Below the pieces are notes generated by a model that saw only the letters and a list, made by a program, of their open reading frames with translations, did not search any database and had not been told where the DNA came from. The position numbers and the translations under genes were made by a program. Below, one piece after another: positions 1 to 64,000 of a stretch of DNA of 64,000 bases. Source of the stretch: Eubacteriales bacterium. Lineage in GTDB: Bacteria; Bacillota; Clostridia; Christensenellales; Aristaeellaceae. The stretch spans positions 669-64,668 of the forward strand of contig JAVBPC010000076.1 in NCBI GenBank assembly GCA_031549905.1, in the 5' to 3' direction. The first letter of the stretch is position 1. Each line of letters begins with the position of its first letter.

Positions 1-8
1 AAACGCTA

Positions 9-989
9 GTGGTGGTTTTGTGTAACGTTATTTTTCTAGCTGTTTTTCGGATGGGCATTTCGGGTTACTTGCTATCGTTTATCATCGGCATATCACTTGC
101 CGTAATGATTCGGTTTTACGCTCTGCGGGCGTGGCGATATGTCAGTTTCGTGAGAACGGATAAGGAATTGCTTCATTCTATGGTTTCATACAGTGCCCCC
201 CTTGCTCCAAACGAGGTGAGTTGGTGGCTTAACAACTCTGCCAACAAGTATATCATCACATATTTTTGCAATGTGGGCATGCTGGGAATATACGCTGCGT
301 CCGCTAGGTTTCCGGCTATTTTGGCGGCGGTGCAAGGCATACTCTCGCAGGCGCTAACACTCTTTATCCTTGATGAGTACAAGGAAAGCAGCAAAAAAAG
401 TAATCAGTACGATGAAATCTATAAATACTATAATATCACAATGGTGTTTGCCTGCTCCCTGCTGATTTTCTTTACGCGCCCCATGACAAGGGTTATGCTT
501 AGTGCTGAGTTTCACGAAGCGTGGAAGTATGTTCCTTTTCTATTGATAAGCAGCCTCTTTGGTGCGATTTCGGGTTATTTGGGAACCTTTTATGTTGCCA
601 CAAAAAAGACAAAAGGTATGTTTTTAACGACATTGTATGGAGGAATTCTATCGATACTGTTAAACGTGCTGCTTATTCCCTTATGGGGAATTATGGGTGC
701 GGCTGTCAGTGCTATGCTTTCATATTTTCTGGTTTGGATAATCAGGCTGTATGACATTCAAAAGTATGTTGTGCTGCAAGTTGACTTGTGGCGAGATTTC
801 CGGGCCTATACCCTATTGCTGATTCAGGCGATTGTGTACCTGCTTACGGAAAACCTGTGGCAGTATGCCGTCTGCGCGGGATGCTTATGCGGCCTTCTAG
901 CCGTTTACCATAACGAGGTGCGCACAATCTGGGGGGCCGTTATGCGCGTTGCGCGAAGTTTCATTCGCGGGCGATCTAGAAGACAATAG
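9..989 (+). CDS. Polysaccharide biosynthesis/export membrane protein (MOP/Wzx-type flippase), C-terminal part; gene begins upstream of window
   Basis: Continuous ORF from the window edge. It is hydrophobic throughout with multiple predicted TM helices, typical of the C-terminal half of a Wzx/MurJ-family flippase. It sits directly upstream of sugar-nucleotide and TagF/TagD genes. Confidence 0.5.
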   Translation: MVVLCNVIFLAVFRMGISGYLLSFIIGISLAVMIRFYALRAWRYVSFVRTDKELLHSMVSYSAPLAPNEVSWWLNNSANKYIITYFCNVGMLGIYAASARFPAILAAVQGILSQALTLFILDEYKESSKKSNQYDEIYKYYNITMVFACSLLIFFTRPMTRVMLSAEFHEAWKYVPFLLISSLFGAISGYLGTFYVATKKTKGMFLTTLYGGILSILLNVLLIPLWGIMGAAVSAMLSYFLVWIIRLYDIQKYVVLQVDLWRDFRAYTLLLIQAIVYLLTENLWQYAVCAGCLCGLLAVYHNEVRTIWGAVMRVARSFIRGRSRRQ

Positions 990-1032
990 GGGTGGGTCTG
1001 GCATCAATAATTTTGTGCACGGGAGAAGTACA

Positions 1033-1298
1033 ATGCTTAGCGGAAAGTCTACTCTTATTACCGATGGAACTGGTTCCTTTGGCAACTGCCTTGTTGATTA
1101 TGTTTTTTCATTACGATCCAAAGAAGATCACCATTTATTGCGGAGCGAATACGAGCAGCTTCAAATGGAGAAGGGTCAAAAACAACAAGGACAAGCTGCG
1201 CTTTTTTTGGAGATGTGCAGGATGAAATGCGTTTGCGGTGAGTATCAAAGGATGTTGACTATATCGTGCCGCGGCGGCACCAAGGCATAAAGGAGAAA
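1033..1298 (+). pseudogene. CapD/FlaA1-like UDP-sugar 4,6-dehydratase N-terminal remnant, frameshifted and truncated
   Basis: RBS GGGAGAAG precedes ATG 1033. The N-terminus LITDGTGSFGNCLVDYV matches the Rossmann GxxGxxG start of CapD-like dehydratases. Homology continues in another frame (KLRFF / GDVQDEMRLR) across a T7 homopolymer at about 1204-1210. Only about 90 codons remain before tagF starts at 1304. Confidence 0.5.
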
Positions 1299-1303
1299 AG
1301 GCG

Positions 1304-2548
1304 ATGAACGTGCCAGAAACCGTCCATATTCTTGCAGAAATATTTTTTTCCTGCATTGCACCGATTAAGCGGAACCGTATTGTTATCACAAGCTTCAATG
1401 GGCACTATTCGGATAGCCCGAGGTATATTTCGCAGCGCCTGCATGAGCTGGATAATTCACTGGAATTGGTCTGGCTTGTTCAGCCAAAATATCGCGCTTC
1501 AGTACCTGACTATGTGACCGCAGAACCCTATGGCACTATCCGATGTGCATGGTACAGGGCCACCGCCAAAGCATCCATTGATAATGTTTATGGTTCGAGA
1601 TGTGGGTTTTTATTCGAAAGCGGGCCGGTAAGCAAATGCAGATATTACCTCTTTCGGTTGTTCAAAAGGAAAAACGGGCAGTTGCTCTTTTCAACATGGC
1701 ATGGAACGCCGCTAAAAAGAATTGGAAGAGATCAGATTGGACAGAAGATATCGGATTTTTACTGTTCGAATGGAACGATGATTTTGAACAATCAATATGC
1801 CGCGAATATTTTGCGTCATGTGACGTTTGGAAAGATGGAAATTACCCTTCTAGGTGCGCCGAGGAACGATGTGCTGTTTGCGGATGTGATGCATCGAAGC
1901 GAAATAAAACGGAAACTAGGGCTGCCGGTAGATAAAAGAATTGTGCTGTTTGCCCCAACTTTTCGAAATGACGGAAACAACATCGAAAATAAGAATGTTC
2001 TCAGGAGTGGTGTGGAACAGATGGAAGCAATGGATATTTCATTGCTGTTTCGCGCATTATCGGAAAAGTTTGGCGGCGAATGGGCTATTGTATGCAGATT
2101 CCACTATCATGTTGAAGCGCTTGTTGATTGGAAGAGGCTCCGGGAACGTTTTCCAAACCAAGTCATCAACGGAAATGAACACGATGAAATGGCTGAGTAT
2201 CTGGCAGGTGCGGATGTCCTGATAACGGATGCGAGTTCATGTATGTTTGACTACGCGATCACAAAAAAGCCCTGCTTTCTTTTCTTTCCGGATGTCGAAA
2301 ACTATCAGTCAACGGAGCGGGGATTCTATGTTGATTTAAATAGTTTGCCCTTTCCGCTGGCAAAACAGTTTCCGGATCTATTAGAAAACATTGCCCGATA
2401 TGATGAAACGGTCTACAAAAAAGGTGTTCAGTGCCTGATTGAGGAATTTGGTTTTGTTGATGATGCGGATTCATCTTCAACAATTGCTCAATACATTATT
2501 GAGCGAATGAAAAATACGCGTGATCAACCAATTGAAAAGGTGAATTGA
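1304..2548 (+). CDS. CDP-glycerol glycerophosphotransferase (TagB/TagF family)
   Basis: 414 aa. It carries the conserved TagF-family motif STWHGTPLKRIG and overall TagB/F-like layout. It is immediately followed by tagD with a 4-nt overlap. Confidence 0.8.
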   Translation: MNVPETVHILAEIFFSCIAPIKRNRIVITSFNGHYSDSPRYISQRLHELDNSLELVWLVQPKYRASVPDYVTAEPYGTIRCAWYRATAKASIDNVYGSRCGFLFESGPVSKCRYYLFRLFKRKNGQLLFSTWHGTPLKRIGRDQIGQKISDFYCSNGTMILNNQYAANILRHVTFGKMEITLLGAPRNDVLFADVMHRSEIKRKLGLPVDKRIVLFAPTFRNDGNNIENKNVLRSGVEQMEAMDISLLFRALSEKFGGEWAIVCRFHYHVEALVDWKRLRERFPNQVINGNEHDEMAEYLAGADVLITDASSCMFDYAITKKPCFLFFPDVENYQSTERGFYVDLNSLPFPLAKQFPDLLENIARYDETVYKKGVQCLIEEFGFVDDADSSSTIAQYIIERMKNTRDQPIEKVN

Positions 2549-2976
2549 TGATGACAGTCGGTTATACTGCGGGGGTGTTTGACTTGTTTCATATCGGCCA
2601 TCTGAACTTGCTGAAAAATGCAAAGGGCATGTGCGATAAGCTGGTGGTGGGCGTATCTACGGATGAGCTTGTTCAATACAAACACAAAGCACCCATTATA
2701 CCGTTTGCGGAGCGCGTGGAAATCATCCGCAGTATCAGGTATGTGGATGCCGTTGTTCCACAACGGGATATGGATAAAGTGGCCATGTGCAAAAAACTGC
2801 GCGCGAAGATTTTGTTTGTCGGCGATGACTGGTACGATAGCGAAAAATGGAAAGAATACGAAAAGGATTTAGGCGAGCACGAGATAAGTGTTGTGTATTT
2901 TCCGTACACGCAAGGAACGTCATCCACGCTTATAAATGATACCCTGATAAAAATGAGGAATTTTGAAAATGCATGA
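2545..2976 (+). CDS. tagD: Glycerol-3-phosphate cytidylyltransferase
   Basis: 143 aa. It has the N-terminal GxFDLFHxGH nucleotidyltransferase motif (YTAGVFDLFHIGHLNLL) and a TagD-like C-terminus (RYVDAVVPQ..., GDDW). Confidence 0.85.
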   Translation: MMMTVGYTAGVFDLFHIGHLNLLKNAKGMCDKLVVGVSTDELVQYKHKAPIIPFAERVEIIRSIRYVDAVVPQRDMDKVAMCKKLRAKILFVGDDWYDSEKWKEYEKDLGEHEISVVYFPYTQGTSSTLINDTLIKMRNFENA

Positions 2977-4318
2977 AATAGACTGTTTTGGTTTGCATTG
3001 CGCATACAAAGAGGAAAGTTCGGGCCTAAGGGCAAAAAACCTGTTTTCATTGGTTGCCGAAAATGGATTTGACGATTTTTCTGCGCATGGCATAGCGTCA
3101 TATTTTAGTTTCCGCCACCCCATTTTACAATATACAATGTTCAATGGAATCAGCAAATATGATGCGCAACCGGGCAGTCTGATTCCTTCGGAAGTTTGGA
3201 AACCCATTTTCAGCGATCATACCTTGGGAGAAAACCTATTTGAAAAAGCAATCATCGCCAAGGTAGAAGAGAAATTGTTGCGTGCAATTGAAAAGCTTGC
3301 CGGCAGCAAAAAACGCATAGGCGTTACGCTTAGCGGAGGCCTGGACAGTTCCCTCATTTTGAGCATGTTACGCTCTATGTATCCGGATGCGGAGATACTT
3401 ACATACAGCATCGGATTTTACGGTGATGATGAGTTTGAATATTCGAGAGACGCGGCAGCCCGATTTTCTACCCGGCACTGGGAAAAAGTGCTTACCGCGG
3501 AGGATTTCATTGGGAAAGATTCTATTATGAAGCCCCTGATCATGCGCAAGTGCGCACCCCTGCATCCAAATGAGATAGCGCTTGCGCTGGCCGAGCGGCA
3601 GGCCAAGAGAGACGCGTGTGATGTTGTTTTCTGCGGCGAAGGGGCAGATGACATATTCGGGGGGTATGGAAGAAACCTACGAATGTATTTACGATATCTT
3701 CCATCGCAAGATTACTGTGAATTTTTGCTTAGTCGCTACAGATATTTCAAACGAGATGATGTGGCCGGACTAATTCGGGATGAATATCTCCTTGATGATG
3801 CGCAACTTTTAAAAGGCATTTTTGAGGAGGCGGAATGCCCAGCTGACGCCCGAAATAGAATGCTCTATTTTATACAGAGAATCCATACGCGAGGCCTAAT
3901 CGAGAGAGGCATGAATGCACTAGGTTTTGCCGGCTGCGCGCCTGCTATCCCGTTTATCGAACCGGAAATGGTTGAATATGCGAACTCTTTGCCTTTTGAT
4001 TTGCATGTGAAATGGAAAGATGGCTTTAGTGATGCCCATTTCATGGGAATGGATCCCACAATTATCAGTGAAAAATACGACACGCCAAAGTATTTGCTGA
4101 AAAAAGTGGCGGAAGCATATTTGCCGCATCACATCATATATAGGCCCAAGCATGGCTTTCCCGTACCTTTTGAGCTTTGGATGCGTGACCTAAAGACGTT
4201 TGAGCTCAGCAATGCAATTTTTAAAACATCAGATATAAGCAGAATGACCGGATGGCAAAAATTTATGATAATAAACTTGGACTGCTTTATTAAGAGTTTT
4301 ATGCCATACCGGAAGTAG
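2963..4318 (+). CDS. Asparagine-synthetase-like (AsnB C-terminal synthetase domain, PP-loop ATP pyrophosphatase) amidotransferase; no N-terminal glutaminase domain
   Basis: PP-loop motif SGGLDSS (GVTLSGGLDSSLIL) with AsnB-like downstream blocks. It has no Cys2 Ntn glutaminase domain. The likely start is ATG 2969 (RBS TGAGGA); TTG 2963 is the ORF-track start. Confidence 0.65.
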   Translation: MKMHEIDCFGLHCAYKEESSGLRAKNLFSLVAENGFDDFSAHGIASYFSFRHPILQYTMFNGISKYDAQPGSLIPSEVWKPIFSDHTLGENLFEKAIIAKVEEKLLRAIEKLAGSKKRIGVTLSGGLDSSLILSMLRSMYPDAEILTYSIGFYGDDEFEYSRDAAARFSTRHWEKVLTAEDFIGKDSIMKPLIMRKCAPLHPNEIALALAERQAKRDACDVVFCGEGADDIFGGYGRNLRMYLRYLPSQDYCEFLLSRYRYFKRDDVAGLIRDEYLLDDAQLLKGIFEEAECPADARNRMLYFIQRIHTRGLIERGMNALGFAGCAPAIPFIEPEMVEYANSLPFDLHVKWKDGFSDAHFMGMDPTIISEKYDTPKYLLKKVAEAYLPHHIIYRPKHGFPVPFELWMRDLKTFELSNAIFKTSDISRMTGWQKFMIINLDCFIKSFMPYRK

Positions 4319-4355
4319 TCGCATGGTCAATCAGCGCTGAGAGGATGGATGAAAA

Positions 4356-5366
4356 ATGGGATACGCTGCCGTGGAAGACAGATACAGCAAGTTGCCGTAC
4401 AGACGCTGCGGAAAAAGCGGGCTGATGCTGCCGGCGATATCACTGGGGCTATGGCATAACTTTGGGGATATCACGCCCTTTGGCGTGCAGCAATCGCTGC
4501 TGCGCACGGCTTTTGATAACGGCATCACGCATTTTGATCTGGCAAACAACTATGGCCCGCCTTACGGCGAGGCGGAGCGCAACTTTGGCGTGCACATGCT
4601 GCGCGATTGGAAGCCCTACCGCGATGAGATGGTGATATCCACCAAAGCAGGTTACGACATGTGGAAGGGCCCCTACGGCGACCATGGCAGCCGGAAATAC
4701 CTAATCGCCAGCCTGAATCAGAGCCTCAAGCGCATGAACCTGGACTATGTGGATATCTTCTACCATCACCGGCCCGATCCTGAAACGCCAATCGAGGAAA
4801 CCATGGGCGCGCTTGCGCAGATACTCAGAAGTGGCAAGGCGCTGTATGTGGGCATCTCAAATTATCGCGCGGGGCAGGCCGAGCAGGCGATTCAGGCGCT
4901 GGGTGTTCTTGGAAGTCATTTGCTAATCCATCAGCCCAGCTATTCTCTGCTTAATCGCTGGATTGAGGAGCCGGCCGGGGATGCGGGCAGTCTGACGGAT
5001 GTGCTGCGCCGTGAGGGCGTGGGTTGCATTGCCTTTGCGCCACTGCAAAACGGGCTTTTGACTGGGCGCTATTTGGATGGTATCCCGGCCGATTCGCGCG
5101 CCGCGCATGATCCGCGCTACCTAAAGCCTGCATTGATCACCGAGGAGAAGCTCGGCATGGTGCGCAAGCTGAATGTGCTTGCCGGGCAACGTGGCCAAAA
5201 GCTTGCGCAAATGGCGCTGCAATGGGTGCTGCGCGATGAAGTGGTAACCTCGGCCTTGATCGGCGCAAGCAGGCCCGAGCAGATCATTGAGAATGTGGCG
5301 GCGCTCTCCGGTGCACCGTTTACCGCGGAAGAACTGGCGCGCATAGAGGAAGCGCTGCGGGGGTAG
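4356..5366 (+). CDS. gpr: Aldo-keto reductase, L-glyceraldehyde-3-phosphate reductase (YghZ/Gpr)-like
   Basis: 336 aa. There is strong block similarity to E. coli YghZ/Gpr (YRRCGKSGLMLPAISLGLWHNFG..., ITHFDLANNYGPP..., ISTKAGYDMW, GKALYVGISNY, LLIHQPSYSLLNRW, ALIGASRPEQ). RBS GAGAGGA. Confidence 0.75.
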   Translation: MGYAAVEDRYSKLPYRRCGKSGLMLPAISLGLWHNFGDITPFGVQQSLLRTAFDNGITHFDLANNYGPPYGEAERNFGVHMLRDWKPYRDEMVISTKAGYDMWKGPYGDHGSRKYLIASLNQSLKRMNLDYVDIFYHHRPDPETPIEETMGALAQILRSGKALYVGISNYRAGQAEQAIQALGVLGSHLLIHQPSYSLLNRWIEEPAGDAGSLTDVLRREGVGCIAFAPLQNGLLTGRYLDGIPADSRAAHDPRYLKPALITEEKLGMVRKLNVLAGQRGQKLAQMALQWVLRDEVVTSALIGASRPEQIIENVAALSGAPFTAEELARIEEALRG

Positions 5367-5682
5367 GGCGTCTGCTGAAAGCATAATACATGCCTTTGCG
5401 GATCTTTTGCGACATCCGCCCATACCAGAGACCCTGCAGTAAGGTGTGTTTTTCGCCGGGGTTTTGTCTGGAATGTTTGCAAGCCCAGGTGCTCAGCATA
5501 ATTTGGAAAAAATAAATGGCACCGTGCCTTTATCCCGTATTTTAAAGCCATGAATGCTTTGATATAATAACAATATATCGTACAAATCCCCACACCGGTC
5601 AGGCATCTCAAAAATGAACCGTTGACTTGTTACCCTCATTGAACACACAAACCACGGCAACACACGGAAGGAAAATCTTCAT

Positions 5683-8600
5683 ATGAAGCAGACGGTCATA
5701 GCAAGCATCCTTGCGGCGGCGCGGCAAACCCCCGGCAAAGCCGCTGTTGTGGCAGACGACCGCACCGTAACATACGCGGAGCTGTCAACGCAAACGCGCC
5801 GCGTGGCCTTCCAGCTGCAGGCGCAAGGCATTGGGCGGGGCGATATCGTCCCCATCTTTTTGGAAAGAGGCGTTGACGCCGTCGCCGCGATGCTGGGCGT
5901 TCTGTACGCCGGGGCGGCGTTTTGCAATGTGAGCACGGAATACCCGCCGGACCGTGTGGCGTTCATCTATCGGGATACGAATGCCAAGCTGCACATAGAC
6001 GCGGCATGGATGGCCGCGCTGGGCGAGCAGATGGCAGGCCAAGCGACCGCATCCGAAGCGGATGACACGGCGCTGGTCGTGTACACATCCGGCTCCACCG
6101 GCAACCCGAAGGGCGTGGCGTTATCGCACGCAACCATCTGCCAATCGGCACACAACATGATACTGGGGCGCACGGCGGAAGATATCTTCATGTCCATGGC
6201 GTCCTTTTCGTTTATTGCCGTGCTTGTGGATATCTTTTCGCCGCTGATGCTGGGCGCGACGGTGCATGTATTGAACGCGCAGCTGCGCACCGATGCGCGG
6301 CTGCTTGCCGATTATGTGAAGGAAAAGGGCATCACAACCGGGTTTGAGCCGCCGCAGTTTGCCGCCCGTTTTCTGGAGATTGCCGACGGCGCGCTGCGCG
6401 TGCTATTGGTCGGCAGCGAGCGCGTGCGCAACCTGTACAGCACCAGAACGCAGATCATCAATGTATACGGGGCCAGCGAAACCGCCGCCCTCGTGGCGTT
6501 TTTTTCGGTGGATAGGCCGTATGCCGATTCCACGCCCATCGGCTTTGCGCCCCCCGGCGTCACGCTGTACCTGCTGGATGATGACGGCAACAAGGTGCCG
6601 GCGGGGGAGACAGGCGAGATCTGCGTCGCGGGCCAGATTGCCTCCGGCTACCTGAACCTGCCGGAGCAGACTGCCGAGAAATTCATCCGGAACCCATACG
6701 CCACCAGCGAGCACGACGCCGTGCTGTACCGCACCGGCGACCTGGGGCGCTTTGGCGGGGACGGGGCGCTGATTTATGTTCAGCGCAAGGATTGGATGCT
6801 GAAAGTGAGCGGCTACCGCGTGGAGCCGGGCGAGATTGAGGCCGCTATCGTCAGCAGGTCAGACGTGAAACAGGCGGTTGTCAAGGGCTTTCAGAACGCA
6901 TCCGGCGAAACATCGCTGTACGCCGTATACACCGCCGATACCGCCATACCGCCGGATGCCGTGCTGGAGGCGATCCGCGGCTTCCTGCCGGACTACATGC
7001 TGCCATCCTACCTGGAGCAGATCCCCGCGATGCCGCTGAACATCAACGGCAAAATCGACCGCAAGAACATACTGCCCCCCGATTTCACGAAGCTGCAGCA
7101 GGCGTACGAGCCCCCGCAGGGCGACGCCGAAACCGCGCTGTGCGAAGCGTTTGCCAAGGTGCTGAAACTGCCGAAGATCGGCGCGATGGATGATTTCACC
7201 GCGCTTGGCGGGGACTCCATGGCGGCCGTCCGCCTGCAGGCTGCGCTGCCGCAGTACGCATTGGCGGCGGCGGATATCCTGTCGCTGCGCACCCCCCGAA
7301 AGCTTGCGGAGGTGCTGACGGCCCGCCGCCCGCTGACCAAAGCCGCGCCCATGGAAACCTATCCGCTGACGCATGCCGAAAAGCAGATGGCGGCGGAACA
7401 GAGCATGGACCCCGGATCGGTCCAGTACAACATCAACCTTGCGCAGACTCTGTCCGGGCAGCTTGATGTGGACCGCCTGACCGCTGCGATACAGGCGCTA
7501 ATCAACCGCCACGCCATCCTGCGGTCAGGCTATCGCATGGTGGGCGGCGAATACCGCCGGTTTGTGCGCGGGGACGCAAAAGTCATTCTGCCGCTTGAAA
7601 GCTGTGACGCCGAAAGCCTGCAAACCCGCATTGACGCGGCCAACAAGCCCTACGATCTGGAAAACGATCCGCTGTACCGCTTCACGCTGTACCGGCTTGC
7701 GCCTGACTTGCATGTGCTGCACATGGCGTTCCACCATATCATCATGGACGGGACCGCCGCGCCCGCGCTGCTTGCCGACCTGTGGGCGCTGTACGAAGGG
7801 AAAACGCCACCCGCGCCAGCCTTCGACTTTGCTGATTTTGCCGTGTGGCAGCAGGAAAACGGCGATGATGCGGCAGCGGAGGCATATTACGCTTCCCTCT
7901 TTGCGGGCGGGCTGCCGGAAAATGAGATGCCCACGCACCCGCTTCGCCCCGAAACGCTGCCCGTGGCCGATACGGACCTGTTTGCCGCGCTGCCTGCGCA
8001 CAGCCTGCAAAAGGCCGCCCGCAGGCTTGGCGTGACGGAATACGTGCTGATCACGGCGGCGCTGGGGCTGACGGTTGCCAAGTACTGCGGCAGCGAAGAT
8101 ATCATGCTGGGCACCGCGATGAACGGCCGCACGCAGCCTGAAACCGCCGACATGGTGGGCATGTTTGTCAGCACCGTGCCGCTCCGCTTCCGTTTTTCAG
8201 CGGAAAGCAGCGCGGCGGATGTGATCCGCGAAACCGCTGCCATGATCGCCCGCGCGCAGGCGCACCAGGGATACCCCTTCCCGCGCCTGGTGACGGAGTA
8301 TGCCCCAGACCGCAACCCCTCGCGCGGGCCACTGTTTGATGTGCTGCTCAACCATCTTAACAGTCTGCCGCGCTTTGAGCTGCCCGGGCTGAGCGTCTGC
8401 GACCGCCCCATCAAAAGGCAGGCGCTGGCGAATGATCTGGTCATGGAAACCACGCTGAACGGGGACGCGCTGGACATCAAGCTGAGCTATTCGCAAAGGC
8501 TGTACGATGACGGTATCGCGGCGGGCATCCTGGAGCAGTTCACCGCTATTTTACAAAGATTCGTGAAAGACGCAGAAATGCCGGTGCTGGATGCCGCCGA

Positions 8601-11600
8601 ACTGCCCGATGCCATGCGCAGGCGGATCATCGAAGACTTCCACGGCGAGCGCACCGATGAAAACCTGGGAAAAACGGTGGTTGACCTGTTCCGCGCCCAG
8701 GCGGAGCGCACGCCGGAAAATACCGCTGTGGTATCCGGCGAGGCAAGAATCACATACGCAAAACTTGATCGCATTACCGACAACATTGCCGCGCACCTTG
8801 CGCAGCAAGGCGTCTCGGCGGGGGAGTTTGTCGGGATTCTGGTGAACCGCTCCGAAAGGATGCCCATCTGTGCGCTCGGCGTGCTGAAAGCCCGCGCGGC
8901 GTATGTGCCGCTGGACCCCAGCTACCCGCCGGAGCGCCTGGAGTTCATGCTTGCCGATGCCGGCGTCTCCATTGTGCTGGTGGATGAAGGGCTGGAAAGC
9001 CTGATTCCCGGTTTCAATGGAAAATTACTTCTAACATCATCCATATCTACGCTCCCCGACGCCGTGCCCCCCGAAGCGCCGGGGCCGGATGGCACGTTCG
9101 TGCTGCTGTACACATCCGGCACCACGGGCCTGCCCAAGGGCGTGCGGCTGACGCACGCGAACCTGACGAATTTCTGCACCTGGTATCGGAACAAGCACGA
9201 AATCACAGAGCGGGACGGCTCCCTGGCGTACGCCAGCTTCGGCTTTGACGCCAACACGATGGATACCTACCCCGCGCTGATTTCGGGCGCAAGCGTGCAC
9301 ATCATTCCGGAAGAGATGCGCCTGGACCTGCCCGCGCTGGATGCCTACTGCGCCGCGAACCGCGTCACGGTCCTGTTCATGACAACACAGCTGGGCCGCC
9401 AGTTTGCGCAGATGAAGCGCAAAAGCCGCCCGCGCGCGCTAAGCATCGGCGGCGAGTCTCTTACCCCGCTATCTCCGCCGGATGACATCACATTCTACAA
9501 CGTGTACGGCCCCACGGAGTGCACGGTGCTGAGCACCTGGTACCGGATCGACAGGCTGTACGACCGCGTGCCGATTGGCTACCCGCTTTCCAACATGGCG
9601 ATCTATGTGCTGGATAAGCACGGCCGCCTCGCGCCCATCGGCGCGGCGGGCGAGCTTTGCATTGCCGGCCGCCAGGTCGCCGCCGGGTACCTGAACCGCC
9701 CGGAACTGACCGCCGAGAAGTTCACGAAGAACCCGTTTACCGATGAGGCGGACTACGCCCGCATCTACCACACAGGAGACGTGGTGCGCTACCTGCCCAG
9801 CGGTGCGATCGATTTTGTGGGCCGCCGCGATTTCCAGGTGAAGATCCGCGGTTTCCGTGTGGAGCTGACGGAAATAGAAGGCCGCATCCGAGAATATGCG
9901 GGCATCACGGACGCCGCCGTGGTCGCATTGGATGCGCCGGGCGGCGGCAAGTGCGCGGCCGCGTACATCGTTTCCGCCGCGCCCGTGGATGTTGCCGCGC
10001 TGCATGACTTCATCGAGGAAAAGCTGCCGCCGTACATGGTGCCTGCCGCCACGATGCAGATCGACCGGATTCCGCTGAACCCCAACGGCAAGATAGACAG
10101 GCGCAAGCTGCCCGCGCCGGTGTTCGGCGGCGGCGAGGCATCCGGCGCGGATATCAAGGCGCGCCCGCTCAACATCCTGGAAGAGAAGATCATGGCCGCC
10201 GTGCGCGATGTGCTGGGGCATGACCAGTTTGGCCCGGACAGCAACCTGCTCAGGGCTGGGCTTGCGTCGCTGTCGGCGATCAAGCTGATGGCGATGCTGG
10301 ATGAGGCGCTGGGCTGCGCGCCGTCTGTGCGCGATTTCATGCGCGAGCCCACGGTACTGGGCATCGAGAACCTGCTGCTGGAGCGCCTGCTGGCCGGAAA
10401 AGTGCCGGAGCAGACCGCGCCCGCTGTGCCCGCAACGCGCGAAAACTACCCGCTGTCGCACAACCAGATGGGCGTGTACCTGGACTGCATGAAAGCGCCC
10501 GATGCCATGAACTACAACATTCCGATATTCCTGGCGCTGCCCGGCGGCGTTGACGCGCGCCGCCTGCAAAGCGCGGTGCAGGCTGTGATTGACGTGCACC
10601 CCGCCCTTCGCGCGCGCCTTGTCAGGCACGGGGAAACCGCCCAGCAAACGCAGGGGAATGCCATAACGGTTATATTTGAGCAGATGACGGTGACGGAGTT
10701 TGCGGCGTACAAATCGGCCTTCATGCGCCCGTTCGATCTGTTCAAAGATTCGCTGTGCCGCGCGGCGGTGGTCGCTGCGCCGGATCAGGTGCACCTGCTG
10801 CTGGATTTCCATCACATCGTGTTTGACGGCGCGTCCGCCGACCTGTTCCTGCGCGCGGTCGGTGAAGCCTATGACGGAACCGCGCCGCAGGCCGAGCGCC
10901 TGAGCGCGTTCGACTGGGCGGCAGCGGACATTGAACAGGAAGGCACGCAGGCGTGGCAGGACGCGAAAGCGTACTTCGACGGCAAGCTGACCGACTTCGA
11001 ATCGGCATCGCAGCTGTCGCCGGATATGGGCTCGCAAAACAAAGAAGGGCTGCTGCAGGAGGCCGTGCGGACAGTGGACCGCGCCCAGGTGGAGGCGTTC
11101 TGCGCGAAGCACGGCGTCACCCCGGCGGGGCTGTTCGCGGCGGCGTCCGCGTATGCCGTCAGTCGCTGGGTAAACAGCCCCAAGGTGTATCTGGCCATGA
11201 TCAGCAGCGGCCGAGACGACCCGAGGCTGCGGAACACTGCGGGCATGTTCGTGCGCACGCTGCCGCTTGTCATCGGCAGGCAATCCGATCAGACGGTGCT
11301 GGAATACATTGAGTCCGCGCAGCGGGAGCTGACCGGCGCTATCGCCCACGAAAACTACCCGTTCACCCGCGTTGCCGCAGACTACGGCTATACGCCGCAC
11401 ATCATGTACGCCTGTGAGCTGGGCGTGCTGGAAGCATACCGCATCGGCGGCGAAACCGCCGTGATGTCGCCCCCCGGGCTGCAGAAGCCGAAATTCCCGC
11501 TGTCCATCCACATCGAAAACAGGGACGGCGGCATGGTGTTCGCCGTGCAGTATGACGACGGCAAGTACTCCGGGCAGATGATGGCGGCGTTTGCGGAAAC

Positions 11601-14600
11601 GCTTCAGCAGGCGCTGGAGAACATGATGGCGCGCCCGGATCGTCCGGCGTGCACCGTCTCGCTGATGTCAAAAGACCAGCGGGCGCTGATCGCAAAATTC
11701 AACGATACCTGCGATGTGCCGGAGGATACGCTCCACGGCATGTTTGAGGCGACGGCAGCCAAAAACCCCGACCGCGTCGCCCTGATCGCCTGCAATGAAA
11801 CGCTGACCTACGCCCAGCTGAACGCCGAAAGCAACAGGCTGGCGCACGGGTTGCTTGCGCGGGGGCTGCAGCCGGAGGATCGCGTAGCGCTGTTGCTGCG
11901 CCGCACCAGCCGCCCGCTGATCGCCATGCTTGCCGTGCTGAAAGCGGGCGGCGCGTACATCCCCCTTGACCCCGAATACCCGGAAGAGCGGGTGCGCTAC
12001 ATCGCAGAGGACAGCGCCGCGCGGTTCACCCTGACCGAAAACGAAGTGGATGCGTACCGCGAAGGCCAGCCCGCGCACAACCCTGGGCTTGCCGTGTCGC
12101 CCTGCCAGCTGGCGTACCTGATCTACACTTCCGGCTCCACCGGCAAGCCCAAGGGCGTCATGATCGAGCACAGGGGCATCGCAAACTATGTCAACGCCCA
12201 CCCGAAGAACATCCATGTGCACGCCTTGGCGACCGAAGCCAGCGTACTGCTGTCCACCACCACCATCGCGTTTGATATGTTCCTCAAGGAAAGCATGACC
12301 ATGCTGTGCAATGGCGGCACGCTGGTGTTTGCGGATGAGCAGTCCGCCCACGACCCCGTGCGCCTTGCCCAGATGTTTGCCGAAACCGGCGCGGACGCGT
12401 TCAACGCCACGCCTTCCGTCATGCTGGAATACACGTCTTACCCCCCGCTGCTGGATGCGATCCGCCGCTGCAAGGTCATCATGTGCGGCGCGGAAAAGTA
12501 CCCCGAAGCGCTGCTGAAACGCTTCAGCGGCTGCGGCGCGCAGCGGTTCAATACCTACGGCCCCACGGAGATTTCGGTTTCATCAAACGCGCAAAAGCTG
12601 GAAGAGGGCAAGCGCATCACGGTGGGCGCGCCGCTGCTGGGCGTGCGGGAGCAGGTGGTCGATACGGACGGCAACCCGCTGCCCCCGTTGGTGGTGGGCG
12701 AGCTGATCATCGGCGGGCGCGGCGTCGCCAGGGGCTACAACAACCTGCCCGAGCAGACCGCCGAGCGGTTCATCACCGTAGACGGCATTAGGTCGTACCG
12801 TACCGGCGATATGTCCCGCTGGACGCCGGGCGGCGAAATTGAAATTCTGGGCCGAAACGACGGACAGATCAAGCTGCGCGGCCTGCGCATCGAGATGGGC
12901 GAAATCGAAACCGCGCTTGCCGCTGTGGACGGCGTGAGAACCTGCGCGGTGGTGATTCGCAAACTGCAAGGCTCTGAGCACCTGTGCGCGTATTATATCG
13001 CGGATAGGCAAATCCCGGCGGGCGATGTGCGCGACGCGCTGAAACAGCGGCTTGCGCATTACATGGTGCCCACGGCGTACCTCCAGATAGCCGCCATGCC
13101 CAAGACCCCCAACGGCAAGAACGACCTGATGGCTCTGCCCGACCCGGAACTGCTGCGCAGCGGGCAGTATGTGGTCCCGCGCGGTGAAACGGAACAGAAG
13201 CTGTGCGCCATATTTGGCAAGGTGCTGAACCTGGATGCCGTGGGCGCGGAGGATAACTTCTTTGAGCTGGGCGGAAGCTCCCTGATGGTTACGCGCGTGG
13301 TGATCGAGGCGGAAAACGCGGGCCTTGCGGGTGCGGACGGCGCGAAGATTTCGTATGCGGATGTGTTCGCGCACCCGACCCCGCGCGATCTGGCCGCGCT
13401 GCTGAGCGGCGGCAGGCAGGAGCAGCCCGCCAAAGAAGAGGAAACCTACGACTACACCGCCATTCACGCCATGCTGGCCACGCAGGGCGGCATCCCCCCG
13501 CGGTTTGAAAAGCTATCCGGCACGGTGCTGCTGACCGGCGCCACGGGCTTCCTGGGCATCCACATGCTGCATGCGCTGGTGACCGGCGAGCACGCAGAAA
13601 CCGTGACAAAGGTATACTGCCTTGTCAGGAAAGGCCGGTTCCAGTCCGCGCAGCAAAGGCTGAAACACATGCTGTTCTATTATTTCGAGGACAGCTTTGA
13701 CAGTCTGTGGGATGACAAGCTTTTTGCCATCGACGGCGACATGACAAACGCGGAAACCATGGCGCGGATGCGCGAATACCCCGCGCAGACGGTGATCAAC
13801 TGCGCGGCGAACGTATCGCACTTTGCGCGCGACAGCGCCAGCTTTGATGTGAACGTGGCGGGCGTGCGGAACCTCATCGCGTACTGCCGCGATGTGAGGG
13901 CGCGGCTGATCCATGTATCCACCACCAGCGTCGGCGGGTTCTCCGTGGATGGCGTTCCGCCCAGGGATACAAAGCTGGATGAAACAATGCTGTTCTTCGG
14001 CCAGAACATGGAAAACCAGTATGTGCAAACCAAGTTCTTGGCCGAGCGTGAGATACTGGAAAGCTGCCTGGCGGGCCTTGACGCGAAGATCATGCGCGTG
14101 GGCAACCTGATGGCCAGGAACCGGGACGGTGAGTTCCAGATCAACACGAAGGGCAACAGCTTCCTGGGCAGGCTGCGCGCGTACGCCGCGGTTGGCTGCT
14201 TCCCGTACTCCGCCTATTCCATGCTGATGGAGCTTGCCCCCATCGACAGCACCGCAGAGGCGATCCTGAAGCTGTCCTGCACGCCGGCGCAGTGCCGCAT
14301 CTTCCACCCGTACAACAACCACTACCTGTTCATGGGCGATTTCATCAACCAGATGAATGAGGAAGGCGTGCCCATCCAGCTGGTGGAGGATGCGGAGTTT
14401 GATGCGGCGGTCTCCGTCGCGATGCAGGACCAGAGGCGCGCCGAAAGCCTGACCAGCATCATGGCGTACCGCAACATGGCCGGCGGAAAGGCTGCGGTTC
14501 CCATCGCCACCGTTTGCGAGCATACGGTGCAAACTCTGCTGCGTATGGGGTGGCACTGGCCGGAGACCGGCGTGGAATACCAGCGCAGCTTTGTGCGCTT

Positions 14601-14643
14601 CCTGGTGGGCATGGGCATAATCGGAGGTGACGACAATGTTTGA
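5683..14643 (+). CDS. Non-ribosomal peptide synthetase, three modules, A-T-C-A-T-C-A-T-R with C-terminal thioester reductase
   Basis: 2986 aa. Three adenylation cores are present (YTSGSTGNPKGV, YTSGTTGLPKGV, YTSGSTGKPKGV, each with YRTGD/YHTGD and GRxDxQxKxRG motifs). Three carrier domains follow (LGGDSMAA, AGLASLSAIKL, LGGSSLMV). Two condensation domains carry HHIIMDGTA and HHIVFDGAS. The C-terminus is a short-chain-dehydrogenase-type R domain (LLTGATGFLG ... YVQTKFLAE). RBS GGAAGGAAA sits 8 nt before ATG. Confidence 0.95.
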   Translation: MKQTVIASILAAARQTPGKAAVVADDRTVTYAELSTQTRRVAFQLQAQGIGRGDIVPIFLERGVDAVAAMLGVLYAGAAFCNVSTEYPPDRVAFIYRDTNAKLHIDAAWMAALGEQMAGQATASEADDTALVVYTSGSTGNPKGVALSHATICQSAHNMILGRTAEDIFMSMASFSFIAVLVDIFSPLMLGATVHVLNAQLRTDARLLADYVKEKGITTGFEPPQFAARFLEIADGALRVLLVGSERVRNLYSTRTQIINVYGASETAALVAFFSVDRPYADSTPIGFAPPGVTLYLLDDDGNKVPAGETGEICVAGQIASGYLNLPEQTAEKFIRNPYATSEHDAVLYRTGDLGRFGGDGALIYVQRKDWMLKVSGYRVEPGEIEAAIVSRSDVKQAVVKGFQNASGETSLYAVYTADTAIPPDAVLEAIRGFLPDYMLPSYLEQIPAMPLNINGKIDRKNILPPDFTKLQQAYEPPQGDAETALCEAFAKVLKLPKIGAMDDFTALGGDSMAAVRLQAALPQYALAAADILSLRTPRKLAEVLTARRPLTKAAPMETYPLTHAEKQMAAEQSMDPGSVQYNINLAQTLSGQLDVDRLTAAIQALINRHAILRSGYRMVGGEYRRFVRGDAKVILPLESCDAESLQTRIDAANKPYDLENDPLYRFTLYRLAPDLHVLHMAFHHIIMDGTAAPALLADLWALYEGKTPPAPAFDFADFAVWQQENGDDAAAEAYYASLFAGGLPENEMPTHPLRPETLPVADTDLFAALPAHSLQKAARRLGVTEYVLITAALGLTVAKYCGSEDIMLGTAMNGRTQPETADMVGMFVSTVPLRFRFSAESSAADVIRETAAMIARAQAHQGYPFPRLVTEYAPDRNPSRGPLFDVLLNHLNSLPRFELPGLSVCDRPIKRQALANDLVMETTLNGDALDIKLSYSQRLYDDGIAAGILEQFTAILQRFVKDAEMPVLDAAELPDAMRRRIIEDFHGERTDENLGKTVVDLFRAQAERTPENTAVVSGEARITYAKLDRITDNIAAHLAQQGVSAGEFVGILVNRSERMPICALGVLKARAAYVPLDPSYPPERLEFMLADAGVSIVLVDEGLESLIPGFNGKLLLTSSISTLPDAVPPEAPGPDGTFVLLYTSGTTGLPKGVRLTHANLTNFCTWYRNKHEITERDGSLAYASFGFDANTMDTYPALISGASVHIIPEEMRLDLPALDAYCAANRVTVLFMTTQLGRQFAQMKRKSRPRALSIGGESLTPLSPPDDITFYNVYGPTECTVLSTWYRIDRLYDRVPIGYPLSNMAIYVLDKHGRLAPIGAAGELCIAGRQVAAGYLNRPELTAEKFTKNPFTDEADYARIYHTGDVVRYLPSGAIDFVGRRDFQVKIRGFRVELTEIEGRIREYAGITDAAVVALDAPGGGKCAAAYIVSAAPVDVAALHDFIEEKLPPYMVPAATMQIDRIPLNPNGKIDRRKLPAPVFGGGEASGADIKARPLNILEEKIMAAVRDVLGHDQFGPDSNLLRAGLASLSAIKLMAMLDEALGCAPSVRDFMREPTVLGIENLLLERLLAGKVPEQTAPAVPATRENYPLSHNQMGVYLDCMKAPDAMNYNIPIFLALPGGVDARRLQSAVQAVIDVHPALRARLVRHGETAQQTQGNAITVIFEQMTVTEFAAYKSAFMRPFDLFKDSLCRAAVVAAPDQVHLLLDFHHIVFDGASADLFLRAVGEAYDGTAPQAERLSAFDWAAADIEQEGTQAWQDAKAYFDGKLTDFESASQLSPDMGSQNKEGLLQEAVRTVDRAQVEAFCAKHGVTPAGLFAAASAYAVSRWVNSPKVYLAMISSGRDDPRLRNTAGMFVRTLPLVIGRQSDQTVLEYIESAQRELTGAIAHENYPFTRVAADYGYTPHIMYACELGVLEAYRIGGETAVMSPPGLQKPKFPLSIHIENRDGGMVFAVQYDDGKYSGQMMAAFAETLQQALENMMARPDRPACTVSLMSKDQRALIAKFNDTCDVPEDTLHGMFEATAAKNPDRVALIACNETLTYAQLNAESNRLAHGLLARGLQPEDRVALLLRRTSRPLIAMLAVLKAGGAYIPLDPEYPEERVRYIAEDSAARFTLTENEVDAYREGQPAHNPGLAVSPCQLAYLIYTSGSTGKPKGVMIEHRGIANYVNAHPKNIHVHALATEASVLLSTTTIAFDMFLKESMTMLCNGGTLVFADEQSAHDPVRLAQMFAETGADAFNATPSVMLEYTSYPPLLDAIRRCKVIMCGAEKYPEALLKRFSGCGAQRFNTYGPTEISVSSNAQKLEEGKRITVGAPLLGVREQVVDTDGNPLPPLVVGELIIGGRGVARGYNNLPEQTAERFITVDGIRSYRTGDMSRWTPGGEIEILGRNDGQIKLRGLRIEMGEIETALAAVDGVRTCAVVIRKLQGSEHLCAYYIADRQIPAGDVRDALKQRLAHYMVPTAYLQIAAMPKTPNGKNDLMALPDPELLRSGQYVVPRGETEQKLCAIFGKVLNLDAVGAEDNFFELGGSSLMVTRVVIEAENAGLAGADGAKISYADVFAHPTPRDLAALLSGGRQEQPAKEEETYDYTAIHAMLATQGGIPPRFEKLSGTVLLTGATGFLGIHMLHALVTGEHAETVTKVYCLVRKGRFQSAQQRLKHMLFYYFEDSFDSLWDDKLFAIDGDMTNAETMARMREYPAQTVINCAANVSHFARDSASFDVNVAGVRNLIAYCRDVRARLIHVSTTSVGGFSVDGVPPRDTKLDETMLFFGQNMENQYVQTKFLAEREILESCLAGLDAKIMRVGNLMARNRDGEFQINTKGNSFLGRLRAYAAVGCFPYSAYSMLMELAPIDSTAEAILKLSCTPAQCRIFHPYNNHYLFMGDFINQMNEEGVPIQLVEDAEFDAAVSVAMQDQRRAESLTSIMAYRNMAGGKAAVPIATVCEHTVQTLLRMGWHWPETGVEYQRSFVRFLVGMGIIGGDDNV

Positions 14644-16390
14644 GCGGAGCGGCGCATTGCTGGAGCGCAAGTTCAGGAAATTCCTGCTGCCAACGATATT
14701 GACATCGATGGCCATTTCCCTGGCGACCGTGGTGGACAGCGTGATCGTGGGCAATTTGCTGGGCGAAAAGGCGCTGTCGGCAATCGGCCTTTCGGGGCCG
14801 GTGCTGTACAGCCTGAACACGATCTACCTGCTGTTCGCGGTGGGGGGCGTGACGCTGGCCTCCATCGCCAGGGGGGAGCGCGATACCGCGAAGGCGAACA
14901 GCATCTTTACGCTGTCCATCGGCGTGGGGCTTGCCGTGATGACGGTGTTCATATCCCTGCTGCTTATCTTCATGGGGCCGATATGCCACGCCTTGGCACA
15001 AAACAATGCAGAGCTGGAATCCATGACGCGCAGCTACCTGACGCCGATGGTGCTGGTAGGGCCGACAATGATGCTGATCATGGGCATGGCGCAGTTCATC
15101 CGCACGGATGGCAGCCCGAAGATCTCCGCCGCGATCGCGCTGGTGGCAAACATCGTCAACCTGATACTCGATTACATCCTGATCAGGTTCTTTGGCACCG
15201 GCATCGCGGGCGCGGCGTGGTCCACGGTCATCGGGTACCTGACTGGGATTCTGATGCTGATTCCCTACCTGCACTCAAAGAACCGCAACTTCCACTTCAT
15301 CAAGCCCGCGCCCCGTGCGGTGCGGCAGGTTGGGAACATCGCACGCACGGGCACGCCCAAGGCGCTGGTGCAGTGCCTGAGCTTCTTAAGAACGCTTGCG
15401 CTGAACACCATCATCCTCAGCACCATCGGCGCGCCGGGCGTTGCCGCGCTGACCATCTGCATCAACGCGCTGATGATGGCGAACATCTTTATCGGCGGCA
15501 CAAACGATACGCTGCTGCCCATCGTCGGCACGCTGTTTGGCGAAAAGGATTATGTGGGCATTCGCTATTCGATCAAGTCGGGCGCGAAGGTGCTGGTGGG
15601 CGCGTGCGCGGTGATGGTGGCGCTGTTCCTGGTGTTCCCGGAGGGTATTTGCCGCCTGTTCGGCATTGTGACACCGGAGGGCGTGTCTTCCGCGACCACG
15701 GCGCTGCGCCTGTACGCGCTGAGCCTGCCGGTGTACAGCGTGAACATCCTGCTGCAAAACTTCTACCAGACCACGGGGCGGCTTACCAACGCCAATGTGG
15801 TTGCGTGCTCCAACGGGTTTGTGTTTGTGGTGCTATTCGCGCTGATCCTGGCCCCGGCGAACGCAAGCCTCGTGTGGCTGTCGTTCCTGCTGTCGGAGGT
15901 GTGCACGTTCCTGGTGATCCTGGTGATGGGGCGGAGGGTGCGCAGGCGGGACGGTGTCACGGGCCTGCTGCTGCTAAAAGAGGATGCCCGCACCGGCGCT
16001 GAGCTTGACCTTTCCGTTCCGGGCACGGAAGCCGCCGCCGCGGCGCTGGCTGAGCAGTGCACTGATTTCTGCGCCGCGCAGTTTGGCGATGCCGCGCTTG
16101 CGGGCCGTGCGGGCGTTGCGGCAAAAGAGCTGGCAGGCAATATCGCCAAGTACGGCTATGCGCCGCAGACGGGCGTGATGGATGTGCTGGTTCGCCGCGA
16201 AAAGGATGCGCTGATCCTGCGGTTCCGCGATGACGGCGTGCCCTTTGACCCCACCGCGCAGCAAGAGAAAAATGGCGGCATTGGGCGGGTACGGGCAATA
16301 TCGGACGGCATGACGTACACCCGGCCCGTCGGGTTCAATTCCACGCTGGTTACGTTCCGGTTGGATCGTGCGCCGGAAATGCGGCAGTGA
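14627..16390 (+). CDS. MATE-family efflux transporter fused to a C-terminal GHKL/HATPase_c-like (anti-sigma-factor-kinase-like) domain
   Basis: About 440 aa of 12-TM MATE (NorM/DinF-like) sequence is followed by about 150 cytoplasmic residues with GHKL-like boxes (AKELAGNIAKYGY; RFRDDGVPFDP; GGIG). The start is probably ATG 14636 (RBS GGAGGTG), which overlaps the NRPS stop at 14641-14643. Confidence 0.7.
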   Translation: MTTMFERSGALLERKFRKFLLPTILTSMAISLATVVDSVIVGNLLGEKALSAIGLSGPVLYSLNTIYLLFAVGGVTLASIARGERDTAKANSIFTLSIGVGLAVMTVFISLLLIFMGPICHALAQNNAELESMTRSYLTPMVLVGPTMMLIMGMAQFIRTDGSPKISAAIALVANIVNLILDYILIRFFGTGIAGAAWSTVIGYLTGILMLIPYLHSKNRNFHFIKPAPRAVRQVGNIARTGTPKALVQCLSFLRTLALNTIILSTIGAPGVAALTICINALMMANIFIGGTNDTLLPIVGTLFGEKDYVGIRYSIKSGAKVLVGACAVMVALFLVFPEGICRLFGIVTPEGVSSATTALRLYALSLPVYSVNILLQNFYQTTGRLTNANVVACSNGFVFVVLFALILAPANASLVWLSFLLSEVCTFLVILVMGRRVRRRDGVTGLLLLKEDARTGAELDLSVPGTEAAAAALAEQCTDFCAAQFGDAALAGRAGVAAKELAGNIAKYGYAPQTGVMDVLVRREKDALILRFRDDGVPFDPTAQQEKNGGIGRVRAISDGMTYTRPVGFNSTLVTFRLDRAPEMRQ

Positions 16391-16989
16391 TCTACCTGTA
16401 TGAAAACCCTGGCGCGGCGCCGGAGGCGCTGATCCGCGAAACCCTGCCCCTGATGCCGCCCGAGCGTCGGAAAAAGGCGCTTCGCTACCGGTTTGCGGCG
16501 GACCGCAACATGTGCGTGATCGCGTACTGGCTGCTGATGCAGGGGCTTGAAAGGGAGTACGGCATCAAGAAGCCACCGACATTCCTGTACGGTGAAAACG
16601 GGAAACCGGCGCTGGCAGAACATCCAGGCATCCATTTTAACGTAAGCCACTGCAGGGCGGGCGTCGCCTGCGCGGTCTGCGATGATGAGGTTGGCATCGA
16701 TATTGAGGAGACTCAGCCGTTTGGCATTGCCGTGGCAAGGCGCGTGTTCACGCCGGGGGAGCTTGCCCTGCTTGCGCAAAGCGGAGAACCGGACAGCCTG
16801 TTTTGCCGCCTGTGGGCAAGGAAGGAAGCATACCTCAAGCGGCACGGCCTCGGCATTTCGGATGAGCTGAACAGGCTGGAGCTGCCCGATGACGGCTTTC
16901 ATTTCGCCGAACTGGCAAATGCGTGGGTGTGCTGGCACGGCCCCCCGGGTGCCTCAATGGAAGTACATAAAATGAAATACGCAAAATAA
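16387..16989 (+). CDS. 4'-phosphopantetheinyl transferase, Sfp type
   Basis: 200 aa. It carries Sfp-type motifs FNVSHCRAG, GIDIEE and WARKEAYLK. The GTG start overlaps the MATE stop (GTGA), indicating translational coupling. Confidence 0.85.
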   Translation: MIYLYENPGAAPEALIRETLPLMPPERRKKALRYRFAADRNMCVIAYWLLMQGLEREYGIKKPPTFLYGENGKPALAEHPGIHFNVSHCRAGVACAVCDDEVGIDIEETQPFGIAVARRVFTPGELALLAQSGEPDSLFCRLWARKEAYLKRHGLGISDELNRLELPDDGFHFAELANAWVCWHGPPGASMEVHKMKYAK

Positions 16990-16992
16990 ATT

Positions 16993-17055
16993 CCAGGTGA
17001 GCTTTGAAGGGATCATGATCCCTCGAAACCCACCTGGAACTTGTTTTGCCTAAGC
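16993..17055. terminator. Bidirectional rho-independent terminator between convergent PPTase and SBP genes
   Basis: TTCCAGGTG...CACCTGGAA long stem enclosing the nested palindrome GAGGGATCATGATCCCTC, followed by CTTGTTTTGCC. An A-rich stretch precedes it, giving a T-run on the other strand. Confidence 0.6.
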
Positions 17056-17070
17056 CTAACCCGTAAGGGC

Positions 17071-18753
17071 CTACTCCGCCAGCTCAATCAGATGGTATGT
17101 GCACGAAATCTGCGTGGGCGTGATGGAGTAATTCTGCACGCGGTTACCAACCGCCATCACGGTGGCGCGCCACACGGTGGGGATAGCGGGGGAGTTCTGG
17201 AAGAAGTACTCTTCAAACGCGTAGTACGCGGCGATGCGGGTATCCAGATCCCACGCTTCTTCGGAATCCAGCGCCAGCAGCAGTGCGTCCATTTCCTCTG
17301 TGGCAAAGCGGGTGAAGTTCGGAACCGCGTTCCGGCCCCACGCGCCCGTAAGGTTCGGCGCGGCTTCCAGCAGCCAGCCCGCTTCAAACATATCGACGCC
17401 GGCATCATCGGCAAACAGCATGTCGTAGTACGCGTTGATATCCATCATGCGGCCGCCGACCAGCTGCACATTCAGGCCGATATCCTGCCAGCACTGCATC
17501 TTGAACTGCACAACAACTTCATCATTGTTGTTGGGCACGCCCCAGTTGATGACCAGCGGGCTGCCATCCGGCATTTCGCGGAAGCCGTCGCCGTCCACAT
17601 CGATGTATCCGGCTTCGTCAAGCAGCGCGATCGCCTTATCAGGGTCATAGGCGTAGCCCGTGACTTCGGGGTTCTGGTACTGTGCGTAATCCGGCGGCAG
17701 CACGGTGGGGTTCATGCCGCGCAGGCCGCTATAGAAATCATCGCAGATGGAGCCGAAATCCACGGCGTAGCCGATGGCTTGGCGGAGAGCCAGGTCGCCC
17801 ATCTTGCTGCCTTCAAGATCCGTAACGTTTTCGCCGGTGTCGTAGTTGAAGGAGCCCAGGTGGAAGCCGGTATACTGGTACCAGCGGTCAGGCGCGATCA
17901 TGTAGGTGAAATTCGCCGGTTCCTGATGATCCGCGTACGCGCTCGCCGGGAACGTGGCGATATCATACAGGCCCTGCTCCATCGCGGAGGGCACCATATC
18001 CGGGTTTACAATCGTCAGAGTCACGCCGTCAAGTTTGGCGGCGCCCTGCCAGTAATCATCAAAGCGCACAAGTTCCACCGTTTCGCCCGGCACAACCTTG
18101 CTGATCTTAAAGGGGCCGTAGCCAATGCACTCAGAGCGGGAGCGCTCATCGGCAGCCATATCCTTCACGGCAACATCGCTAAGCTGATGCTTGGGCAGCG
18201 GGTACGTCCAGATCGCGCCTTCCAGGATGGAGGGCCGGAAATCGGTGAAGTGGAAGGTCAGGCTGTTCTTATCTTCGGACAGTTCAAGCCCGGAGATGGA
18301 ATCCGCCGCGCCGCCCATGTAATCGGTGAACCCTTCGATGTACATGATGGCTTCGGTCAGGAAATAGCCTTCATAGTCCGGGCTGCCCAGCACTTCGTAG
18401 GCAAACACCAGGTCTTCCATGGTGACCGGCTGGCCATCGTGCCATTTCACATCCGGTTTCATGGTCAGCGTCAAGGTCTTCGCTTCCTTGTCGTAGGTGT
18501 AGGTGGCCGCGCCGTCCTGGTCGTAGGCCAGGTTTTCATCCATGCTCAGCAGCGGTTCGGTCAGCCAGTACGCGATGGCCGCGTCGGTCAGATCGATGGT
18601 GTAAAGCATGTTCAGCAAGCCGGAAAAGGGCGATGCGCTGGTCAGCGCAACCTTTAGCGTGCCGCCTTCAGCCAGCGCGGAAACGCCGCAAGTCGCCATG
18701 CAAAGCGCGAGCATGCAGACGGCCAGGGTCATGGCAAGCAGTTTCTTTTTCAT
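17071..18753 (-). CDS. ABC transporter substrate-binding lipoprotein, family 5 (OppA/DppA/NikA-like)
   Basis: 560 aa. It has an N-terminal signal/lipoprotein sequence MKKKLLAMTLAVCMLALCMATCG and SBP_bac_5-like length and composition. It is the last gene of the opp-like operon. Confidence 0.8.
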   Translation of the reverse strand: MKKKLLAMTLAVCMLALCMATCGVSALAEGGTLKVALTSASPFSGLLNMLYTIDLTDAAIAYWLTEPLLSMDENLAYDQDGAATYTYDKEAKTLTLTMKPDVKWHDGQPVTMEDLVFAYEVLGSPDYEGYFLTEAIMYIEGFTDYMGGAADSISGLELSEDKNSLTFHFTDFRPSILEGAIWTYPLPKHQLSDVAVKDMAADERSRSECIGYGPFKISKVVPGETVELVRFDDYWQGAAKLDGVTLTIVNPDMVPSAMEQGLYDIATFPASAYADHQEPANFTYMIAPDRWYQYTGFHLGSFNYDTGENVTDLEGSKMGDLALRQAIGYAVDFGSICDDFYSGLRGMNPTVLPPDYAQYQNPEVTGYAYDPDKAIALLDEAGYIDVDGDGFREMPDGSPLVINWGVPNNNDEVVVQFKMQCWQDIGLNVQLVGGRMMDINAYYDMLFADDAGVDMFEAGWLLEAAPNLTGAWGRNAVPNFTRFATEEMDALLLALDSEEAWDLDTRIAAYYAFEEYFFQNSPAIPTVWRATVMAVGNRVQNYSITPTQISCTYHLIELAE

Positions 18754-18762
18754 GTGTGCCTC

Positions 18763-19599
18763 CTAATTTTTATTATTGTCATCGACCACGCGCTTGAGCG
18801 CCTGCCCGATGCAATGGATGGAGAGCATGACTGCCAGGATCAAAAGAGAAGCCGGCAGCCAAAGCCAGGGCCTGCCCTGCAGGTTTTCAGGAATTCTGGC
18901 GTAGCTTAGCAGCGTGCCAAGGCTTGGCGTTGCGAACGGAAGGCCAAACCCCAGGAAGGACAGCCCGGACTCGACCCCCACATTGCCCGCCAGGTTCAGC
19001 GTAAAATTCACAATGATGACCGGCAGGATGTGCGGGAAGATGTGCCGCAGCAGGATTGTTGGGGTTTTCGTGCCCATGACCTTGGCGGCCTGGATAAAGT
19101 CGGCGCTGCGCAGTTGCAGCGATTTTCCGCGGATGATACGCGCGTCGTACATCCAACCGATGGCGCTCATCACCAGGATCAGCGAACCGGTGCCATAGTT
19201 CGGCATCAGCGACACGATGACGATGACCAGCATCAATCGCGGCAGCATGGATACGAAATCCAGCGCGCGCATCATGAGCATGTCAACCCATCCGCCGCAG
19301 TATCCCGACAGCAGCCCGAACAGCGAACCAAACACGCCCGTCAGCACGGAGATGCCAAGCGCGATGAACAGGGAGTTTCGCGCGCCGATGATCAGCTGCC
19401 CCAGCATATCCCGCCCCGATGTATCGGTGCCCAGGATGTGCGCCGCGCTGGGCGGCTGCGACCGGGTTGTCAGGCTGACGCGCGTTTCTGTGGGGGTATT
19501 CACCAGCGTGCTGCCGATGATGACGCCCACAAACAGCACCGCCAGGAAAATAAGGCAGAACACGGCCATTTTTTGCTTCAAAAACCGCTTCCACATCAT
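18763..19599 (-). CDS. Oligopeptide/dipeptide ABC transporter permease (OppC/DppC-like)
   Basis: 278 aa, 6 TM. The N-terminal OppC-type periplasmic loop is present, as is the BPD_transp_1 EAA-like region. Confidence 0.8.
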   Translation of the reverse strand: MMWKRFLKQKMAVFCLIFLAVLFVGVIIGSTLVNTPTETRVSLTTRSQPPSAAHILGTDTSGRDMLGQLIIGARNSLFIALGISVLTGVFGSLFGLLSGYCGGWVDMLMMRALDFVSMLPRLMLVIVIVSLMPNYGTGSLILVMSAIGWMYDARIIRGKSLQLRSADFIQAAKVMGTKTPTILLRHIFPHILPVIIVNFTLNLAGNVGVESGLSFLGFGLPFATPSLGTLLSYARIPENLQGRPWLWLPASLLILAVMLSIHCIGQALKRVVDDNNKN

Positions 19600-20561
19600 C
19601 GCATCTTCACCCGGGGGTCCAGCCTGTGCATCAGCAGATCCGACAGCAGCGTGCCTGCCACGGCAATGGCGGCAAACACGATGATGAGAAAGTTGGCGAC
19701 CGGATAATCCCGCTTCAGCACGGAATCCAGAAAAAGCTTGCCCATGCCGGGGTAGGAAAAGACGCTCTCCACCAGCACCGTGCCGCTGAAAACCATCGCC
19801 ACCAGGCTGCCGGATACCGCCGCTACGGGCAGCGCGGAGTTGCGCAGGATGTGCGCGGTGAAGATTCGCCTTTCGGTCAGGCCCCTGCCGCGCAGCGCGG
19901 TCACAAATTCGCCGGATTTGTTATTGATGACCTCTGCGCGCAGCAGCTGGATCAGCATGGGAAGCGTCAGGATCGCGGCGGTAAACGCCGGCATGATGGC
20001 GTGGTACAGCCTGCTGAGGGCCTCCGCCGCCCAGCCTTTGCCGACGACATCCGCTGCAATGCTTCCGCCGGCGGGGAACCACTTCAGCGTGTAGGCGAAC
20101 ACGAAAATGGACAGCACGCCGAACACGGCCTGCGGCGTGGACATCATGACATAGCTTCCCGTGGAAACCAGCTTGTCCGGCCACCTGGCATCCCACCGGC
20201 CTGCGATCGCACCAAGGGGGATGGCAAGCCCGTAGCAAAACACCAGCGTAACGCACCCCAGAAACAGCGTGTTGACAAACTTTTCCCCGGCAAGGCGTGT
20301 AACGGGCAGCTTGTGCGAGTAGCTCACGCCGAAATCGCCGTGCGCGATGCCCTTCAGCCAGTCGGCATACCGCACATTCCAGGGCTGGTCAAGGCCCATC
20401 TTCTGGCGCATCTCCGCCATCTGCGCGCCGGTGATGTTAGGGCTGATGCGCCCTGTGAGCGCATCCCCCGGCATGAACTCGGACAGCACGAACACCAGGA
20501 AGCTAAGCAGCAGCAGCTGAATGGCGCACCATGCCAGCCGCCTGAGGATCAAACGCGTCAT
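19596..20561 (-). CDS. Oligopeptide/dipeptide ABC transporter permease (OppB/DppB-like)
   Basis: 321 aa. It has the OppB-like N-terminus (MTRLILRRLAWCAIQLLLLSFLVFVL...FMPGD) and overlaps its neighbours by 4 nt. Confidence 0.8.
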   Translation of the reverse strand: MTRLILRRLAWCAIQLLLLSFLVFVLSEFMPGDALTGRISPNITGAQMAEMRQKMGLDQPWNVRYADWLKGIAHGDFGVSYSHKLPVTRLAGEKFVNTLFLGCVTLVFCYGLAIPLGAIAGRWDARWPDKLVSTGSYVMMSTPQAVFGVLSIFVFAYTLKWFPAGGSIAADVVGKGWAAEALSRLYHAIMPAFTAAILTLPMLIQLLRAEVINNKSGEFVTALRGRGLTERRIFTAHILRNSALPVAAVSGSLVAMVFSGTVLVESVFSYPGMGKLFLDSVLKRDYPVANFLIIVFAAIAVAGTLLSDLLMHRLDPRVKMR

Positions 20562-21355
20562 GGGTCCATCCTTTCCGCAAGCGTATCCGGGTGCAGAGAC
20601 GGCGCGGCCGCGATCAACCGCTTCGTGTAAGGGTGCTGCGGGTTTTCAAAAATTCTTGCCCGGTCGCCGTTTTCAACGATTTTTCCCTGCTGCATGATGC
20701 AAAAGCGCCCGCACATGTTCTTCGCCACGCCCAGATCGTGCGTTACGAAGATGCATGCCATTTTCAGTTCGTTGCACAGCCCGCGCAACGTATCCAGCAC
20801 CTGCGCGCGCACGGTAGCATCCAGCGCGGTAACGGGCTCATCGGCCAGCAGCAGCGACGGCTTCAGCGCCAGCGCGCGCGCCAGCCCCACCCTTTGGCGC
20901 TGGCCGCCCGACAGCTCGGATGGGTAACGCGAAAGCAGGTCCGGCGTCAGTTCCGCCAGTTCCAGCAGCTCTGAAACGCGGCGGCGCGCATCCTGTGCGC
21001 TTACTTTTTCATGGTTGCGCAGCGGCTCCGCGACGATATCCAGCACCGTCAGTTTCGGGTTTAATGCCACGCTTTGGAACAGCATGGATACCTCGCGCCG
21101 GAACGCGGGGCTTCTTTTTTTGCGCGCTATGTTTTCACCATGGAACCGTATTTCCCCGCGCAGCGGCCTGAGAAGGCCCACAATCACGCTGAGCACCGTG
21201 CTTTTTCCGGAACCGGATTCGCCGATGATGCCCAGGGTTTCGCCCTGCGCCAGGTCAAAGCTGATACCCTTTACGGCCACAAGGTTCGCCCGGCTGCCAA
21301 GCCCCCGGGAGTAGGCCGCCGTCAGCCCCGTAACCTCCAGCAACGGAGTTTCCAA
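20558..21355 (-). CDS. ABC transporter ATP-binding protein (OppF/DppF-like)
   Basis: Walker A GESGSGKST, signature LSGGQRQRVGLARAL and Walker B LLLADEP. Confidence 0.85.
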   Translation of the reverse strand: METPLLEVTGLTAAYSRGLGSRANLVAVKGISFDLAQGETLGIIGESGSGKSTVLSVIVGLLRPLRGEIRFHGENIARKKRSPAFRREVSMLFQSVALNPKLTVLDIVAEPLRNHEKVSAQDARRRVSELLELAELTPDLLSRYPSELSGGQRQRVGLARALALKPSLLLADEPVTALDATVRAQVLDTLRGLCNELKMACIFVTHDLGVAKNMCGRFCIMQQGKIVENGDRARIFENPQHPYTKRLIAAAPSLHPDTLAERMDP

Positions 21356-21367
21356 CTGTCCATCCCC

Positions 21368-22138
21368 CTAACGGTAGGCTAAATCGGCCTGCAAAAGTTT
21401 TTGTGTAAACGGGTGCGTGGGGTGATTCAAAAGCCGCGATACCGGGCCGTATTCCACAATATGGCCGTTTTGCATCACGGCGACGGTATCCGCCAGGGCA
21501 GCAACCACGCCAAGGTCATGCGTGATGATGACCAGCGTCAGCTGTTTCGCCTGTTTCAGGCGGCCCAGCAGGGCAAGTATCTGCGCCTGCACCGTGACAT
21601 CCAGCGCGGAGGTCGGTTCATCGGCAATGAGCAGCTTGGGCCGGCAGCACAGCGCCAGCGCAAGCTGTGCGCGCTGCAGCATTCCGCCCGAAAGCTCATG
21701 CGGGAACAGCCTGGCTACGCGCGCCGCATCCAGCTCCACCGTTTCCAGCAGCTCCGCCACGCGCTTTTGCTTTTCGGCGCGCGTCAGCTTGAAATGCGTA
21801 TCCAGCACTTCGCATATTTGCGCGCCGATCCGGTACACGGGGTCGAACGCGTGATACGGGTTTTGGAACACCAGCCCCACATCGCGGCCCAAAGAACGGC
21901 GGCGTTCTTCTGCTGAGAGGGCAAACAAGTCTTGCCCCTCAAAAAACGCCGCGCCCTGCATGTTGACATGTGGCAGAAGGTGGAATAGCGACATCACCAG
22001 CGATGTTTTCCCGCTGCCCGATTCACCGACCAACGCAAGGGTTTCATAGGGACGCACCGTCAGCGACACACCGTCAACCGCCCTGAACGCCCCACCCTTG
22101 CCGGGGTATTCAACCACTACACTGCGTATTTCCAGCAA
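21368..22138 (-). CDS. ABC transporter ATP-binding protein (OppD/DppD-like)
   Basis: Walker A GESGSGKTS, signature LSGGMLQRAQLALAL and Walker B LLIADEPTSALD. TTG start with a GGGGGG RBS. Confidence 0.85.
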   Translation of the reverse strand: MLEIRSVVVEYPGKGGAFRAVDGVSLTVRPYETLALVGESGSGKTSLVMSLFHLLPHVNMQGAAFFEGQDLFALSAEERRRSLGRDVGLVFQNPYHAFDPVYRIGAQICEVLDTHFKLTRAEKQKRVAELLETVELDAARVARLFPHELSGGMLQRAQLALALCCRPKLLIADEPTSALDVTVQAQILALLGRLKQAKQLTLVIITHDLGVVAALADTVAVMQNGHIVEYGPVSRLLNHPTHPFTQKLLQADLAYR

Positions 22139-22165
22139 ACTGAACCCCCCGTGGTTATGAAACGC

Positions 22166-23824
22166 TTATTCCTCCGCAATGGAGCCCTCGCGCATGGTCA
22201 AAATTCTGTCCGCGATGTCGTAATACCGGTCATCGTGCGAAATCACGAACAGCGTGCGGCCCTCCGCCTTCAGCTCCGGCAGGATCTCGCGATAGTATAC
22301 CTCGCGGAAATGCGGGTCAAAGTCCGCGGCAACCTCATCCAGCAGCATGATCGGACGGTTTTCCAGTATCGCCGCCAGCAGCGCCATCCGCTTTTTCTGC
22401 CCGGAGGATAGGTCGATCGTCGGCAGTTCCTTGCCATCCTTCACCTTGCCTTCAAGGCCCAGCTTGCCGATCCACTTGTGCAGCTGCACGGGGTCAACAT
22501 CGCCGTAGCCGTAGAATCCGTCAAACAGGTGAAAATCGGTCATGACTAGGGAGAACAGCGCGCGGTAGTTGGCTTCGCCGATCTGTGAATGGGGCACGTC
22601 ATCCACGGTGATCTGCCCTTCGGATGGCATAACCAACCCGGCCAGAATGCGCATGAATGTGCTTTTTCCGCTGCCGTTTCCGCCGCGCATGATGACAAAC
22701 TCGCCCTTTTCAATGTGGAAGCTGTCAACTTTGAGTGAAAACGCCTTTTCCTCGCCGCGCCGCTTGGGGTATACATACTCGATCTTGCTGCCGGCAAGCC
22801 TGTTGAACTGGGGCGCGACGGGAAAATCCTTGTCGCTTTCGACTTCGGATTCCAGCACAGAGGCATCCAGCTGGCTTTCCAGATCGGTCAGCCTTTCGAT
22901 AATCCTGGCGGCCGCGGATGAAATCGGCCCGATCTGCACCAAAGTATACGCTGGCCAGATTACAACCAGGGTTACAGATATGATTTTGATCAGATCTTCC
23001 GTCGCGATTTCCGTAAGCATGGGCAGCGCGAACAGCGTCAGGCCCAGCGGCAGGAACAGCGTGGCCTGTTCCAACACGATGGAGCGCATCTGGTACAGCT
23101 CCGTGCCCAGCAGCCGGGTATTTTTGTTGTGACTGGCGGGGGAAATCTTCTCCAGGAACAGCGCTTCGGACTTTTGTCGGTTCATCTTCAGCTCGTTGAA
23201 GCCCTCGATGACATCCCTGAGCGATACGGTGAATTTGTCGGTCGCCGTTGCATCATCCGCCTTGCGCTGGCCGATGTTTTTATCCAACCCGCCCCGGATG
23301 CGGATGACCGCGAACAGCGTGAACGCAACGGCCATCGCGCCCGGAACCGATACGGTGCACATGTATATCCCCGAAATCAGCAGCACGATCATCGCGGACA
23401 TCGTGGGGATCAGGAACCTTGCCGCCATGATGGCGCCGTACTTGTCCCCGCCCACGGCCGCGTAGATCAGTTCGGGGTTCATATCGGTGAATGTGAGGTA
23501 ATCCACCCGGCGCAGCTTGTTCATCACGCGCAGCTCGATATCACCCAGGCCCTTGAGCATCGATGTGGAAACGATCTTGCCGCCCCACGCCTGCGTGTAG
23601 TAGTACGCCGCCAGCGACAGCGCGAACATCAGCATCGCGCGCAGTGACACGACGGAGTTTGCGGAATAATCCTCAAGCCCTACGGTCAGCGAATACATCA
23701 GCACGGACATGCAGATGCCGTTGAGCACCGTCGCCATGTTGATAGAACTCTTTTTGTCACCCGCGTTTGCGTACACAAACTGGGTGAAATCTTTATTGAT
23801 AATATTGAAGTTATTGAAATTCAT
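22166..23824 (-). CDS. Peptide-exporting ABC transporter, fused permease + ATPase (YojI/SyrD 'cyclic peptide transporter' type)
   Basis: 552 aa. An N-terminal 6-TM domain is followed by an NBD (GGNGSGKSTFMRILAGL; LSSGQKKRMALLAAIL; LLDEVAADFD). Size and layout match the YojI/SyrD/PvdE half-transporter exporters. Confidence 0.7.
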   Translation of the reverse strand: MNFNNFNIINKDFTQFVYANAGDKKSSINMATVLNGICMSVLMYSLTVGLEDYSANSVVSLRAMLMFALSLAAYYYTQAWGGKIVSTSMLKGLGDIELRVMNKLRRVDYLTFTDMNPELIYAAVGGDKYGAIMAARFLIPTMSAMIVLLISGIYMCTVSVPGAMAVAFTLFAVIRIRGGLDKNIGQRKADDATATDKFTVSLRDVIEGFNELKMNRQKSEALFLEKISPASHNKNTRLLGTELYQMRSIVLEQATLFLPLGLTLFALPMLTEIATEDLIKIISVTLVVIWPAYTLVQIGPISSAAARIIERLTDLESQLDASVLESEVESDKDFPVAPQFNRLAGSKIEYVYPKRRGEEKAFSLKVDSFHIEKGEFVIMRGGNGSGKSTFMRILAGLVMPSEGQITVDDVPHSQIGEANYRALFSLVMTDFHLFDGFYGYGDVDPVQLHKWIGKLGLEGKVKDGKELPTIDLSSGQKKRMALLAAILENRPIMLLDEVAADFDPHFREVYYREILPELKAEGRTLFVISHDDRYYDIADRILTMREGSIAEE

Positions 23825-24003
23825 GCGTTTTCTCTATCCGGGTCTTTGGCCTTGTCGGCGGATACCACGACAAGCAGAATGCCAATCAGCGGCGTGAGCA
23901 AAATGGAGGCAAAGAAATACCCCCAGTAGCCCATGCGCTTATTCCGCCCAAAGTATCCGATAAAAAACGCAAGGATGACATACGCAACCGGTATCGCTGG
24001 CAT
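23821..24003 (-). CDS. Small membrane protein (61 aa), two predicted TM helices
   Basis: A strong RBS GGGAGGG lies 10 nt before the internal ATG (MPAIPVAYVILAFFIGYFG...). The 131-aa ORF in the track has an unsupported N-terminal extension. It is wedged between the SPFH and exporter genes with 1-4 nt overlaps. Confidence 0.5.
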   Translation of the reverse strand: MPAIPVAYVILAFFIGYFGRNKRMGYWGYFFASILLTPLIGILLVVVSADKAKDPDRENA

Positions 24004-24004
24004 T

Positions 24005-25135
24005 TTACTCGTTCCCTCCCTTGTTTGTTGTCGGAACATTGTTGGTTTGCGGCAACATGGTATCCCCAATGCCCTCGCTCGCTTCCGGGAAGTTGGCCAG
24101 CAGCGCGGCGCCAACGGAATCCATTTCCGCCAAGGTTTCCTGCATACGCTCATAAATGGCCATGAATGTATTCTTGCGCACGGGCTCATGGTCTTTATCT
24201 TCAAAGTAGTCATCAAGCGAAAGCGTCGATTCGGGTATCGAATCGGATGTTGACCATGTATCCGTGTTCAGCATCAGCGGCAGGCCGTCCTTATCCCCGA
24301 TGATGACCAGCTTGGCGTTGCTCGACTGCGCCAGCTCCAGCGTAGCCTGGATGCCGATAAACCGCAGGTACGCTTCCGTCATGCCCTCATTGACAAGGGC
24401 CTGCGAGAACCGGACGGACTCCGAATCAACATAGTTGCGCTTGTACTTTTCCACGGCTTCCAGCACCCGGTAGCGTTCCGCCAGAACGTTTTGCTCGGCG
24501 ACGAACTTATCGGATATGGCGCTGGACATTGCTTCGGGCAGTTCCACGCTGCGCACCAGGATGACGGTAAACTGGAACGGCGCGTCGGACAGCGTTTCAT
24601 TCAGAAGCTGCATAACCTCTTCCTGAAGCAACAGGGGATTGCCGTCGTACAGGCGGCTTTGCTCATACTGGCCGATGATGCTGCGCACAACGGATGTGAC
24701 GGCCGGGTCGATGACGTTGTTGGCATAATCCCCGCCCAGCGTGGTATGCAGCTCACCGACGCGGTCCCTTTTGATGCGCCAGATGACGGTCATCTCCACA
24801 TTGACGGCCAAACCGCCCTTGGCAAGCGCGGTTACGCTGTAATCCCTGGACTGCGACCTTGCGTCATAAGGGATGATCGCATCCCATGGGAAAACGAACC
24901 GCACACCCTCGTTGCAGTATACATTTTGCAATGTACCGCCAAAGAAACGGCTGAAATATACCCCGACATAGCCCGCCTCAACGGTTGTGGTGAAAAATGG
25001 CCAACACACCACCACCGCCAGTGCCAGGACAAGTACGATCACGAATAACCGTGGCTTGTCGGCGAACAGTGCGGCAAACCGCTTTTTCAGGGATTTTCTT
25101 TTTTTGGTTTTTGGCTGCTCAGGTTCATTTGTCAT
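24005..25135 (-). CDS. SPFH/band-7 (stomatin/prohibitin/HflK-C family) membrane protein
   Basis: 376 aa. A basic N-terminus is followed by a single TM (LFVIVLVLALAVVVCW) and then an SPFH-domain start (VEAGYVGVYFSRFFGG...). The C-terminal half is coiled-coil-rich. RBS GGAGAG. Confidence 0.7.
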   Translation of the reverse strand: MTNEPEQPKTKKRKSLKKRFAALFADKPRLFVIVLVLALAVVVCWPFFTTTVEAGYVGVYFSRFFGGTLQNVYCNEGVRFVFPWDAIIPYDARSQSRDYSVTALAKGGLAVNVEMTVIWRIKRDRVGELHTTLGGDYANNVIDPAVTSVVRSIIGQYEQSRLYDGNPLLLQEEVMQLLNETLSDAPFQFTVILVRSVELPEAMSSAISDKFVAEQNVLAERYRVLEAVEKYKRNYVDSESVRFSQALVNEGMTEAYLRFIGIQATLELAQSSNAKLVIIGDKDGLPLMLNTDTWSTSDSIPESTLSLDDYFEDKDHEPVRKNTFMAIYERMQETLAEMDSVGAALLANFPEASEGIGDTMLPQTNNVPTTNKGGNE

Positions 25136-25704
25136 ACGGTTGCGCTCTCCGGCTGTGCGGTTTTCTTCCGCTTAAGCATTTTGCCAATCCATTCGCGGCT
25201 GTTCAGATACGCCGCCTTGAAGCTGGCTTTCATGGCGTCAATGTTTGCGTTGACAAAGTCGCCGCCGTTGTTAAAGTGAGCGGCGAACATCCTGCCCACC
25301 GCGTTGGTGGAAAGGCCGTTCAGCGCGGGCAATGTGGCGAACGCCATAGAGGTGCCGATGAGCGGAATGCCCATCACCAGCAGTTCCACGGTTCCCGTTG
25401 CCAGCACGGGCAGTGCGCCGCCGGCTGCCGCGGCGATGATTTTTTTGGCGATATCTTCTTTAAATTCTACGCCATACAGCTTGGAAAGGTTGCGCACCAT
25501 GTTCAGCTGAATGGCTGTCACGGATGCCAGGCTGACCAGCGGCATCAGCGTGACGCCAATGCCCATGGAAGCATAAACGCTGGAAGTGATAATCTTTTCC
25601 ACCTTGGCCGCATCAACAGCCACGGTGCGCGCGCCGGTGTCACCCGAAGCGGTTTCGGCCTGCGCCTGCACGGCTTCGGCATCGAATTCGGTGCTCATGT
25701 TCAT
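25132..25704 (-). CDS. Hypothetical membrane-associated protein (possibly DUF697/YcjF-like)
   Basis: The start was chosen at MNMSTEF (RBS AGGAGG), not the ORF-track M. It has Gly/Ala-rich amphipathic segments. It is the first gene of the long minus-strand operon and overlaps the SPFH gene by 4 nt. Confidence 0.4.
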   Translation of the reverse strand: MNMSTEFDAEAVQAQAETASGDTGARTVAVDAAKVEKIITSSVYASMGIGVTLMPLVSLASVTAIQLNMVRNLSKLYGVEFKEDIAKKIIAAAAGGALPVLATGTVELLVMGIPLIGTSMAFATLPALNGLSTNAVGRMFAAHFNNGGDFVNANIDAMKASFKAAYLNSREWIGKMLKRKKTAQPESATV

Positions 25705-25896
25705 CCTCCTGGATTCTTTTGACTTTATATATTCTAATCTGTTTCTCATTTTTCATCATATCATAATCTTGTCGAAAAAGGAAGTATTATGGGTTACTTT
25801 GCAAGAAATATTTATATAGATTTTGTCACCGGAAAAGCGGTACGATTTTCGCATCACCAACAATTTTGCTTGCCATATGGCTTGCTTTTCATGTTT

Positions 25897-25936
25897 TTGA
25901 AAAAGCAAAAAAGAACCCGCACAAACGCGCGGGTTC
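25897..25936 (-). terminator. Rho-independent terminator ending the radical-SAM/small-ORF cassette
   Basis: On the minus strand, GAACCCGC-gcgtttgt-GCGGGTTC is followed by TTTTTTGCTTTTTC, 9 nt after the small-ORF stop. Confidence 0.7.
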
Positions 25937-25944
25937 ATCGCATG

Positions 25945-26130
25945 CTATACCAATGCCAGTTCCCTTTGTATCAGCGCGCAAGCGATGTTCAGCGCCTTGA
26001 TTCTGCGCACCAGCAGCGTATGCTGCGGCGTGCCCTCTTTCAGCTTTGGCTGCACCTTTTCGCATTTGCGTATCGTCGATTCTATGGCCCGCAGCGCCTC
26101 TTCCAGCTCTTCCCGCGTGAACGCGTCCAT
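25945..26130 (-). CDS. Small hypothetical protein (61 aa, helical, acidic N-half / basic C-half)
   Basis: The ORF starts 13 nt after the radical SAM stop. It is followed directly by a strong terminator, so it is co-transcribed with the rSAM gene. I recognise no motif. Confidence 0.45.
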   Translation of the reverse strand: MDAFTREELEEALRAIESTIRKCEKVQPKLKEGTPQHTLLVRRIKALNIACALIQRELALV

Positions 26131-26142
26131 GCCTGCGCCTCC

Positions 26143-27267
26143 CTATAGTACCAATTCGCCCGGCCGATAGCCCTTGGGCAGTTCCTCTTCGCAGAGGAAT
26201 TTAAAACGCTCATCGCGCAGGATCGGCAGGAAGGCCTCGTACGGCATCCTTACAAATTCGCACGCGTAATTGCTGGCCCCAAACCACGCGCCCTCTTTGC
26301 CGCGCAGGTTCAGCCCCCTGGCAAACTTGGTATGGTTCGAGCAGTCGTGCACGGCCGCATCCCACCGCTCGTCATCGGCGGTCTTCATAAACCGCAGCGT
26401 CAGTTCGCGGCTCCAGATCGGAGAAATGTAACCCAGCCGCGCGATGTACATGTTTTCGCCGGCATAGTTACCGATGTTGTTGGCGTTCAGGTGCAGTTCG
26501 GCGCAGTTGATGAAATCCAGGCCCGTGGAAAGAATCGCCTCTTTTTTCTCAAAAAACGCGCTGAAAAGCTCCGGCGTCATGGGCGTTTCGATGCCGACGC
26601 GCGGAATATACTTTTTCGCGGTGCCGATGTTCGCGATGACCCGGTCCGCGCACCCGGAAGCCCCAAGGTTGAACCGCAGTTCATCCAGGCCGGCGGTGCC
26701 CAGCGCCTTCAAATTCTCTTCGGTGGCCAAGGTGCCGTTCGTGTACAGGTGCTGATGAATCCCCGCATCATGGAATTTCCGTATTACCGGATAGTATTTT
26801 TCGATTTCCATGAACGGTTCCAGGTAGACATACGAAATGCCGGTGGGCTTGTTTTGCGCGGAAAGCAGCAGGTCAATATCCCTTTCATAGAACTTTGTGC
26901 CGCCAATTTCCCACATGCCTTCGCCGACCGGGGGTATGGCGTCCAGTTCGCCGTAATTATAGCAAAACTTGCAGTTTAGGTTGCATTTGTTCGTTTTGCG
27001 CACCGCGCTAAGGCCCGTCCCAAGCAGGCAGGATTTGCATCCGCCCGGGAATTTGCTTTCATTGCCCACAAAATAGGTGCGGTTCTGCAGCGTTTTCAGG
27101 TTGCCAATCTCAGACATCAGCTTATCGTTTCTATCATCGATGGCCGCCTCAATCTGCGCGAAGGTGGCGTAAACGATTTCCTGCTGATGCGTCAGTATTT
27201 CTTCATCCTCCGGCAGGGATGCGAAGAACTCAAACCATATCAGCGCGTCTTTCTTTGAAATTTTCAC
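26143..27267 (-). CDS. Radical SAM domain protein of unknown function
   Basis: CX3CX2C cluster CNLNCKFCYN about 115 aa from the start. GTG start at 27267 with RBS AGGAGGG 9 nt upstream; the track's longer M-start lacks an RBS. No obvious SPASM Cys-rich C-terminus. Confidence 0.7.
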   Translation of the reverse strand: MKISKKDALIWFEFFASLPEDEEILTHQQEIVYATFAQIEAAIDDRNDKLMSEIGNLKTLQNRTYFVGNESKFPGGCKSCLLGTGLSAVRKTNKCNLNCKFCYNYGELDAIPPVGEGMWEIGGTKFYERDIDLLLSAQNKPTGISYVYLEPFMEIEKYYPVIRKFHDAGIHQHLYTNGTLATEENLKALGTAGLDELRFNLGASGCADRVIANIGTAKKYIPRVGIETPMTPELFSAFFEKKEAILSTGLDFINCAELHLNANNIGNYAGENMYIARLGYISPIWSRELTLRFMKTADDERWDAAVHDCSNHTKFARGLNLRGKEGAWFGASNYACEFVRMPYEAFLPILRDERFKFLCEEELPKGYRPGELVL

Positions 27268-27324
27268 GGCGGTATTCCCTCCTGAACGGCAAGTATGCGC
27301 GGCATGGCGCTTTTGGGTGCATCC

Positions 27325-27354
27325 CATCATAGCGTGCCAAAGGATGCTTGTCAA
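27325..27354 (-). promoter_or_regulatory. Sigma70-type promoter for the radical SAM cassette
   Basis: On the minus strand TTGACA-N17-TATGAT, about 50 nt upstream of the GTG start. Confidence 0.5.
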
Positions 27355-27372
27355 TTTTGATATATTCCGCGT

Positions 27373-28374
27373 TTATTCCCCAGCGGTATCGGGTGCATTT
27401 TGCATGATATCCAGCTGCCGCAATATTCTCTCCTTCACCTGCGCGACGAACGCCGGCGGCTCCAGCGCCCTGACCGTTGGGCCAAAGCCCAGCACGCGGA
27501 TCAGCAGCTCGGTTTCCTCCATTACATCGTAATAGATGCGGCAAAGGTATGTGTTGCTTGCCTCATCATATTCCGTTTCCTTCCGGTAGGCCGCGAACTC
27601 CAGCATGGCGCGCTCCAGCGCGTTGCGCTCGGGGTAGATGCGCAGCAGGAAGGATGGCTGGGTTTGCGGCTGTTCGAAGTACCGCAGCGCCTGCGCAATA
27701 TCCATCGCGGGCGGGTTGTCAGCAACCTGCACATGCGTAATGCGGGATAGGTTCAGTATGGCGCGCCGGTTCCGGGTTTTGAAACAGGCTGTGGCCAGCA
27801 AACGGAACTTGTCATCCTTCGCGGAATAGTTCAGCCGCCACGGTATGTATGCGCCGTGCGTAAAGCCGCCCTTTCCGCCCGCGTACTCGATGTACAGCGG
27901 CGTATGCACCTCTGTCGCGTCAAGGATGACGCGGAACCGCTCGCGATACCGCGCGTCGTCATAGGGGTCGCCATCCGAAGCGGCATCGTAGATATGGAAG
28001 TCATCCGGGGAATACAGCGGCGCAGTATCCAACGCGCCGTCCAGGGCCTGTATCTGCGGGTCTGTGAGGAAAAGGCGCATGCGCGGGTCGGCAAGCAGCG
28101 CCTTGAGCCATGCCTGTTCCAGCGTGCTCATCGGGCGCGCGGTATCGCCGCAGGCAAGCGCGGAGTAATAGCGCCCGCCGCGCGTCTGAAGCAGCGGCCA
28201 TTCCTCCGAAATCAGCTTTGGCAGCAGATGGAACGCGGTATCCGCAAAGCCGCTGCCCTCGATGATGGATTCGATTTCCGCGCGTGTCAGGCCGCCGCGG
28301 TGCGCCCCCGCAAGCACGCGCGCCAGCACCGTGTAATAGCAGCCGTAAATCTCGGAAAAAAGCTCCATCCTCAT
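27373..28374 (-). CDS. WYL-domain protein (putative ligand-sensing transcriptional regulator), second of a tandem pair
   Basis: WYL-like core YIPWRLNYS...KFRLLATAC...RNRRAILNLSRITHVQV (P..L.Y / YL.A.C / R.F.L.RI pattern). Start at MRMELF (RBS GGAGGA). It overlaps the upstream paralog by ATGA. Confidence 0.55.
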   Translation of the reverse strand: MRMELFSEIYGCYYTVLARVLAGAHRGGLTRAEIESIIEGSGFADTAFHLLPKLISEEWPLLQTRGGRYYSALACGDTARPMSTLEQAWLKALLADPRMRLFLTDPQIQALDGALDTAPLYSPDDFHIYDAASDGDPYDDARYRERFRVILDATEVHTPLYIEYAGGKGGFTHGAYIPWRLNYSAKDDKFRLLATACFKTRNRRAILNLSRITHVQVADNPPAMDIAQALRYFEQPQTQPSFLLRIYPERNALERAMLEFAAYRKETEYDEASNTYLCRIYYDVMEETELLIRVLGFGPTVRALEPPAFVAQVKERILRQLDIMQNAPDTAGE

Positions 28375-29585
28375 TCCTCCAGGTACATGGCCGCCATGCG
28401 CGCAATATCGTTGCGGAAGCGGTTCACGACCTCTTCGCTGCTGCTTTCCAGCGACAGGATACGCCCGCAAAATGTCTTGATCCAGGGGGACATCTCGCAT
28501 ACATCGTAGGCTACTTTGGTGTAGCGCACGGTCTGTGCGTCCAGCCGCTCCACCGCACCGCCCCGCCCCTCGCGGATCAGGCGGTCCTGCACATACTGTT
28601 CCGTGCGCTCATCGATGCGCAGCGTCATGCACAGCGTATCGCCAAACCTGGCCCGGCTGAAACTGACGCCCCAAAGCTTGTCATAGCACCCGGCAAGCTT
28701 TTGCCGCAGCGCGGGCGCATCCGGGTAGGGCTCCAGCAATTTCACCGAAAAAGCGTAATCCAGCCGATAGCACGCAAAGCGCCTGCGTGCCGGGTGATAC
28801 GCGCAAACATACCGGCGGCCCGTGGCGGCACTGACGAAAATGCGAAGGGGCACCACGCAGGTTGCACCGGCGTGCCAGGCGCGGATGCTGCGGTTTTCAA
28901 AGGATACCGCGCGGTTTTCGCGGATGGCTTCAAGCATCGTCAGCAGCACCCCGCTTTCCAGTGTGTGCACGATGTAATGGTGCTTGTAGCAAAAAAGACT
29001 GTTGCTCCGCCCGGCGTTATCCAGCAGAAAGCTGCCAATTTCACCGAAGGGCGCCGCACCCTGGAAGAAAGATACGGCATCCCAAAGCGAATCGGAATCC
29101 GGCGCCATGGGGGATAGTGAGTACACCAGCGCCCTGCCCTGCTTTTCGGCGCGCAGCAGCCCCATGCGGACATACTCACTTAACTTGTTGCGCACGGTTT
29201 GAATGTCGAAAACCCGCCCGCCGCGCGCGCAGACCGCGTCACACAGCGGCTCCACCGCCGACGCGCTCTCCCGCAGGCAGTCCAGCAGCAGGAAGTGCAG
29301 CAGCACATCGTTGTCGGTGAAGCTCTTGGATTTCCACGCGCTGTACAGCGGGTTTTCCGATAACTCGGAAGCATCCAACGATACAAAAACGCGCTTGCCG
29401 CCGCTGCCGTACGTCCAGCGCATGGCGCTGCCCAGGTAGCTTTCAATGCGCCGCCGTTCGTTGTCGTATGTGCGGGCGGATTTTTGCCGGAAGTCGGTGC
29501 GCGATTTGAAGCCGTAAACATAGAAATCCCGCATGTACTCGCGGATCTTCTCAAAGCTGCGGGTCAGTTCCGAAAAGGCAGCCAT
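28371..29585 (-). CDS. WYL-domain protein (putative regulator), first of a tandem pair
   Basis: 404 aa. WYL-like core VPLRIFVSAATGRRYVCAYHPARRRFACYRLDYAFSV. It is divergent from rtcB with a 143-bp shared intergenic region. Confidence 0.55.
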   Translation of the reverse strand: MAAFSELTRSFEKIREYMRDFYVYGFKSRTDFRQKSARTYDNERRRIESYLGSAMRWTYGSGGKRVFVSLDASELSENPLYSAWKSKSFTDNDVLLHFLLLDCLRESASAVEPLCDAVCARGGRVFDIQTVRNKLSEYVRMGLLRAEKQGRALVYSLSPMAPDSDSLWDAVSFFQGAAPFGEIGSFLLDNAGRSNSLFCYKHHYIVHTLESGVLLTMLEAIRENRAVSFENRSIRAWHAGATCVVPLRIFVSAATGRRYVCAYHPARRRFACYRLDYAFSVKLLEPYPDAPALRQKLAGCYDKLWGVSFSRARFGDTLCMTLRIDERTEQYVQDRLIREGRGGAVERLDAQTVRYTKVAYDVCEMSPWIKTFCGRILSLESSSEEVVNRFRNDIARMAAMYLEE

Positions 29586-29728
29586 GTGCGCATCACTCCC
29601 CCAGCAAAAGTGTATCGCAGATGCCCAATATTTTCAAGTTCGCAAACTTTTTTAGAAGATAAACGCACCTGCGGCTGGTAAGATGTGCCCATCGAAAGCA
29701 AAGCGCAACGGAAATGGAGGGCGATACC

Positions 29729-30961
29729 ATGATCATCATCGAAAAAGCAGACCGGCAGGTACCCATCAAGGCATGGATTGACAGCGAAAACAGCGTAGAG
29801 GAAAGCTGCCTGGAGCAGGCGTACCACTTGGCGTCACTGCCCTTCATTCACAAATGGGTGGCGCTGATGCCCGATACCCACACCGGCATGGGCATCCCGA
29901 TTGGCGGCGTTATTGCCACCGACGGGGCCATCATTCCAAACGCCGTGGGCATGGATATCGGCTGCGGCATGGGGTTTATCGGCACGGACCTGCCTGTCGA
30001 GGTTTTAAAGGAAACGCAAACCGGCAGCGGCAGCCTGGTACAGACCATCGTGGGCGATCTGCTGCGCAGCATCCCCGTGGGCTTTTCCCACCACAAGAAA
30101 AGCCAGCCCTGCGGGACGCTGGACCGGGCGCGCGAAGAGATGGAGAAGTACGAAGCAAACCCGGAGCTGGTGGAGCAGATCGAAGCCGGTTACCGTCAGG
30201 TCGGTACGCTGGGCGGCGGCAACCATTTCATCGAACTGCAGGAGGATGACGAGGGTCTGCTGGGCATCATGGTGCATTCCGGCTCCCGCAACTTCGGCAA
30301 GCGCATCTGCGATACGTTCCATTTGGCCGCGCGCGAGCTAGCCGCCAAAATGGACGGCGCGGCGCCCGATGACTGGCGGATGGCGCATTTGCCGCTGGAT
30401 AGCGCGGCGGGACAGCAGTACATCCACTGGATAAACCTTGCGCTTGACTTTGCCGCCGAAAACCGCGCGCGGATGATGGCCGTGGCGCAGGAAGTGCTGG
30501 AGCGCACCGTCGCCAAATACACCGCGGCAACGTTTGGCTACACGCGGCACATCAACTGCCACCACAACTACGCCGCGCTGGAGCGCCACTACGGCAAGGA
30601 TGTGTGGGTGCACCGCAAGGGCGCAACCCGCGCGCTGGCTGGAGAGGCGGCGGTAATCCCCGGCGCGATGGGCTCGTACAGCTATGTGGTGGAGGGGCTT
30701 GGCAACCCGGAAAGCTTTTGCTCGTCATCCCACGGCGCGGGCCGCCGCTACGGCCGGAAAGCCGCGCTGGCGAAGTTTTCTGCCGAGCAGGTGATGGTCG
30801 ATCTTAAGGCGCAGGGCGTCATCCTTGCCAAGCACAACAAGGCCGATGTGGCCGAGGAAAGCCGCTTCGCTTACAAAGATATTGATGAAGTAATGGGGCA
30901 GCAGCGCGACCTGGTGCGGCCGGTCAAGCGGCTGAAAACCATCGGCGTTGTGAAAGGGTAA
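29729..30961 (+). CDS. rtcB: RNA 3'-phosphate/2',3'-cyclic-phosphate-5'-OH ligase RtcB
   Basis: RtcB hallmark blocks are present: MPDTHTGMGIPIGGV, GCGMG, GGGNHFIELQ, HSGSRNFG, NCHHNY, HRKGATRA and SSSHGAGR. The start was chosen at ATG 29729 (RBS GGAGGG). Confidence 0.9.
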   Translation: MIIIEKADRQVPIKAWIDSENSVEESCLEQAYHLASLPFIHKWVALMPDTHTGMGIPIGGVIATDGAIIPNAVGMDIGCGMGFIGTDLPVEVLKETQTGSGSLVQTIVGDLLRSIPVGFSHHKKSQPCGTLDRAREEMEKYEANPELVEQIEAGYRQVGTLGGGNHFIELQEDDEGLLGIMVHSGSRNFGKRICDTFHLAARELAAKMDGAAPDDWRMAHLPLDSAAGQQYIHWINLALDFAAENRARMMAVAQEVLERTVAKYTAATFGYTRHINCHHNYAALERHYGKDVWVHRKGATRALAGEAAVIPGAMGSYSYVVEGLGNPESFCSSSHGAGRRYGRKAALAKFSAEQVMVDLKAQGVILAKHNKADVAEESRFAYKDIDEVMGQQRDLVRPVKRLKTIGVVKG

Positions 30962-31004
30962 TTTTTTGATGATAAGGGCGGTTTCGCCTTTATGATACCA
31001 CCTG

Positions 31005-31282
31005 TTCTCCTATCCGCAGGGCTCATGATGCCCTCGGGGTGCCCAAGGGTTCCGTACGGCATGCCGGAGAAACGGGTCTTGATCGCGGTAAAACCCGCGG
31101 CGAAAACTGTGTATATGAGGGTTCAATTCCCTCCCCCGAAAGGGGTAGCGTAATGGCACGCACACAGCCAAATGGTTAAGCTCAGAGGAGCCGGGGTTCG
31201 AATCCCCATCCAACCTGAAAAGGTTGACACACACCCCTGGCCGGCATCCGGCGCAACAAAGAGGGCATGCCCTTTTTGAAGC
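31005..31282 (+). ncRNA. Putative structured small RNA with tRNA-like D-arm and T-arm modules (candidate Y-RNA-like/YrlA-like tRNA mimic), own promoter and terminator
   Basis: Promoter-like TTGATG-N18-TATGAT lies at 30968-31000. Two T-arm-like hairpins carry T-loop consensus (GAGGG-TTCAATT-CCCTC at 31117-31133; CGGGG-TTCGAAT-CCCC at 31192-31207). There is a D-arm-like GTAGCGTAATGGCACGC at 31146-31162. Several short hairpins are followed by the intrinsic terminator GGGCATGCCC-TTTTTG at 31262-31282. No plausible ORF lies on this strand, and no complete cloverleaf (no matching acceptor stem) could be drawn. Confidence 0.35.
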
Positions 31283-31456
31283 GCAGCATCCGGCCTGCCG
31301 GGCGACGGGGATACCGCCCGCGCAAGCGCAGCCCATGGCCTTTCCGCCGCCAACTGGGGGCGGAAGGCAACCGGCTGCGGGAGGCGCGCGCTGAACCGAA
31401 GCCCCGCAGCCAGGATGCGGATGCCGGTCCCAAAGGGACAAAAAGGAGAGAAGAAA

Positions 31457-32545
31457 ATGAAGGCAATGATTCGGGAGAATGAGCGCGGGTTCCTGTTCCG
31501 CAAGGGCCTGTTTGTGAAGATGCTGGAGCCGGGCGAGCACCGGATTCTTAAAATGCGCGAGGAAACATGCGTGAAGGTGGCGGCGGATGGGCCGGTAGCG
31601 ATGCCGGGAGTGGAAATTGCGACCCTGCTTGGCGATGCGCAGTTTGCAAAGTGCTGCGCCCGCGCGCAGGTGGGGGATAACCAGCTGGCGCTGCACTACG
31701 TTGACGGCCGCCTGAAAGAGGCCCTTGGCGCGGGCGACTACCTGTTCTGGAACATCTTTCGTCAGCACACCTTTGAGCTGAAAGACCTGCGTCAGCCGCA
31801 GGTAACCGGGCTGACCGCCGCGCAGATGCGGGCGATCGCACCTTCCTTCTATGCAAAGCTGGAGGTGGAAAACGGCGCGTGCAGCCTGCTGTATTACGAC
31901 GGCGTGTTCCAGAAGCGGCTGCCCCCGGGCAACTATTATTTCTGGAATGGCGGCGTGAAGGTGCAGGCAACGGGTTATGATCTGCGCATGCAGGCGCTGG
32001 AGCTGACCGGGCAGGAAATACTGACCGCCGACAAGGTGATGCTGCGCGTCAACTTCGCGTGCACCTACCAGATCACCGACCCGGAGGCGCTTGCGGAGCA
32101 GGTTAAGGATCACAAGTCGCTGCTGCACACCACGGTGCAACTGGCCCTGCGCGAGCAGATCGGCCGGCTCAGGCTGGATGAACTGCTGGCGCAAAAGGAA
32201 GGCGTTGGCGTGGCCGTGTTGGCCAAATTGCGCGAAAAGGAGCAGGCGCTGTGCGCAGCGTTTGGCGGCGCGGGCATCAAGGATATCATCCTGCCGGGCG
32301 AGATTCGCGACATCATGAACACGGTGCTGATCGCCGAAAAGCGCGCGCAGGCCAACGTCATCGCCAGGCGCGAGGAGGCAGCATCCACCCGCGACCTGCT
32401 GAACACCGCAAAGCTGATGGATGAAAACGGAACGCTGTACAAGCTGAAGGAAATGGAGTGCCTGGAGAGGATTTGCGACAAGGTTGGCAACATTTCCGTG
32501 GGCGGCGGGGCGCTGCTGGGCCAGCTGAAAGGGTTGCTGGTATAA
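31457..32545 (+). CDS. SPFH/band-7 domain protein (second paralog in window)
   Basis: Start at MKAMIRENERGFLF (RBS AAAGGAGAG). SPFH-like core followed by a long coiled-coil C-terminus. It is preceded by a 175-nt leader with two 9-bp GC hairpins. Confidence 0.65.
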   Translation: MKAMIRENERGFLFRKGLFVKMLEPGEHRILKMREETCVKVAADGPVAMPGVEIATLLGDAQFAKCCARAQVGDNQLALHYVDGRLKEALGAGDYLFWNIFRQHTFELKDLRQPQVTGLTAAQMRAIAPSFYAKLEVENGACSLLYYDGVFQKRLPPGNYYFWNGGVKVQATGYDLRMQALELTGQEILTADKVMLRVNFACTYQITDPEALAEQVKDHKSLLHTTVQLALREQIGRLRLDELLAQKEGVGVAVLAKLREKEQALCAAFGGAGIKDIILPGEIRDIMNTVLIAEKRAQANVIARREEAASTRDLLNTAKLMDENGTLYKLKEMECLERICDKVGNISVGGGALLGQLKGLLV

Positions 32546-32561
32546 TCGGCGCCATACAACA

Positions 32562-32595
32562 CAAACGCCAGACGGGCATGCCGACTGGCGTTTGT
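32562..32595. terminator. Hairpin between convergent SPFH and LRR genes (possible bidirectional terminator)
   Basis: CAAACGCCAG-N14-CTGGCGTTTG 10-bp stem. Flanking T-runs are weak. Confidence 0.35.
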
Positions 32596-32600
32596 CATGC

Positions 32601-34622
32601 CTATTCGCGATAATCGCTTACGATCTTCACATCCGGCAGATTTACCTTGAGCAGCGCGATCTCTTCAAGGGTCAGCGCATCGTTTTCCGACAGATCAACC
32701 CATTCAAGCGCGGTCAGCGCGTACAGCGGCGACAGGTCGGAAACCAGGCAATCCCGGAGGCTGAGGGTTTGCAGGTTCACCATGCCGGCAAGCGGGGTTA
32801 GGTCACTCACCTGCGCGTGATCCAGATAGAGCGTATCCAGCAGCGTCAGCTTCGCAATCGGCGTGATATCGGAAAGATCGAAGTTGTAGGAGGCATCCAG
32901 GCATGTGAGCGCCGTAAGTCCCGCGATCGGCGAAAGGGCGTCAATTTCGCAGTTGCGGATATCAAGGTAGGTCAGCCCCGTCAGCGCGGAAAACGGCTCA
33001 AGGCTTTCAAGGCATATATCGGCCACTTCCAGGTAGCGCAGCGCGGGCATTTCAAGCAGCGGCGAGAAGTCCCGCAGCCCTATATTGTTTGATACGCCCA
33101 GCGATTTCAGGCGCGGAAGGCCGGCAAGCGGCGTCAGGTCTGTCACATAATTGAGCCACAGGTCCAGCGACTCCAAGGTTACAAGGCCGGAAAGCGGTGT
33201 AAGGTCCGTGATATCGTTGTCGCTCAGATCAAGCCATGTAAGCGCCGTAAGCCCAGCAAGCGGCTCAATTCCTTCATCGCCTAGCATGCAGTACGCCAGG
33301 TCCAGTTCGTCAACGTTCAGCGGGACCGCCATGGTTTCATCCCCGATCTGGATCGATACCGTTTCGCTATCGACAAAACCGCCGGGCGTGCCTTCCCATT
33401 TTGCGCTGCCATCCAATGGCACGGTGGTAAACTGCTGTTCCCCCGTCCACCAATCGGTGACCGAGTAAAACACCGCCGCGCCTTCCCCGACGCCGTAGGA
33501 GCCCAGATACTCCGCGGGGCCGGCATCCAGCCTGTACAGCGGCGTGCCGTCATACGCGTGCAGCACAAGCTCCGCGCGCTCAAGATCATGCGGTTCAAAG
33601 GAGGCGTCGTGATACCACACGGCCAGCCCGTAGGGCGTGGCGAAATACAGGTCGGAATCGATGGAAAGCGGCGCGTGTCCGCCCTTTTCGGCATCAAATC
33701 CGTATAGCGCGCCGAACAGGATGCGCGGCCAATCCATATCCGAAAAGGGCAGCGTAAACCCGTCATCCAGGTTTTGGTAGACGATGTGCGGCCCCTGTGA
33801 AACCAGCCCGCGCACGCCGCATTCGGTCAGCTTTTCAAGGCCGGTGCCATCCAGGTTTACGCGGTAAAGCCTGGGGTACGAAAGATCAAGCATTTCGTTC
33901 TCATCGTCGCTCACGCAGCTTACAAAGGGTACATCGGCATAGGTTTTGACATCGTTCAGGTTCGCGAAATAGATCGCGCCGTCGTGGTATACAAACTCCG
34001 TTGCGGCGACGCCTTCTATTTCCTGTACGTCGCCGCCATCCATTTCGCAGGTGTACAGCGTGCCGGTCGGCCCGGAAAACAGCAGGCGGCCGCTGTCCGC
34101 CATGCGCAGGATCGGCCCCGCGTACGGCGCACGGTCCGCTGAAACGCGCGGCTCATCCGGCACGCCCAGCCACATGGTTTCCATATAGTCTTCCCCAAAG
34201 AAGCGCACGCCGACGTCTTCCTCTTCTCCCCCAAAGCCCGCGCCGCTGATCAGGTACGCCCAGTCATCGCCATCGACAATCAGGTAATAGGGGGGCGTGT
34301 CCTCGTAATCTTCCCACTCATTATCCCATACCGCGTTGTCATACCAGGACCATCCGGTAGCGCATTCGACGATCATCCAGGGGTCAAGCGGAGATACGCA
34401 CACCGCGCCGCGCCCGGTAAGCGCCAGCGAAGCGCCCAAAATATACGAGCTGGGGATGCCCTCCCCTTCCAGCGGCTGCCCCTCGCCAAGCCCTTGCGGG
34501 GTTTGCAGCCTGGAAATGCGCGGATTCCCCGCGGCGGGCGTTGCTTCCTGCGCAAAACCCTGGCAGGTGGCCAGCAGCAAAAAGGCGGCCAGGGCAATGC
34601 AAGTCATCTTTCTCAAACGCAC
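32601..34622 (-). CDS. Secreted leucine-rich-repeat (internalin-like) protein with N-terminal DUF5050-like domain
   Basis: GTG start at 34622 (RBS AAGGAGG) gives the signal peptide MRLRKMTCIALAAFLLLATCQGFAQEA. The C-terminal about 250 aa are 22-residue LRRs (LxxLxxLDLSxNxITDLTPLAGL...). The N-terminal domain is paralogous to 37514-38692. Confidence 0.7.
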   Translation of the reverse strand: MRLRKMTCIALAAFLLLATCQGFAQEATPAAGNPRISRLQTPQGLGEGQPLEGEGIPSSYILGASLALTGRGAVCVSPLDPWMIVECATGWSWYDNAVWDNEWEDYEDTPPYYLIVDGDDWAYLISGAGFGGEEEDVGVRFFGEDYMETMWLGVPDEPRVSADRAPYAGPILRMADSGRLLFSGPTGTLYTCEMDGGDVQEIEGVAATEFVYHDGAIYFANLNDVKTYADVPFVSCVSDDENEMLDLSYPRLYRVNLDGTGLEKLTECGVRGLVSQGPHIVYQNLDDGFTLPFSDMDWPRILFGALYGFDAEKGGHAPLSIDSDLYFATPYGLAVWYHDASFEPHDLERAELVLHAYDGTPLYRLDAGPAEYLGSYGVGEGAAVFYSVTDWWTGEQQFTTVPLDGSAKWEGTPGGFVDSETVSIQIGDETMAVPLNVDELDLAYCMLGDEGIEPLAGLTALTWLDLSDNDITDLTPLSGLVTLESLDLWLNYVTDLTPLAGLPRLKSLGVSNNIGLRDFSPLLEMPALRYLEVADICLESLEPFSALTGLTYLDIRNCEIDALSPIAGLTALTCLDASYNFDLSDITPIAKLTLLDTLYLDHAQVSDLTPLAGMVNLQTLSLRDCLVSDLSPLYALTALEWVDLSENDALTLEEIALLKVNLPDVKIVSDYRE

Positions 34623-34635
34623 TTGTGATCCTCCT

Positions 34636-35583
34636 TTACAGACCTGGGTCAGGCAGCGCTCTTTGCAGGGCATCAAACCCGGTGATTTCATACAGCCCCA
34701 TCCAGGCATCCAGCAGCATGCCATCCTGGAATTCAAAGCCCGAGATGACCGTGCCATCCGCCAATGTAAAATAGTAGTTCAGGTAGTCGTCGGTATGGCC
34801 GTTTTTCACGTTTTCTTCCAGTACGGAGATATTGCAAAGCGCGTCAAACACTGCCTGAATCGTCGCGGGGTCCGTGCTGGTGACGGGTTCTCCGCTCCCT
34901 TCGCCGTCATGGCGCACGGATACGGAAACCGGAAAGTTTGTTTTGATGTTATCGACAAACCATGAAACCGTCAGGTCATCAAGGAACCAGAACAGCGGCA
35001 CGCCCCCTTCCACGACAGAAAAGGTATACACCGCGTTGTATGAATCGCCCAGGTTGATCACCCGCGTGCCGGGAATGATGGGGTCCTCAAACATGCGGGC
35101 GCGAATGTTTTTCAGGGAGAAATCCTCCACCGTGCCGTCGCTGCGCACCGCGTATTCGCCGATCAGCCCGGAGAACCCGGCGTACGGTACATCCCCGTAG
35201 TTCAGCGCGTCGTCTATCGCGGAAAAGGAGACCACGCACGCCACATCTTTGTAGTAATCCTGCCAGATTCGGCGCTGCACGGCCCCCGCGTTCTTGGGCT
35301 CATCGCCGATCAGGTACACGGTGGTCTGCACAATTTGCAGGTAGCAAATGCGCGACAGGGGGCCCGCGTCAGGGTCATCCGGCCCGCGCGAACAGGCATC
35401 CAGCAGGCTTTGCAGCGCAAGGTCGGCATACTGGGTGACCAGCGCCCGGGCCTGCGCATCGAGGGTGTCAATCGCCTCGCCGAACGCGCCCGGCAGCACA
35501 TGCCCGGATTCAGCCGCCCGCGCCGGGGCGCACAGGGCAAGCGCCAGCGCGCAAAGAACCAAAAGGGGACTCGATTTTCTCAT
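34636..35583 (-). CDS. Secreted hypothetical protein
   Basis: Start at MRKSSPLLVLCALALALCAPARA (RBS AGGAGG), a signal peptide with AXA site. No motif recognised. Confidence 0.5.
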   Translation of the reverse strand: MRKSSPLLVLCALALALCAPARAAESGHVLPGAFGEAIDTLDAQARALVTQYADLALQSLLDACSRGPDDPDAGPLSRICYLQIVQTTVYLIGDEPKNAGAVQRRIWQDYYKDVACVVSFSAIDDALNYGDVPYAGFSGLIGEYAVRSDGTVEDFSLKNIRARMFEDPIIPGTRVINLGDSYNAVYTFSVVEGGVPLFWFLDDLTVSWFVDNIKTNFPVSVSVRHDGEGSGEPVTSTDPATIQAVFDALCNISVLEENVKNGHTDDYLNYYFTLADGTVISGFEFQDGMLLDAWMGLYEITGFDALQRALPDPGL

Positions 35584-35612
35584 GTAACGCACCTCCTGTT
35601 TGCCATGAAGCA

Positions 35613-37478
35613 TCATGCCGAATATACATCCCAGCGAATTTGCGTGATCATGCCGCCGCGTATCTCGAAACTGACCCAGCACGCCTGCTGATAGCTGTTG
35701 GAAACGTTATAGTCCACGGTGACAAGCTCTCCGGCGATGAATGTTGCGCTGCCAAACCGCTGAAACGCGCCGTCGCTTTCTTGATACAGATAGATTTCGT
35801 CGTTTTGCACATCAAGTGCTTCCCCGGCGCGGTCGTTTTGGAATGCGGCCAGCAGCGTTTCCAGGGAATCGCCGACACGGATGCCGCGCGGCCCGGCGAG
35901 CGCATCGGTATCGATGCGGATTGTGATGCCGGAAAAGGTGTCCCCCGCCTTGGCAAGCGCCACATCGCCAAACGGGTAGGTTAGCGCGACGGTGTAATCG
36001 TCCTCATCCACGCGAATCGGCTGGCCAAAGTTTGCGGTGACGACCTCCAGGCCGGGAAAGCGGAAATCCTGTTCGCCCGCGTTATCGGTGGCAATCTGAA
36101 AGTGCGGAAAGTACTGGAAATCTGAAAGCGCAAGCGGCTGCGCGCTTTGCGTCGCTTCTCCGGCCGGCGCACCGGGGTCAAGCACCACGCCGACAAATAG
36201 CGGGATTCCCTCAGCCGCGATACAGAAGAAGAACGGCCGGTTCACGATGAATCGGATCGGCTCCTCTTCCTTCTGGCCCGGCGCGGCCATCGCTTCGCCA
36301 AACAGCTGCGTGAGCGCTGCGGCCTCGATGCCGGTTTTATCCACCGTGATGTGGGTATCCTGCCGCGCGGCGGTAAGGTACACCGGCCCATCCGCAAGGC
36401 CGGAAAAGTCGGCGGCCGCTGGCGAAAAGGCCGCCCGGACGCCAAGCGCGTACAATGCCGTTTCCAGACCAAACGCCGTATCAAAGGCGAACTGGGGGAA
36501 CTCCGCGTGCAGCTTCCGCAAATAGCCGGTACCGGGACTGATAAGCTCCTGCGCACCCCCTTGCCGTGTCAGCAGCGGCAGAAGGCCGGTATCCTCATCT
36601 GGCAGCACAATCGTCATGTCAAGGCCGCCTTCCAGCGGCAGGCGTGCCCATGCGTATCCATCCCCAAGGCCGTATGGCGCGGTAAGATCGGTGCGCAGGA
36701 AATCGGTTTCGATCTCACGCCCGCTTAAAAGGGTGAATGTGCGGCGTGCGGAAAAGACCGGCTTTAGCCACGGCGTTTTGAGGTACACCGTGTTAAAGAT
36801 CGCAAGCCGCTGATCTTCCTTTGTGGTGATCGGCGGGTTCAGCAGTCCGCGCGTTTTTTCCGCCACCCAGTGCGACATGTGGCCGGCGGTCGCCGCGTCG
36901 CCAAAGTCCGCGCGGTACAGCTCGCCGTACTGCGCCGCCGCGGTGTCAAGGAACGCCGCGTTGTAACTGTAGCCCGCGTGCAGCCACACGGCGTGGGCGA
37001 TGATCAGCGCGCAGTCCTGATCACCCAGGTGGATGTTGCGGTATAGCGCGCCAGCCATTCCCGCCGGGTTCGCACCGGCCGCCACCGCATCCGTCAGGCC
37101 AAGCGCGGCGTACAGTTCCGCCTGCGCCGCACCGCGTGTGCCGCCTGCCGCCAGCAGCAGCGCGTAGTACAGGCTAAGCGGCGAGTAGCACAGGTTCTTG
37201 CTGGGCGTGCCAAGCAGCGCCGCCGTAGATTCGCCTGTGAAGCGCATGATCCCGGCGAGCAGCTCGCCCGCGATCGGATTCTCCGCCTTTTGCGCGCGAA
37301 ACGCGATGTAATCGCCGGTTGAGGCGGCCACCGGCGCATCCGGCAGGAATACCGCTTCCGGCCCGGCGGCGAAGGCGCTGCTGACGCCGCAAAGCATCAG
37401 CGCCGGCAGCGCTGCGGAGGAAGCCAGCAGGCACACGGCCATCGCCAGCGGCAAAAGGCTTCTTTTCATGGTTTTCAT
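35613..37478 (-). CDS. Secreted serpin (serine protease inhibitor) with about 185-aa C-terminal extension domain
   Basis: Signal peptide MKTMKRSLLPLAMAVCLLASSAAL. Serpin signatures are NTVYLKTPWLKPF, the hinge/RCL HITVDKTGIEAAALTQ, and the C-terminal FIVNRPFFFCI. An additional non-serpin domain follows the serpin core. RBS GGAGG. Confidence 0.85.
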   Translation of the reverse strand: MKTMKRSLLPLAMAVCLLASSAALPALMLCGVSSAFAAGPEAVFLPDAPVAASTGDYIAFRAQKAENPIAGELLAGIMRFTGESTAALLGTPSKNLCYSPLSLYYALLLAAGGTRGAAQAELYAALGLTDAVAAGANPAGMAGALYRNIHLGDQDCALIIAHAVWLHAGYSYNAAFLDTAAAQYGELYRADFGDAATAGHMSHWVAEKTRGLLNPPITTKEDQRLAIFNTVYLKTPWLKPVFSARRTFTLLSGREIETDFLRTDLTAPYGLGDGYAWARLPLEGGLDMTIVLPDEDTGLLPLLTRQGGAQELISPGTGYLRKLHAEFPQFAFDTAFGLETALYALGVRAAFSPAAADFSGLADGPVYLTAARQDTHITVDKTGIEAAALTQLFGEAMAAPGQKEEEPIRFIVNRPFFFCIAAEGIPLFVGVVLDPGAPAGEATQSAQPLALSDFQYFPHFQIATDNAGEQDFRFPGLEVVTANFGQPIRVDEDDYTVALTYPFGDVALAKAGDTFSGITIRIDTDALAGPRGIRVGDSLETLLAAFQNDRAGEALDVQNDEIYLYQESDGAFQRFGSATFIAGELVTVDYNVSNSYQQACWVSFEIRGGMITQIRWDVYSA

Positions 37479-37513
37479 GCGGAAACCTCCATTCTTGCGG
37501 TCGGTGGCGGCTG

Positions 37514-38692
37514 TTACCAGTTCGTATCGCTGCCATCCAGCGGGATCGCGAAGAACTCGAACACACCTTCCTCGTAGTCGTGCGAAATCACCCAGATGCC
37601 GTCATTCGTCACAAAATACGGCAGTGCGTACCAGTACAGAGAACCCGCGTCCAGCCGGTACAGCGGCTTTCCATTTTGGTAGTCATGCAGCACCAGCGCA
37701 AAGCCCGGGCAGTTTTCCTCATCCGTGATTTCGGGCAGCCAGGCCGCCAGCCCATAAGGCGTGGGCATATACAGCGGGCTGTCAATCCCCAGCGTGCGGA
37801 GCGCGCCGGTCTGGGCATTGTAGCACCATACCGTGCCCAGCAGGTCTTCTTCTTCCGATCCGGGCAGCACGAACAGGTCATCCATGTTCTGGTACAGGAT
37901 GTACGGCCCCTTAGATACAAGCCCGCGCACGCCGCAATCGGTAAGCCTTTCCACATGCGTGCCATCCAGGCGCATGCGGTACAGGCGCGGGTACGCGGCG
38001 TCGATGGTTGCGTCGTCTTCCTCGATGTACACATCCAGGTACCGCGCCAGGTCGCTCAGGTTTGTAAAATAGATGTTTTGGTTGTGGTACACGAACTGTT
38101 CCGCGGGGATATCCGATACCCGGCGCGGTGCCGATCCGTCGGCGTTTACGATGGTAATGTGCCTTTCGCCGTCCAGCACCAGCAGCCGCCCGTCGCTAAG
38201 GCGAAGCAGGGGGCCGACGGCCGGTTCGCGGCCAAGCTCCCCCAGACCCAGCGGGATGCGGGTTGCCGCGCCGTCCGTACCTACCACCACCAGCTCGATC
38301 GCCTGCCCGTATTCGGGTCCGCCAACCATGTAGGCGACGCCGTATTGATCCGCGATAACGCCGGATACATACGTTTCCTCCAGATATTCGGCCTGGGTGC
38401 GCAGCGCGCCGTTTTCCTGAACCAGCACGCGCACCCCGTGGGTTGATCCCGAAACGGCGGCAAACGCCAGCGTATCCTCCCATATGACCAGATCGGCCCC
38501 GGCGGAATAATCGGCAGGCACGGCCTCGGGCAGCGAATGAAACCCGCTGGGGATGTCAATCCGCGTAAAAGCGACCAACCGCGGAGTGATGCCGTTCCCT
38601 TCCGCGCCCCCAAGCGCAGCAGGGGAGAGACAAAGCGCGGCCAGCAGCAGAACCAGCACTGTGCGGCAGAGGGTGTTTGCCGTTCGCTTCAT
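37514..38692 (-). CDS. Secreted DUF5050-like repeat protein (paralog of N-domain of LRR protein)
   Basis: Signal peptide MKRTANTLCRTVLVLLLAALCLSPAALG (RBS AAGGAGG). Block YPRLYRMRLDGTHVERLTDCGVRGLVSKGPYILYQNMDD is about 75% identical to the corresponding block in 32601-34622. Confidence 0.6.
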   Translation of the reverse strand: MKRTANTLCRTVLVLLLAALCLSPAALGGAEGNGITPRLVAFTRIDIPSGFHSLPEAVPADYSAGADLVIWEDTLAFAAVSGSTHGVRVLVQENGALRTQAEYLEETYVSGVIADQYGVAYMVGGPEYGQAIELVVVGTDGAATRIPLGLGELGREPAVGPLLRLSDGRLLVLDGERHITIVNADGSAPRRVSDIPAEQFVYHNQNIYFTNLSDLARYLDVYIEEDDATIDAAYPRLYRMRLDGTHVERLTDCGVRGLVSKGPYILYQNMDDLFVLPGSEEEDLLGTVWCYNAQTGALRTLGIDSPLYMPTPYGLAAWLPEITDEENCPGFALVLHDYQNGKPLYRLDAGSLYWYALPYFVTNDGIWVISHDYEEGVFEFFAIPLDGSDTNW

Positions 38693-38763
38693 ATGGGTTC
38701 CTCCTTTTCGTTTCGCGGCATGTTGTATATCGCCATCGTAGGGTGTTTTTGCCCGATTGCCTA

Positions 38764-38817
38764 GCTGCTAAAGTGCACAGGTCATTATGAAAAAGACCCT
38801 GTGAAAACACACAGGGT
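38764..38817 (-). repeat. 55-bp repeated intergenic element copy A (terminator hairpin plus conserved upstream box)
   Basis: TAAAGTGCACAGGT ... ACCCTGTG-aaaaca-CACAGGGT. On the minus strand the hairpin is followed by CTTTTTC. It is nearly identical to copy B at 42952-43006. Confidence 0.6.
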
Positions 38818-38863
38818 CGCCGTTTTGCGGAAAAATAATGCATCCGCCACCATGCGTAGCGGG

Positions 38864-39610
38864 CTATCCCCGTTCCGTGACGCCAATCCAGAAGCCATCG
38901 ATAAACTGCCCGGTCAGGCGATCATACGGAATCAGCAGTTCAAACGCGCCCGCCGCCACCGGCCCGATTTCACCCTCATTGTAGAACACCAATAGTCCCT
39001 GCTCTGTCAGCAACCCCTGTTCCAGCGGCCAGGCGGCCATGTATTCCGGGGCTTCATCAAAGAAGAAGTAATCCGACGATGCCATGGACTGAAGCAGCGC
39101 ACCCACCACGATTTTCTGGAACGCGGCCGGGTCTTTCACCAGCACCCCCAGCGAAACCGGAAGGCCGGTGGCAAGGTCGTAATGCTGCGCGGCCGTCTCA
39201 TCCCATGGGTGAGGGCCACCGGCATAGAACGAAAAGTCATACCGTACGGCGAGCAGCGCGCCGGTGTTCAGCACGATGTCGGCGTGGGCATCTACACCGT
39301 AATGCTCGATAGCGGCAAAGGCATCAGGCTGATACAGGTAATCTGAAAGCGCATAGTTGCACGCAACGTCAAAGCCGCCCTCCGCCTGGATGAAGGTGCG
39401 GATTCCCGCATTGACCGATTCGTGCGCTTCCTCATTCAGCCTGCCTATCTGCGGGAAATCCGCGCGCAGTTCCGCCAGCGTTACGCCATCCATGGTATAG
39501 GTTTGGTGCAATTCGCCGCGCCAAACCCCCGTTTCCGACGCAAGCGCGCCGGTGCCCACGCATACCGCGCACAGCATGCACAGCAGAATCGCCAACTCTC
39601 GCTTTTTCAT
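38864..39610 (-). CDS. Secreted DUF3298/DUF4163 (RsiV-like) domain protein
   Basis: Signal peptide MKKRELAILLCMLCAVCVG. YxGGxHP-like motif FSFYAGGPHPW. Confidence 0.5.
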   Translation of the reverse strand: MKKRELAILLCMLCAVCVGTGALASETGVWRGELHQTYTMDGVTLAELRADFPQIGRLNEEAHESVNAGIRTFIQAEGGFDVACNYALSDYLYQPDAFAAIEHYGVDAHADIVLNTGALLAVRYDFSFYAGGPHPWDETAAQHYDLATGLPVSLGVLVKDPAAFQKIVVGALLQSMASSDYFFFDEAPEYMAAWPLEQGLLTEQGLLVFYNEGEIGPVAAGAFELLIPYDRLTGQFIDGFWIGVTERG

Positions 39611-39625
39611 GCCGGTTTCCCCCTT

Positions 39626-40177
39626 TTAGCTGCCAATAGCATCCATAAGCTTTTGTAGCACATCCGCCGGGATATTGTCAACTATCATCTGATCGAAGCA
39701 TTCGCGGCAAACCGCGCCCGCATCGTTGTTGGCGGAGATCCCGATCACCATGCTCAGCGTGCCGTCCGCGGCGGTGTAAGCGTAGACCGTGTAGATGTTG
39801 GGCACGCCGGCCGCCATCACGCCGCAGGAGGCAATCAGGTAGAGGTTGCCGTCATCATCCGTGGCCTTGGCAAACAGCAGCATTTGAAGGTCTGTCAGCG
39901 TGCCGCCGCCCCAGTCCTCTACCCATGCCTGAATGACCTCGGCAGAGAAACCTTCAACCATCTCTTTCGTCACCGGATAATCGGTGGGCGCGACATAGAT
40001 GATGCCGCTTTCATCCGGCGCGGCGAACACAGCGTTGTCGGTATCTGCCTGCACCCAACCCTCCGGCAGGGTGATGTGTAGCCTGAGCGCCTCATCGGCA
40101 AAGGTCAGGGGTTCGGCGCCGGCCGCCATGGACAGGCACAGGATCATCAGCAGCAAGGCAATCAGCAGTTTACGCAT
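39626..40177 (-). CDS. Small secreted hypothetical protein
   Basis: Signal peptide MRKLLIALLLMILCLSMAAGA. RBS GAGGAGG. Confidence 0.5.
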   Translation of the reverse strand: MRKLLIALLLMILCLSMAAGAEPLTFADEALRLHITLPEGWVQADTDNAVFAAPDESGIIYVAPTDYPVTKEMVEGFSAEVIQAWVEDWGGGTLTDLQMLLFAKATDDDGNLYLIASCGVMAAGVPNIYTVYAYTAADGTLSMVIGISANNDAGAVCRECFDQMIVDNIPADVLQKLMDAIGS

Positions 40178-40201
40178 AGGGGTTCCTCCTCTTTAATGTT
40201 G

Positions 40202-42499
40202 CTAGCATCCGCCCTCAAGCATGTCCGCCCGCGCGCCTTCCGCATCGTAATACCCGTATGGAATCCATTCGTTCGCCGGGGGCATGTCAAAGAGCAGGCT
40301 TTGGATCGGGCTCCATACCGTCAGGCTTCGGCCCGGCTGAATCTCCACAAACGCATCCGGTGTGGCGGGAACTTCGCCAACCCGGGCGTACGCGCCGTAG
40401 ATATCGTTAAACGCCACCACATCATAGGTGGAAGAGCCTGGATAGGAAAGCAGCAGCACAAACTGATCCGTGGTACCCGTCATGCTGACGATGTTGCCCG
40501 GCAGCCACCAGGATGGGCCGCCCTCTGCCCACAGGCCGAATTCGCGCTCGCGCTCTACCCAGATGGTTCTGCCTATCGATGATACGCTCAGAAGCGGCTC
40601 ATCCGGCTGGTACAGCGGGGCGATCTTGCCATCCACCCGCTGCTGCACAAGGTTCTTGTAGAAGTTCACGATCAGCGGGCCGCTGTCCTCCATCAGGGCC
40701 ACGACATGGCCGGTGGTGCGCGCGATGCCCTTGTGCGCGCCATCCTTGCGAGACAGCGTGCGAATGGAAATTTCCTCGCCGATGATGGTGTAATACCAGA
40801 TGGCATCCATATCGGCGTAGAAAACTTCATCGTAGAGGCCAAGATCAAGCCGCGCGGGGCCATTGCCGGGCTTCCTAATCACCCAGCCGAACCTGCCCTG
40901 CGCGTCCTTTCCGTAATAGATGAACGAATCCCCGGCAGGGATAATCGCGGCGGGCAGCGTATCCGTCAGCGCGGTGCGCGCGCCGTCCGGCCCCTGGCTG
41001 ATCAGGCAGTAGCGCTGCGTCTCCTCGGAATACCCCCGGCTGATGATGAAGCCGCCGATCATGACGCAATCGGACCGGTTGCCGTACGCGGCGCAGGTGA
41101 AGAGAGAAACATCATCATCAAACAGCGCTGCGGGGCCGGTGGCGTGTTCCTTCGCCGCCTGATAATTCTCTATGTTTTCGATTTTGTACCCATAGGCTAT
41201 CGCCTGGTCATACGCGCCGAACGCCTCTTGGTATTCACCCTGGGCGAACTGCGCCTCGCCCCCCAGGAACCAAAGGTTTGCGCTTTCCGGGAAGATAGCA
41301 AGCCCCTTCAGGCAGGTGAACGCGGCTTCCACAGGTTCGCCAAGTTCAAGCTGCACGCCTGCCAGGTTCCAGTGCGCAAGGTCGGTCGTGGGGTTCAGGG
41401 TAATCGCCGTCTCCAGCACCACAATCGCATCCCCGGGCATCCCCATAAGGTTAAACACCGCGCCAAGATCGTTGTGATATTCCCAGTTCGTCGGGTCAAT
41501 GCTGATCGCGGTATCCAACGCGGCCCATGCGGCCTCGTACCGCCCAAGCCCGGCCAGCGCCTCCCCACAGCCGCCGTGATACGCGGCAATTTCCGGGTGC
41601 TCGAAAAGCGCCTCATCAAACAGGCTCGACGCCTCTTCGTACTGGCCGTCATCCATCAGGGCACGCCCGCGCGCTATGATGTCGGGATCGGGCCCGGCGG
41701 GCGCTGGAACGGGCGCGGCGGCAGGTTCAATCTGCGCGATCTGGATGTGGTAGGTATCCTCTGTCCAGTCCAGCAGAATCTGCAGCGTTTTGCCAGATTC
41801 TTTCGAAGCGGCGGTCAGCTCGCCGCTGCCCGGCTCCGTCATCAGGGCATCATACGCCGCGTCAAAGCCGTATTCCGTGCACAGCACATCGATGTAGGCC
41901 GACAGATCGTCGCGCACGGCAGCGCTTTTGTAGGTGTATTCCTGCGAACCCCAGGAGCTTGCGCCCGACATGATGCACTCGCGCTGGCCGACCACAGCGG
42001 GAATGGTGGGCAGCACATCCGCGCCCAGCGTGTAGGTTTCGATGCTGAGCGGGGTGCACCCGCCGCCGATATCGCCGTACGGCAGGGTATATTCCAGCTG
42101 TCCGTGCTCTTCGTGGTTGTACACTTCCACAGTGTAGCGCACATCGCTCCACTCGTTATCCACCCTGAAAGGAACTTCGAAGGGCATGTCTCCGCCGGCC
42201 GGAATCTCGGGGTATTCATCAAACATGGACCGCAGGTCATACAGTTCCGCATCGCCCTGATATGCCCGGATGATCAGCGGGTTGCCTGAAATCGTAAACT
42301 CTGAACCGTTGGTAAAGTCAAACGACAGCACTACCGTTTCCGTGCCGCCATACGCGGCGCCATCGAACCGCACGCCGGTCAGCGCGAAGCGGTAGTTGCC
42401 CAGCTCGCCGTTTACGCCGATGGGGGATTCCGTCAGCGCTGCGGCGCTCACAGTGAGCAGCAGCGCGGCTAAGCAAAGCCAGCAAAGGTGTTTCTTCAT
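40202..42499 (-). CDS. Secreted multidomain protein with TPR repeats and DUF5050-like C-terminal region
   Basis: Signal peptide MKKHLCWLCLAALLLTVSAAAL. A central run of TPR-like 34-mers spans roughly aa 290-460. The C-terminal third resembles the DUF5050-like module of the two paralogs above. Confidence 0.6.
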   Translation of the reverse strand: MKKHLCWLCLAALLLTVSAAALTESPIGVNGELGNYRFALTGVRFDGAAYGGTETVVLSFDFTNGSEFTISGNPLIIRAYQGDAELYDLRSMFDEYPEIPAGGDMPFEVPFRVDNEWSDVRYTVEVYNHEEHGQLEYTLPYGDIGGGCTPLSIETYTLGADVLPTIPAVVGQRECIMSGASSWGSQEYTYKSAAVRDDLSAYIDVLCTEYGFDAAYDALMTEPGSGELTAASKESGKTLQILLDWTEDTYHIQIAQIEPAAAPVPAPAGPDPDIIARGRALMDDGQYEEASSLFDEALFEHPEIAAYHGGCGEALAGLGRYEAAWAALDTAISIDPTNWEYHNDLGAVFNLMGMPGDAIVVLETAITLNPTTDLAHWNLAGVQLELGEPVEAAFTCLKGLAIFPESANLWFLGGEAQFAQGEYQEAFGAYDQAIAYGYKIENIENYQAAKEHATGPAALFDDDVSLFTCAAYGNRSDCVMIGGFIISRGYSEETQRYCLISQGPDGARTALTDTLPAAIIPAGDSFIYYGKDAQGRFGWVIRKPGNGPARLDLGLYDEVFYADMDAIWYYTIIGEEISIRTLSRKDGAHKGIARTTGHVVALMEDSGPLIVNFYKNLVQQRVDGKIAPLYQPDEPLLSVSSIGRTIWVEREREFGLWAEGGPSWWLPGNIVSMTGTTDQFVLLLSYPGSSTYDVVAFNDIYGAYARVGEVPATPDAFVEIQPGRSLTVWSPIQSLLFDMPPANEWIPYGYYDAEGARADMLEGGC

Positions 42500-42553
42500 G
42501 TATTTTCGCCGCCTTTTTCGTTTTCGTTGATTGTGGCTGCCTGTTTTGCCCGG

Positions 42554-42901
42554 CTATCTGACATCCCCGCCTTCATCCAAAGGGATAGCCCTTGCGCCAT
42601 CGGCCAGCGCGTAGCGCAGGATCAGCTGCGCGCGGTCGTGCACATCCAGTTTCTTGTACAGTGCCGTGCTGTGAAAGCTGATGGTCGTCAACTTTACGCC
42701 CAGGATTTCAGCGGCTTCGCGCATCTTTTTGCCCTGCACCAACAGATCGAAAACCTCTCTCTCCCGGGGCGTGAGGGTTTGCAGGCGTTCGCCGGCGGGC
42801 AGGGGTTTCTCTGCGCTTAGCGTGCTGCTTTCCGCCGCGTCCGCCGCACTCCTGTCCGGTTTGGAGAGCACCGCCTCCTTCAGTTTGGCAATCCATTTCA
42901 T
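42554..42901 (-). CDS. LuxR/GerE-family HTH transcriptional regulator (small, no receiver domain)
   Basis: C-terminal LTPREREVFDLLVQGKKMREAAEILGVKLTTISFHSTALYKKL matches the GerE/LuxR HTH. RBS GGGGGAA. Confidence 0.75.
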   Translation of the reverse strand: MKWIAKLKEAVLSKPDRSAADAAESSTLSAEKPLPAGERLQTLTPREREVFDLLVQGKKMREAAEILGVKLTTISFHSTALYKKLDVHDRAQLILRYALADGARAIPLDEGGDVR

Positions 42902-42951
42902 GGTTTTCCCCCGCTTTCACTGTCATGGTACGGGCTTTTGCGGTGCTTGCA

Positions 42952-43006
42952 TAGCTGGTAAAGTGCACAGGTATAGGCAAAATGACCCTGTGAAAACACA
43001 CAGGGT
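42952..43006 (-). repeat. 55-bp repeated intergenic element copy B
   Basis: Same box and ACCCTGTG-aaaaca-CACAGGGT hairpin as copy A. It lies downstream of the membrane LuxR gene and upstream of the small LuxR gene. Confidence 0.6.
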
Positions 43007-43042
43007 GGCATAAAACAACAACGCCAACGTTTTTCGCAGGCG

Positions 43043-44473
43043 TTATGTGGTAAGGGTGAAACGGTCGCTAAACTTGGCGAAAAGCTCAGTGCGGCTGCCC
43101 ACGCCCATTTTGCGGTACAGGCCGTGGCAGTGAAAGTTGACGGTGGATTGCGAAATGGATAGCTCCGCACCGATTTGGCGCATGGTTTTGCCGCAGAGAA
43201 GCAGCGCGCAAACCTCGCGCTCCCTGGGCGTGAGGTCGGGGTACTCAACCTGGCTTGCCTGTTCTACGGTTTCGCGCACCAGATCGATGTCAATCTGGCG
43301 GAATGCATCCGCCCATTCCATCGTGAACAGGTGGCGCTGCAATATCGGCGCTACAAGCACCGTAATCTGCAGGCAAATCGCCATCGCAGCCAGCGAAAGC
43401 ACCAGCGGGGTTTGCAGCAGCGCATCCAGATCAAACTGGAAAACCAGCACCGGAAGCAGCGTCAGCAGCGCCTCAAGGCCGCAAAACCACCGGAAGAACG
43501 CAATGTGCCGCGCTTTTTTGCCGATGCCCAGCACCATGTACATCGTGGCGGCCATGCCGAATGTTTCCCCGGCGGATATCAGTCCCTGGGCCATGGAATG
43601 CGCGGCGTATGTGCGCCCGAACGCGAAAAGCACCCCCACGGTGGTGGCCGCCAGGAACAGGTTCCACACATGCCAACTGCCGTGGCGCAGCCATATGTGC
43701 GCGGCCAGTATCAATGCGGCCCCCACAAGCGCCCCCACCCCGCATGCCATCAGGTTGGTCATCAGCGTATTGTAGGTAAGCCCCGCCAGCGTCGAGGTAA
43801 AGAATTCATACAGGGCCACCAGCACGAAAACCGTGTAGGTTCCGGCTTGCAGGCGCGGCGGGGATGCATCCCCATCCTCAGTGCCCCCCAGTCCCGCTTC
43901 CGCCAGCCCTTCCCCGCCGATATGGTACAGCACAAACACCAGCGCCAGCGCGAAAAGGGCGGCGTTGGCGTACACGATGTCATAATCGAGCGCATAGGAA
44001 CCCAGGCGCTGAAACACAGGCCTGAGCATCATGCTCAGGGCGTAATGCAGCGAATGCAGCAGCAGGCCGGCCAGCCTTTCCGCGTTGTTCAGCCGGTACA
44101 TCATCACATACACGGCAACCATGTAGCAGAAACCCAGCGCCGCATCAAAAATCAGGCAAAAGAAGATTTCGTAGGCCGGCGGCGCGAAGTACATCAGCCC
44201 TACGGCCGCAAGCGCAATGCATGCGCACAGCCGCGTCAGGTGCAGCGAAGGCTTGCGCAGCAAAAACGCGCCCAACATGGGCGCGCAAAATGCAAAGCTT
44301 TGAAGCGTGACGGAATCCAGGCCCATCCATTCAAAATCACGCGCGGCATACATCAGATCAAATGTGCACATCACCAACGGAAACAAAAGAAACAAAGCAA
44401 TATGATCCCTGCGGATATGCCGTGTGGATAGCGCCGGGCCGCCCAGCCGCTTTACAAACGCCTCGCGTAGCAT
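43043..44473 (-). CDS. Membrane-embedded LuxR-family one-component regulator (about 10 TM sensor domain + C-terminal GerE HTH)
   Basis: 476 aa. About 400 aa of polytopic membrane domain is followed by LTPREREVCALLLCGKTMRQIGAELSISQSTVNFHCHGLYRKMGV. Confidence 0.7.
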   Translation of the reverse strand: MLREAFVKRLGGPALSTRHIRRDHIALFLLFPLVMCTFDLMYAARDFEWMGLDSVTLQSFAFCAPMLGAFLLRKPSLHLTRLCACIALAAVGLMYFAPPAYEIFFCLIFDAALGFCYMVAVYVMMYRLNNAERLAGLLLHSLHYALSMMLRPVFQRLGSYALDYDIVYANAALFALALVFVLYHIGGEGLAEAGLGGTEDGDASPPRLQAGTYTVFVLVALYEFFTSTLAGLTYNTLMTNLMACGVGALVGAALILAAHIWLRHGSWHVWNLFLAATTVGVLFAFGRTYAAHSMAQGLISAGETFGMAATMYMVLGIGKKARHIAFFRWFCGLEALLTLLPVLVFQFDLDALLQTPLVLSLAAMAICLQITVLVAPILQRHLFTMEWADAFRQIDIDLVRETVEQASQVEYPDLTPREREVCALLLCGKTMRQIGAELSISQSTVNFHCHGLYRKMGVGSRTELFAKFSDRFTLTT

Positions 44474-44677
44474 GGATTAAACCCCTTTCTGCCGGTTTAT
44501 TCCCAGAGGCCTTTAAGTGGCACATATACGGAAGAAATGGGGGGCTCGGCCATGTAATAGCGCATTGTTATCATTTTGAAAGCGATCTGTCTGATATAAG
44601 AATAACACTTAGAATGCTTTTAGGCAAGAGGATCATCTGTACAACAGGCAACAAGCGCATGGAGTCGGTCCTTGCGA

Positions 44678-45391
44678 TCACGCACGGCCTTCCGCGCGCA
44701 TCAGCCAAAGGATGCCCTGCGCGATGCGCTCCGTGACATCGGTGAAATGCCCGCCGTCGTGCCATGCCAGTGCCGTTTCGGACATGCGGGGGTCATCCTG
44801 CAGCAGCGCGTGCGCCGCGCGCGTGGCGTCGCCAACGGCCGCCATCCTGGGGTTTCGCGCCTTTTCTTCTTTTGTGCCAAGGCTGAGGTATACGCGGCTA
44901 TCCAGCCTTTTCAGGGGATGGGCGCGCATGTAGTCCATCCACCCATCATACCAAAGCGATCCGGAACAGCTGGCGCACCCCTTGAATCCGCCGGTTTCAA
45001 GCATCAGCCAAAGGGCGCACAGGCCGCCCAGTGAGTACCCGATCAGATACGCCTCATCCGGCGCGGGGGAAAATTGCCGCTGTATCTCAGGCAGCCAATG
45101 GGAAAGCAGCCAGTCCTTCAGGATGCCCGCCTGTCCGGCAAACGGTTCGTTTTTGGCGCTCAGCGGCGGCGCGGGCCACGGCGTGTAATCCCGGTGCCAA
45201 TCCACCGGGCCGCTCCATGTCAATAGGAAAGGACGGCAGGTGCCCTTTTCGATTTCCGGTAGGATGATGCGCTCTATCGCGGGAATATCCTCCGCAACCG
45301 TATCGCTTGCCAGGCAAAATACGGCGGTCATGTCTGCCCCGCTGCCAAACGCATGCGTAAAGATTGATTTGCTGTCGGGCGCTGCGCTCAT
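44678..45391 (-). CDS. Alpha/beta-hydrolase esterase (esterase D/enterochelin-esterase-like fold)
   Basis: Nucleophile elbow GYSLGG, 237 aa. RBS AGGGAGAAG. Confidence 0.6.
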   Translation of the reverse strand: MSAAPDSKSIFTHAFGSGADMTAVFCLASDTVAEDIPAIERIILPEIEKGTCRPFLLTWSGPVDWHRDYTPWPAPPLSAKNEPFAGQAGILKDWLLSHWLPEIQRQFSPAPDEAYLIGYSLGGLCALWLMLETGGFKGCASCSGSLWYDGWMDYMRAHPLKRLDSRVYLSLGTKEEKARNPRMAAVGDATRAAHALLQDDPRMSETALAWHDGGHFTDVTERIAQGILWLMRAEGRA

Positions 45392-45523
45392 GCCGGCATC
45401 TTCTCCCTTGCAATTGCTTTGCCGCTATTGTACCACGCGAAGGCAATTCTGCGCATAACAATAAAGGGAAAGCAAGCGCTCTCCCTTTTCGATGTGGTGA
45501 AAACTATGCGAAACCCGTCCGCT

Positions 45524-47290
45524 TTACCCGATATCACAGGAAAACACATGCACCGTGTCGCCCTGCCATGCCGCGTCAAACCGGATGGAAACGCGCACCG
45601 TTTCATCCGGCAGCGGGATGAACACAAGCGCTTTGTGGTTTTCATCGCAGGTGACGGTGCATTCCGCGCCGCTTTGTGTCCAGGCTGTTACGGTAAACCG
45701 GCGTGCCAGCGCGGCGGGCATCTTCAGCGGTTCATCATCCTTCGCGATGTGTGTGCGCATGGCGAATGTCTGGTATTTGACATGCTTTGATATGCTTTCC
45801 CGAGAGAAATCCGGGTCCAGCGCAATGCGCAGCGACGCGCCCGTTACCGGCCTTGCAAGCGTCAATGCCAGCAAGTCCCCCGCGCGGAACGCCACGCTGT
45901 TCGTATCGCCCGCTGATGGCCGCTCCCGGCCGTTTTGCAGCACGGCGGCTTCGGCCTCCGGCAGGGAAAGCGTCGCGCCGCGCATGGCTTCGGGCATGGC
46001 GCGCGTTTTGCCGGGCAGAAAGCAGCCGTCATCCAGCAGCATCTGTTGCAACAGCGCTATATGTTCCTGACCCACCCCGCGCGGAGATTGCCCCTGCCGC
46101 ACCGCGATGGCCGCCGCCGTGCCTGCCGCCTGACCTACCACCGCACACGTCGCCATAACGCGCGTTGAGCTCATCGCCATGTGCGTGGCGCTGATGTTGC
46201 GCCCGGCGAACATCAGGTTGCCGATATTCCTGGAATACAGCGCCCGATAGGGGATGCGGTAAGGCACCTTGGGCGTGATGTGGTGCGAGGAATAGCCCGG
46301 GTAGCGGAAGCCTTCCGGCGCGTGGTTATCCATTGTCCAGCCGCCGAATGCTGCGACATCCGCCCACTCCGTGCCTTCTTCCAGGTCGCGCTGGTTCAGG
46401 ATGACATCGCCGATATAGCGGCGGCTTTCCCGCTTGCCGGGCAGGAAGCCTATCCATTCCAGTTCCCAGTTGTCTACCCCGTGGTCGCCGTGGTTCTTGA
46501 TGTGATCCCACACGCCAAACGCGGTTTTCAGCAGCTCTGTGCGGATGGATTCGGCGTCTGCGATGGTGTCCTCCTCGCCGCCCAGCTCAATCCACCAGAA
46601 GTTGACGCCCGTGCCCACGAAATCATGGTTCTTCATGTGCATGCTCTCATCGGTAGGGTAAACATGCGCCCACGGCGGCGGCGTGAATGCGCAGGGGCGG
46701 TCCCCTTCCCGCGCCTGTATCAGGCAGGTGTTGCCCATGGTCTTGCGGTCGGGCAATACTTCCGCGCCGTACTCGCCGTGTTCGCCGCGCCCCTCGCGGC
46801 CCACGCGGTATTCGGCCCCGGAAAGCGGCGCCAGGATGCTGTCGCCCGAGCAATCCAGGAACACCTTTGCCGATACGGTATGAAAGGTATAGCTGGTCAG
46901 CTGCCAGCCGGTGACGGAAGCAATCCGATCCCCATCCATCGCCAAATCCAGACAGGAGCAGTTCATCAGCACGGTAAGGTTCTTTTCCTGCGCCGCAATC
47001 TGAAACAGCACGCTATCCCATACGGAGGGGTTCATCGTGGGGTTTCGGTAGATGTTTTCCAGCTCAATCTCCTGCAGCAGCCCGGTTTCGCGGTTTTCTT
47101 TGCCGTGCGCGCCGCGAATCCACATCCTGACCTCGCTGGAGGCATTGCCGCCCAGCACGGGCCTATCCTGCATCACCATGACCTTTGCCCCGTGGCGCGC
47201 GGCGGAAACCGCGGCGATCAGCCCGGCCATGCCGCCGCCCACGACACACACATCGGTTTCATGCGATAGATGCCGCAAATTTTCGTTCAT
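45524..47290 (-). CDS. FAD-dependent oxidoreductase (pfam12831-like)
   Basis: N-terminal dinucleotide-binding motif DVCVVGGGMAGLIAAVSAARHGAKV, 588 aa. Paralogous to the two downstream FAD proteins. Confidence 0.7.
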   Translation of the reverse strand: MNENLRHLSHETDVCVVGGGMAGLIAAVSAARHGAKVMVMQDRPVLGGNASSEVRMWIRGAHGKENRETGLLQEIELENIYRNPTMNPSVWDSVLFQIAAQEKNLTVLMNCSCLDLAMDGDRIASVTGWQLTSYTFHTVSAKVFLDCSGDSILAPLSGAEYRVGREGRGEHGEYGAEVLPDRKTMGNTCLIQAREGDRPCAFTPPPWAHVYPTDESMHMKNHDFVGTGVNFWWIELGGEEDTIADAESIRTELLKTAFGVWDHIKNHGDHGVDNWELEWIGFLPGKRESRRYIGDVILNQRDLEEGTEWADVAAFGGWTMDNHAPEGFRYPGYSSHHITPKVPYRIPYRALYSRNIGNLMFAGRNISATHMAMSSTRVMATCAVVGQAAGTAAAIAVRQGQSPRGVGQEHIALLQQMLLDDGCFLPGKTRAMPEAMRGATLSLPEAEAAVLQNGRERPSAGDTNSVAFRAGDLLALTLARPVTGASLRIALDPDFSRESISKHVKYQTFAMRTHIAKDDEPLKMPAALARRFTVTAWTQSGAECTVTCDENHKALVFIPLPDETVRVSIRFDAAWQGDTVHVFSCDIG

Positions 47291-48915
47291 ATGCTTTCCT
47301 CCGCAAGCCGCCTCAGGCGCTTCATGACATCGTTGCCGCCCCGGCCAAAGTAGCCTGAAAGCAGCTTGTATTCCGCGTACAGCTTCGTATAGATGGCTGT
47401 GTGCGCTGCGACCGGCTCGTACGCGATGCCGCTCAGGCAGTGCATCGCCCGCGCCGCTTCAAACACGGTGGCGTGCCCGCCTTTTTCCGCACCGGCGGCG
47501 GTGGCGGCAAACATCGCGGAACCGATGGCCGGCGCCTGGTCCGAAAGGCTGACGCGAATCCGCTTGCCCAGCACATCCGCGTATATCTGCATCAGCAGCG
47601 GGTTTTTGCGCACAATGCCGCCGCACGCCAGGATTTCGCCTGGGTCGATCCCCTCGGTCTCGTGCGCCTCCAGGATGGCGCGGGTGCCGAACGCCAGAGA
47701 CTCCATCAGCGCGCGGTAGATGTCCTCCGGCCGGGTTTTCAGCGTTAGACCCACAATCATGCCGGAAAGCTCCGCATCCACCAAAGGGGATCGGTTGCCG
47801 TTGATCCAGTCCAGCGCCAGCAGGCCGCTTTCGCCGGGCCGCAAATGTGCCGCTCGCTCGGTCAGCAGATCATGAGAAACCCCGCAGCTGCCCGCATACC
47901 AGCCAAGCAGATCGCCCGCGCACGCCTGGCCGGATGCGTACGCGTAGTACCCCGGCAGGTCGCCGTCCTCGGTCAGGCTGCACACGCCTTTGACGCTGCG
48001 CCTTTCCGGGAACGACAGCAGCACGCCCAGCGATGTGCCGATCGTCACCAGCGTTTTGCCGGGCCCGGTGATGCCAAGGGCAGGCACGGCGGCGTGCGCA
48101 TCCAGCTGCGGCACGGCCACGGCGATGCCCCCGCAAAGGCCAAGCTTTTCCGCCATGGCCTCGCTAAGCCCCCCGCAGCTTGCGCCCAGCGGCAGCAGCG
48201 TGCCCTTTATTTTGTCCTCAATTACGTTTGCGAAATTCGGGTCCAGCGCCGACAGCAGCGCCTTGGATGGATACCCAATCCCCTTGCGCCAGAAGGCTTT
48301 CAGCCCGGCGGCAGCTTCGCTGCGCGTGAGGCTCCCGGTCATTTGCAATGTCAGCCAGTCGCACAGATCAATAAAAGCATCCGCCGCGCGGTATACTTCC
48401 GGATCTTCGCGCAGCGTTTCCAGCACCTTGGGCAGGAATGTTTCGCTGGATATCCGCCCGCCGTTTCGCGCCAGCAGATCGGGGTCCATTTCACGCGCGA
48501 CGGCAGTAAAATCGTCTGCTTCCCTGTGTGCGGCGTGGTGCTTCCACAGCTTAACCCACGCGTGCGGCCTGTCCGCGTACTGCGGCAGCAGGCACAGCGG
48601 CGTGCCGTTTGCATCCACAAGCACGATGGTGGTGGCGGTGCTGTCCACGCCGATGCCGATCACGTCGGTCTTGTCCACGCCGCTTCCGCGCAGCACGGCG
48701 GGCACGATTTCAAGCAGCGCATCCAGGTAATCCTGCGGGTGCTGCAATGCCCAGCCGGGCGGCAGTTCCATTCCGCAGGGCAGGCGCCCATCGATCACGC
48801 CGTGCGCGTACGCGTGCGACGCCTCCCGAAGCACCGCTCCGTCCCGCACGCGGCACAGCACCGCGCGCGCGGACAGCGTGCCGAAATCCACCCCGATCAC
48901 GCATTTGCAGGCCAT
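47287..48915 (-). CDS. FGGY-family carbohydrate kinase (ribulokinase-like)
   Basis: 542 aa. The N-terminal VIGVDFGTLSARAVL is an FGGY phosphate-1 motif. Length and blocks resemble AraB. Confidence 0.65.
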   Translation of the reverse strand: MACKCVIGVDFGTLSARAVLCRVRDGAVLREASHAYAHGVIDGRLPCGMELPPGWALQHPQDYLDALLEIVPAVLRGSGVDKTDVIGIGVDSTATTIVLVDANGTPLCLLPQYADRPHAWVKLWKHHAAHREADDFTAVAREMDPDLLARNGGRISSETFLPKVLETLREDPEVYRAADAFIDLCDWLTLQMTGSLTRSEAAAGLKAFWRKGIGYPSKALLSALDPNFANVIEDKIKGTLLPLGASCGGLSEAMAEKLGLCGGIAVAVPQLDAHAAVPALGITGPGKTLVTIGTSLGVLLSFPERRSVKGVCSLTEDGDLPGYYAYASGQACAGDLLGWYAGSCGVSHDLLTERAAHLRPGESGLLALDWINGNRSPLVDAELSGMIVGLTLKTRPEDIYRALMESLAFGTRAILEAHETEGIDPGEILACGGIVRKNPLLMQIYADVLGKRIRVSLSDQAPAIGSAMFAATAAGAEKGGHATVFEAARAMHCLSGIAYEPVAAHTAIYTKLYAEYKLLSGYFGRGGNDVMKRLRRLAEESI

Positions 48916-48920
48916 CTCGT

Positions 48921-49757
48921 TTACCCTTTCACGCCTGCCGTGGCAATACCTTCCACAAAATGCTTCTGCCCCGCCAGGAACAGAATGAACACGGGCACGA
49001 TCGCACTGGTCGCGGCGGCCATGGTCAGGTTGTGCAGCTTGGATTCATCCTGCATGTACCAGCGGATGGCCTGCGCCACGGTGTACTTGGCCGGCTTGGT
49101 TAGGAAGATCAGTGGCGACAGGTACTCATTCCACGAGCCGATGAACGCCAAAATGATCAGCGACACCATCGCCGCCTTGGTCAGCGGCAGCATGATCTGC
49201 GCGAAGATGCGCGGATGGCCCGCCCCGTCGATCTTTGCTGCCTCCATCAGGTCGTTTGGCAGGCTCATGAAGAACTGGCGCAGCATGAAGATCGCCGTCG
49301 CGCCGAACCACGCGGGCAGGATCACCGCCCACAGGCTGTTGTACAGCCCGATCGTTTTGAACAGCATAAACCGGGGGATGATCGTCACCTGCCCGGGGAC
49401 CATCATCGATGATAAGAACAGCAGGAAAATGAAGCCCTTGCCGGTAAAGTTGATCTTGGCGAACGCGTACGCGGCGATGGATGCCACCGCAAGGTCGCCG
49501 ATGATGCTGAAGAATACGATAAAAAAGGAGTTAAAGTACGCGCCGAGCATCGATACCTCGCCCGATACCCAGATGGTCTTGTAGTTCTGCCACTGCCAAA
49601 CCTGCGGCAGCCATTTGAACGGGCGCGAGAACACCTCCGGCGCGGTTTTCAAAGAGGATAGAATCATCCAGATCAGCGGCAGCACGAACAGCAGCGACAG
49701 GGCGGCCATCACCGCCGTTTTGATGAGAATGCCAAGCTTTCCTTGCCCTGGTTTCAT
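48921..49757 (-). CDS. Carbohydrate ABC transporter permease (MalG/UgpE-like)
   Basis: 278 aa, 6 TM, with a BPD_transp_1 EAA loop (LMEAAKIDGAG). Confidence 0.8.
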   Translation of the reverse strand: MKPGQGKLGILIKTAVMAALSLLFVLPLIWMILSSLKTAPEVFSRPFKWLPQVWQWQNYKTIWVSGEVSMLGAYFNSFFIVFFSIIGDLAVASIAAYAFAKINFTGKGFIFLLFLSSMMVPGQVTIIPRFMLFKTIGLYNSLWAVILPAWFGATAIFMLRQFFMSLPNDLMEAAKIDGAGHPRIFAQIMLPLTKAAMVSLIILAFIGSWNEYLSPLIFLTKPAKYTVAQAIRWYMQDESKLHNLTMAAATSAIVPVFILFLAGQKHFVEGIATAGVKG

Positions 49758-49775
49758 GGCGCGATGCCTCCCTTC

Positions 49776-50654
49776 TCAGTAATGGACCCACTTTTTCTGG
49801 CCCCAGAAGTTGAACAGCGTGATCACCAGGATGATCGCGAACAGCACCATCGATTCCGCCGCCGCATAGCCGAACTTGTACGCGGAGAACGCGTTCCCGT
49901 ATATCTCCACCACCATGGATGTGTTCGTGAACGCCGCCGACCCCAGCGTCATGATATTGATCGAGGCGAACAGCTTGAATGTGGCGATCAGGCGCACGAT
50001 GATCAGGTAAAATGTGGTGGGGGAGACCATCGGCACCGTTACCTTGATGAACCGCTTGAAGCTGCTGGCACCGTCGATCTCGGCGGCCTCATACAGGTCG
50101 CGGGGCACGTTTTGCAGCGCGGACATGTAGATGATCAGCTCATACCCGATTGCCGTCCAGATGACAAGCACGATGATGGGGATTTTGTTAAGCGAAAGGT
50201 TGGCAAACCATTGCGGCGGGTGCAGCACGCCCAGCATCTGCAGGAAAGCGTTGATGATGCCGTCATCGCGGAACATGAACTTGAACACGGCCGACAGCGC
50301 CACGGCGCTTGATATATACGGAATGAAAAACGCCATGCGCAGCGCGTTTCGAAAGTACACTTTTCCGTTGAGCACATAAGCCAGCCCCAGCGCCATCACA
50401 ATGGAGACGGGCACGGTGGCGATGGCATAAATAAACGTATTCTGCACCGCCTGCATGAACCGCTTATCGGCGGCAATATCGATGAAGTTTTTCAGGCCCA
50501 CCCACTTGAGCTTGCTCCATCCGCCCAGAAAGTTCCAGCTGGTGAACGAAAGGCCGATGGAGGCGAAAAAGGGGAATGCGATAAAGATCAGAAAGCACAG
50601 GAGGGCTGGCGTGATGAACGCGTACCCGATGAGGTTTTCTTTGCGTTTGTTCAT
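49776..50654 (-). CDS. Carbohydrate ABC transporter permease (MalF/UgpA-like)
   Basis: 292 aa, 6 TM, with an EAA loop (LYEAAEIDGAS). Confidence 0.8.
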   Translation of the reverse strand: MNKRKENLIGYAFITPALLCFLIFIAFPFFASIGLSFTSWNFLGGWSKLKWVGLKNFIDIAADKRFMQAVQNTFIYAIATVPVSIVMALGLAYVLNGKVYFRNALRMAFFIPYISSAVALSAVFKFMFRDDGIINAFLQMLGVLHPPQWFANLSLNKIPIIVLVIWTAIGYELIIYMSALQNVPRDLYEAAEIDGASSFKRFIKVTVPMVSPTTFYLIIVRLIATFKLFASINIMTLGSAAFTNTSMVVEIYGNAFSAYKFGYAAAESMVLFAIILVITLFNFWGQKKWVHY

Positions 50655-50732
50655 AATATGCCCTCTCTTTTTGTAGATAAAGGTGCGGGCGCGCCAGATG
50701 TTTTCCCCGCGCGCCCGCCGTGCCGGTTGCCG

Positions 50733-52100
50733 TTAGTAGCCCCGCTCCTGGATGATCGCCGCATCCGCGATTTCCTTCGCCGCCGCCATGGCATCTTCGG
50801 GGGTCATGGTGCCCTGGTGGGCGTACATCGTGTATTCCACCAGGGTGGAGTTGACGGTGGTGTACGCATCCAGAATGGTATCCACATAGGATGGGTTTTC
50901 ATAGTTGACGACCACATGCTTGAAGCTTTCCACATCGACCAGCGCCGCGGCCGCCTCTTCGCTGCCAAACACCAGGTCAACCAGGTTTTCAACATCCGTG
51001 CCCTTCCAGGAGGACTGATGGCCCGCGCAGATCAGGTAGCGGGAGCCGTAGGTGGAATACCACGCCAGCCAGTACCAGGCGGCCTCTTCATCCTGCGCGC
51101 CTTCGCAGATGCCCGCGTGTGAGAAGATCGATACGCCGGACATGTGGTTCGGCTCGCCCGCTTCTTCGCTAGGCCAGGGGGCAAACGCGGTGACCCAATC
51201 CCTGGGGTAGGTTTCCGTATCGCGGATGAAGCGCACCATGTTCGGGGAGATGGCAGAAGAAGCCTTGTGGCCCATGAAGATATCCTGGGTCTGCAGGTTA
51301 TCCGCGCGGTAGATGGTCAGCGGGAACCAGATTTTGTCGTCGATCTCGGCCTTCATTTCGCGCTTGAGGGCGTTCACGATCAAGGGATCGGTGAAGTTGG
51401 ACAATCCGTCTTCCCCGTAGTACTGATCCTTGCCGTACTTCTGGTACCATGTGTAGGTGAAGTAGTTCTGCGAGTGGTAGTCCGATCCGCCGAACACCCG
51501 CTGGTCGCCCTCGCCGTGCGTCATGGCCGCGCTGGCGGCAAGGTACTCATCCCATGTCCAGGCCTTCGGCACTTCGCCCAGGCCCGCCGCGTTCCATTCG
51601 TTCATGTTGATTGATACATAGTACGAAATGCCGCCGCAGGGGAAGGAATAGTAGGTGTCATCGTACTTGTACACATCGGAGCCCCAGTTATCAACGAAGT
51701 TGATGCCGTACTTTTCGATGTAGGGGGTCAGATCCTTGTACAGGCCGTTTTCCCAGCGTTTGTAGGTGGCGCCCAGGCCGAAGCTGGCCAGCACATCGAT
51801 CTCGCCCGCCATGATGGCGGTGTTGACGGACAGGTTGCCGTCGGAGTTGTTGTTGTACGTCGTCAGTTCCACCTTGACGTTGGGGTACGTCTGGTTGAAT
51901 TCGGCGATCATGTCGTCCATGCCCTGCGACCCCTTGAAGGGAATCCAGAACCGGACCGTACCCTTGATGGATGCCGGATCTTCGGCAACGATCCAGGAGG
52001 TGATGTCCGGCTCTTCCGCTGCTGCAAAGCCCAGCAGGGAAACTGTCATCATGGCGATCAAAAGGAACGCCAGACCCTTTTTGCCCAGGTTTCGTTTCAT
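50733..52100 (-). CDS. Extracellular solute-binding lipoprotein, family 1 (sugar ABC transporter)
   Basis: 455 aa. Lipoprotein-type signal MKRNLGKKGLAFLLIAMMTVSLLGFAAA. Aromatic-rich SBP_bac_1-like composition. Confidence 0.75.
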   Translation of the reverse strand: MKRNLGKKGLAFLLIAMMTVSLLGFAAAEEPDITSWIVAEDPASIKGTVRFWIPFKGSQGMDDMIAEFNQTYPNVKVELTTYNNNSDGNLSVNTAIMAGEIDVLASFGLGATYKRWENGLYKDLTPYIEKYGINFVDNWGSDVYKYDDTYYSFPCGGISYYVSINMNEWNAAGLGEVPKAWTWDEYLAASAAMTHGEGDQRVFGGSDYHSQNYFTYTWYQKYGKDQYYGEDGLSNFTDPLIVNALKREMKAEIDDKIWFPLTIYRADNLQTQDIFMGHKASSAISPNMVRFIRDTETYPRDWVTAFAPWPSEEAGEPNHMSGVSIFSHAGICEGAQDEEAAWYWLAWYSTYGSRYLICAGHQSSWKGTDVENLVDLVFGSEEAAAALVDVESFKHVVVNYENPSYVDTILDAYTTVNSTLVEYTMYAHQGTMTPEDAMAAAKEIADAAIIQERGY

Positions 52101-52120
52101 AGGTGTTGCTCCTTTTCTTT

Positions 52121-52279
52121 ACCGGTTCCAGGTAGGTTTTGCAGGAAAGCTCGCGAGAGATTTTTTCGTCCGGCAAGAAGCCGGAAGGAGGCGTAGCTGG
52201 AGGCTACGCTGACTGGAAGGCGCCGCCGCCGGGCGGGAAAAGATCCGCGAGCTTTCTGTAAAACCTATCTGGAACCGGT
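52121..52279 (+). repeat. About 160-bp element bounded by about 37-bp terminal inverted repeats (MITE-like or long RNA hairpin)
   Basis: Left arm ACCGGTTCCAGGTAGGTTTTGCAGGAAAGCTCGCG pairs with right arm CGCGAGCTTTCTGTAAAACCTATCTGGAACCGGT. The two internal mismatches are G.U-compatible on the + strand. The 85-bp core has its own small hairpin CGTAGC-TGGAG-GCTACG. Confidence 0.55.
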
Positions 52280-52320
52280 ATTATTTGCAAACGCGCGCCG
52301 GCGTTCACAGAACTGGGTGG

Positions 52321-53706
52321 TTATCCAAGATAGACTTTTTGCTTTTCAAGGTTGTTCCGCAATGACTCGGAGTCAATTTTCCGCACGATCTGCCCGCTTT
52401 GCACCGCCAGCGCCGCCGCCGTGCCCGCCGCCTGCCCCAGCCCCATGCACGGGGGCATCACGCGGATAGCGCCTGCGGCATCCGCCGTGGCCGATACGCA
52501 CCGGCCTGCCACCAGCAACTGCTCCACGCCGAGCGGCACCAGGCAGCGGTAGGGCACGCCGTACCATTTGCCGTGCTGCACGGTGATGTACTCGTTGCTC
52601 ATCGGGCCAAAGCGCCCGTGCACATCCACGGAGTTGGCCGCCAGCAGCACGCTGTCAAAGGGTACCGCGCCGCCAAGCACATCTTCCACCGTGAGGGTGT
52701 ACTCGCCCTTGATGTGCCGCGTTTCTCGAATGCCGATGGTGGACGCGGTGGATAGCAGCACCGCGTTTTCACAGCCGGGCACATACTTTTTCAGGAACGC
52801 GAAGATTTGCCGCACCTGCCGCCTGCCTTCCATTTCGGCGGCCGTCAGGCTTTTCGCGTCGGTGCCGTCGATCCCCATCACGCGGGAGGTGTTGATGCTC
52901 CATTCATCCTCCTTCACGCCGCGGAACATGCCGATGGATACCCTCTCCAGCGTCCAGTCGCCCCTTGTGCGGGCCTCCGCCACATGCCAGTGCATGGAAC
53001 GGTAATTGACGCCATCCTTGCGGTGGAACTTGTCAAGGTTTGCGCTGATATCCGCCTCGACCTTGGCGGAATCAACGTTGCCGATGCGAAAGAACATGGT
53101 GGCAGGCTGAATGCGCCCGGAGTCGGCATCCCCCAGCGCGCAGGGAACGCCCGCGCGGTAGGCCACATCGGCATCGCCCGTACAGTCGATGACAACGGAT
53201 GCGAGGGCGATTTCCAGGCCGCCCTTGGAGTGAATCACCGCGCCTGTAATGCGGCCCTCATCCATCATCGGATGCACAAACGCCGTGTGGTACAGCGTGT
53301 CCACGCTCGCCTCTATCAGCATTTCATCCATCAGCACCCGAAGCGCTTCCGCATCGAAGGGCGTGACATGCGCGTGCCCGACGGTAATGTAGGATGTGAA
53401 CGCCGAGCCGGCCGGAACCTTCGAAGGGTGAATGGCCGCCCCGCGCGCGGCAAGGCGATCCACCACTTCCTCAAACAGGCCGCGGATGATCATCTTTTCC
53501 CCATCCCTGTCATAGCTGGTCATGAAGGGGCCGACAAGCCCGGCGGTCGCCATGCCGCCGCAGAATCCGCCCTGCTCGATCAGCAGCGTTTTCGCGCCGC
53601 CCCTTCGCGCCGACACCGCCGCGCAGAACCCGGCGGGCCCGCCGCCCACGACAAGCACATCGGTCCGGTACGATACCGGGATGTCAAAGCACATGTGTTT
53701 ATGCAT
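52321..53706 (-). CDS. FAD-dependent oxidoreductase (pfam12831-like)
   Basis: DVLVVGGGPAGFCAAVSARRGGAKTLLIE dinucleotide-binding motif, 461 aa. Confidence 0.7.
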   Translation of the reverse strand: MHKHMCFDIPVSYRTDVLVVGGGPAGFCAAVSARRGGAKTLLIEQGGFCGGMATAGLVGPFMTSYDRDGEKMIIRGLFEEVVDRLAARGAAIHPSKVPAGSAFTSYITVGHAHVTPFDAEALRVLMDEMLIEASVDTLYHTAFVHPMMDEGRITGAVIHSKGGLEIALASVVIDCTGDADVAYRAGVPCALGDADSGRIQPATMFFRIGNVDSAKVEADISANLDKFHRKDGVNYRSMHWHVAEARTRGDWTLERVSIGMFRGVKEDEWSINTSRVMGIDGTDAKSLTAAEMEGRRQVRQIFAFLKKYVPGCENAVLLSTASTIGIRETRHIKGEYTLTVEDVLGGAVPFDSVLLAANSVDVHGRFGPMSNEYITVQHGKWYGVPYRCLVPLGVEQLLVAGRCVSATADAAGAIRVMPPCMGLGQAAGTAAALAVQSGQIVRKIDSESLRNNLEKQKVYLG

Positions 53707-54991
53707 CGGTAAGCTCCGCTCCCAGTTCTGTCAGCGCCTGCTGTACCCTTTGATACGCCAGCGCAGACGGAACCGTGTTTTCTTGCGCGCACAGCGCCGC
53801 GGCAACGCCGGCAGCCTGCCCGGTCGCCAGGCAGATGCCCATCACGCGGTAGGATGCGTGCGCCCGGTGCGTGCCGGAGATGCAGCGCCCGGCGGTGAGC
53901 AGCCCTTCCACGCCCGCCGGCACCAGTGCGCCGTAGGGAATATCGTACGGCTTTGCCGGCTGGGAACGGCCTTCCGCCTGCCCGCCGCCCGCGGGGTTGT
54001 GGATATCGATCAGGAACCACGCCCTGTGCACCACGGCATCTTCGCGGCGCGCGCCCCCTTCCACATCCGCGTCCGTTATGGCTACGTGCCCGTGTATCCG
54101 CCGCGTTTCGCGCACGCCCAGCGTGGCGGGGGTGGATTGCACCCGGCAGCGCTCATACCCTGGTACAGACTTGCGCAGAAACGCCGCGACGGCTTCGATC
54201 TGATCGCGCAGATCAAGCTCCGCGTGCAGCACGCCTTCCGCGGTTAGGGTGTCGTGGCCGTTGGCCTGCGTGGCGTTCACGTTGCGCTCACCCGGGTAAA
54301 AGGTGCGGTGCAGGCGCACGATCGCCACATTTGGGGGCAGCTCGCCGCGAAGGCAGGCTTCCTTGCATACCTCCGCATAGCGCCTGCCATCCGGCAGGGT
54401 AATGGGGTCGCTGCCGCCAAAGCAGGCAATGGCGCGGGTTTCATCCACGCCCGTCAGCAGAAATTCCAGCGTTGTGGGCTGGCACTTGCCATCCTGTTCG
54501 CGGCCTATGGAGAACGCCGCCCCTGCCCGCGCGGCAAGGAACCCGTCTCCGGAAGCGTCGATGGTGGTTTTTGCGTGGAAGGTTTCTATGCCCTGCTGCG
54601 TGCCCACCAGCACGCCCGTGACGCGGTCGCCTTCTTTGATGGCATCCAAAGCGGGCGTTTGCAGGTAAACGTGCGCGCCGCTGGTGTGCGCAAAGCGAAG
54701 CAGCCGTTGCTTTGCTTCTTCCGGGTCCACGGCAATTTCAGGGCCATTGCGGGTGACATGGACGGGGGCGCCCTCATGCCCGGCGGCAAGCAGCGCGATG
54801 ACCTCATCGTACATCGTGCCACGCGACACCGTGCCCAGAATGGGCTGCACATGCCCGGCGGTCAGCATCCCGCCCAGGATGCCGTACCTTTCCAGCAGTG
54901 CAGTCTTCGCGCCCATGCGCGCTGCCGATACAGCCGCCGCGATGCCGGACGGGCCGCCGCCTACGACCAACACATCAAATTGCGTGCTCAT
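53699..54991 (-). CDS. FAD-dependent oxidoreductase (pfam12831-like), start trimmed to MSTQFDVLVVGGG
   Basis: DVLVVGGGPSGIAAAVSAARMGAKTALLE motif. The upstream 60 codons of the track ORF overlap lacI and are Arg/Gly-rich, which is a GC-bias artefact. Confidence 0.65.
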   Translation of the reverse strand: MSTQFDVLVVGGGPSGIAAAVSAARMGAKTALLERYGILGGMLTAGHVQPILGTVSRGTMYDEVIALLAAGHEGAPVHVTRNGPEIAVDPEEAKQRLLRFAHTSGAHVYLQTPALDAIKEGDRVTGVLVGTQQGIETFHAKTTIDASGDGFLAARAGAAFSIGREQDGKCQPTTLEFLLTGVDETRAIACFGGSDPITLPDGRRYAEVCKEACLRGELPPNVAIVRLHRTFYPGERNVNATQANGHDTLTAEGVLHAELDLRDQIEAVAAFLRKSVPGYERCRVQSTPATLGVRETRRIHGHVAITDADVEGGARREDAVVHRAWFLIDIHNPAGGGQAEGRSQPAKPYDIPYGALVPAGVEGLLTAGRCISGTHRAHASYRVMGICLATGQAAGVAAALCAQENTVPSALAYQRVQQALTELGAELTDA

Positions 54992-56037
54992 GCCTTTGCC
55001 CCCGCGCCGCCGCGCACGCTGTCGCGCTCCACCAGGTATGAATCCACTGTCACCGATTCTATCTCCTTTTCGGGGTCCGCGATGCGCGCCAGCAGCAGGG
55101 ATACCGCCGCCTCGCCCATGCGCTCTTTCTGGATGTTCACGGCGGTCATCGCGGGGGATGCGTAGCCGCACAGCGAGTTGTCTTCATATGCGATCACAGA
55201 TACATCCTGCGGGATGCGCAGGCCCTGTTCCATCAGGAAGCGGATGGCGCCCATGGCGATCTGCGGGTTGGCGGTGGCGATGCCATCGAACCGCGCGCCG
55301 CGCTGCCACGCTTCGCGCATGGCGTGATAACCGCTTTCGCCGTTGTTGTGTTCGCTGTGGAGCATGTTGGCGCCATCATAGGGCAGCCCGCTTTCTGAGA
55401 GAGCCTGCTTCACGCCGTCCACGCGCAGGTGCGCCGAGCGGAACGATGCAGGGCAGTTCACGAAGCCGATATGCTCATGTCCCCGGTCTATCAGGTAGCG
55501 CATGCACAGGTACGCGCCCTGCGCGGGGTCGGATATGACGGAATCGCACGCCTCTTCCTGCGCGCCAACGGCTACAGTGACGAAGGGGATGCCCGTTTCT
55601 TTCAGCGTGCTGATGAACTTGTCTTCGCAAAAGCCGCCGACGATGAACGCGCCGTCAATCCGGCGGCCGCGGATCAGCTTTGGCATCGCGCCATCTTCTT
55701 CGGATGCGCAGAAATATTCAATGATGACGGAATAATCGCTGCCTGAAAGGGCATCGGTGATACCCCGGATGACGTTCAGCGAGTACAGACCCACGCCGTT
55801 GCCAAAGTCGTAGCTGCTGGAGCGCTTCTGGTCAGACAGCACGATGATGCCAAGGCTGCTCATCACCTTGCGGCTGAGGTTGCGGGCGTTGTTGTTGGGC
55901 ACATATTTGAGCTCGCGTATAACCTTCATGACCTTTTGGCGCGTTTCTTCCTTCACCAGTTCGCTGCCGTTGATGACCAGGGAAACGGTGCTGCGGGATA
56001 CCCCGGCATGTTTGGCGATTTCCCGAATGTTTGCCAC
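54988..56037 (-). CDS. LacI-family transcriptional regulator
   Basis: N-terminal HTH MANIREIAKHAGVSRSTVSLVINGS plus a periplasmic-binding-protein-like sugar-binding domain. GTG start with RBS AGGAG. Confidence 0.85.
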   Translation of the reverse strand: MANIREIAKHAGVSRSTVSLVINGSELVKEETRQKVMKVIRELKYVPNNNARNLSRKVMSSLGIIVLSDQKRSSSYDFGNGVGLYSLNVIRGITDALSGSDYSVIIEYFCASEEDGAMPKLIRGRRIDGAFIVGGFCEDKFISTLKETGIPFVTVAVGAQEEACDSVISDPAQGAYLCMRYLIDRGHEHIGFVNCPASFRSAHLRVDGVKQALSESGLPYDGANMLHSEHNNGESGYHAMREAWQRGARFDGIATANPQIAMGAIRFLMEQGLRIPQDVSVIAYEDNSLCGYASPAMTAVNIQKERMGEAAVSLLLARIADPEKEIESVTVDSYLVERDSVRGGAGAKA

Positions 56038-56067
56038 TTGGGATCATCTCCTGTTAAAAAACTTGGA

Positions 56068-56160
56068 CCGGTCTAAGTTCTGACAAAATAAAAAAGAGAT
56101 GGTATTCTGTTCAAAGTGTCTCAAAATTTATGGCGTCATTGTAATATGGACCAGTCCAAA
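56068..56160. promoter_or_regulatory. Candidate LacI-type operators in AT-rich lacI upstream region
   Basis: Two copies of GGACC(G/A)GTC(C/T) palindromic cores (TTGGACCGGTCTAA about 56075; TGGACCAGTCCAA about 56145) lie in the divergent region between the lacI start and the isomerase gene end. Confidence 0.3.
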
Positions 56161-56177
56161 AGTCAATAGGGGAGGTG

Positions 56178-57002
56178 TTATGTTTTTTTAAGCAGGATGT
56201 ACGCGGCCCGGATCAGGTAGTGGGCGTGCTCCATGCGGAGCGCCATGGGCAGCTTTGAGGCGGCGACTTCGTAGTTGAACACGCCGTCATAGCCGGTATC
56301 CCGCAGCGCGGCCATGATGGCGGGCCAGTCAACCGTGCCCAGGAACGGCAGGCTGTGGTCATCCTTGGTGCCGTAGTTATCGTGCAGGTGCAGCGCTTTC
56401 AGCCGCTTGCCAAGCGCGCGGATGTACGCCCCCTGATCAAACCCCGACAGGTTCGCGTGGCCCACATCGTAGCACGCCGCCGTTTCCAGCCGGTCCACAA
56501 TTTCGCAAAGCACGGCGCTGGGGGTGAAGTGCATGTTTTCCACGCACAACGTGACGCCCTTTTTCCGCGCCGCGTCCCTAAAGGGCAGCAGGTGCTTCAT
56601 CGTGCCCTCAACGGAGGTTGCGCCGGTTTCATCCCGGTAGGGGTGAATCACCGCGTATTTCGCGCCGATGTATTCCGTTGCATCGATGGAAAGGCGCATC
56701 AGCCGGTCGTATTCGACCAGGGTCCCTGCATCCGGCAGGTCATAGCGGTAAAACGGCAGGTGCGTGTGGGAGACGGTTAGGTTGTTGCGGCGGATGGCTT
56801 CCAGCAGCGCGTCCAGGTTCTTTTGCCAGTCGCCATCCAGGATCGGCTCATGGCGGTGCGGTTCCGTGTAGATGGTGGCGCAGAAGTTGACATCCACCGC
56901 GTCGAAGCCCGCATCGCGGAAAAAATCCATCGCTTCTGCCATGGGCACGCGCGGCTGGTCCGGTCTTGCGCTGTACAGCCCGGAGTTGGTTGAAATGAGC
57001 AT
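56178..57002 (-). CDS. Sugar-phosphate isomerase/epimerase (xylose-isomerase-like TIM barrel)
   Basis: Start at MLISTNSG (RBS AAAGGAGG). AP-endonuclease-2/TIM-barrel-like blocks are present (HLHDN, metal-binding E/D/H pattern). Confidence 0.65.
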   Translation of the reverse strand: MLISTNSGLYSARPDQPRVPMAEAMDFFRDAGFDAVDVNFCATIYTEPHRHEPILDGDWQKNLDALLEAIRRNNLTVSHTHLPFYRYDLPDAGTLVEYDRLMRLSIDATEYIGAKYAVIHPYRDETGATSVEGTMKHLLPFRDAARKKGVTLCVENMHFTPSAVLCEIVDRLETAACYDVGHANLSGFDQGAYIRALGKRLKALHLHDNYGTKDDHSLPFLGTVDWPAIMAALRDTGYDGVFNYEVAASKLPMALRMEHAHYLIRAAYILLKKT

Positions 57003-57129
57003 AGGGGTGCCTCCTTTCAGATTTTGCGTGCAGTATAGCAGGATCCGAAAAGGATGGCAACCGCGAAGTGCAACAAAAAAATGCCAAACGCCGGGCATCT
57101 TCCCATGCGTTTGGCGTGGTTTTGCCGAT

Positions 57130-59700
57130 TTACGGAATGATCAGCGCCTGCTTAGCCGCAACAAAGTTATCCACTAGGAAATAGGCCGTTACGGTGCCCT
57201 TGGGCGCATCCTGCTTATCCCAGCGCAGCGTGACGCTTTGCAGCAGCCCGCCTTCACCGGCCGCAACCTGGGTATCGCGCGTGTAATACAGCGCAAGCGG
57301 TTTGCCGTCATTCGCCGTCAGCAGGATGCTGTACACATGCGCATCCGCGGGCAGCGCGCTGCCGGTCAGCGTCACGGAAACGCTCTGCGCGCCGGTAGAA
57401 AACTTTGCTTCGCCCACGCCCTCCACGGGTACCGCGCTTCGGTACTGGCTGATGTTCATGCCGCCGTACGCGCTCATCATGCCGGTGGCAAAATCGCTCA
57501 TGCCCATCAGCTTCAGGCCAAGGCCGTAGTAGGCGATCTCATCGCAGTTCATCTGCGCGGTGACGGCGGCCTGGATGTCGCCCCCTGCAAGCCCGTCCGC
57601 GCGGGCGCTGATGCGGTAGCGCTTGAACGGCATATCCCATGAGCCGATGAAATTGATCTTGAAGCCGTCGTAGTTGTAGAAGGTGAGCAGACCGCCCGTG
57701 TTATCCAGCAGCAGCGGGTAGCGCGCCTGGATCGACGGGTCGTACACCGTTTGCCCGTCCTCCAGCTTGCCGCCGACCACCCACAGCACCGTTTGATCGC
57801 CCCACGCGCAGACCGCGCCCGCCAGGTAGTGCAGCGAATCAAACCCGATCTGGTTGTACGAAGGCAGCATGACGGGGTTGGGCACGGCAAGCCGCTTGAA
57901 CTCAAACACCGTCGCTTCGCCATCCTTTGGCAGCGTGACGGCATACGGCGCGCCGCTGCCCCGAACCGTGAAGGTTTCGGTCTTTTCCGCCGTGCCGGTT
58001 ACCTTGCCGCCCAGCGCCTTCAGGCCGAAGCGGATGAACCCTGTCTTGGCCTTCGCGCTGATGCTTATGGTGAAGTTTCCGTCCGGCCAGGCGGTCTTCG
58101 GGGTGATGGTCACGAACCTGCCGTTCGCGGCCACGGTGATGTCAATCTCGGCAGAGGGTTCGACCGTCACCCGCAAGGATTTCTTATCCAGCTGGGAGGG
58201 CAGCGTTTCGCCGTTTTCGCGGACGAACAGCTGGTATGCGATGGGCTGGTTGGCATCGATTTCGGCGGGGCTGTTCTCTGTCAGCGCGCCAAAGCCGGAC
58301 AGCGCGTACAGCAGCATGCCGTCATCCGGCAGCGTCTCGCCGCCAACGTGCGTGCGCGGGTCTTTCAGCCCTTCTTCGGACAGCGGGTACCCGTACGGCA
58401 TGAAGAAAATTTCGCCGCTTTCGCCCGCGATGTACACGCCGTCAAACCCCAGCGCGGGGGAGGCGTTCAGGTCGTTGCGCTCGCCGTCGATCAGCTGATA
58501 GCTCCATTTCAGCGTACCGTCTGCATTTAGGCAGAACAGCTTGCCTTCGCCGGAACCGAAATAAATGTTGTCAAGCCCATCGACCACGGGCGAGGAGCGA
58601 ATGGGCTCCAGCGTGTCAAACGTCCACAGGATGCGCCCGTCTTGCGGGTCCAGCGCGTACACGGTGCCGTCGGCCGCAGGCTGGATGATCGTGCCATCCG
58701 AAAGGGACGCGGCGCTGGCGTAGATGTGGTCGCCCAGCGCGGTTTTCCACAGCGTTTTGCCGTTTTGCTGTGACAGCGCGCGCAGGTACCCGTCAAAGCA
58801 GCCGACAATGACCGCGCCGTTTGCCTTGCTGCCGCTGAGCATGGGGCTTGATGATACGCTGCCCAGCCCGCCGCGCAGCCACTGCTGCTTCTGCCCGTCA
58901 ATGCTGTACGCGTACACATTTTGCAGCACCTGCGCGCAGGTGCCGAAGAACAGGCGGTCGGTTTCGGCGTTCACCGCCGGGCACGTCCACACCATCTCGT
59001 TGGCGAGGTATGCGGCGGTCTTTTCGCCGGTGGCGCGGTCCAGGCGGTAGACGAGATAGTTATCGTTCGGTGCCAGCAGTGAGCCATCCGGCAGTATGCC
59101 GATGTTCCCCTCAAACCAGCCCAGGTTGTATGTTTTGATGCCGTATTCCGCTTCCACTTCCTGCGGCGTCTGGCCCTGATACGTCCAAACGACCGACCCA
59201 TCGTCGCGGTTCACGGCGTACACCTTGCCGTCACCCGCGCCGAAATACAGCCGCCCGTCATCCGCCAGCAGCGCGCTGGAATCGATGATCTCGCCCGCTT
59301 CCAGCGTCCATTTGATCTGCCCATTAAGCCCGATGGCGTAGAACAGGTGGTCGCCGGAACCGATGTACACGGTGCCGTCGCCATCCACAACGGGCGATGA
59401 AAAGATGCCCTTGCCGGTCTGCACGCGCCAGGGGGTAAGGCCTTCCGTTTCGCGCGGGATCACGGGGCTGCGGCCGGTTTGCATCGCGTCGGCACGGAAC
59501 TTGGCCCACGGGCTTTGCCGGTCCAGCGGCAAAGTGTATTGGAACTCGCCGTCCGCGTACACGGTCAGGCCGTCGCGGCTCAGGTCGTGCGGCGTCAGCG
59601 GCACAAAATAGATGACGTACGCAGCGGCGGCAATGACCGCGAGCGCCAGCAGCGTGTACAGGAACCAGTGCTTCTTTTTGGCTTTGCGGGGGCGTGACAT
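57130..59700 (-). CDS. Membrane-anchored PQQ-like beta-propeller repeat protein with C-terminal Ig-like region
   Basis: An N-terminal basic stretch is followed by a TM (WFLYTLLALAVIAAAAYVIYF). Multiple PQQ/BamB-type repeats are present (GTVYIGSGDHLFYAIGLNGQIKW; DGRLYFGAGDGKVYAVNRDDGSVVW; etc.). 856 aa. Confidence 0.65.
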   Translation of the reverse strand: MSRPRKAKKKHWFLYTLLALAVIAAAAYVIYFVPLTPHDLSRDGLTVYADGEFQYTLPLDRQSPWAKFRADAMQTGRSPVIPRETEGLTPWRVQTGKGIFSSPVVDGDGTVYIGSGDHLFYAIGLNGQIKWTLEAGEIIDSSALLADDGRLYFGAGDGKVYAVNRDDGSVVWTYQGQTPQEVEAEYGIKTYNLGWFEGNIGILPDGSLLAPNDNYLVYRLDRATGEKTAAYLANEMVWTCPAVNAETDRLFFGTCAQVLQNVYAYSIDGQKQQWLRGGLGSVSSSPMLSGSKANGAVIVGCFDGYLRALSQQNGKTLWKTALGDHIYASAASLSDGTIIQPAADGTVYALDPQDGRILWTFDTLEPIRSSPVVDGLDNIYFGSGEGKLFCLNADGTLKWSYQLIDGERNDLNASPALGFDGVYIAGESGEIFFMPYGYPLSEEGLKDPRTHVGGETLPDDGMLLYALSGFGALTENSPAEIDANQPIAYQLFVRENGETLPSQLDKKSLRVTVEPSAEIDITVAANGRFVTITPKTAWPDGNFTISISAKAKTGFIRFGLKALGGKVTGTAEKTETFTVRGSGAPYAVTLPKDGEATVFEFKRLAVPNPVMLPSYNQIGFDSLHYLAGAVCAWGDQTVLWVVGGKLEDGQTVYDPSIQARYPLLLDNTGGLLTFYNYDGFKINFIGSWDMPFKRYRISARADGLAGGDIQAAVTAQMNCDEIAYYGLGLKLMGMSDFATGMMSAYGGMNISQYRSAVPVEGVGEAKFSTGAQSVSVTLTGSALPADAHVYSILLTANDGKPLALYYTRDTQVAAGEGGLLQSVTLRWDKQDAPKGTVTAYFLVDNFVAAKQALIIP

Positions 59701-59798
59701 GGCGGATACCTCACAAAAAATGGTAAATAATCTTCAGAAGATTATACCATTGCCGGTGCAAAAAGAAAACCCGCCCGGTGGCGGGCTTTGGCGCGATG

Positions 59799-61859
59799 TT
59801 ATTGCATTTCGACCAGAGCGCATTCCAGCGGCGCGAGGGGCAGCGCCAGTGTGACGGTTTGACCATCCGAAATGTGCACGGGTACGCCCTTCCAGCGGGC
59901 ATCCGTGTCGGTCAGCGCCTGCGCGGCAATGTTCTTTTGGAAGCATTTCGCGCTGTCGCCCGTCAACAGCAACTGCACTTCGGGCACGGGGTCGGCGCTG
60001 GCGTTGGCAAGGTACAAATACCGCTTCCCATGGGCGGCAAACGCGTACATTGCCAGGTTTTGGTGCCTGGTTGCCAGCATGGGCGCGGCATTTCCCGCCG
60101 CCCTGGCGATCTCCTTGCGCAGCAGCCACGCGCGCAGCCTAAGGAACATGCCGCCGGGGTAGCCATCCTCGCAGATGAAGGGCAGCACAAGCGCGCGCTC
60201 GTTATGCACGGCCATGCCCGCGCCCGCTAGCGTGCGGTCAAAGCGCATCAGGCGGCTCACGATGCGCGTGCCCGGCGCGTAATCGATCAGCACCGCGTCG
60301 CCCAGGAATGTTTGCGCGTTGGCGCGGGGCAGCAGGAAACCCTCTTCAGGCGTCGCGCTTTCTTCATAGCACACCGCGCCGGTTTCGGCCGCCACGCGCT
60401 TTGCGCCCGCAATGCCCGCCAGTTCGCCCAGCCCCAGCGCGTGCAGCGTCAGCGCGGCTTCACCATCCAAAATGACGTAATTGCGCGCGAACAGGCCGCG
60501 CACCTCTTCCGCCGTGAAGCCGCGAAATACCTGCCCGCTGGCGGCCACGATTTGGCCGGAAAGGGCGGCGATGGCAGCGGCGTCATCCCTGCGCACAAAC
60601 GCAAAGGGGATGCCCAGCGTGGAAAACACGCCGCCCCAGAACGTTTCGCGGGGGATGAGTGCGGACGGGTCCGCCACGCCGCCTGCCGTTTCCAGCGCGT
60701 AGGATGCCCTGGGCGACACCAGCACCCGCGCGCCCAGCCGTTCGCCCGCGAAGGCCCCCGACCGGTTCGCCGCCGTAAGAAACGGTTTCAGGCCCGCAAG
60801 GCTTGCCGCGTGGGCGTCCTCGGGCGGGATGCCGGAACCGCCGATCTCAAACAGGTCCATCGTGATGCCGCGAATGTTCAGCGCCAGCGCCAGCTTGATC
60901 TGGAAGCGCGTGAGCGCCAGCGACTTGGTGAACGCCGAAAACGGGAAGTTTTCCAGCTCAGGGTACACCGCGACGTTCGCGGGTCCTACCGCGCGGCAAG
61001 GCATCGATACGGTGTTAAACAGCCACAGGTATTCCTGCGGCGTGCGCTCCAGGTAGGCGGGCAGGTGGATGCGGTGCGGCACATCCGCGCCGTTTGAAAA
61101 TGCGCCGATCAGCGCGTCCCAGTCGCGGCCTTCCGCGCAGTGCACCGACGGATCGGATGACATCAGCCCCAGATGCGTGCCGGGCGAGACTTCATCCATC
61201 GCATGGCGAAGCTTGCGCGCAAAGCCGATCAGGCCGTCGCGGCAGGTATCCAGCCACACCGTGCGCCAGGGATGGGGCTTGCCCGGCGCGGTGATGGCCC
61301 GGACAAATTCCTCGCGGGTGAAGGTGGCACCTGCGCGGCGGCGGTATTCATCCATGTGCTTCTCACAGAAGCAACCGCCCCACTGAAGCGGGGCGTGGTT
61401 GTGGTAGCGGAAGTCATCTTCAATCCAGAAGGTATCGGGCGTAAGCGCGCCGAACCGCCGCACCAGATCCGCGTAATACGCCCGGAACGACGGGCACAGC
61501 GGGCAGGCGGAGATGGTGGATTCGCGTCCGTACGCATCCACCATGCGGGTAAAATTCTGATCAGGAAGCAGCGCGCGGCCCCGGTCGGCGTGGTACAGCG
61601 TCGTCCAGTGGTTGATGGAAAAGGTAGCGCCCGCCTCAGCTATCGCGGGCTTTGCCGCCTCAAGCATGGCAACAAACCGCCGCTGTCTCTCCGCGGTCAT
61701 GTGCCCCTGGCTAACCTCTTCGCCCTCGGTGAACACCGTCACGTCATCTATTTGGGCATCTGAAATAAACCGCTTTAGCGCGGGCAGGAAAGGTTCCGCC
61801 CCGGCCTCCACATCCATGGCAAACCGCAGGATGTATGCGAAATCCGCAGGCTGTTTCAT
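59799..61859 (-). CDS. Hypothetical protein, possibly a carbohydrate-active enzyme (family not recognised)
   Basis: 686 aa with no signal peptide. RBS GGAGGA. It overlaps the downstream esterase gene (ATGA). Its location within a carbohydrate locus is the only functional hint. Confidence 0.35.
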   Translation of the reverse strand: MKQPADFAYILRFAMDVEAGAEPFLPALKRFISDAQIDDVTVFTEGEEVSQGHMTAERQRRFVAMLEAAKPAIAEAGATFSINHWTTLYHADRGRALLPDQNFTRMVDAYGRESTISACPLCPSFRAYYADLVRRFGALTPDTFWIEDDFRYHNHAPLQWGGCFCEKHMDEYRRRAGATFTREEFVRAITAPGKPHPWRTVWLDTCRDGLIGFARKLRHAMDEVSPGTHLGLMSSDPSVHCAEGRDWDALIGAFSNGADVPHRIHLPAYLERTPQEYLWLFNTVSMPCRAVGPANVAVYPELENFPFSAFTKSLALTRFQIKLALALNIRGITMDLFEIGGSGIPPEDAHAASLAGLKPFLTAANRSGAFAGERLGARVLVSPRASYALETAGGVADPSALIPRETFWGGVFSTLGIPFAFVRRDDAAAIAALSGQIVAASGQVFRGFTAEEVRGLFARNYVILDGEAALTLHALGLGELAGIAGAKRVAAETGAVCYEESATPEEGFLLPRANAQTFLGDAVLIDYAPGTRIVSRLMRFDRTLAGAGMAVHNERALVLPFICEDGYPGGMFLRLRAWLLRKEIARAAGNAAPMLATRHQNLAMYAFAAHGKRYLYLANASADPVPEVQLLLTGDSAKCFQKNIAAQALTDTDARWKGVPVHISDGQTVTLALPLAPLECALVEMQ

Positions 61860-63217
61860 GCGTGATCCTCCTCTATCGGCAGGTCAAAAAAGCTCATCAT
61901 AGGAATTTCTGCTTCCGCGCTCACCGGCGGGCTGGCTGGGTTCATCTGCCACTGCGCGTGCAGCTTCGCGCCCGGGGCAAGGGCGCGGGGAAAGCGGATC
62001 AAAATCGCATTCCCCTGGCATGTGTACGATGACGCATCCACCATGCCGCCGCCGTCCTCGGCAGTGAAGGGGTTGCCTTCTCCCGAACCTGCCTGCATGG
62101 GCACGCAGGTCAGCAGATGCACAAGCGCGGCATCCTGCGCGTCACGCCGGGCGCGCACGGCAGGGCTCCATTGCGCGCTGCCTTCCGGCGCAAGCGCCAT
62201 CTCCGCAAGCCTTCCGCCCAGGCGCACGTTGCTTTCGCCATCCAGGTGCGCGGCGTCGAATATGGCAAGGTCCGTGCTGGCTGTCACCCGAACGCCGGGG
62301 ATGGTCAGCGCAGCCCGGCGCTGCGCCTCGCGCACCTTGCCCCAGGAGATGTCGTTTTCCGGGGTGGTTTCCATTGTACATCGGTTGATTTGCACGGTGT
62401 AGAACGGCAGCGCGGGCTGGCCCAGCGCATCCCGCAGGGCGTCCACATAGCGCCCGAACCGCATCAAATAGGTATCACCCTTTTTTTCAAAGGAATCGGC
62501 GCAGCCCTGGTACCACAGCGCACCGGCCACCTTGGGGCAGTGCCGGTGAATGACATCTACGGCCTGCTTAAACAGGCCCGCCTCTTCATCCGGGTCCCAC
62601 TGCCACAGGCCCGCGCCGCCCTTTGCCAGCGGCACCAACCCCACGGGCACGCCCAGCGCCGCCTGCATCCTTTTGCCGAATGCCAGGAACGCGCTGTGGC
62701 CGGGGTTGTTGTTTTCCATGCTGGGGGTCAGCACCGCACAAGTGGTTTCATGCAGCGGATGTGTGGCCAAGTCCCACACACCGCCGGGCTTCAGCGCATG
62801 CACGCCCAGCCGCGGCGGGTCGCTGACCGGCCCCTGATACCGTCCCGCCGCGTTGGACTGCCCGGTGATCAGATAAATATCGCCCACGCCGAAATGCTGC
62901 ACCATATCCCCGCGCGTGACGGACAGGCCGTTCGCGCCGTCGTAAACTAGCTTCGTTTCCAACCTGTACAGCCCGCCCTGCGGTATTTTCAGCGGCAGGT
63001 AGAAGTTCAGGCCGTCCACCACGCAGTCTGCCCAGGGGATGACATCGCTGTTATCATCCTCGCGCACAACGCGGCACTGCACGCGCATTGGGGTGCCGGT
63101 GTCAAGGCCGCTGACGAAAAACCAGCCCGTTACGCGCGCGCGGGCAAAGCCGTCCCGGTCCCTTTGCAATATTTGCCAATTGGATATTTCGCCCGTGATC
63201 ACAGCGCCCTGGCGCAT
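61856..63217 (-). CDS. SGNH-hydrolase, sialate O-acetylesterase (DUF303)-like carbohydrate esterase
   Basis: GQSNAAGR block (the catalytic Ser of the SGNH/DUF303 family) with downstream conserved Gly and Asn blocks. 453 aa. RBS AGGAGG. Confidence 0.6.
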   Translation of the reverse strand: MRQGAVITGEISNWQILQRDRDGFARARVTGWFFVSGLDTGTPMRVQCRVVREDDNSDVIPWADCVVDGLNFYLPLKIPQGGLYRLETKLVYDGANGLSVTRGDMVQHFGVGDIYLITGQSNAAGRYQGPVSDPPRLGVHALKPGGVWDLATHPLHETTCAVLTPSMENNNPGHSAFLAFGKRMQAALGVPVGLVPLAKGGAGLWQWDPDEEAGLFKQAVDVIHRHCPKVAGALWYQGCADSFEKKGDTYLMRFGRYVDALRDALGQPALPFYTVQINRCTMETTPENDISWGKVREAQRRAALTIPGVRVTASTDLAIFDAAHLDGESNVRLGGRLAEMALAPEGSAQWSPAVRARRDAQDAALVHLLTCVPMQAGSGEGNPFTAEDGGGMVDASSYTCQGNAILIRFPRALAPGAKLHAQWQMNPASPPVSAEAEIPMMSFFDLPIEEDHA

Positions 63218-63673
63218 GGGAACACCTCCTGTGGGGTTGCTGAAGGGGCCTCAGCCCCTTCACATTCAATCGTATCGACCGGCTCTGCTTGTATGCCCCA
63301 GCCGCACGCCCTTGGCGGCGGCTGGGCTTCGGGTGGCAAATCAAAGATTTGCTCACCCTCGGTCCGCCCTTCAGGCGGACGCTAGGTCGGGCGGGGAGTT
63401 TTCCGCAGGAAAACATTCCTTTCATGGCCGGAAGGCCATGTACCACCGCAGTGGTTTCTTCCTTTGCGGCGGAAAACCTCAGTTTACCGTCGCACGTCCT
63501 CCCGGTGTGTTTTCTTTGGCCCAATCTAGCAAGATAGGTCATTGTTCTGTTTCTATGCCAACAGTATAATAGATACGGGGATTCATTGGCCGAACTGTAA
63601 CACAATGCGGATAAATCCTCAAGGGAGATTCTTTGCTACTTGCATAGAAATATAGAACACAGGAGCTGTTGTA

Positions 63674-64000
63674 AATGAAAAGGGAAGGATTTCTTGCGAA
63701 ATCCTCTGATGGCGCGATATCTGCGAATTCGCGCCGTCGCTGGATGGTGCGCACGGATATTGAAGGGGCCAGCGGCGTGGTCAGCTATACCCAGGCGGAG
63801 GCCACCGGCCCGGAATATGCCGAAGGCCGCAAGTATTTCATGAGCGATTTGCTGGCGCTGCTGAAAGGCCTTGACGGCGAAGATGTCTATCTGTACGATG
63901 AGCACTTTTACGGGCGCGGGATTGACCTATCGCAATTGCCGCACGGCGTGAAGGCCATCTGCGGCAAGCCGCCGTACCGGCCCGATTGGGCGGGTGGGCT
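63674..64000 (+). CDS. D-aminopeptidase DppA-like (peptidase M55), 5' part; continues beyond window
   Basis: RBS AGGAG lies 10 nt before ATG. The M55-like N-terminal motif RTDIEGASGVV (compare ISxDxEGxxGV). The ORF is open to the window end. Confidence 0.45.

Follow-up and report, generated by a model that had tools for sequence, protein, structure and literature searches.

A probably inhibitory, exported serpin with a rare uncharacterised C-terminal domain in an uncultured member of the Eubacteriales

The serpin-plus-tail gene and its surroundings

The window (the whole 64-kb stretch of DNA that was analysed) carries four secreted-protein genes in a row on one strand: one for a DUF5050-like protein, the serpin gene, one for a partner of 315 aa and one for an LRR/DUF5050-like protein. 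The features used in the following analysis are listed below by position in the window and strand, with the basis of the assignment in parentheses.

5683..14643, plus: NRPS with a terminal reductase domain (Pfam domains)
32565..32579, minus: weak terminator-like site after the LRR gene (consensus scan only)
32601..34607, minus: last gene of the apparent unit, secreted LRR protein with a weak DUF5050-like region (Pfam scan; orthologues at the loci L001 and L003)
34636..35583, minus: downstream partner gene, 315-aa secreted protein (ORF list, homologue search, AF2 model with pLDDT 83)
34639..35016, minus: C-terminal module Z of the partner, approximately aa 190-315, with the end ...LPDPGL (homology to P0003 and P0090-92)
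35613..37478, minus: serpin-plus-tail gene, ATG start, 621 aa, coordinates including the stop codon (ORF list)
35616..36134, minus: tail domain X, aa 449-621, beta-rich, signature GPRGIRVGDS..LLAAFQND
36135..36173, minus: Pro/Ala/Gln-rich linker GAPAGEATQSAQP, aa 436-448 (sequence; low pLDDT at the start of the model)
36174..37286, minus: serpin fold, approximately aa 65-435 (Pfam, PDB matches, alpha-1-antitrypsin alignment)
36258..36338, minus: hinge and reactive-centre loop, P17 Lys381 to P10' Pro407 (alpha-1-antitrypsin alignment, family alignment A1)
37368..37478, minus: putative N-terminal export signal, approximately aa 1-37 (sequence read by eye)
37514..38692, minus: upstream gene, 392-aa secreted protein, DUF5050-like (beta-propeller-type; Pfam 23.7 bits against a cutoff of 27, sub-threshold)
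38795..38818, minus: terminator-like hairpin upstream of the apparent unit, parting it from a DUF3298 gene (consensus scan only)
43043..44473, minus: GerE/LuxR-type regulator at the edge of the secreted-protein island (Pfam GerE, E 3.5e-15)

The serpin gene has a GGAGG ribosome-binding site approximately 7 nt 5' of its ATG, and an identical protein is on record in one NCBI entry, on a contig of 72 kb. The product is an exported protein of three parts. A signal peptide is followed by a complete serpin, and this by a beta-rich tail that folds separately and belongs to a rare family without annotation. The putative export signal, which runs from MKTMKRS through a long hydrophobic stretch to SSAFA/AG, agrees with the secreted serpin of the earlier, sequence-only reading of this DNA. 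Within this signal, LMLC30 is a degenerate lipobox-like motif; L-x-[GA]-C lipobox-like motifs or N-terminal membrane anchors were also seen in several serpin relatives, whose sequences were read by eye.

The serpin core, hinge and reactive-centre loop

By sequence, the protein belongs to the serpin superfamily (PF00079; MEROPS I4). The Pfam Serpin profile matched aa 91-435 with E 8.5e-55 (186.9 bits against a cutoff of 27) over profile positions 18-370 of 370, and the serpin core is complete as had been claimed. Helix A begins N-terminal to the Pfam match. In the PDB, 177 serpin sequences were matched (quoted E values, 1e-24 to 1e-12), with tengpin and miropin among the best sequence matches (E approximately 1e-19 to 1e-20). 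The core landmarks of alpha-1-antitrypsin were located in the query as follows: N186 at N229, W194 at W237, S53 at S99, S56 at S102, and P391 at P435; the RPF motif after the loop is R414-P415-F416. Among the motifs quoted in the sequence-only reading, GIEAAALT (aa 383-390) and FIVNRPFFFCI (aa 410-420) are present, and the third had been slightly mis-copied, the sequence being NTVYLKTPWLKPVF and not ...KPF. The family of this core is common in Clostridia, and at least 478 relatives were found in metagenomes, from guts, fermenters and bioreactors alike. A scan of reference genomes with the whole serpin-plus-tail protein found no relative.

Counting forward from P15 Gly383 gives P1 Met397 (codon, 36288-36290, minus strand) and P1' Ala398, and the independent pairwise alignment with human alpha-1-antitrypsin gives the same pair (M358 to M397, S359 to A398, G344 to G383). 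The landmark residues of the alpha-1-antitrypsin sequence used for the alignment and the loop count were index-checked. Met-Ala, the P1-P1' pair proposed earlier, was thus recovered in both ways, and it is still tentative. From P1, the Pro of NRPF lies 18 residues further on in the query, compared with 14 in most serpin-family members (counted by hand), 14 in antithrombin and 11 in alpha-1-antitrypsin; the P' side is approximately 4 residues longer than in most relatives, in line with the longer C-terminal side of the loop described before. The scissile bond is uncertain because of this P' insertion and because siropins, which are related gut serpins, are cut elsewhere than at the predicted bond (PMC5127057).

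The hinge has P15 Gly383 and an Ala run at P12-P10 (A386-A387-A388), and its inserting part contains neither charge nor proline. P14 is Ile384 and not the consensus Thr/Ser, as is the case throughout the family (Ile, Val or Ala in 13/13 aligned members); a hydrophobic residue would be tolerable here because even-numbered hinge residues of serpins face the core upon insertion. P17 is Lys381 and not the consensus Glu, which is present in 11/13 relatives and in alpha-1-antitrypsin, and Gln329 stands in place of its usual salt-bridge partner (the K290 equivalent); together, these two replacements could change folding or loop insertion. The P17-P1 side, which the length limit for serpin inhibition concerns, is of canonical length. 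The hinge is compatible with inhibition.

The tail domain, the neighbouring genes and module Z

The extra C-terminal domain of approximately 185 aa, which had been left unassigned, was confirmed as a 186-aa tail (aa 436-621) without a match in Pfam or NCBIfam. Ten tail homologues together with the tail also gave no Pfam match, the tail had no sequence match to any inhibitor family, and a search of PDB sequences with the tail profile found nothing. A word-index search with the tail alone missed even the identical protein, and exhaustive HMMER against 1.84 billion representatives was needed; this search gave 35 matches at E<=1e-3, the query's own protein included, and the family is rare. Its members are otherwise mostly free-standing, as is the secreted homologue P0037 (46% identical), and the fusion to a serpin is a singleton known from a single sequence on a single MAG contig. 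The first tail alignment was too divergent as a genome-scan query, and a narrower alignment was used; only two MAG loci were found with it, and their neighbours were uninformative.

The AF2 model of the tail is beta-rich (pLDDT 88.7), and the model and the homologues point to a real domain that is predicted to fold confidently. Foldseek with this model gave no significant match. The best compact structural matches of the model were accessory domains of secreted Firmicutes proteins. A resemblance was noted to YjgB (DUF4309), YfeY, and the accessory domain of the SCP-domain proteins SAV1118 and 4ifa, which have no sequence-profile relationship to the tail; a profile match that would place the tail in the DUF4309/YjgB-like family was likewise not found. 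These likenesses assign no function to the tail, because the comparators' own function is not known. Several weaker candidates were rejected. A PDZ-like similarity of the tail (E 0.26) was regarded as chance, since the model does not resemble a PDZ domain and nothing came out of the profile search, and a BamE-like match in one tail homologue (E 0.1) was not significant. Homology between the tail and module Z had an hhalign probability of only 5.7%. The tail-family member P0044 was considered as a second inhibitor-tail fusion; its I42 match (E 0.016) did not reach the cutoff, and the profile comparison gave a probability of 0.3%.

The four genes form one apparent transcription unit, as judged by gene spacing and consensus terminator scans only. 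The partner probably starts with the ATG at 35583, which has AGGAGG ahead of it as the ribosome-binding site, and the LRR gene with that at 34607 (Met51 in the mechanical ORF). Orthologues of the 392-aa protein adjoin serpin relatives at L001 and L003, LRR/DUF5050 and GerE genes recur beside the two closest serpin relatives, and a homologue of the partner (51% identity over 262 aa) is found in the same cluster as the serpin relative P0002. The conserved association of the serpin is with these adjacent secreted-protein genes, which the sequence-only reading had missed. GerE-type genes flank partner orthologues as well as serpin relatives, and it is possible that the GerE/LuxR-type gene of the window regulates the secreted-protein island.

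Module Z of the partner is 53% identical to the C-terminal extension of the serpin homologue P0003 (E 6e-37). Identities of 61-69% were found with the C-termini of further proteins, among them three (P0090-92) that have Pfam Inhibitor_I42 domains (E 6.9e-18, 1.4e-14, and 8.1e-15 for the Inhibitor_I42 matches). In another genome, module Z is joined directly to the C-terminus of a related serpin, and in other Clostridia it is part of chagasin-type (I42) inhibitor proteins; these fusions had also been missed in the sequence-only reading. The ...LPDPG end of the module is highly conserved.

PADLOC defence-system models gave no match in the four operon proteins, Rfam gave none in the 64-kb window, and a candidate gene for the target protease was not found among the window ORFs scanned with Pfam. 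A sialate O-acetylesterase-family gene also lies within the window. The NRPS that had been reported from the sequence alone, as a peptide-aldehyde NRPS, was found by the domain scan at the position listed above and ends in a reductase domain. Its order is A-T-C-A-T-C-A-T-reductase (three AMP-binding, two Condensation, and three PP-binding stretches; NAD_binding_4 at aa 2617-2861 of 2986), and a MatE exporter and a phosphopantetheinyl transferase accompany it. Genes for an Opp peptide transporter, SPFH proteins, a radical-SAM protein, a WYL regulator and RtcB lie between the NRPS and the serpin.

Proposed function, alternatives and comparison with known systems

The serpin is exported, probably inhibitory, and fused to a rare uncharacterised domain. 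Our preferred reading, for which the balance of the evidence seems moderately favourable, is that the tail is a binding or targeting module of this serpin, that the genes of the unit are co-transcribed, and that the NRPS is unrelated. The serpin would then act as a classical suicide inhibitor: a serine protease would cut the loop at or near Met397-Ala398, the hinge (Gly383, Ile384, and Ala386-388) would enter sheet A, and the enzyme would be trapped. The chemistry of the loop points to a target of the elastase, chymotrypsin or subtilisin kind. By analogy with dockerin, the tail may be a non-inhibitory binding module that positions or anchors the serpin, either on the cell surface or by attachment to a partner protein, and the products of the four genes would act jointly outside the cell.

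Other explanations were weighed against this reading. The serpin could be non-inhibitory (a binding protein, chaperone or substrate-type serpin), with the real function held by the tail; Lys for Glu at P17, the loss of its salt-bridge partner, Ile for Thr/Ser at P14 and the lengthened P' side would fit such a protein, but P15 Gly and the P12-P10 Ala run are intact, the inserting hinge is without charge or proline, a hydrophobic P14 is family-wide, and the P17-P1 side, to which the textbook length constraint applies, is canonical, and we regard this explanation as unlikely. Somewhat less credit is due to a multi-headed inhibitor, in which a second inhibitor or ligand-binding domain would be supplied by the tail or by the partner. 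Module Z does travel with two unrelated inhibitor classes, and P0044 has the sub-threshold I42 match given above; the structural scores, however, are all low and common to generic NTF2-like folds, the comparison of P0044 with I42 failed, and there is no sequence match to an inhibitor family. It is highly improbable that the fusion is an artefact, i.e. that a serpin gene and a separate tail gene were joined by an assembly or sequencing error in the MAG. In favour of an artefact, only one such fusion is known, tail homologues elsewhere are separate proteins, and one sample yielded both the closest serpin without a tail (P0002) and the closest tail homologue that stands alone (P0037). Against it, the 13-residue Pro/Ala/Gln linker runs directly into the mature portion of the domain, the two halves share a reading frame and each has homology, and the junction has no intergenic remnant, start codon or signal peptide. 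Inspection of the linker sequence found no embedded signal peptide, whereas serpin read-throughs at four other loci do hold an embedded lipoprotein signal peptide.

The sequence-only reading had coupled the serpin to the NRPS as a paired protease-inhibition strategy, a coordinated two-pronged adaptation to a niche rich in proteases (gut or inflammatory). In favour of it, the window contains both genes, the NRPS has its domain order with the reductase and the accompanying exporter and transferase, the sialate O-acetylesterase-family gene hints at host-glycan use, and gut Clostridia NRPSs of this type reportedly make protease-inhibiting peptide aldehydes; an NRPS reductase domain may also yield an alcohol or a cyclised product. 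We reject the coupling because 21 kb and at least a dozen unrelated genes separate the two, which lie on opposite strands, and because the NRPS is not seen beside related serpins: it was not found on the contigs of the two closest serpin relatives (within what these contigs hold), and an adenylation-like match, a weak one, was present in only 1 of 83 serpin-family loci. The large gene neighbouring the serpin at L001 was considered as an NRPS and turned out to encode an RHS/CBM protein. The proposed gut or inflammatory niche is not borne out either, since the family occurs in fermenters and bioreactors besides guts. The coordinated adaptation is thus very unlikely, and we infer that the NRPS and the serpin are unrelated neighbours; an attractive account that lacks support can thereby be set aside.

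Bacterial serpins have been studied as modulators of host and microbial proteolysis, e.g. in inflammatory bowel disease, and to our knowledge nearly all those described are single-domain. Here, a serpin has captured an uncharacterised secreted domain, and a second module moves between serpins and chagasin-type inhibitors. If these modules are targeting or docking devices, they would explain where the inhibitors act, and they could serve as handles for engineering surface-displayed inhibitors. As a wider speculation, to which we give little weight, uncultured Eubacteriales may possess a modular extracellular inhibitor-display system, in which serpins and I42 inhibitors are fused or co-encoded with modules X and Z as dockerin-like docking devices, and are assembled with LRR/beta-propeller proteins at the cell surface, under the control of a LuxR-type regulator.

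Siropins, the Oscillospiraceae-type gut serpins of Eubacterium siraeum, inhibit neutrophil elastase and proteinase 3 (PMC5127057). Siropins, tengpin and miropin resemble the query in having one serpin domain, a small-residue hinge, and export or surface tethering; the query differs from them in Lys at P17, in the longer P' side, and in the 186-aa C-terminal domain, which is absent from all metagenome and database relatives. The I42-Z proteins (e.g. P0090, 'protease inhibitor I42 family protein', from a Clostridia MAG) are secreted and bear the same module Z as the partner in the window. Their inhibitor is directed to cysteine proteases, whereas that of the window is a serpin, and in the window module Z sits on a separate protein beside the serpin and not on the serpin itself. 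In Ruminococcus flavefaciens, signal-dockerin-serpin and signal-LRR-dockerin proteins have been described (PMC2930009), and the modular PinA serpin of C. thermocellum is a precedent, as it is cited in PMC8201313. No dockerin was found in the 621-aa protein, in which Pfam at E<=1 gives the Serpin family only, and the accessory modules (X here; Z in relatives) are unannotated families, for which docking is suggested by analogy. In the dockerin-bearing cellulosomal serpins, as in the query, a serpin is joined to a non-catalytic module, which there places it in an extracellular assembly; the LRR proteins of R. flavefaciens bear the same kind of docking module, and LRR proteins are operon neighbours in the window. 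By this analogy, the best reading is that the query is functionally like the dockerin-bearing serpins.

Serpin core and reactive-centre loop

The gene under study was called as follows:

35613..37478, minus strand: serpin plus tail, ATG start, 621 codons (ORF list)

A GGAGG ribosome-binding site lies immediately 5' of this ORF. The gene product is a serpin: in Pfam, residues 91-435 matched Serpin PF00079 (E 8.5e-55, nearly the entire profile covered). No second Pfam match was obtained in the 621-aa protein at E<=1, and NCBIfam held no model for it. The PDB sequence search returned 177 serpins, with arthropod serpins on top and the bacterial tengpin and miropin also among the top matches (top E range, 1e-24 to 1e-19). 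Two of the three motifs quoted in the sequence-only reading were exact; the third was off by one residue, the actual reading being ...LKPVF.

Counted from P15 Gly383, P17 is Lys381, P14 is Ile384, P12-P10 are Ala-Ala-Ala, P1 is Met397 and P1' is Ala398. Aligned pairwise to human alpha-1-antitrypsin (28% identity across 321 residues; reference sequence verified against its own residue numbering), the protein showed the same register (M358=M397, S359=A398, G344=G383, P369=P415) and retained the core landmarks (N186=N229, W194=W237, P391=P435). The Met-Ala bond proposed earlier was thus reproduced. It is taken as a prediction only, because siropins, serpins of a gut Clostridia species that inhibit neutrophil elastase and proteinase 3, are cleaved at bonds that differ from the predicted P1 (PMC5127057).

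The C-terminal side of the loop is longer than usual, as had been noted: P1 and the Pro of NRPF are 18 residues apart, against 14 in most members of this Clostridia family (hand count on sequences) and 11 in alpha-1-antitrypsin. In antithrombin this distance is 14. In the family alignment, the extra P'-side residues form an insertion common to the serpin and its two closest relatives. The length constraint on serpin inhibition sits on the P17-P1 side, and this length is canonical here. P14 departs from the inhibitory consensus; it was hydrophobic (I, V or A) in 13/13 aligned family members and is therefore a family trait, one that should be tolerable given that P14 faces the core once the loop is inserted. 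P17 is also off consensus, Lys381 (codon 36336-36338) standing where 11 of 13 relatives have Glu. Its usual salt-bridge partner, alpha-1-antitrypsin K290, corresponds to Gln329 (codon 36492-36494), a position that 11 of 13 relatives fill with Lys or Arg; the Glu and Lys/Arg pair is kept in 11/13. P17 is the position of the alpha-1-antitrypsin Z variant (mutation E342K).

The tail domain and its fusion to the serpin

The C-terminal tail was searched exhaustively with HMMER against 1.84 billion representative proteins and gave 35 matches at E<=1e-3, the query's own protein being on top. The homologues comprised secreted proteins that stand alone, 205-230 aa long (P0037 being the best, with 46% identity, E 8e-36), proteins of ~350-410 aa with two distinct matched stretches, which would fit tandem copies, and one fusion to DUF6273. 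Members have the signature F..DF.Y...F ... GPRG(I/L)RVGDS..(V/L)LAAF.N ... I.W, and no member matched any Pfam family across the tail domain. The AlphaFold2 model (11-sequence alignment; pLDDT 88.7, pTM 0.86) had two short helices and nine strands. Foldseek against the PDB with this model and a profile search of PDB sequences with the tail found nothing; the structural matches obtained were as follows.

Structural matches to the tail model, with the two values recorded for each
SAV1118 accessory domain (4h0a): 8.0, 114
4ifa accessory domain: 7.9, 105
YjgB / DUF4309: 7.1, 109
YfeY: 6.8, 107

As modelled, the tail is a real, independently folding module. The earlier description of a serpin with an extra C-terminal domain stands. 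The junction is a 13-residue Pro/Ala/Gln linker leading directly into the portion of the tail that follows the signal peptide in the free-standing homologues, and such joining to the mature part of the domain argues for a genuine gene fusion over a lost stop codon.

A single record exists for the identical protein (NCBI assembly, 72-kb contig, cluster size one). Among 36 serpin relatives from a word-index search, none covered >70% of the query, and all matches to the metagenome relatives (at least 478, by a scan with the family alignment) stopped by query residue 451. In the reading frames of 82 loci, the extension past the serpin core had a median of 2 residues and reached at least 100 residues in six, of which two are the same fusion, that of serpin homologue P0003 described below, and four have a lipoprotein signal peptide within the frame. 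The serpin core is therefore ordinary and adds to an already well-populated family; its fusion to the tail is unique. The metagenome relatives came from gut, fermentation and bioreactor assemblies, and the gut or inflammatory niche proposed earlier does not stand.

The four loci with the embedded signal peptide (L069, L074, L079 and L082, independent contigs) are a different phenomenon: the serpin frame stays open for a further 279 residues and enters an apparent lipoprotein signal peptide of the next gene (…MKR…LLLFAGC…), either as an in-frame read-through fusion or as a C-terminal membrane anchor. The tail domain was found in only two reference genomes, both 'Eubacteriales bacterium EPI_MAG', with uninformative neighbourhoods. 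A Eubacteriales MAG locus (L007, 5531-6157 and 6178-6948) carries two tail-domain genes in tandem; with the many other members matched in two stretches, the family seems prone to duplication.

Neighbouring genes, module Z and the NRPS

The serpin lies within a same-strand run of four genes with gaps of ~30 bases, presumably co-transcribed:

37514-38692, minus strand: secreted protein, sub-threshold DUF5050 match
35613-37478, minus strand: the serpin
34636-35583, minus strand: secreted 315-aa partner protein, without Pfam match
34639-35016, minus strand: module Z, ~125 aa, C-terminal in the partner (homologues P0089-P0101)
32601-34607, minus strand: secreted LRR protein, weak DUF5050-like region
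38795-38818 and 32565-32579, minus strand: terminator-like hairpins bracketing the run

Farther upstream, additional secreted proteins (DUF3298, TPR/DUF5067) are encoded along with a GerE/LuxR regulator. The two closest serpin relatives are likewise accompanied on their contigs by GerE regulators and by LRR/DUF5050 proteins, with 37-44% identity to their window counterparts. The two DUF5050-like genes of the run have a common stretch (…YFxNLxDxxxY…YPRLYRxxLDGTxxExLTxCGVRGLVSxGPxIxYQNxDD…) and appear to be paralogues flanking the serpin and partner. Near-identical hairpins (ACCCTGTGTGTTTTCACAGGGT) at 38795-38818 and 42985-43006 (minus strand) are each located downstream of a different gene in the secreted-protein island and may be a small repeated element.

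The partner gene is the next after the serpin. Its last ~120 residues matched the C-terminal extension of P0003 (53% identity, E 6e-37), and therefore module Z is fused to the serpin in that genome; a full-length partner orthologue (51% identity over 262 aa) lies 5 kb from P0002, a tail-less serpin. Some partner orthologues have no serpin close by and lie in comparable islands of TPR, LRR and GerE genes. Module Z (consensus ...PVSVSVRHDGEASG...GHTDDYLNYYFE...FQDGMLLD...ITGFDALQ.ALPDPG) has no Pfam match, ends in ...LPDPG, is strongly conserved (61-69% identity, search with the partner protein) and is attached to diverse secreted N-terminal parts, including one serpin and I42 inhibitors. Three of these proteins have clear chagasin-family I42 domains (Pfam E 6.9e-18, 1.4e-14 and 8.1e-15), and for one of them the NCBI annotation reads protease inhibitor I42 family protein. 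Module Z therefore accompanies two unrelated inhibitor classes, and looks like an undescribed shuffled module.

The serpin had also been paired functionally with an NRPS in the same window:

5683-14643, plus strand: NRPS, 2986 aa, with 3 adenylation, 2 condensation and 3 carrier domains and a terminal NAD_binding_4 reductase

A MatE exporter and then a phosphopantetheinyl transferase follow it. By analogy with gut Clostridia clusters of this type, a peptide-aldehyde product is plausible. Co-residence within 64 kb is a fact, but the coupling was not borne out: unrelated genes lie between (an Opp-type peptide ABC transporter, another ABC ATPase, two SPFH proteins, a radical-SAM protein, a WYL regulator and RtcB), neither of the two closest serpin relatives has an NRPS on its contig, and only 1/83 serpin loci had a weak adenylation-like match. 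A large gene beside P0003, considered as an NRPS, was rejected as an RHS/CBM protein. No peptidase family match was found among the window ORFs scanned with Pfam.

Elsewhere in the window, the ORF at 14627-16390 (plus strand) has, besides the MatE match, one to HATPase_c_2 (anti-sigma kinase-like) at its C-terminus; the pairing is odd, and the mechanical ORF call may have joined two genes. Positions 1-5000, just upstream of the NRPS, have a G+C of ~0.45 against ~0.60 in the remaining window, carry CDP-glycerol glycerophosphotransferase and asparagine-synthase-like genes, and may be horizontally acquired. A carbohydrate-use locus at 45524-63217 (minus strand), with three paralogous PF12831 FAD-oxidoreductase genes, an FGGY kinase, a sugar-binding protein, a PQQ-type beta-propeller protein and a sialate O-acetylesterase-family gene, hints at host-glycan foraging.

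Export, proposed mechanism and precedents

The protein is exported, with possible cleavage between AFA and AG or at a degenerate lipobox. Because several relatives have lipobox-like motifs or membrane anchors, as read from their sequences, surface tethering is suggested to be common in the family. In four relatives (P0008, P0010, P0011 and P0012), the N-terminus has a cytoplasmic segment (…LFDAITNLPDPMVEEA…) and then a membrane anchor in place of the signal peptide, and these would be membrane-tethered extracellular serpins. We infer inhibitory activity for the window serpin; its serpin domain would probably trap a serine protease preferring Met or small hydrophobic residues, which may belong to a host, to a competitor or to the cell itself, and the tail would most likely position the inhibitor on a partner or surface.

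Modular bacterial serpins are already known; new here are the tail fusion and the shuttling of an accessory module between serpins and I42 inhibitors. Precedents are PinA, a modular dockerin-bearing serpin as cited in PMC8201313, and, in Ruminococcus flavefaciens, signal-dockerin-serpin proteins alongside LRR proteins that bear the same docking modules (PMC2930009). In these serpins the dockerin locates the inhibitor, and the tail of the window serpin may be likened to it in role.
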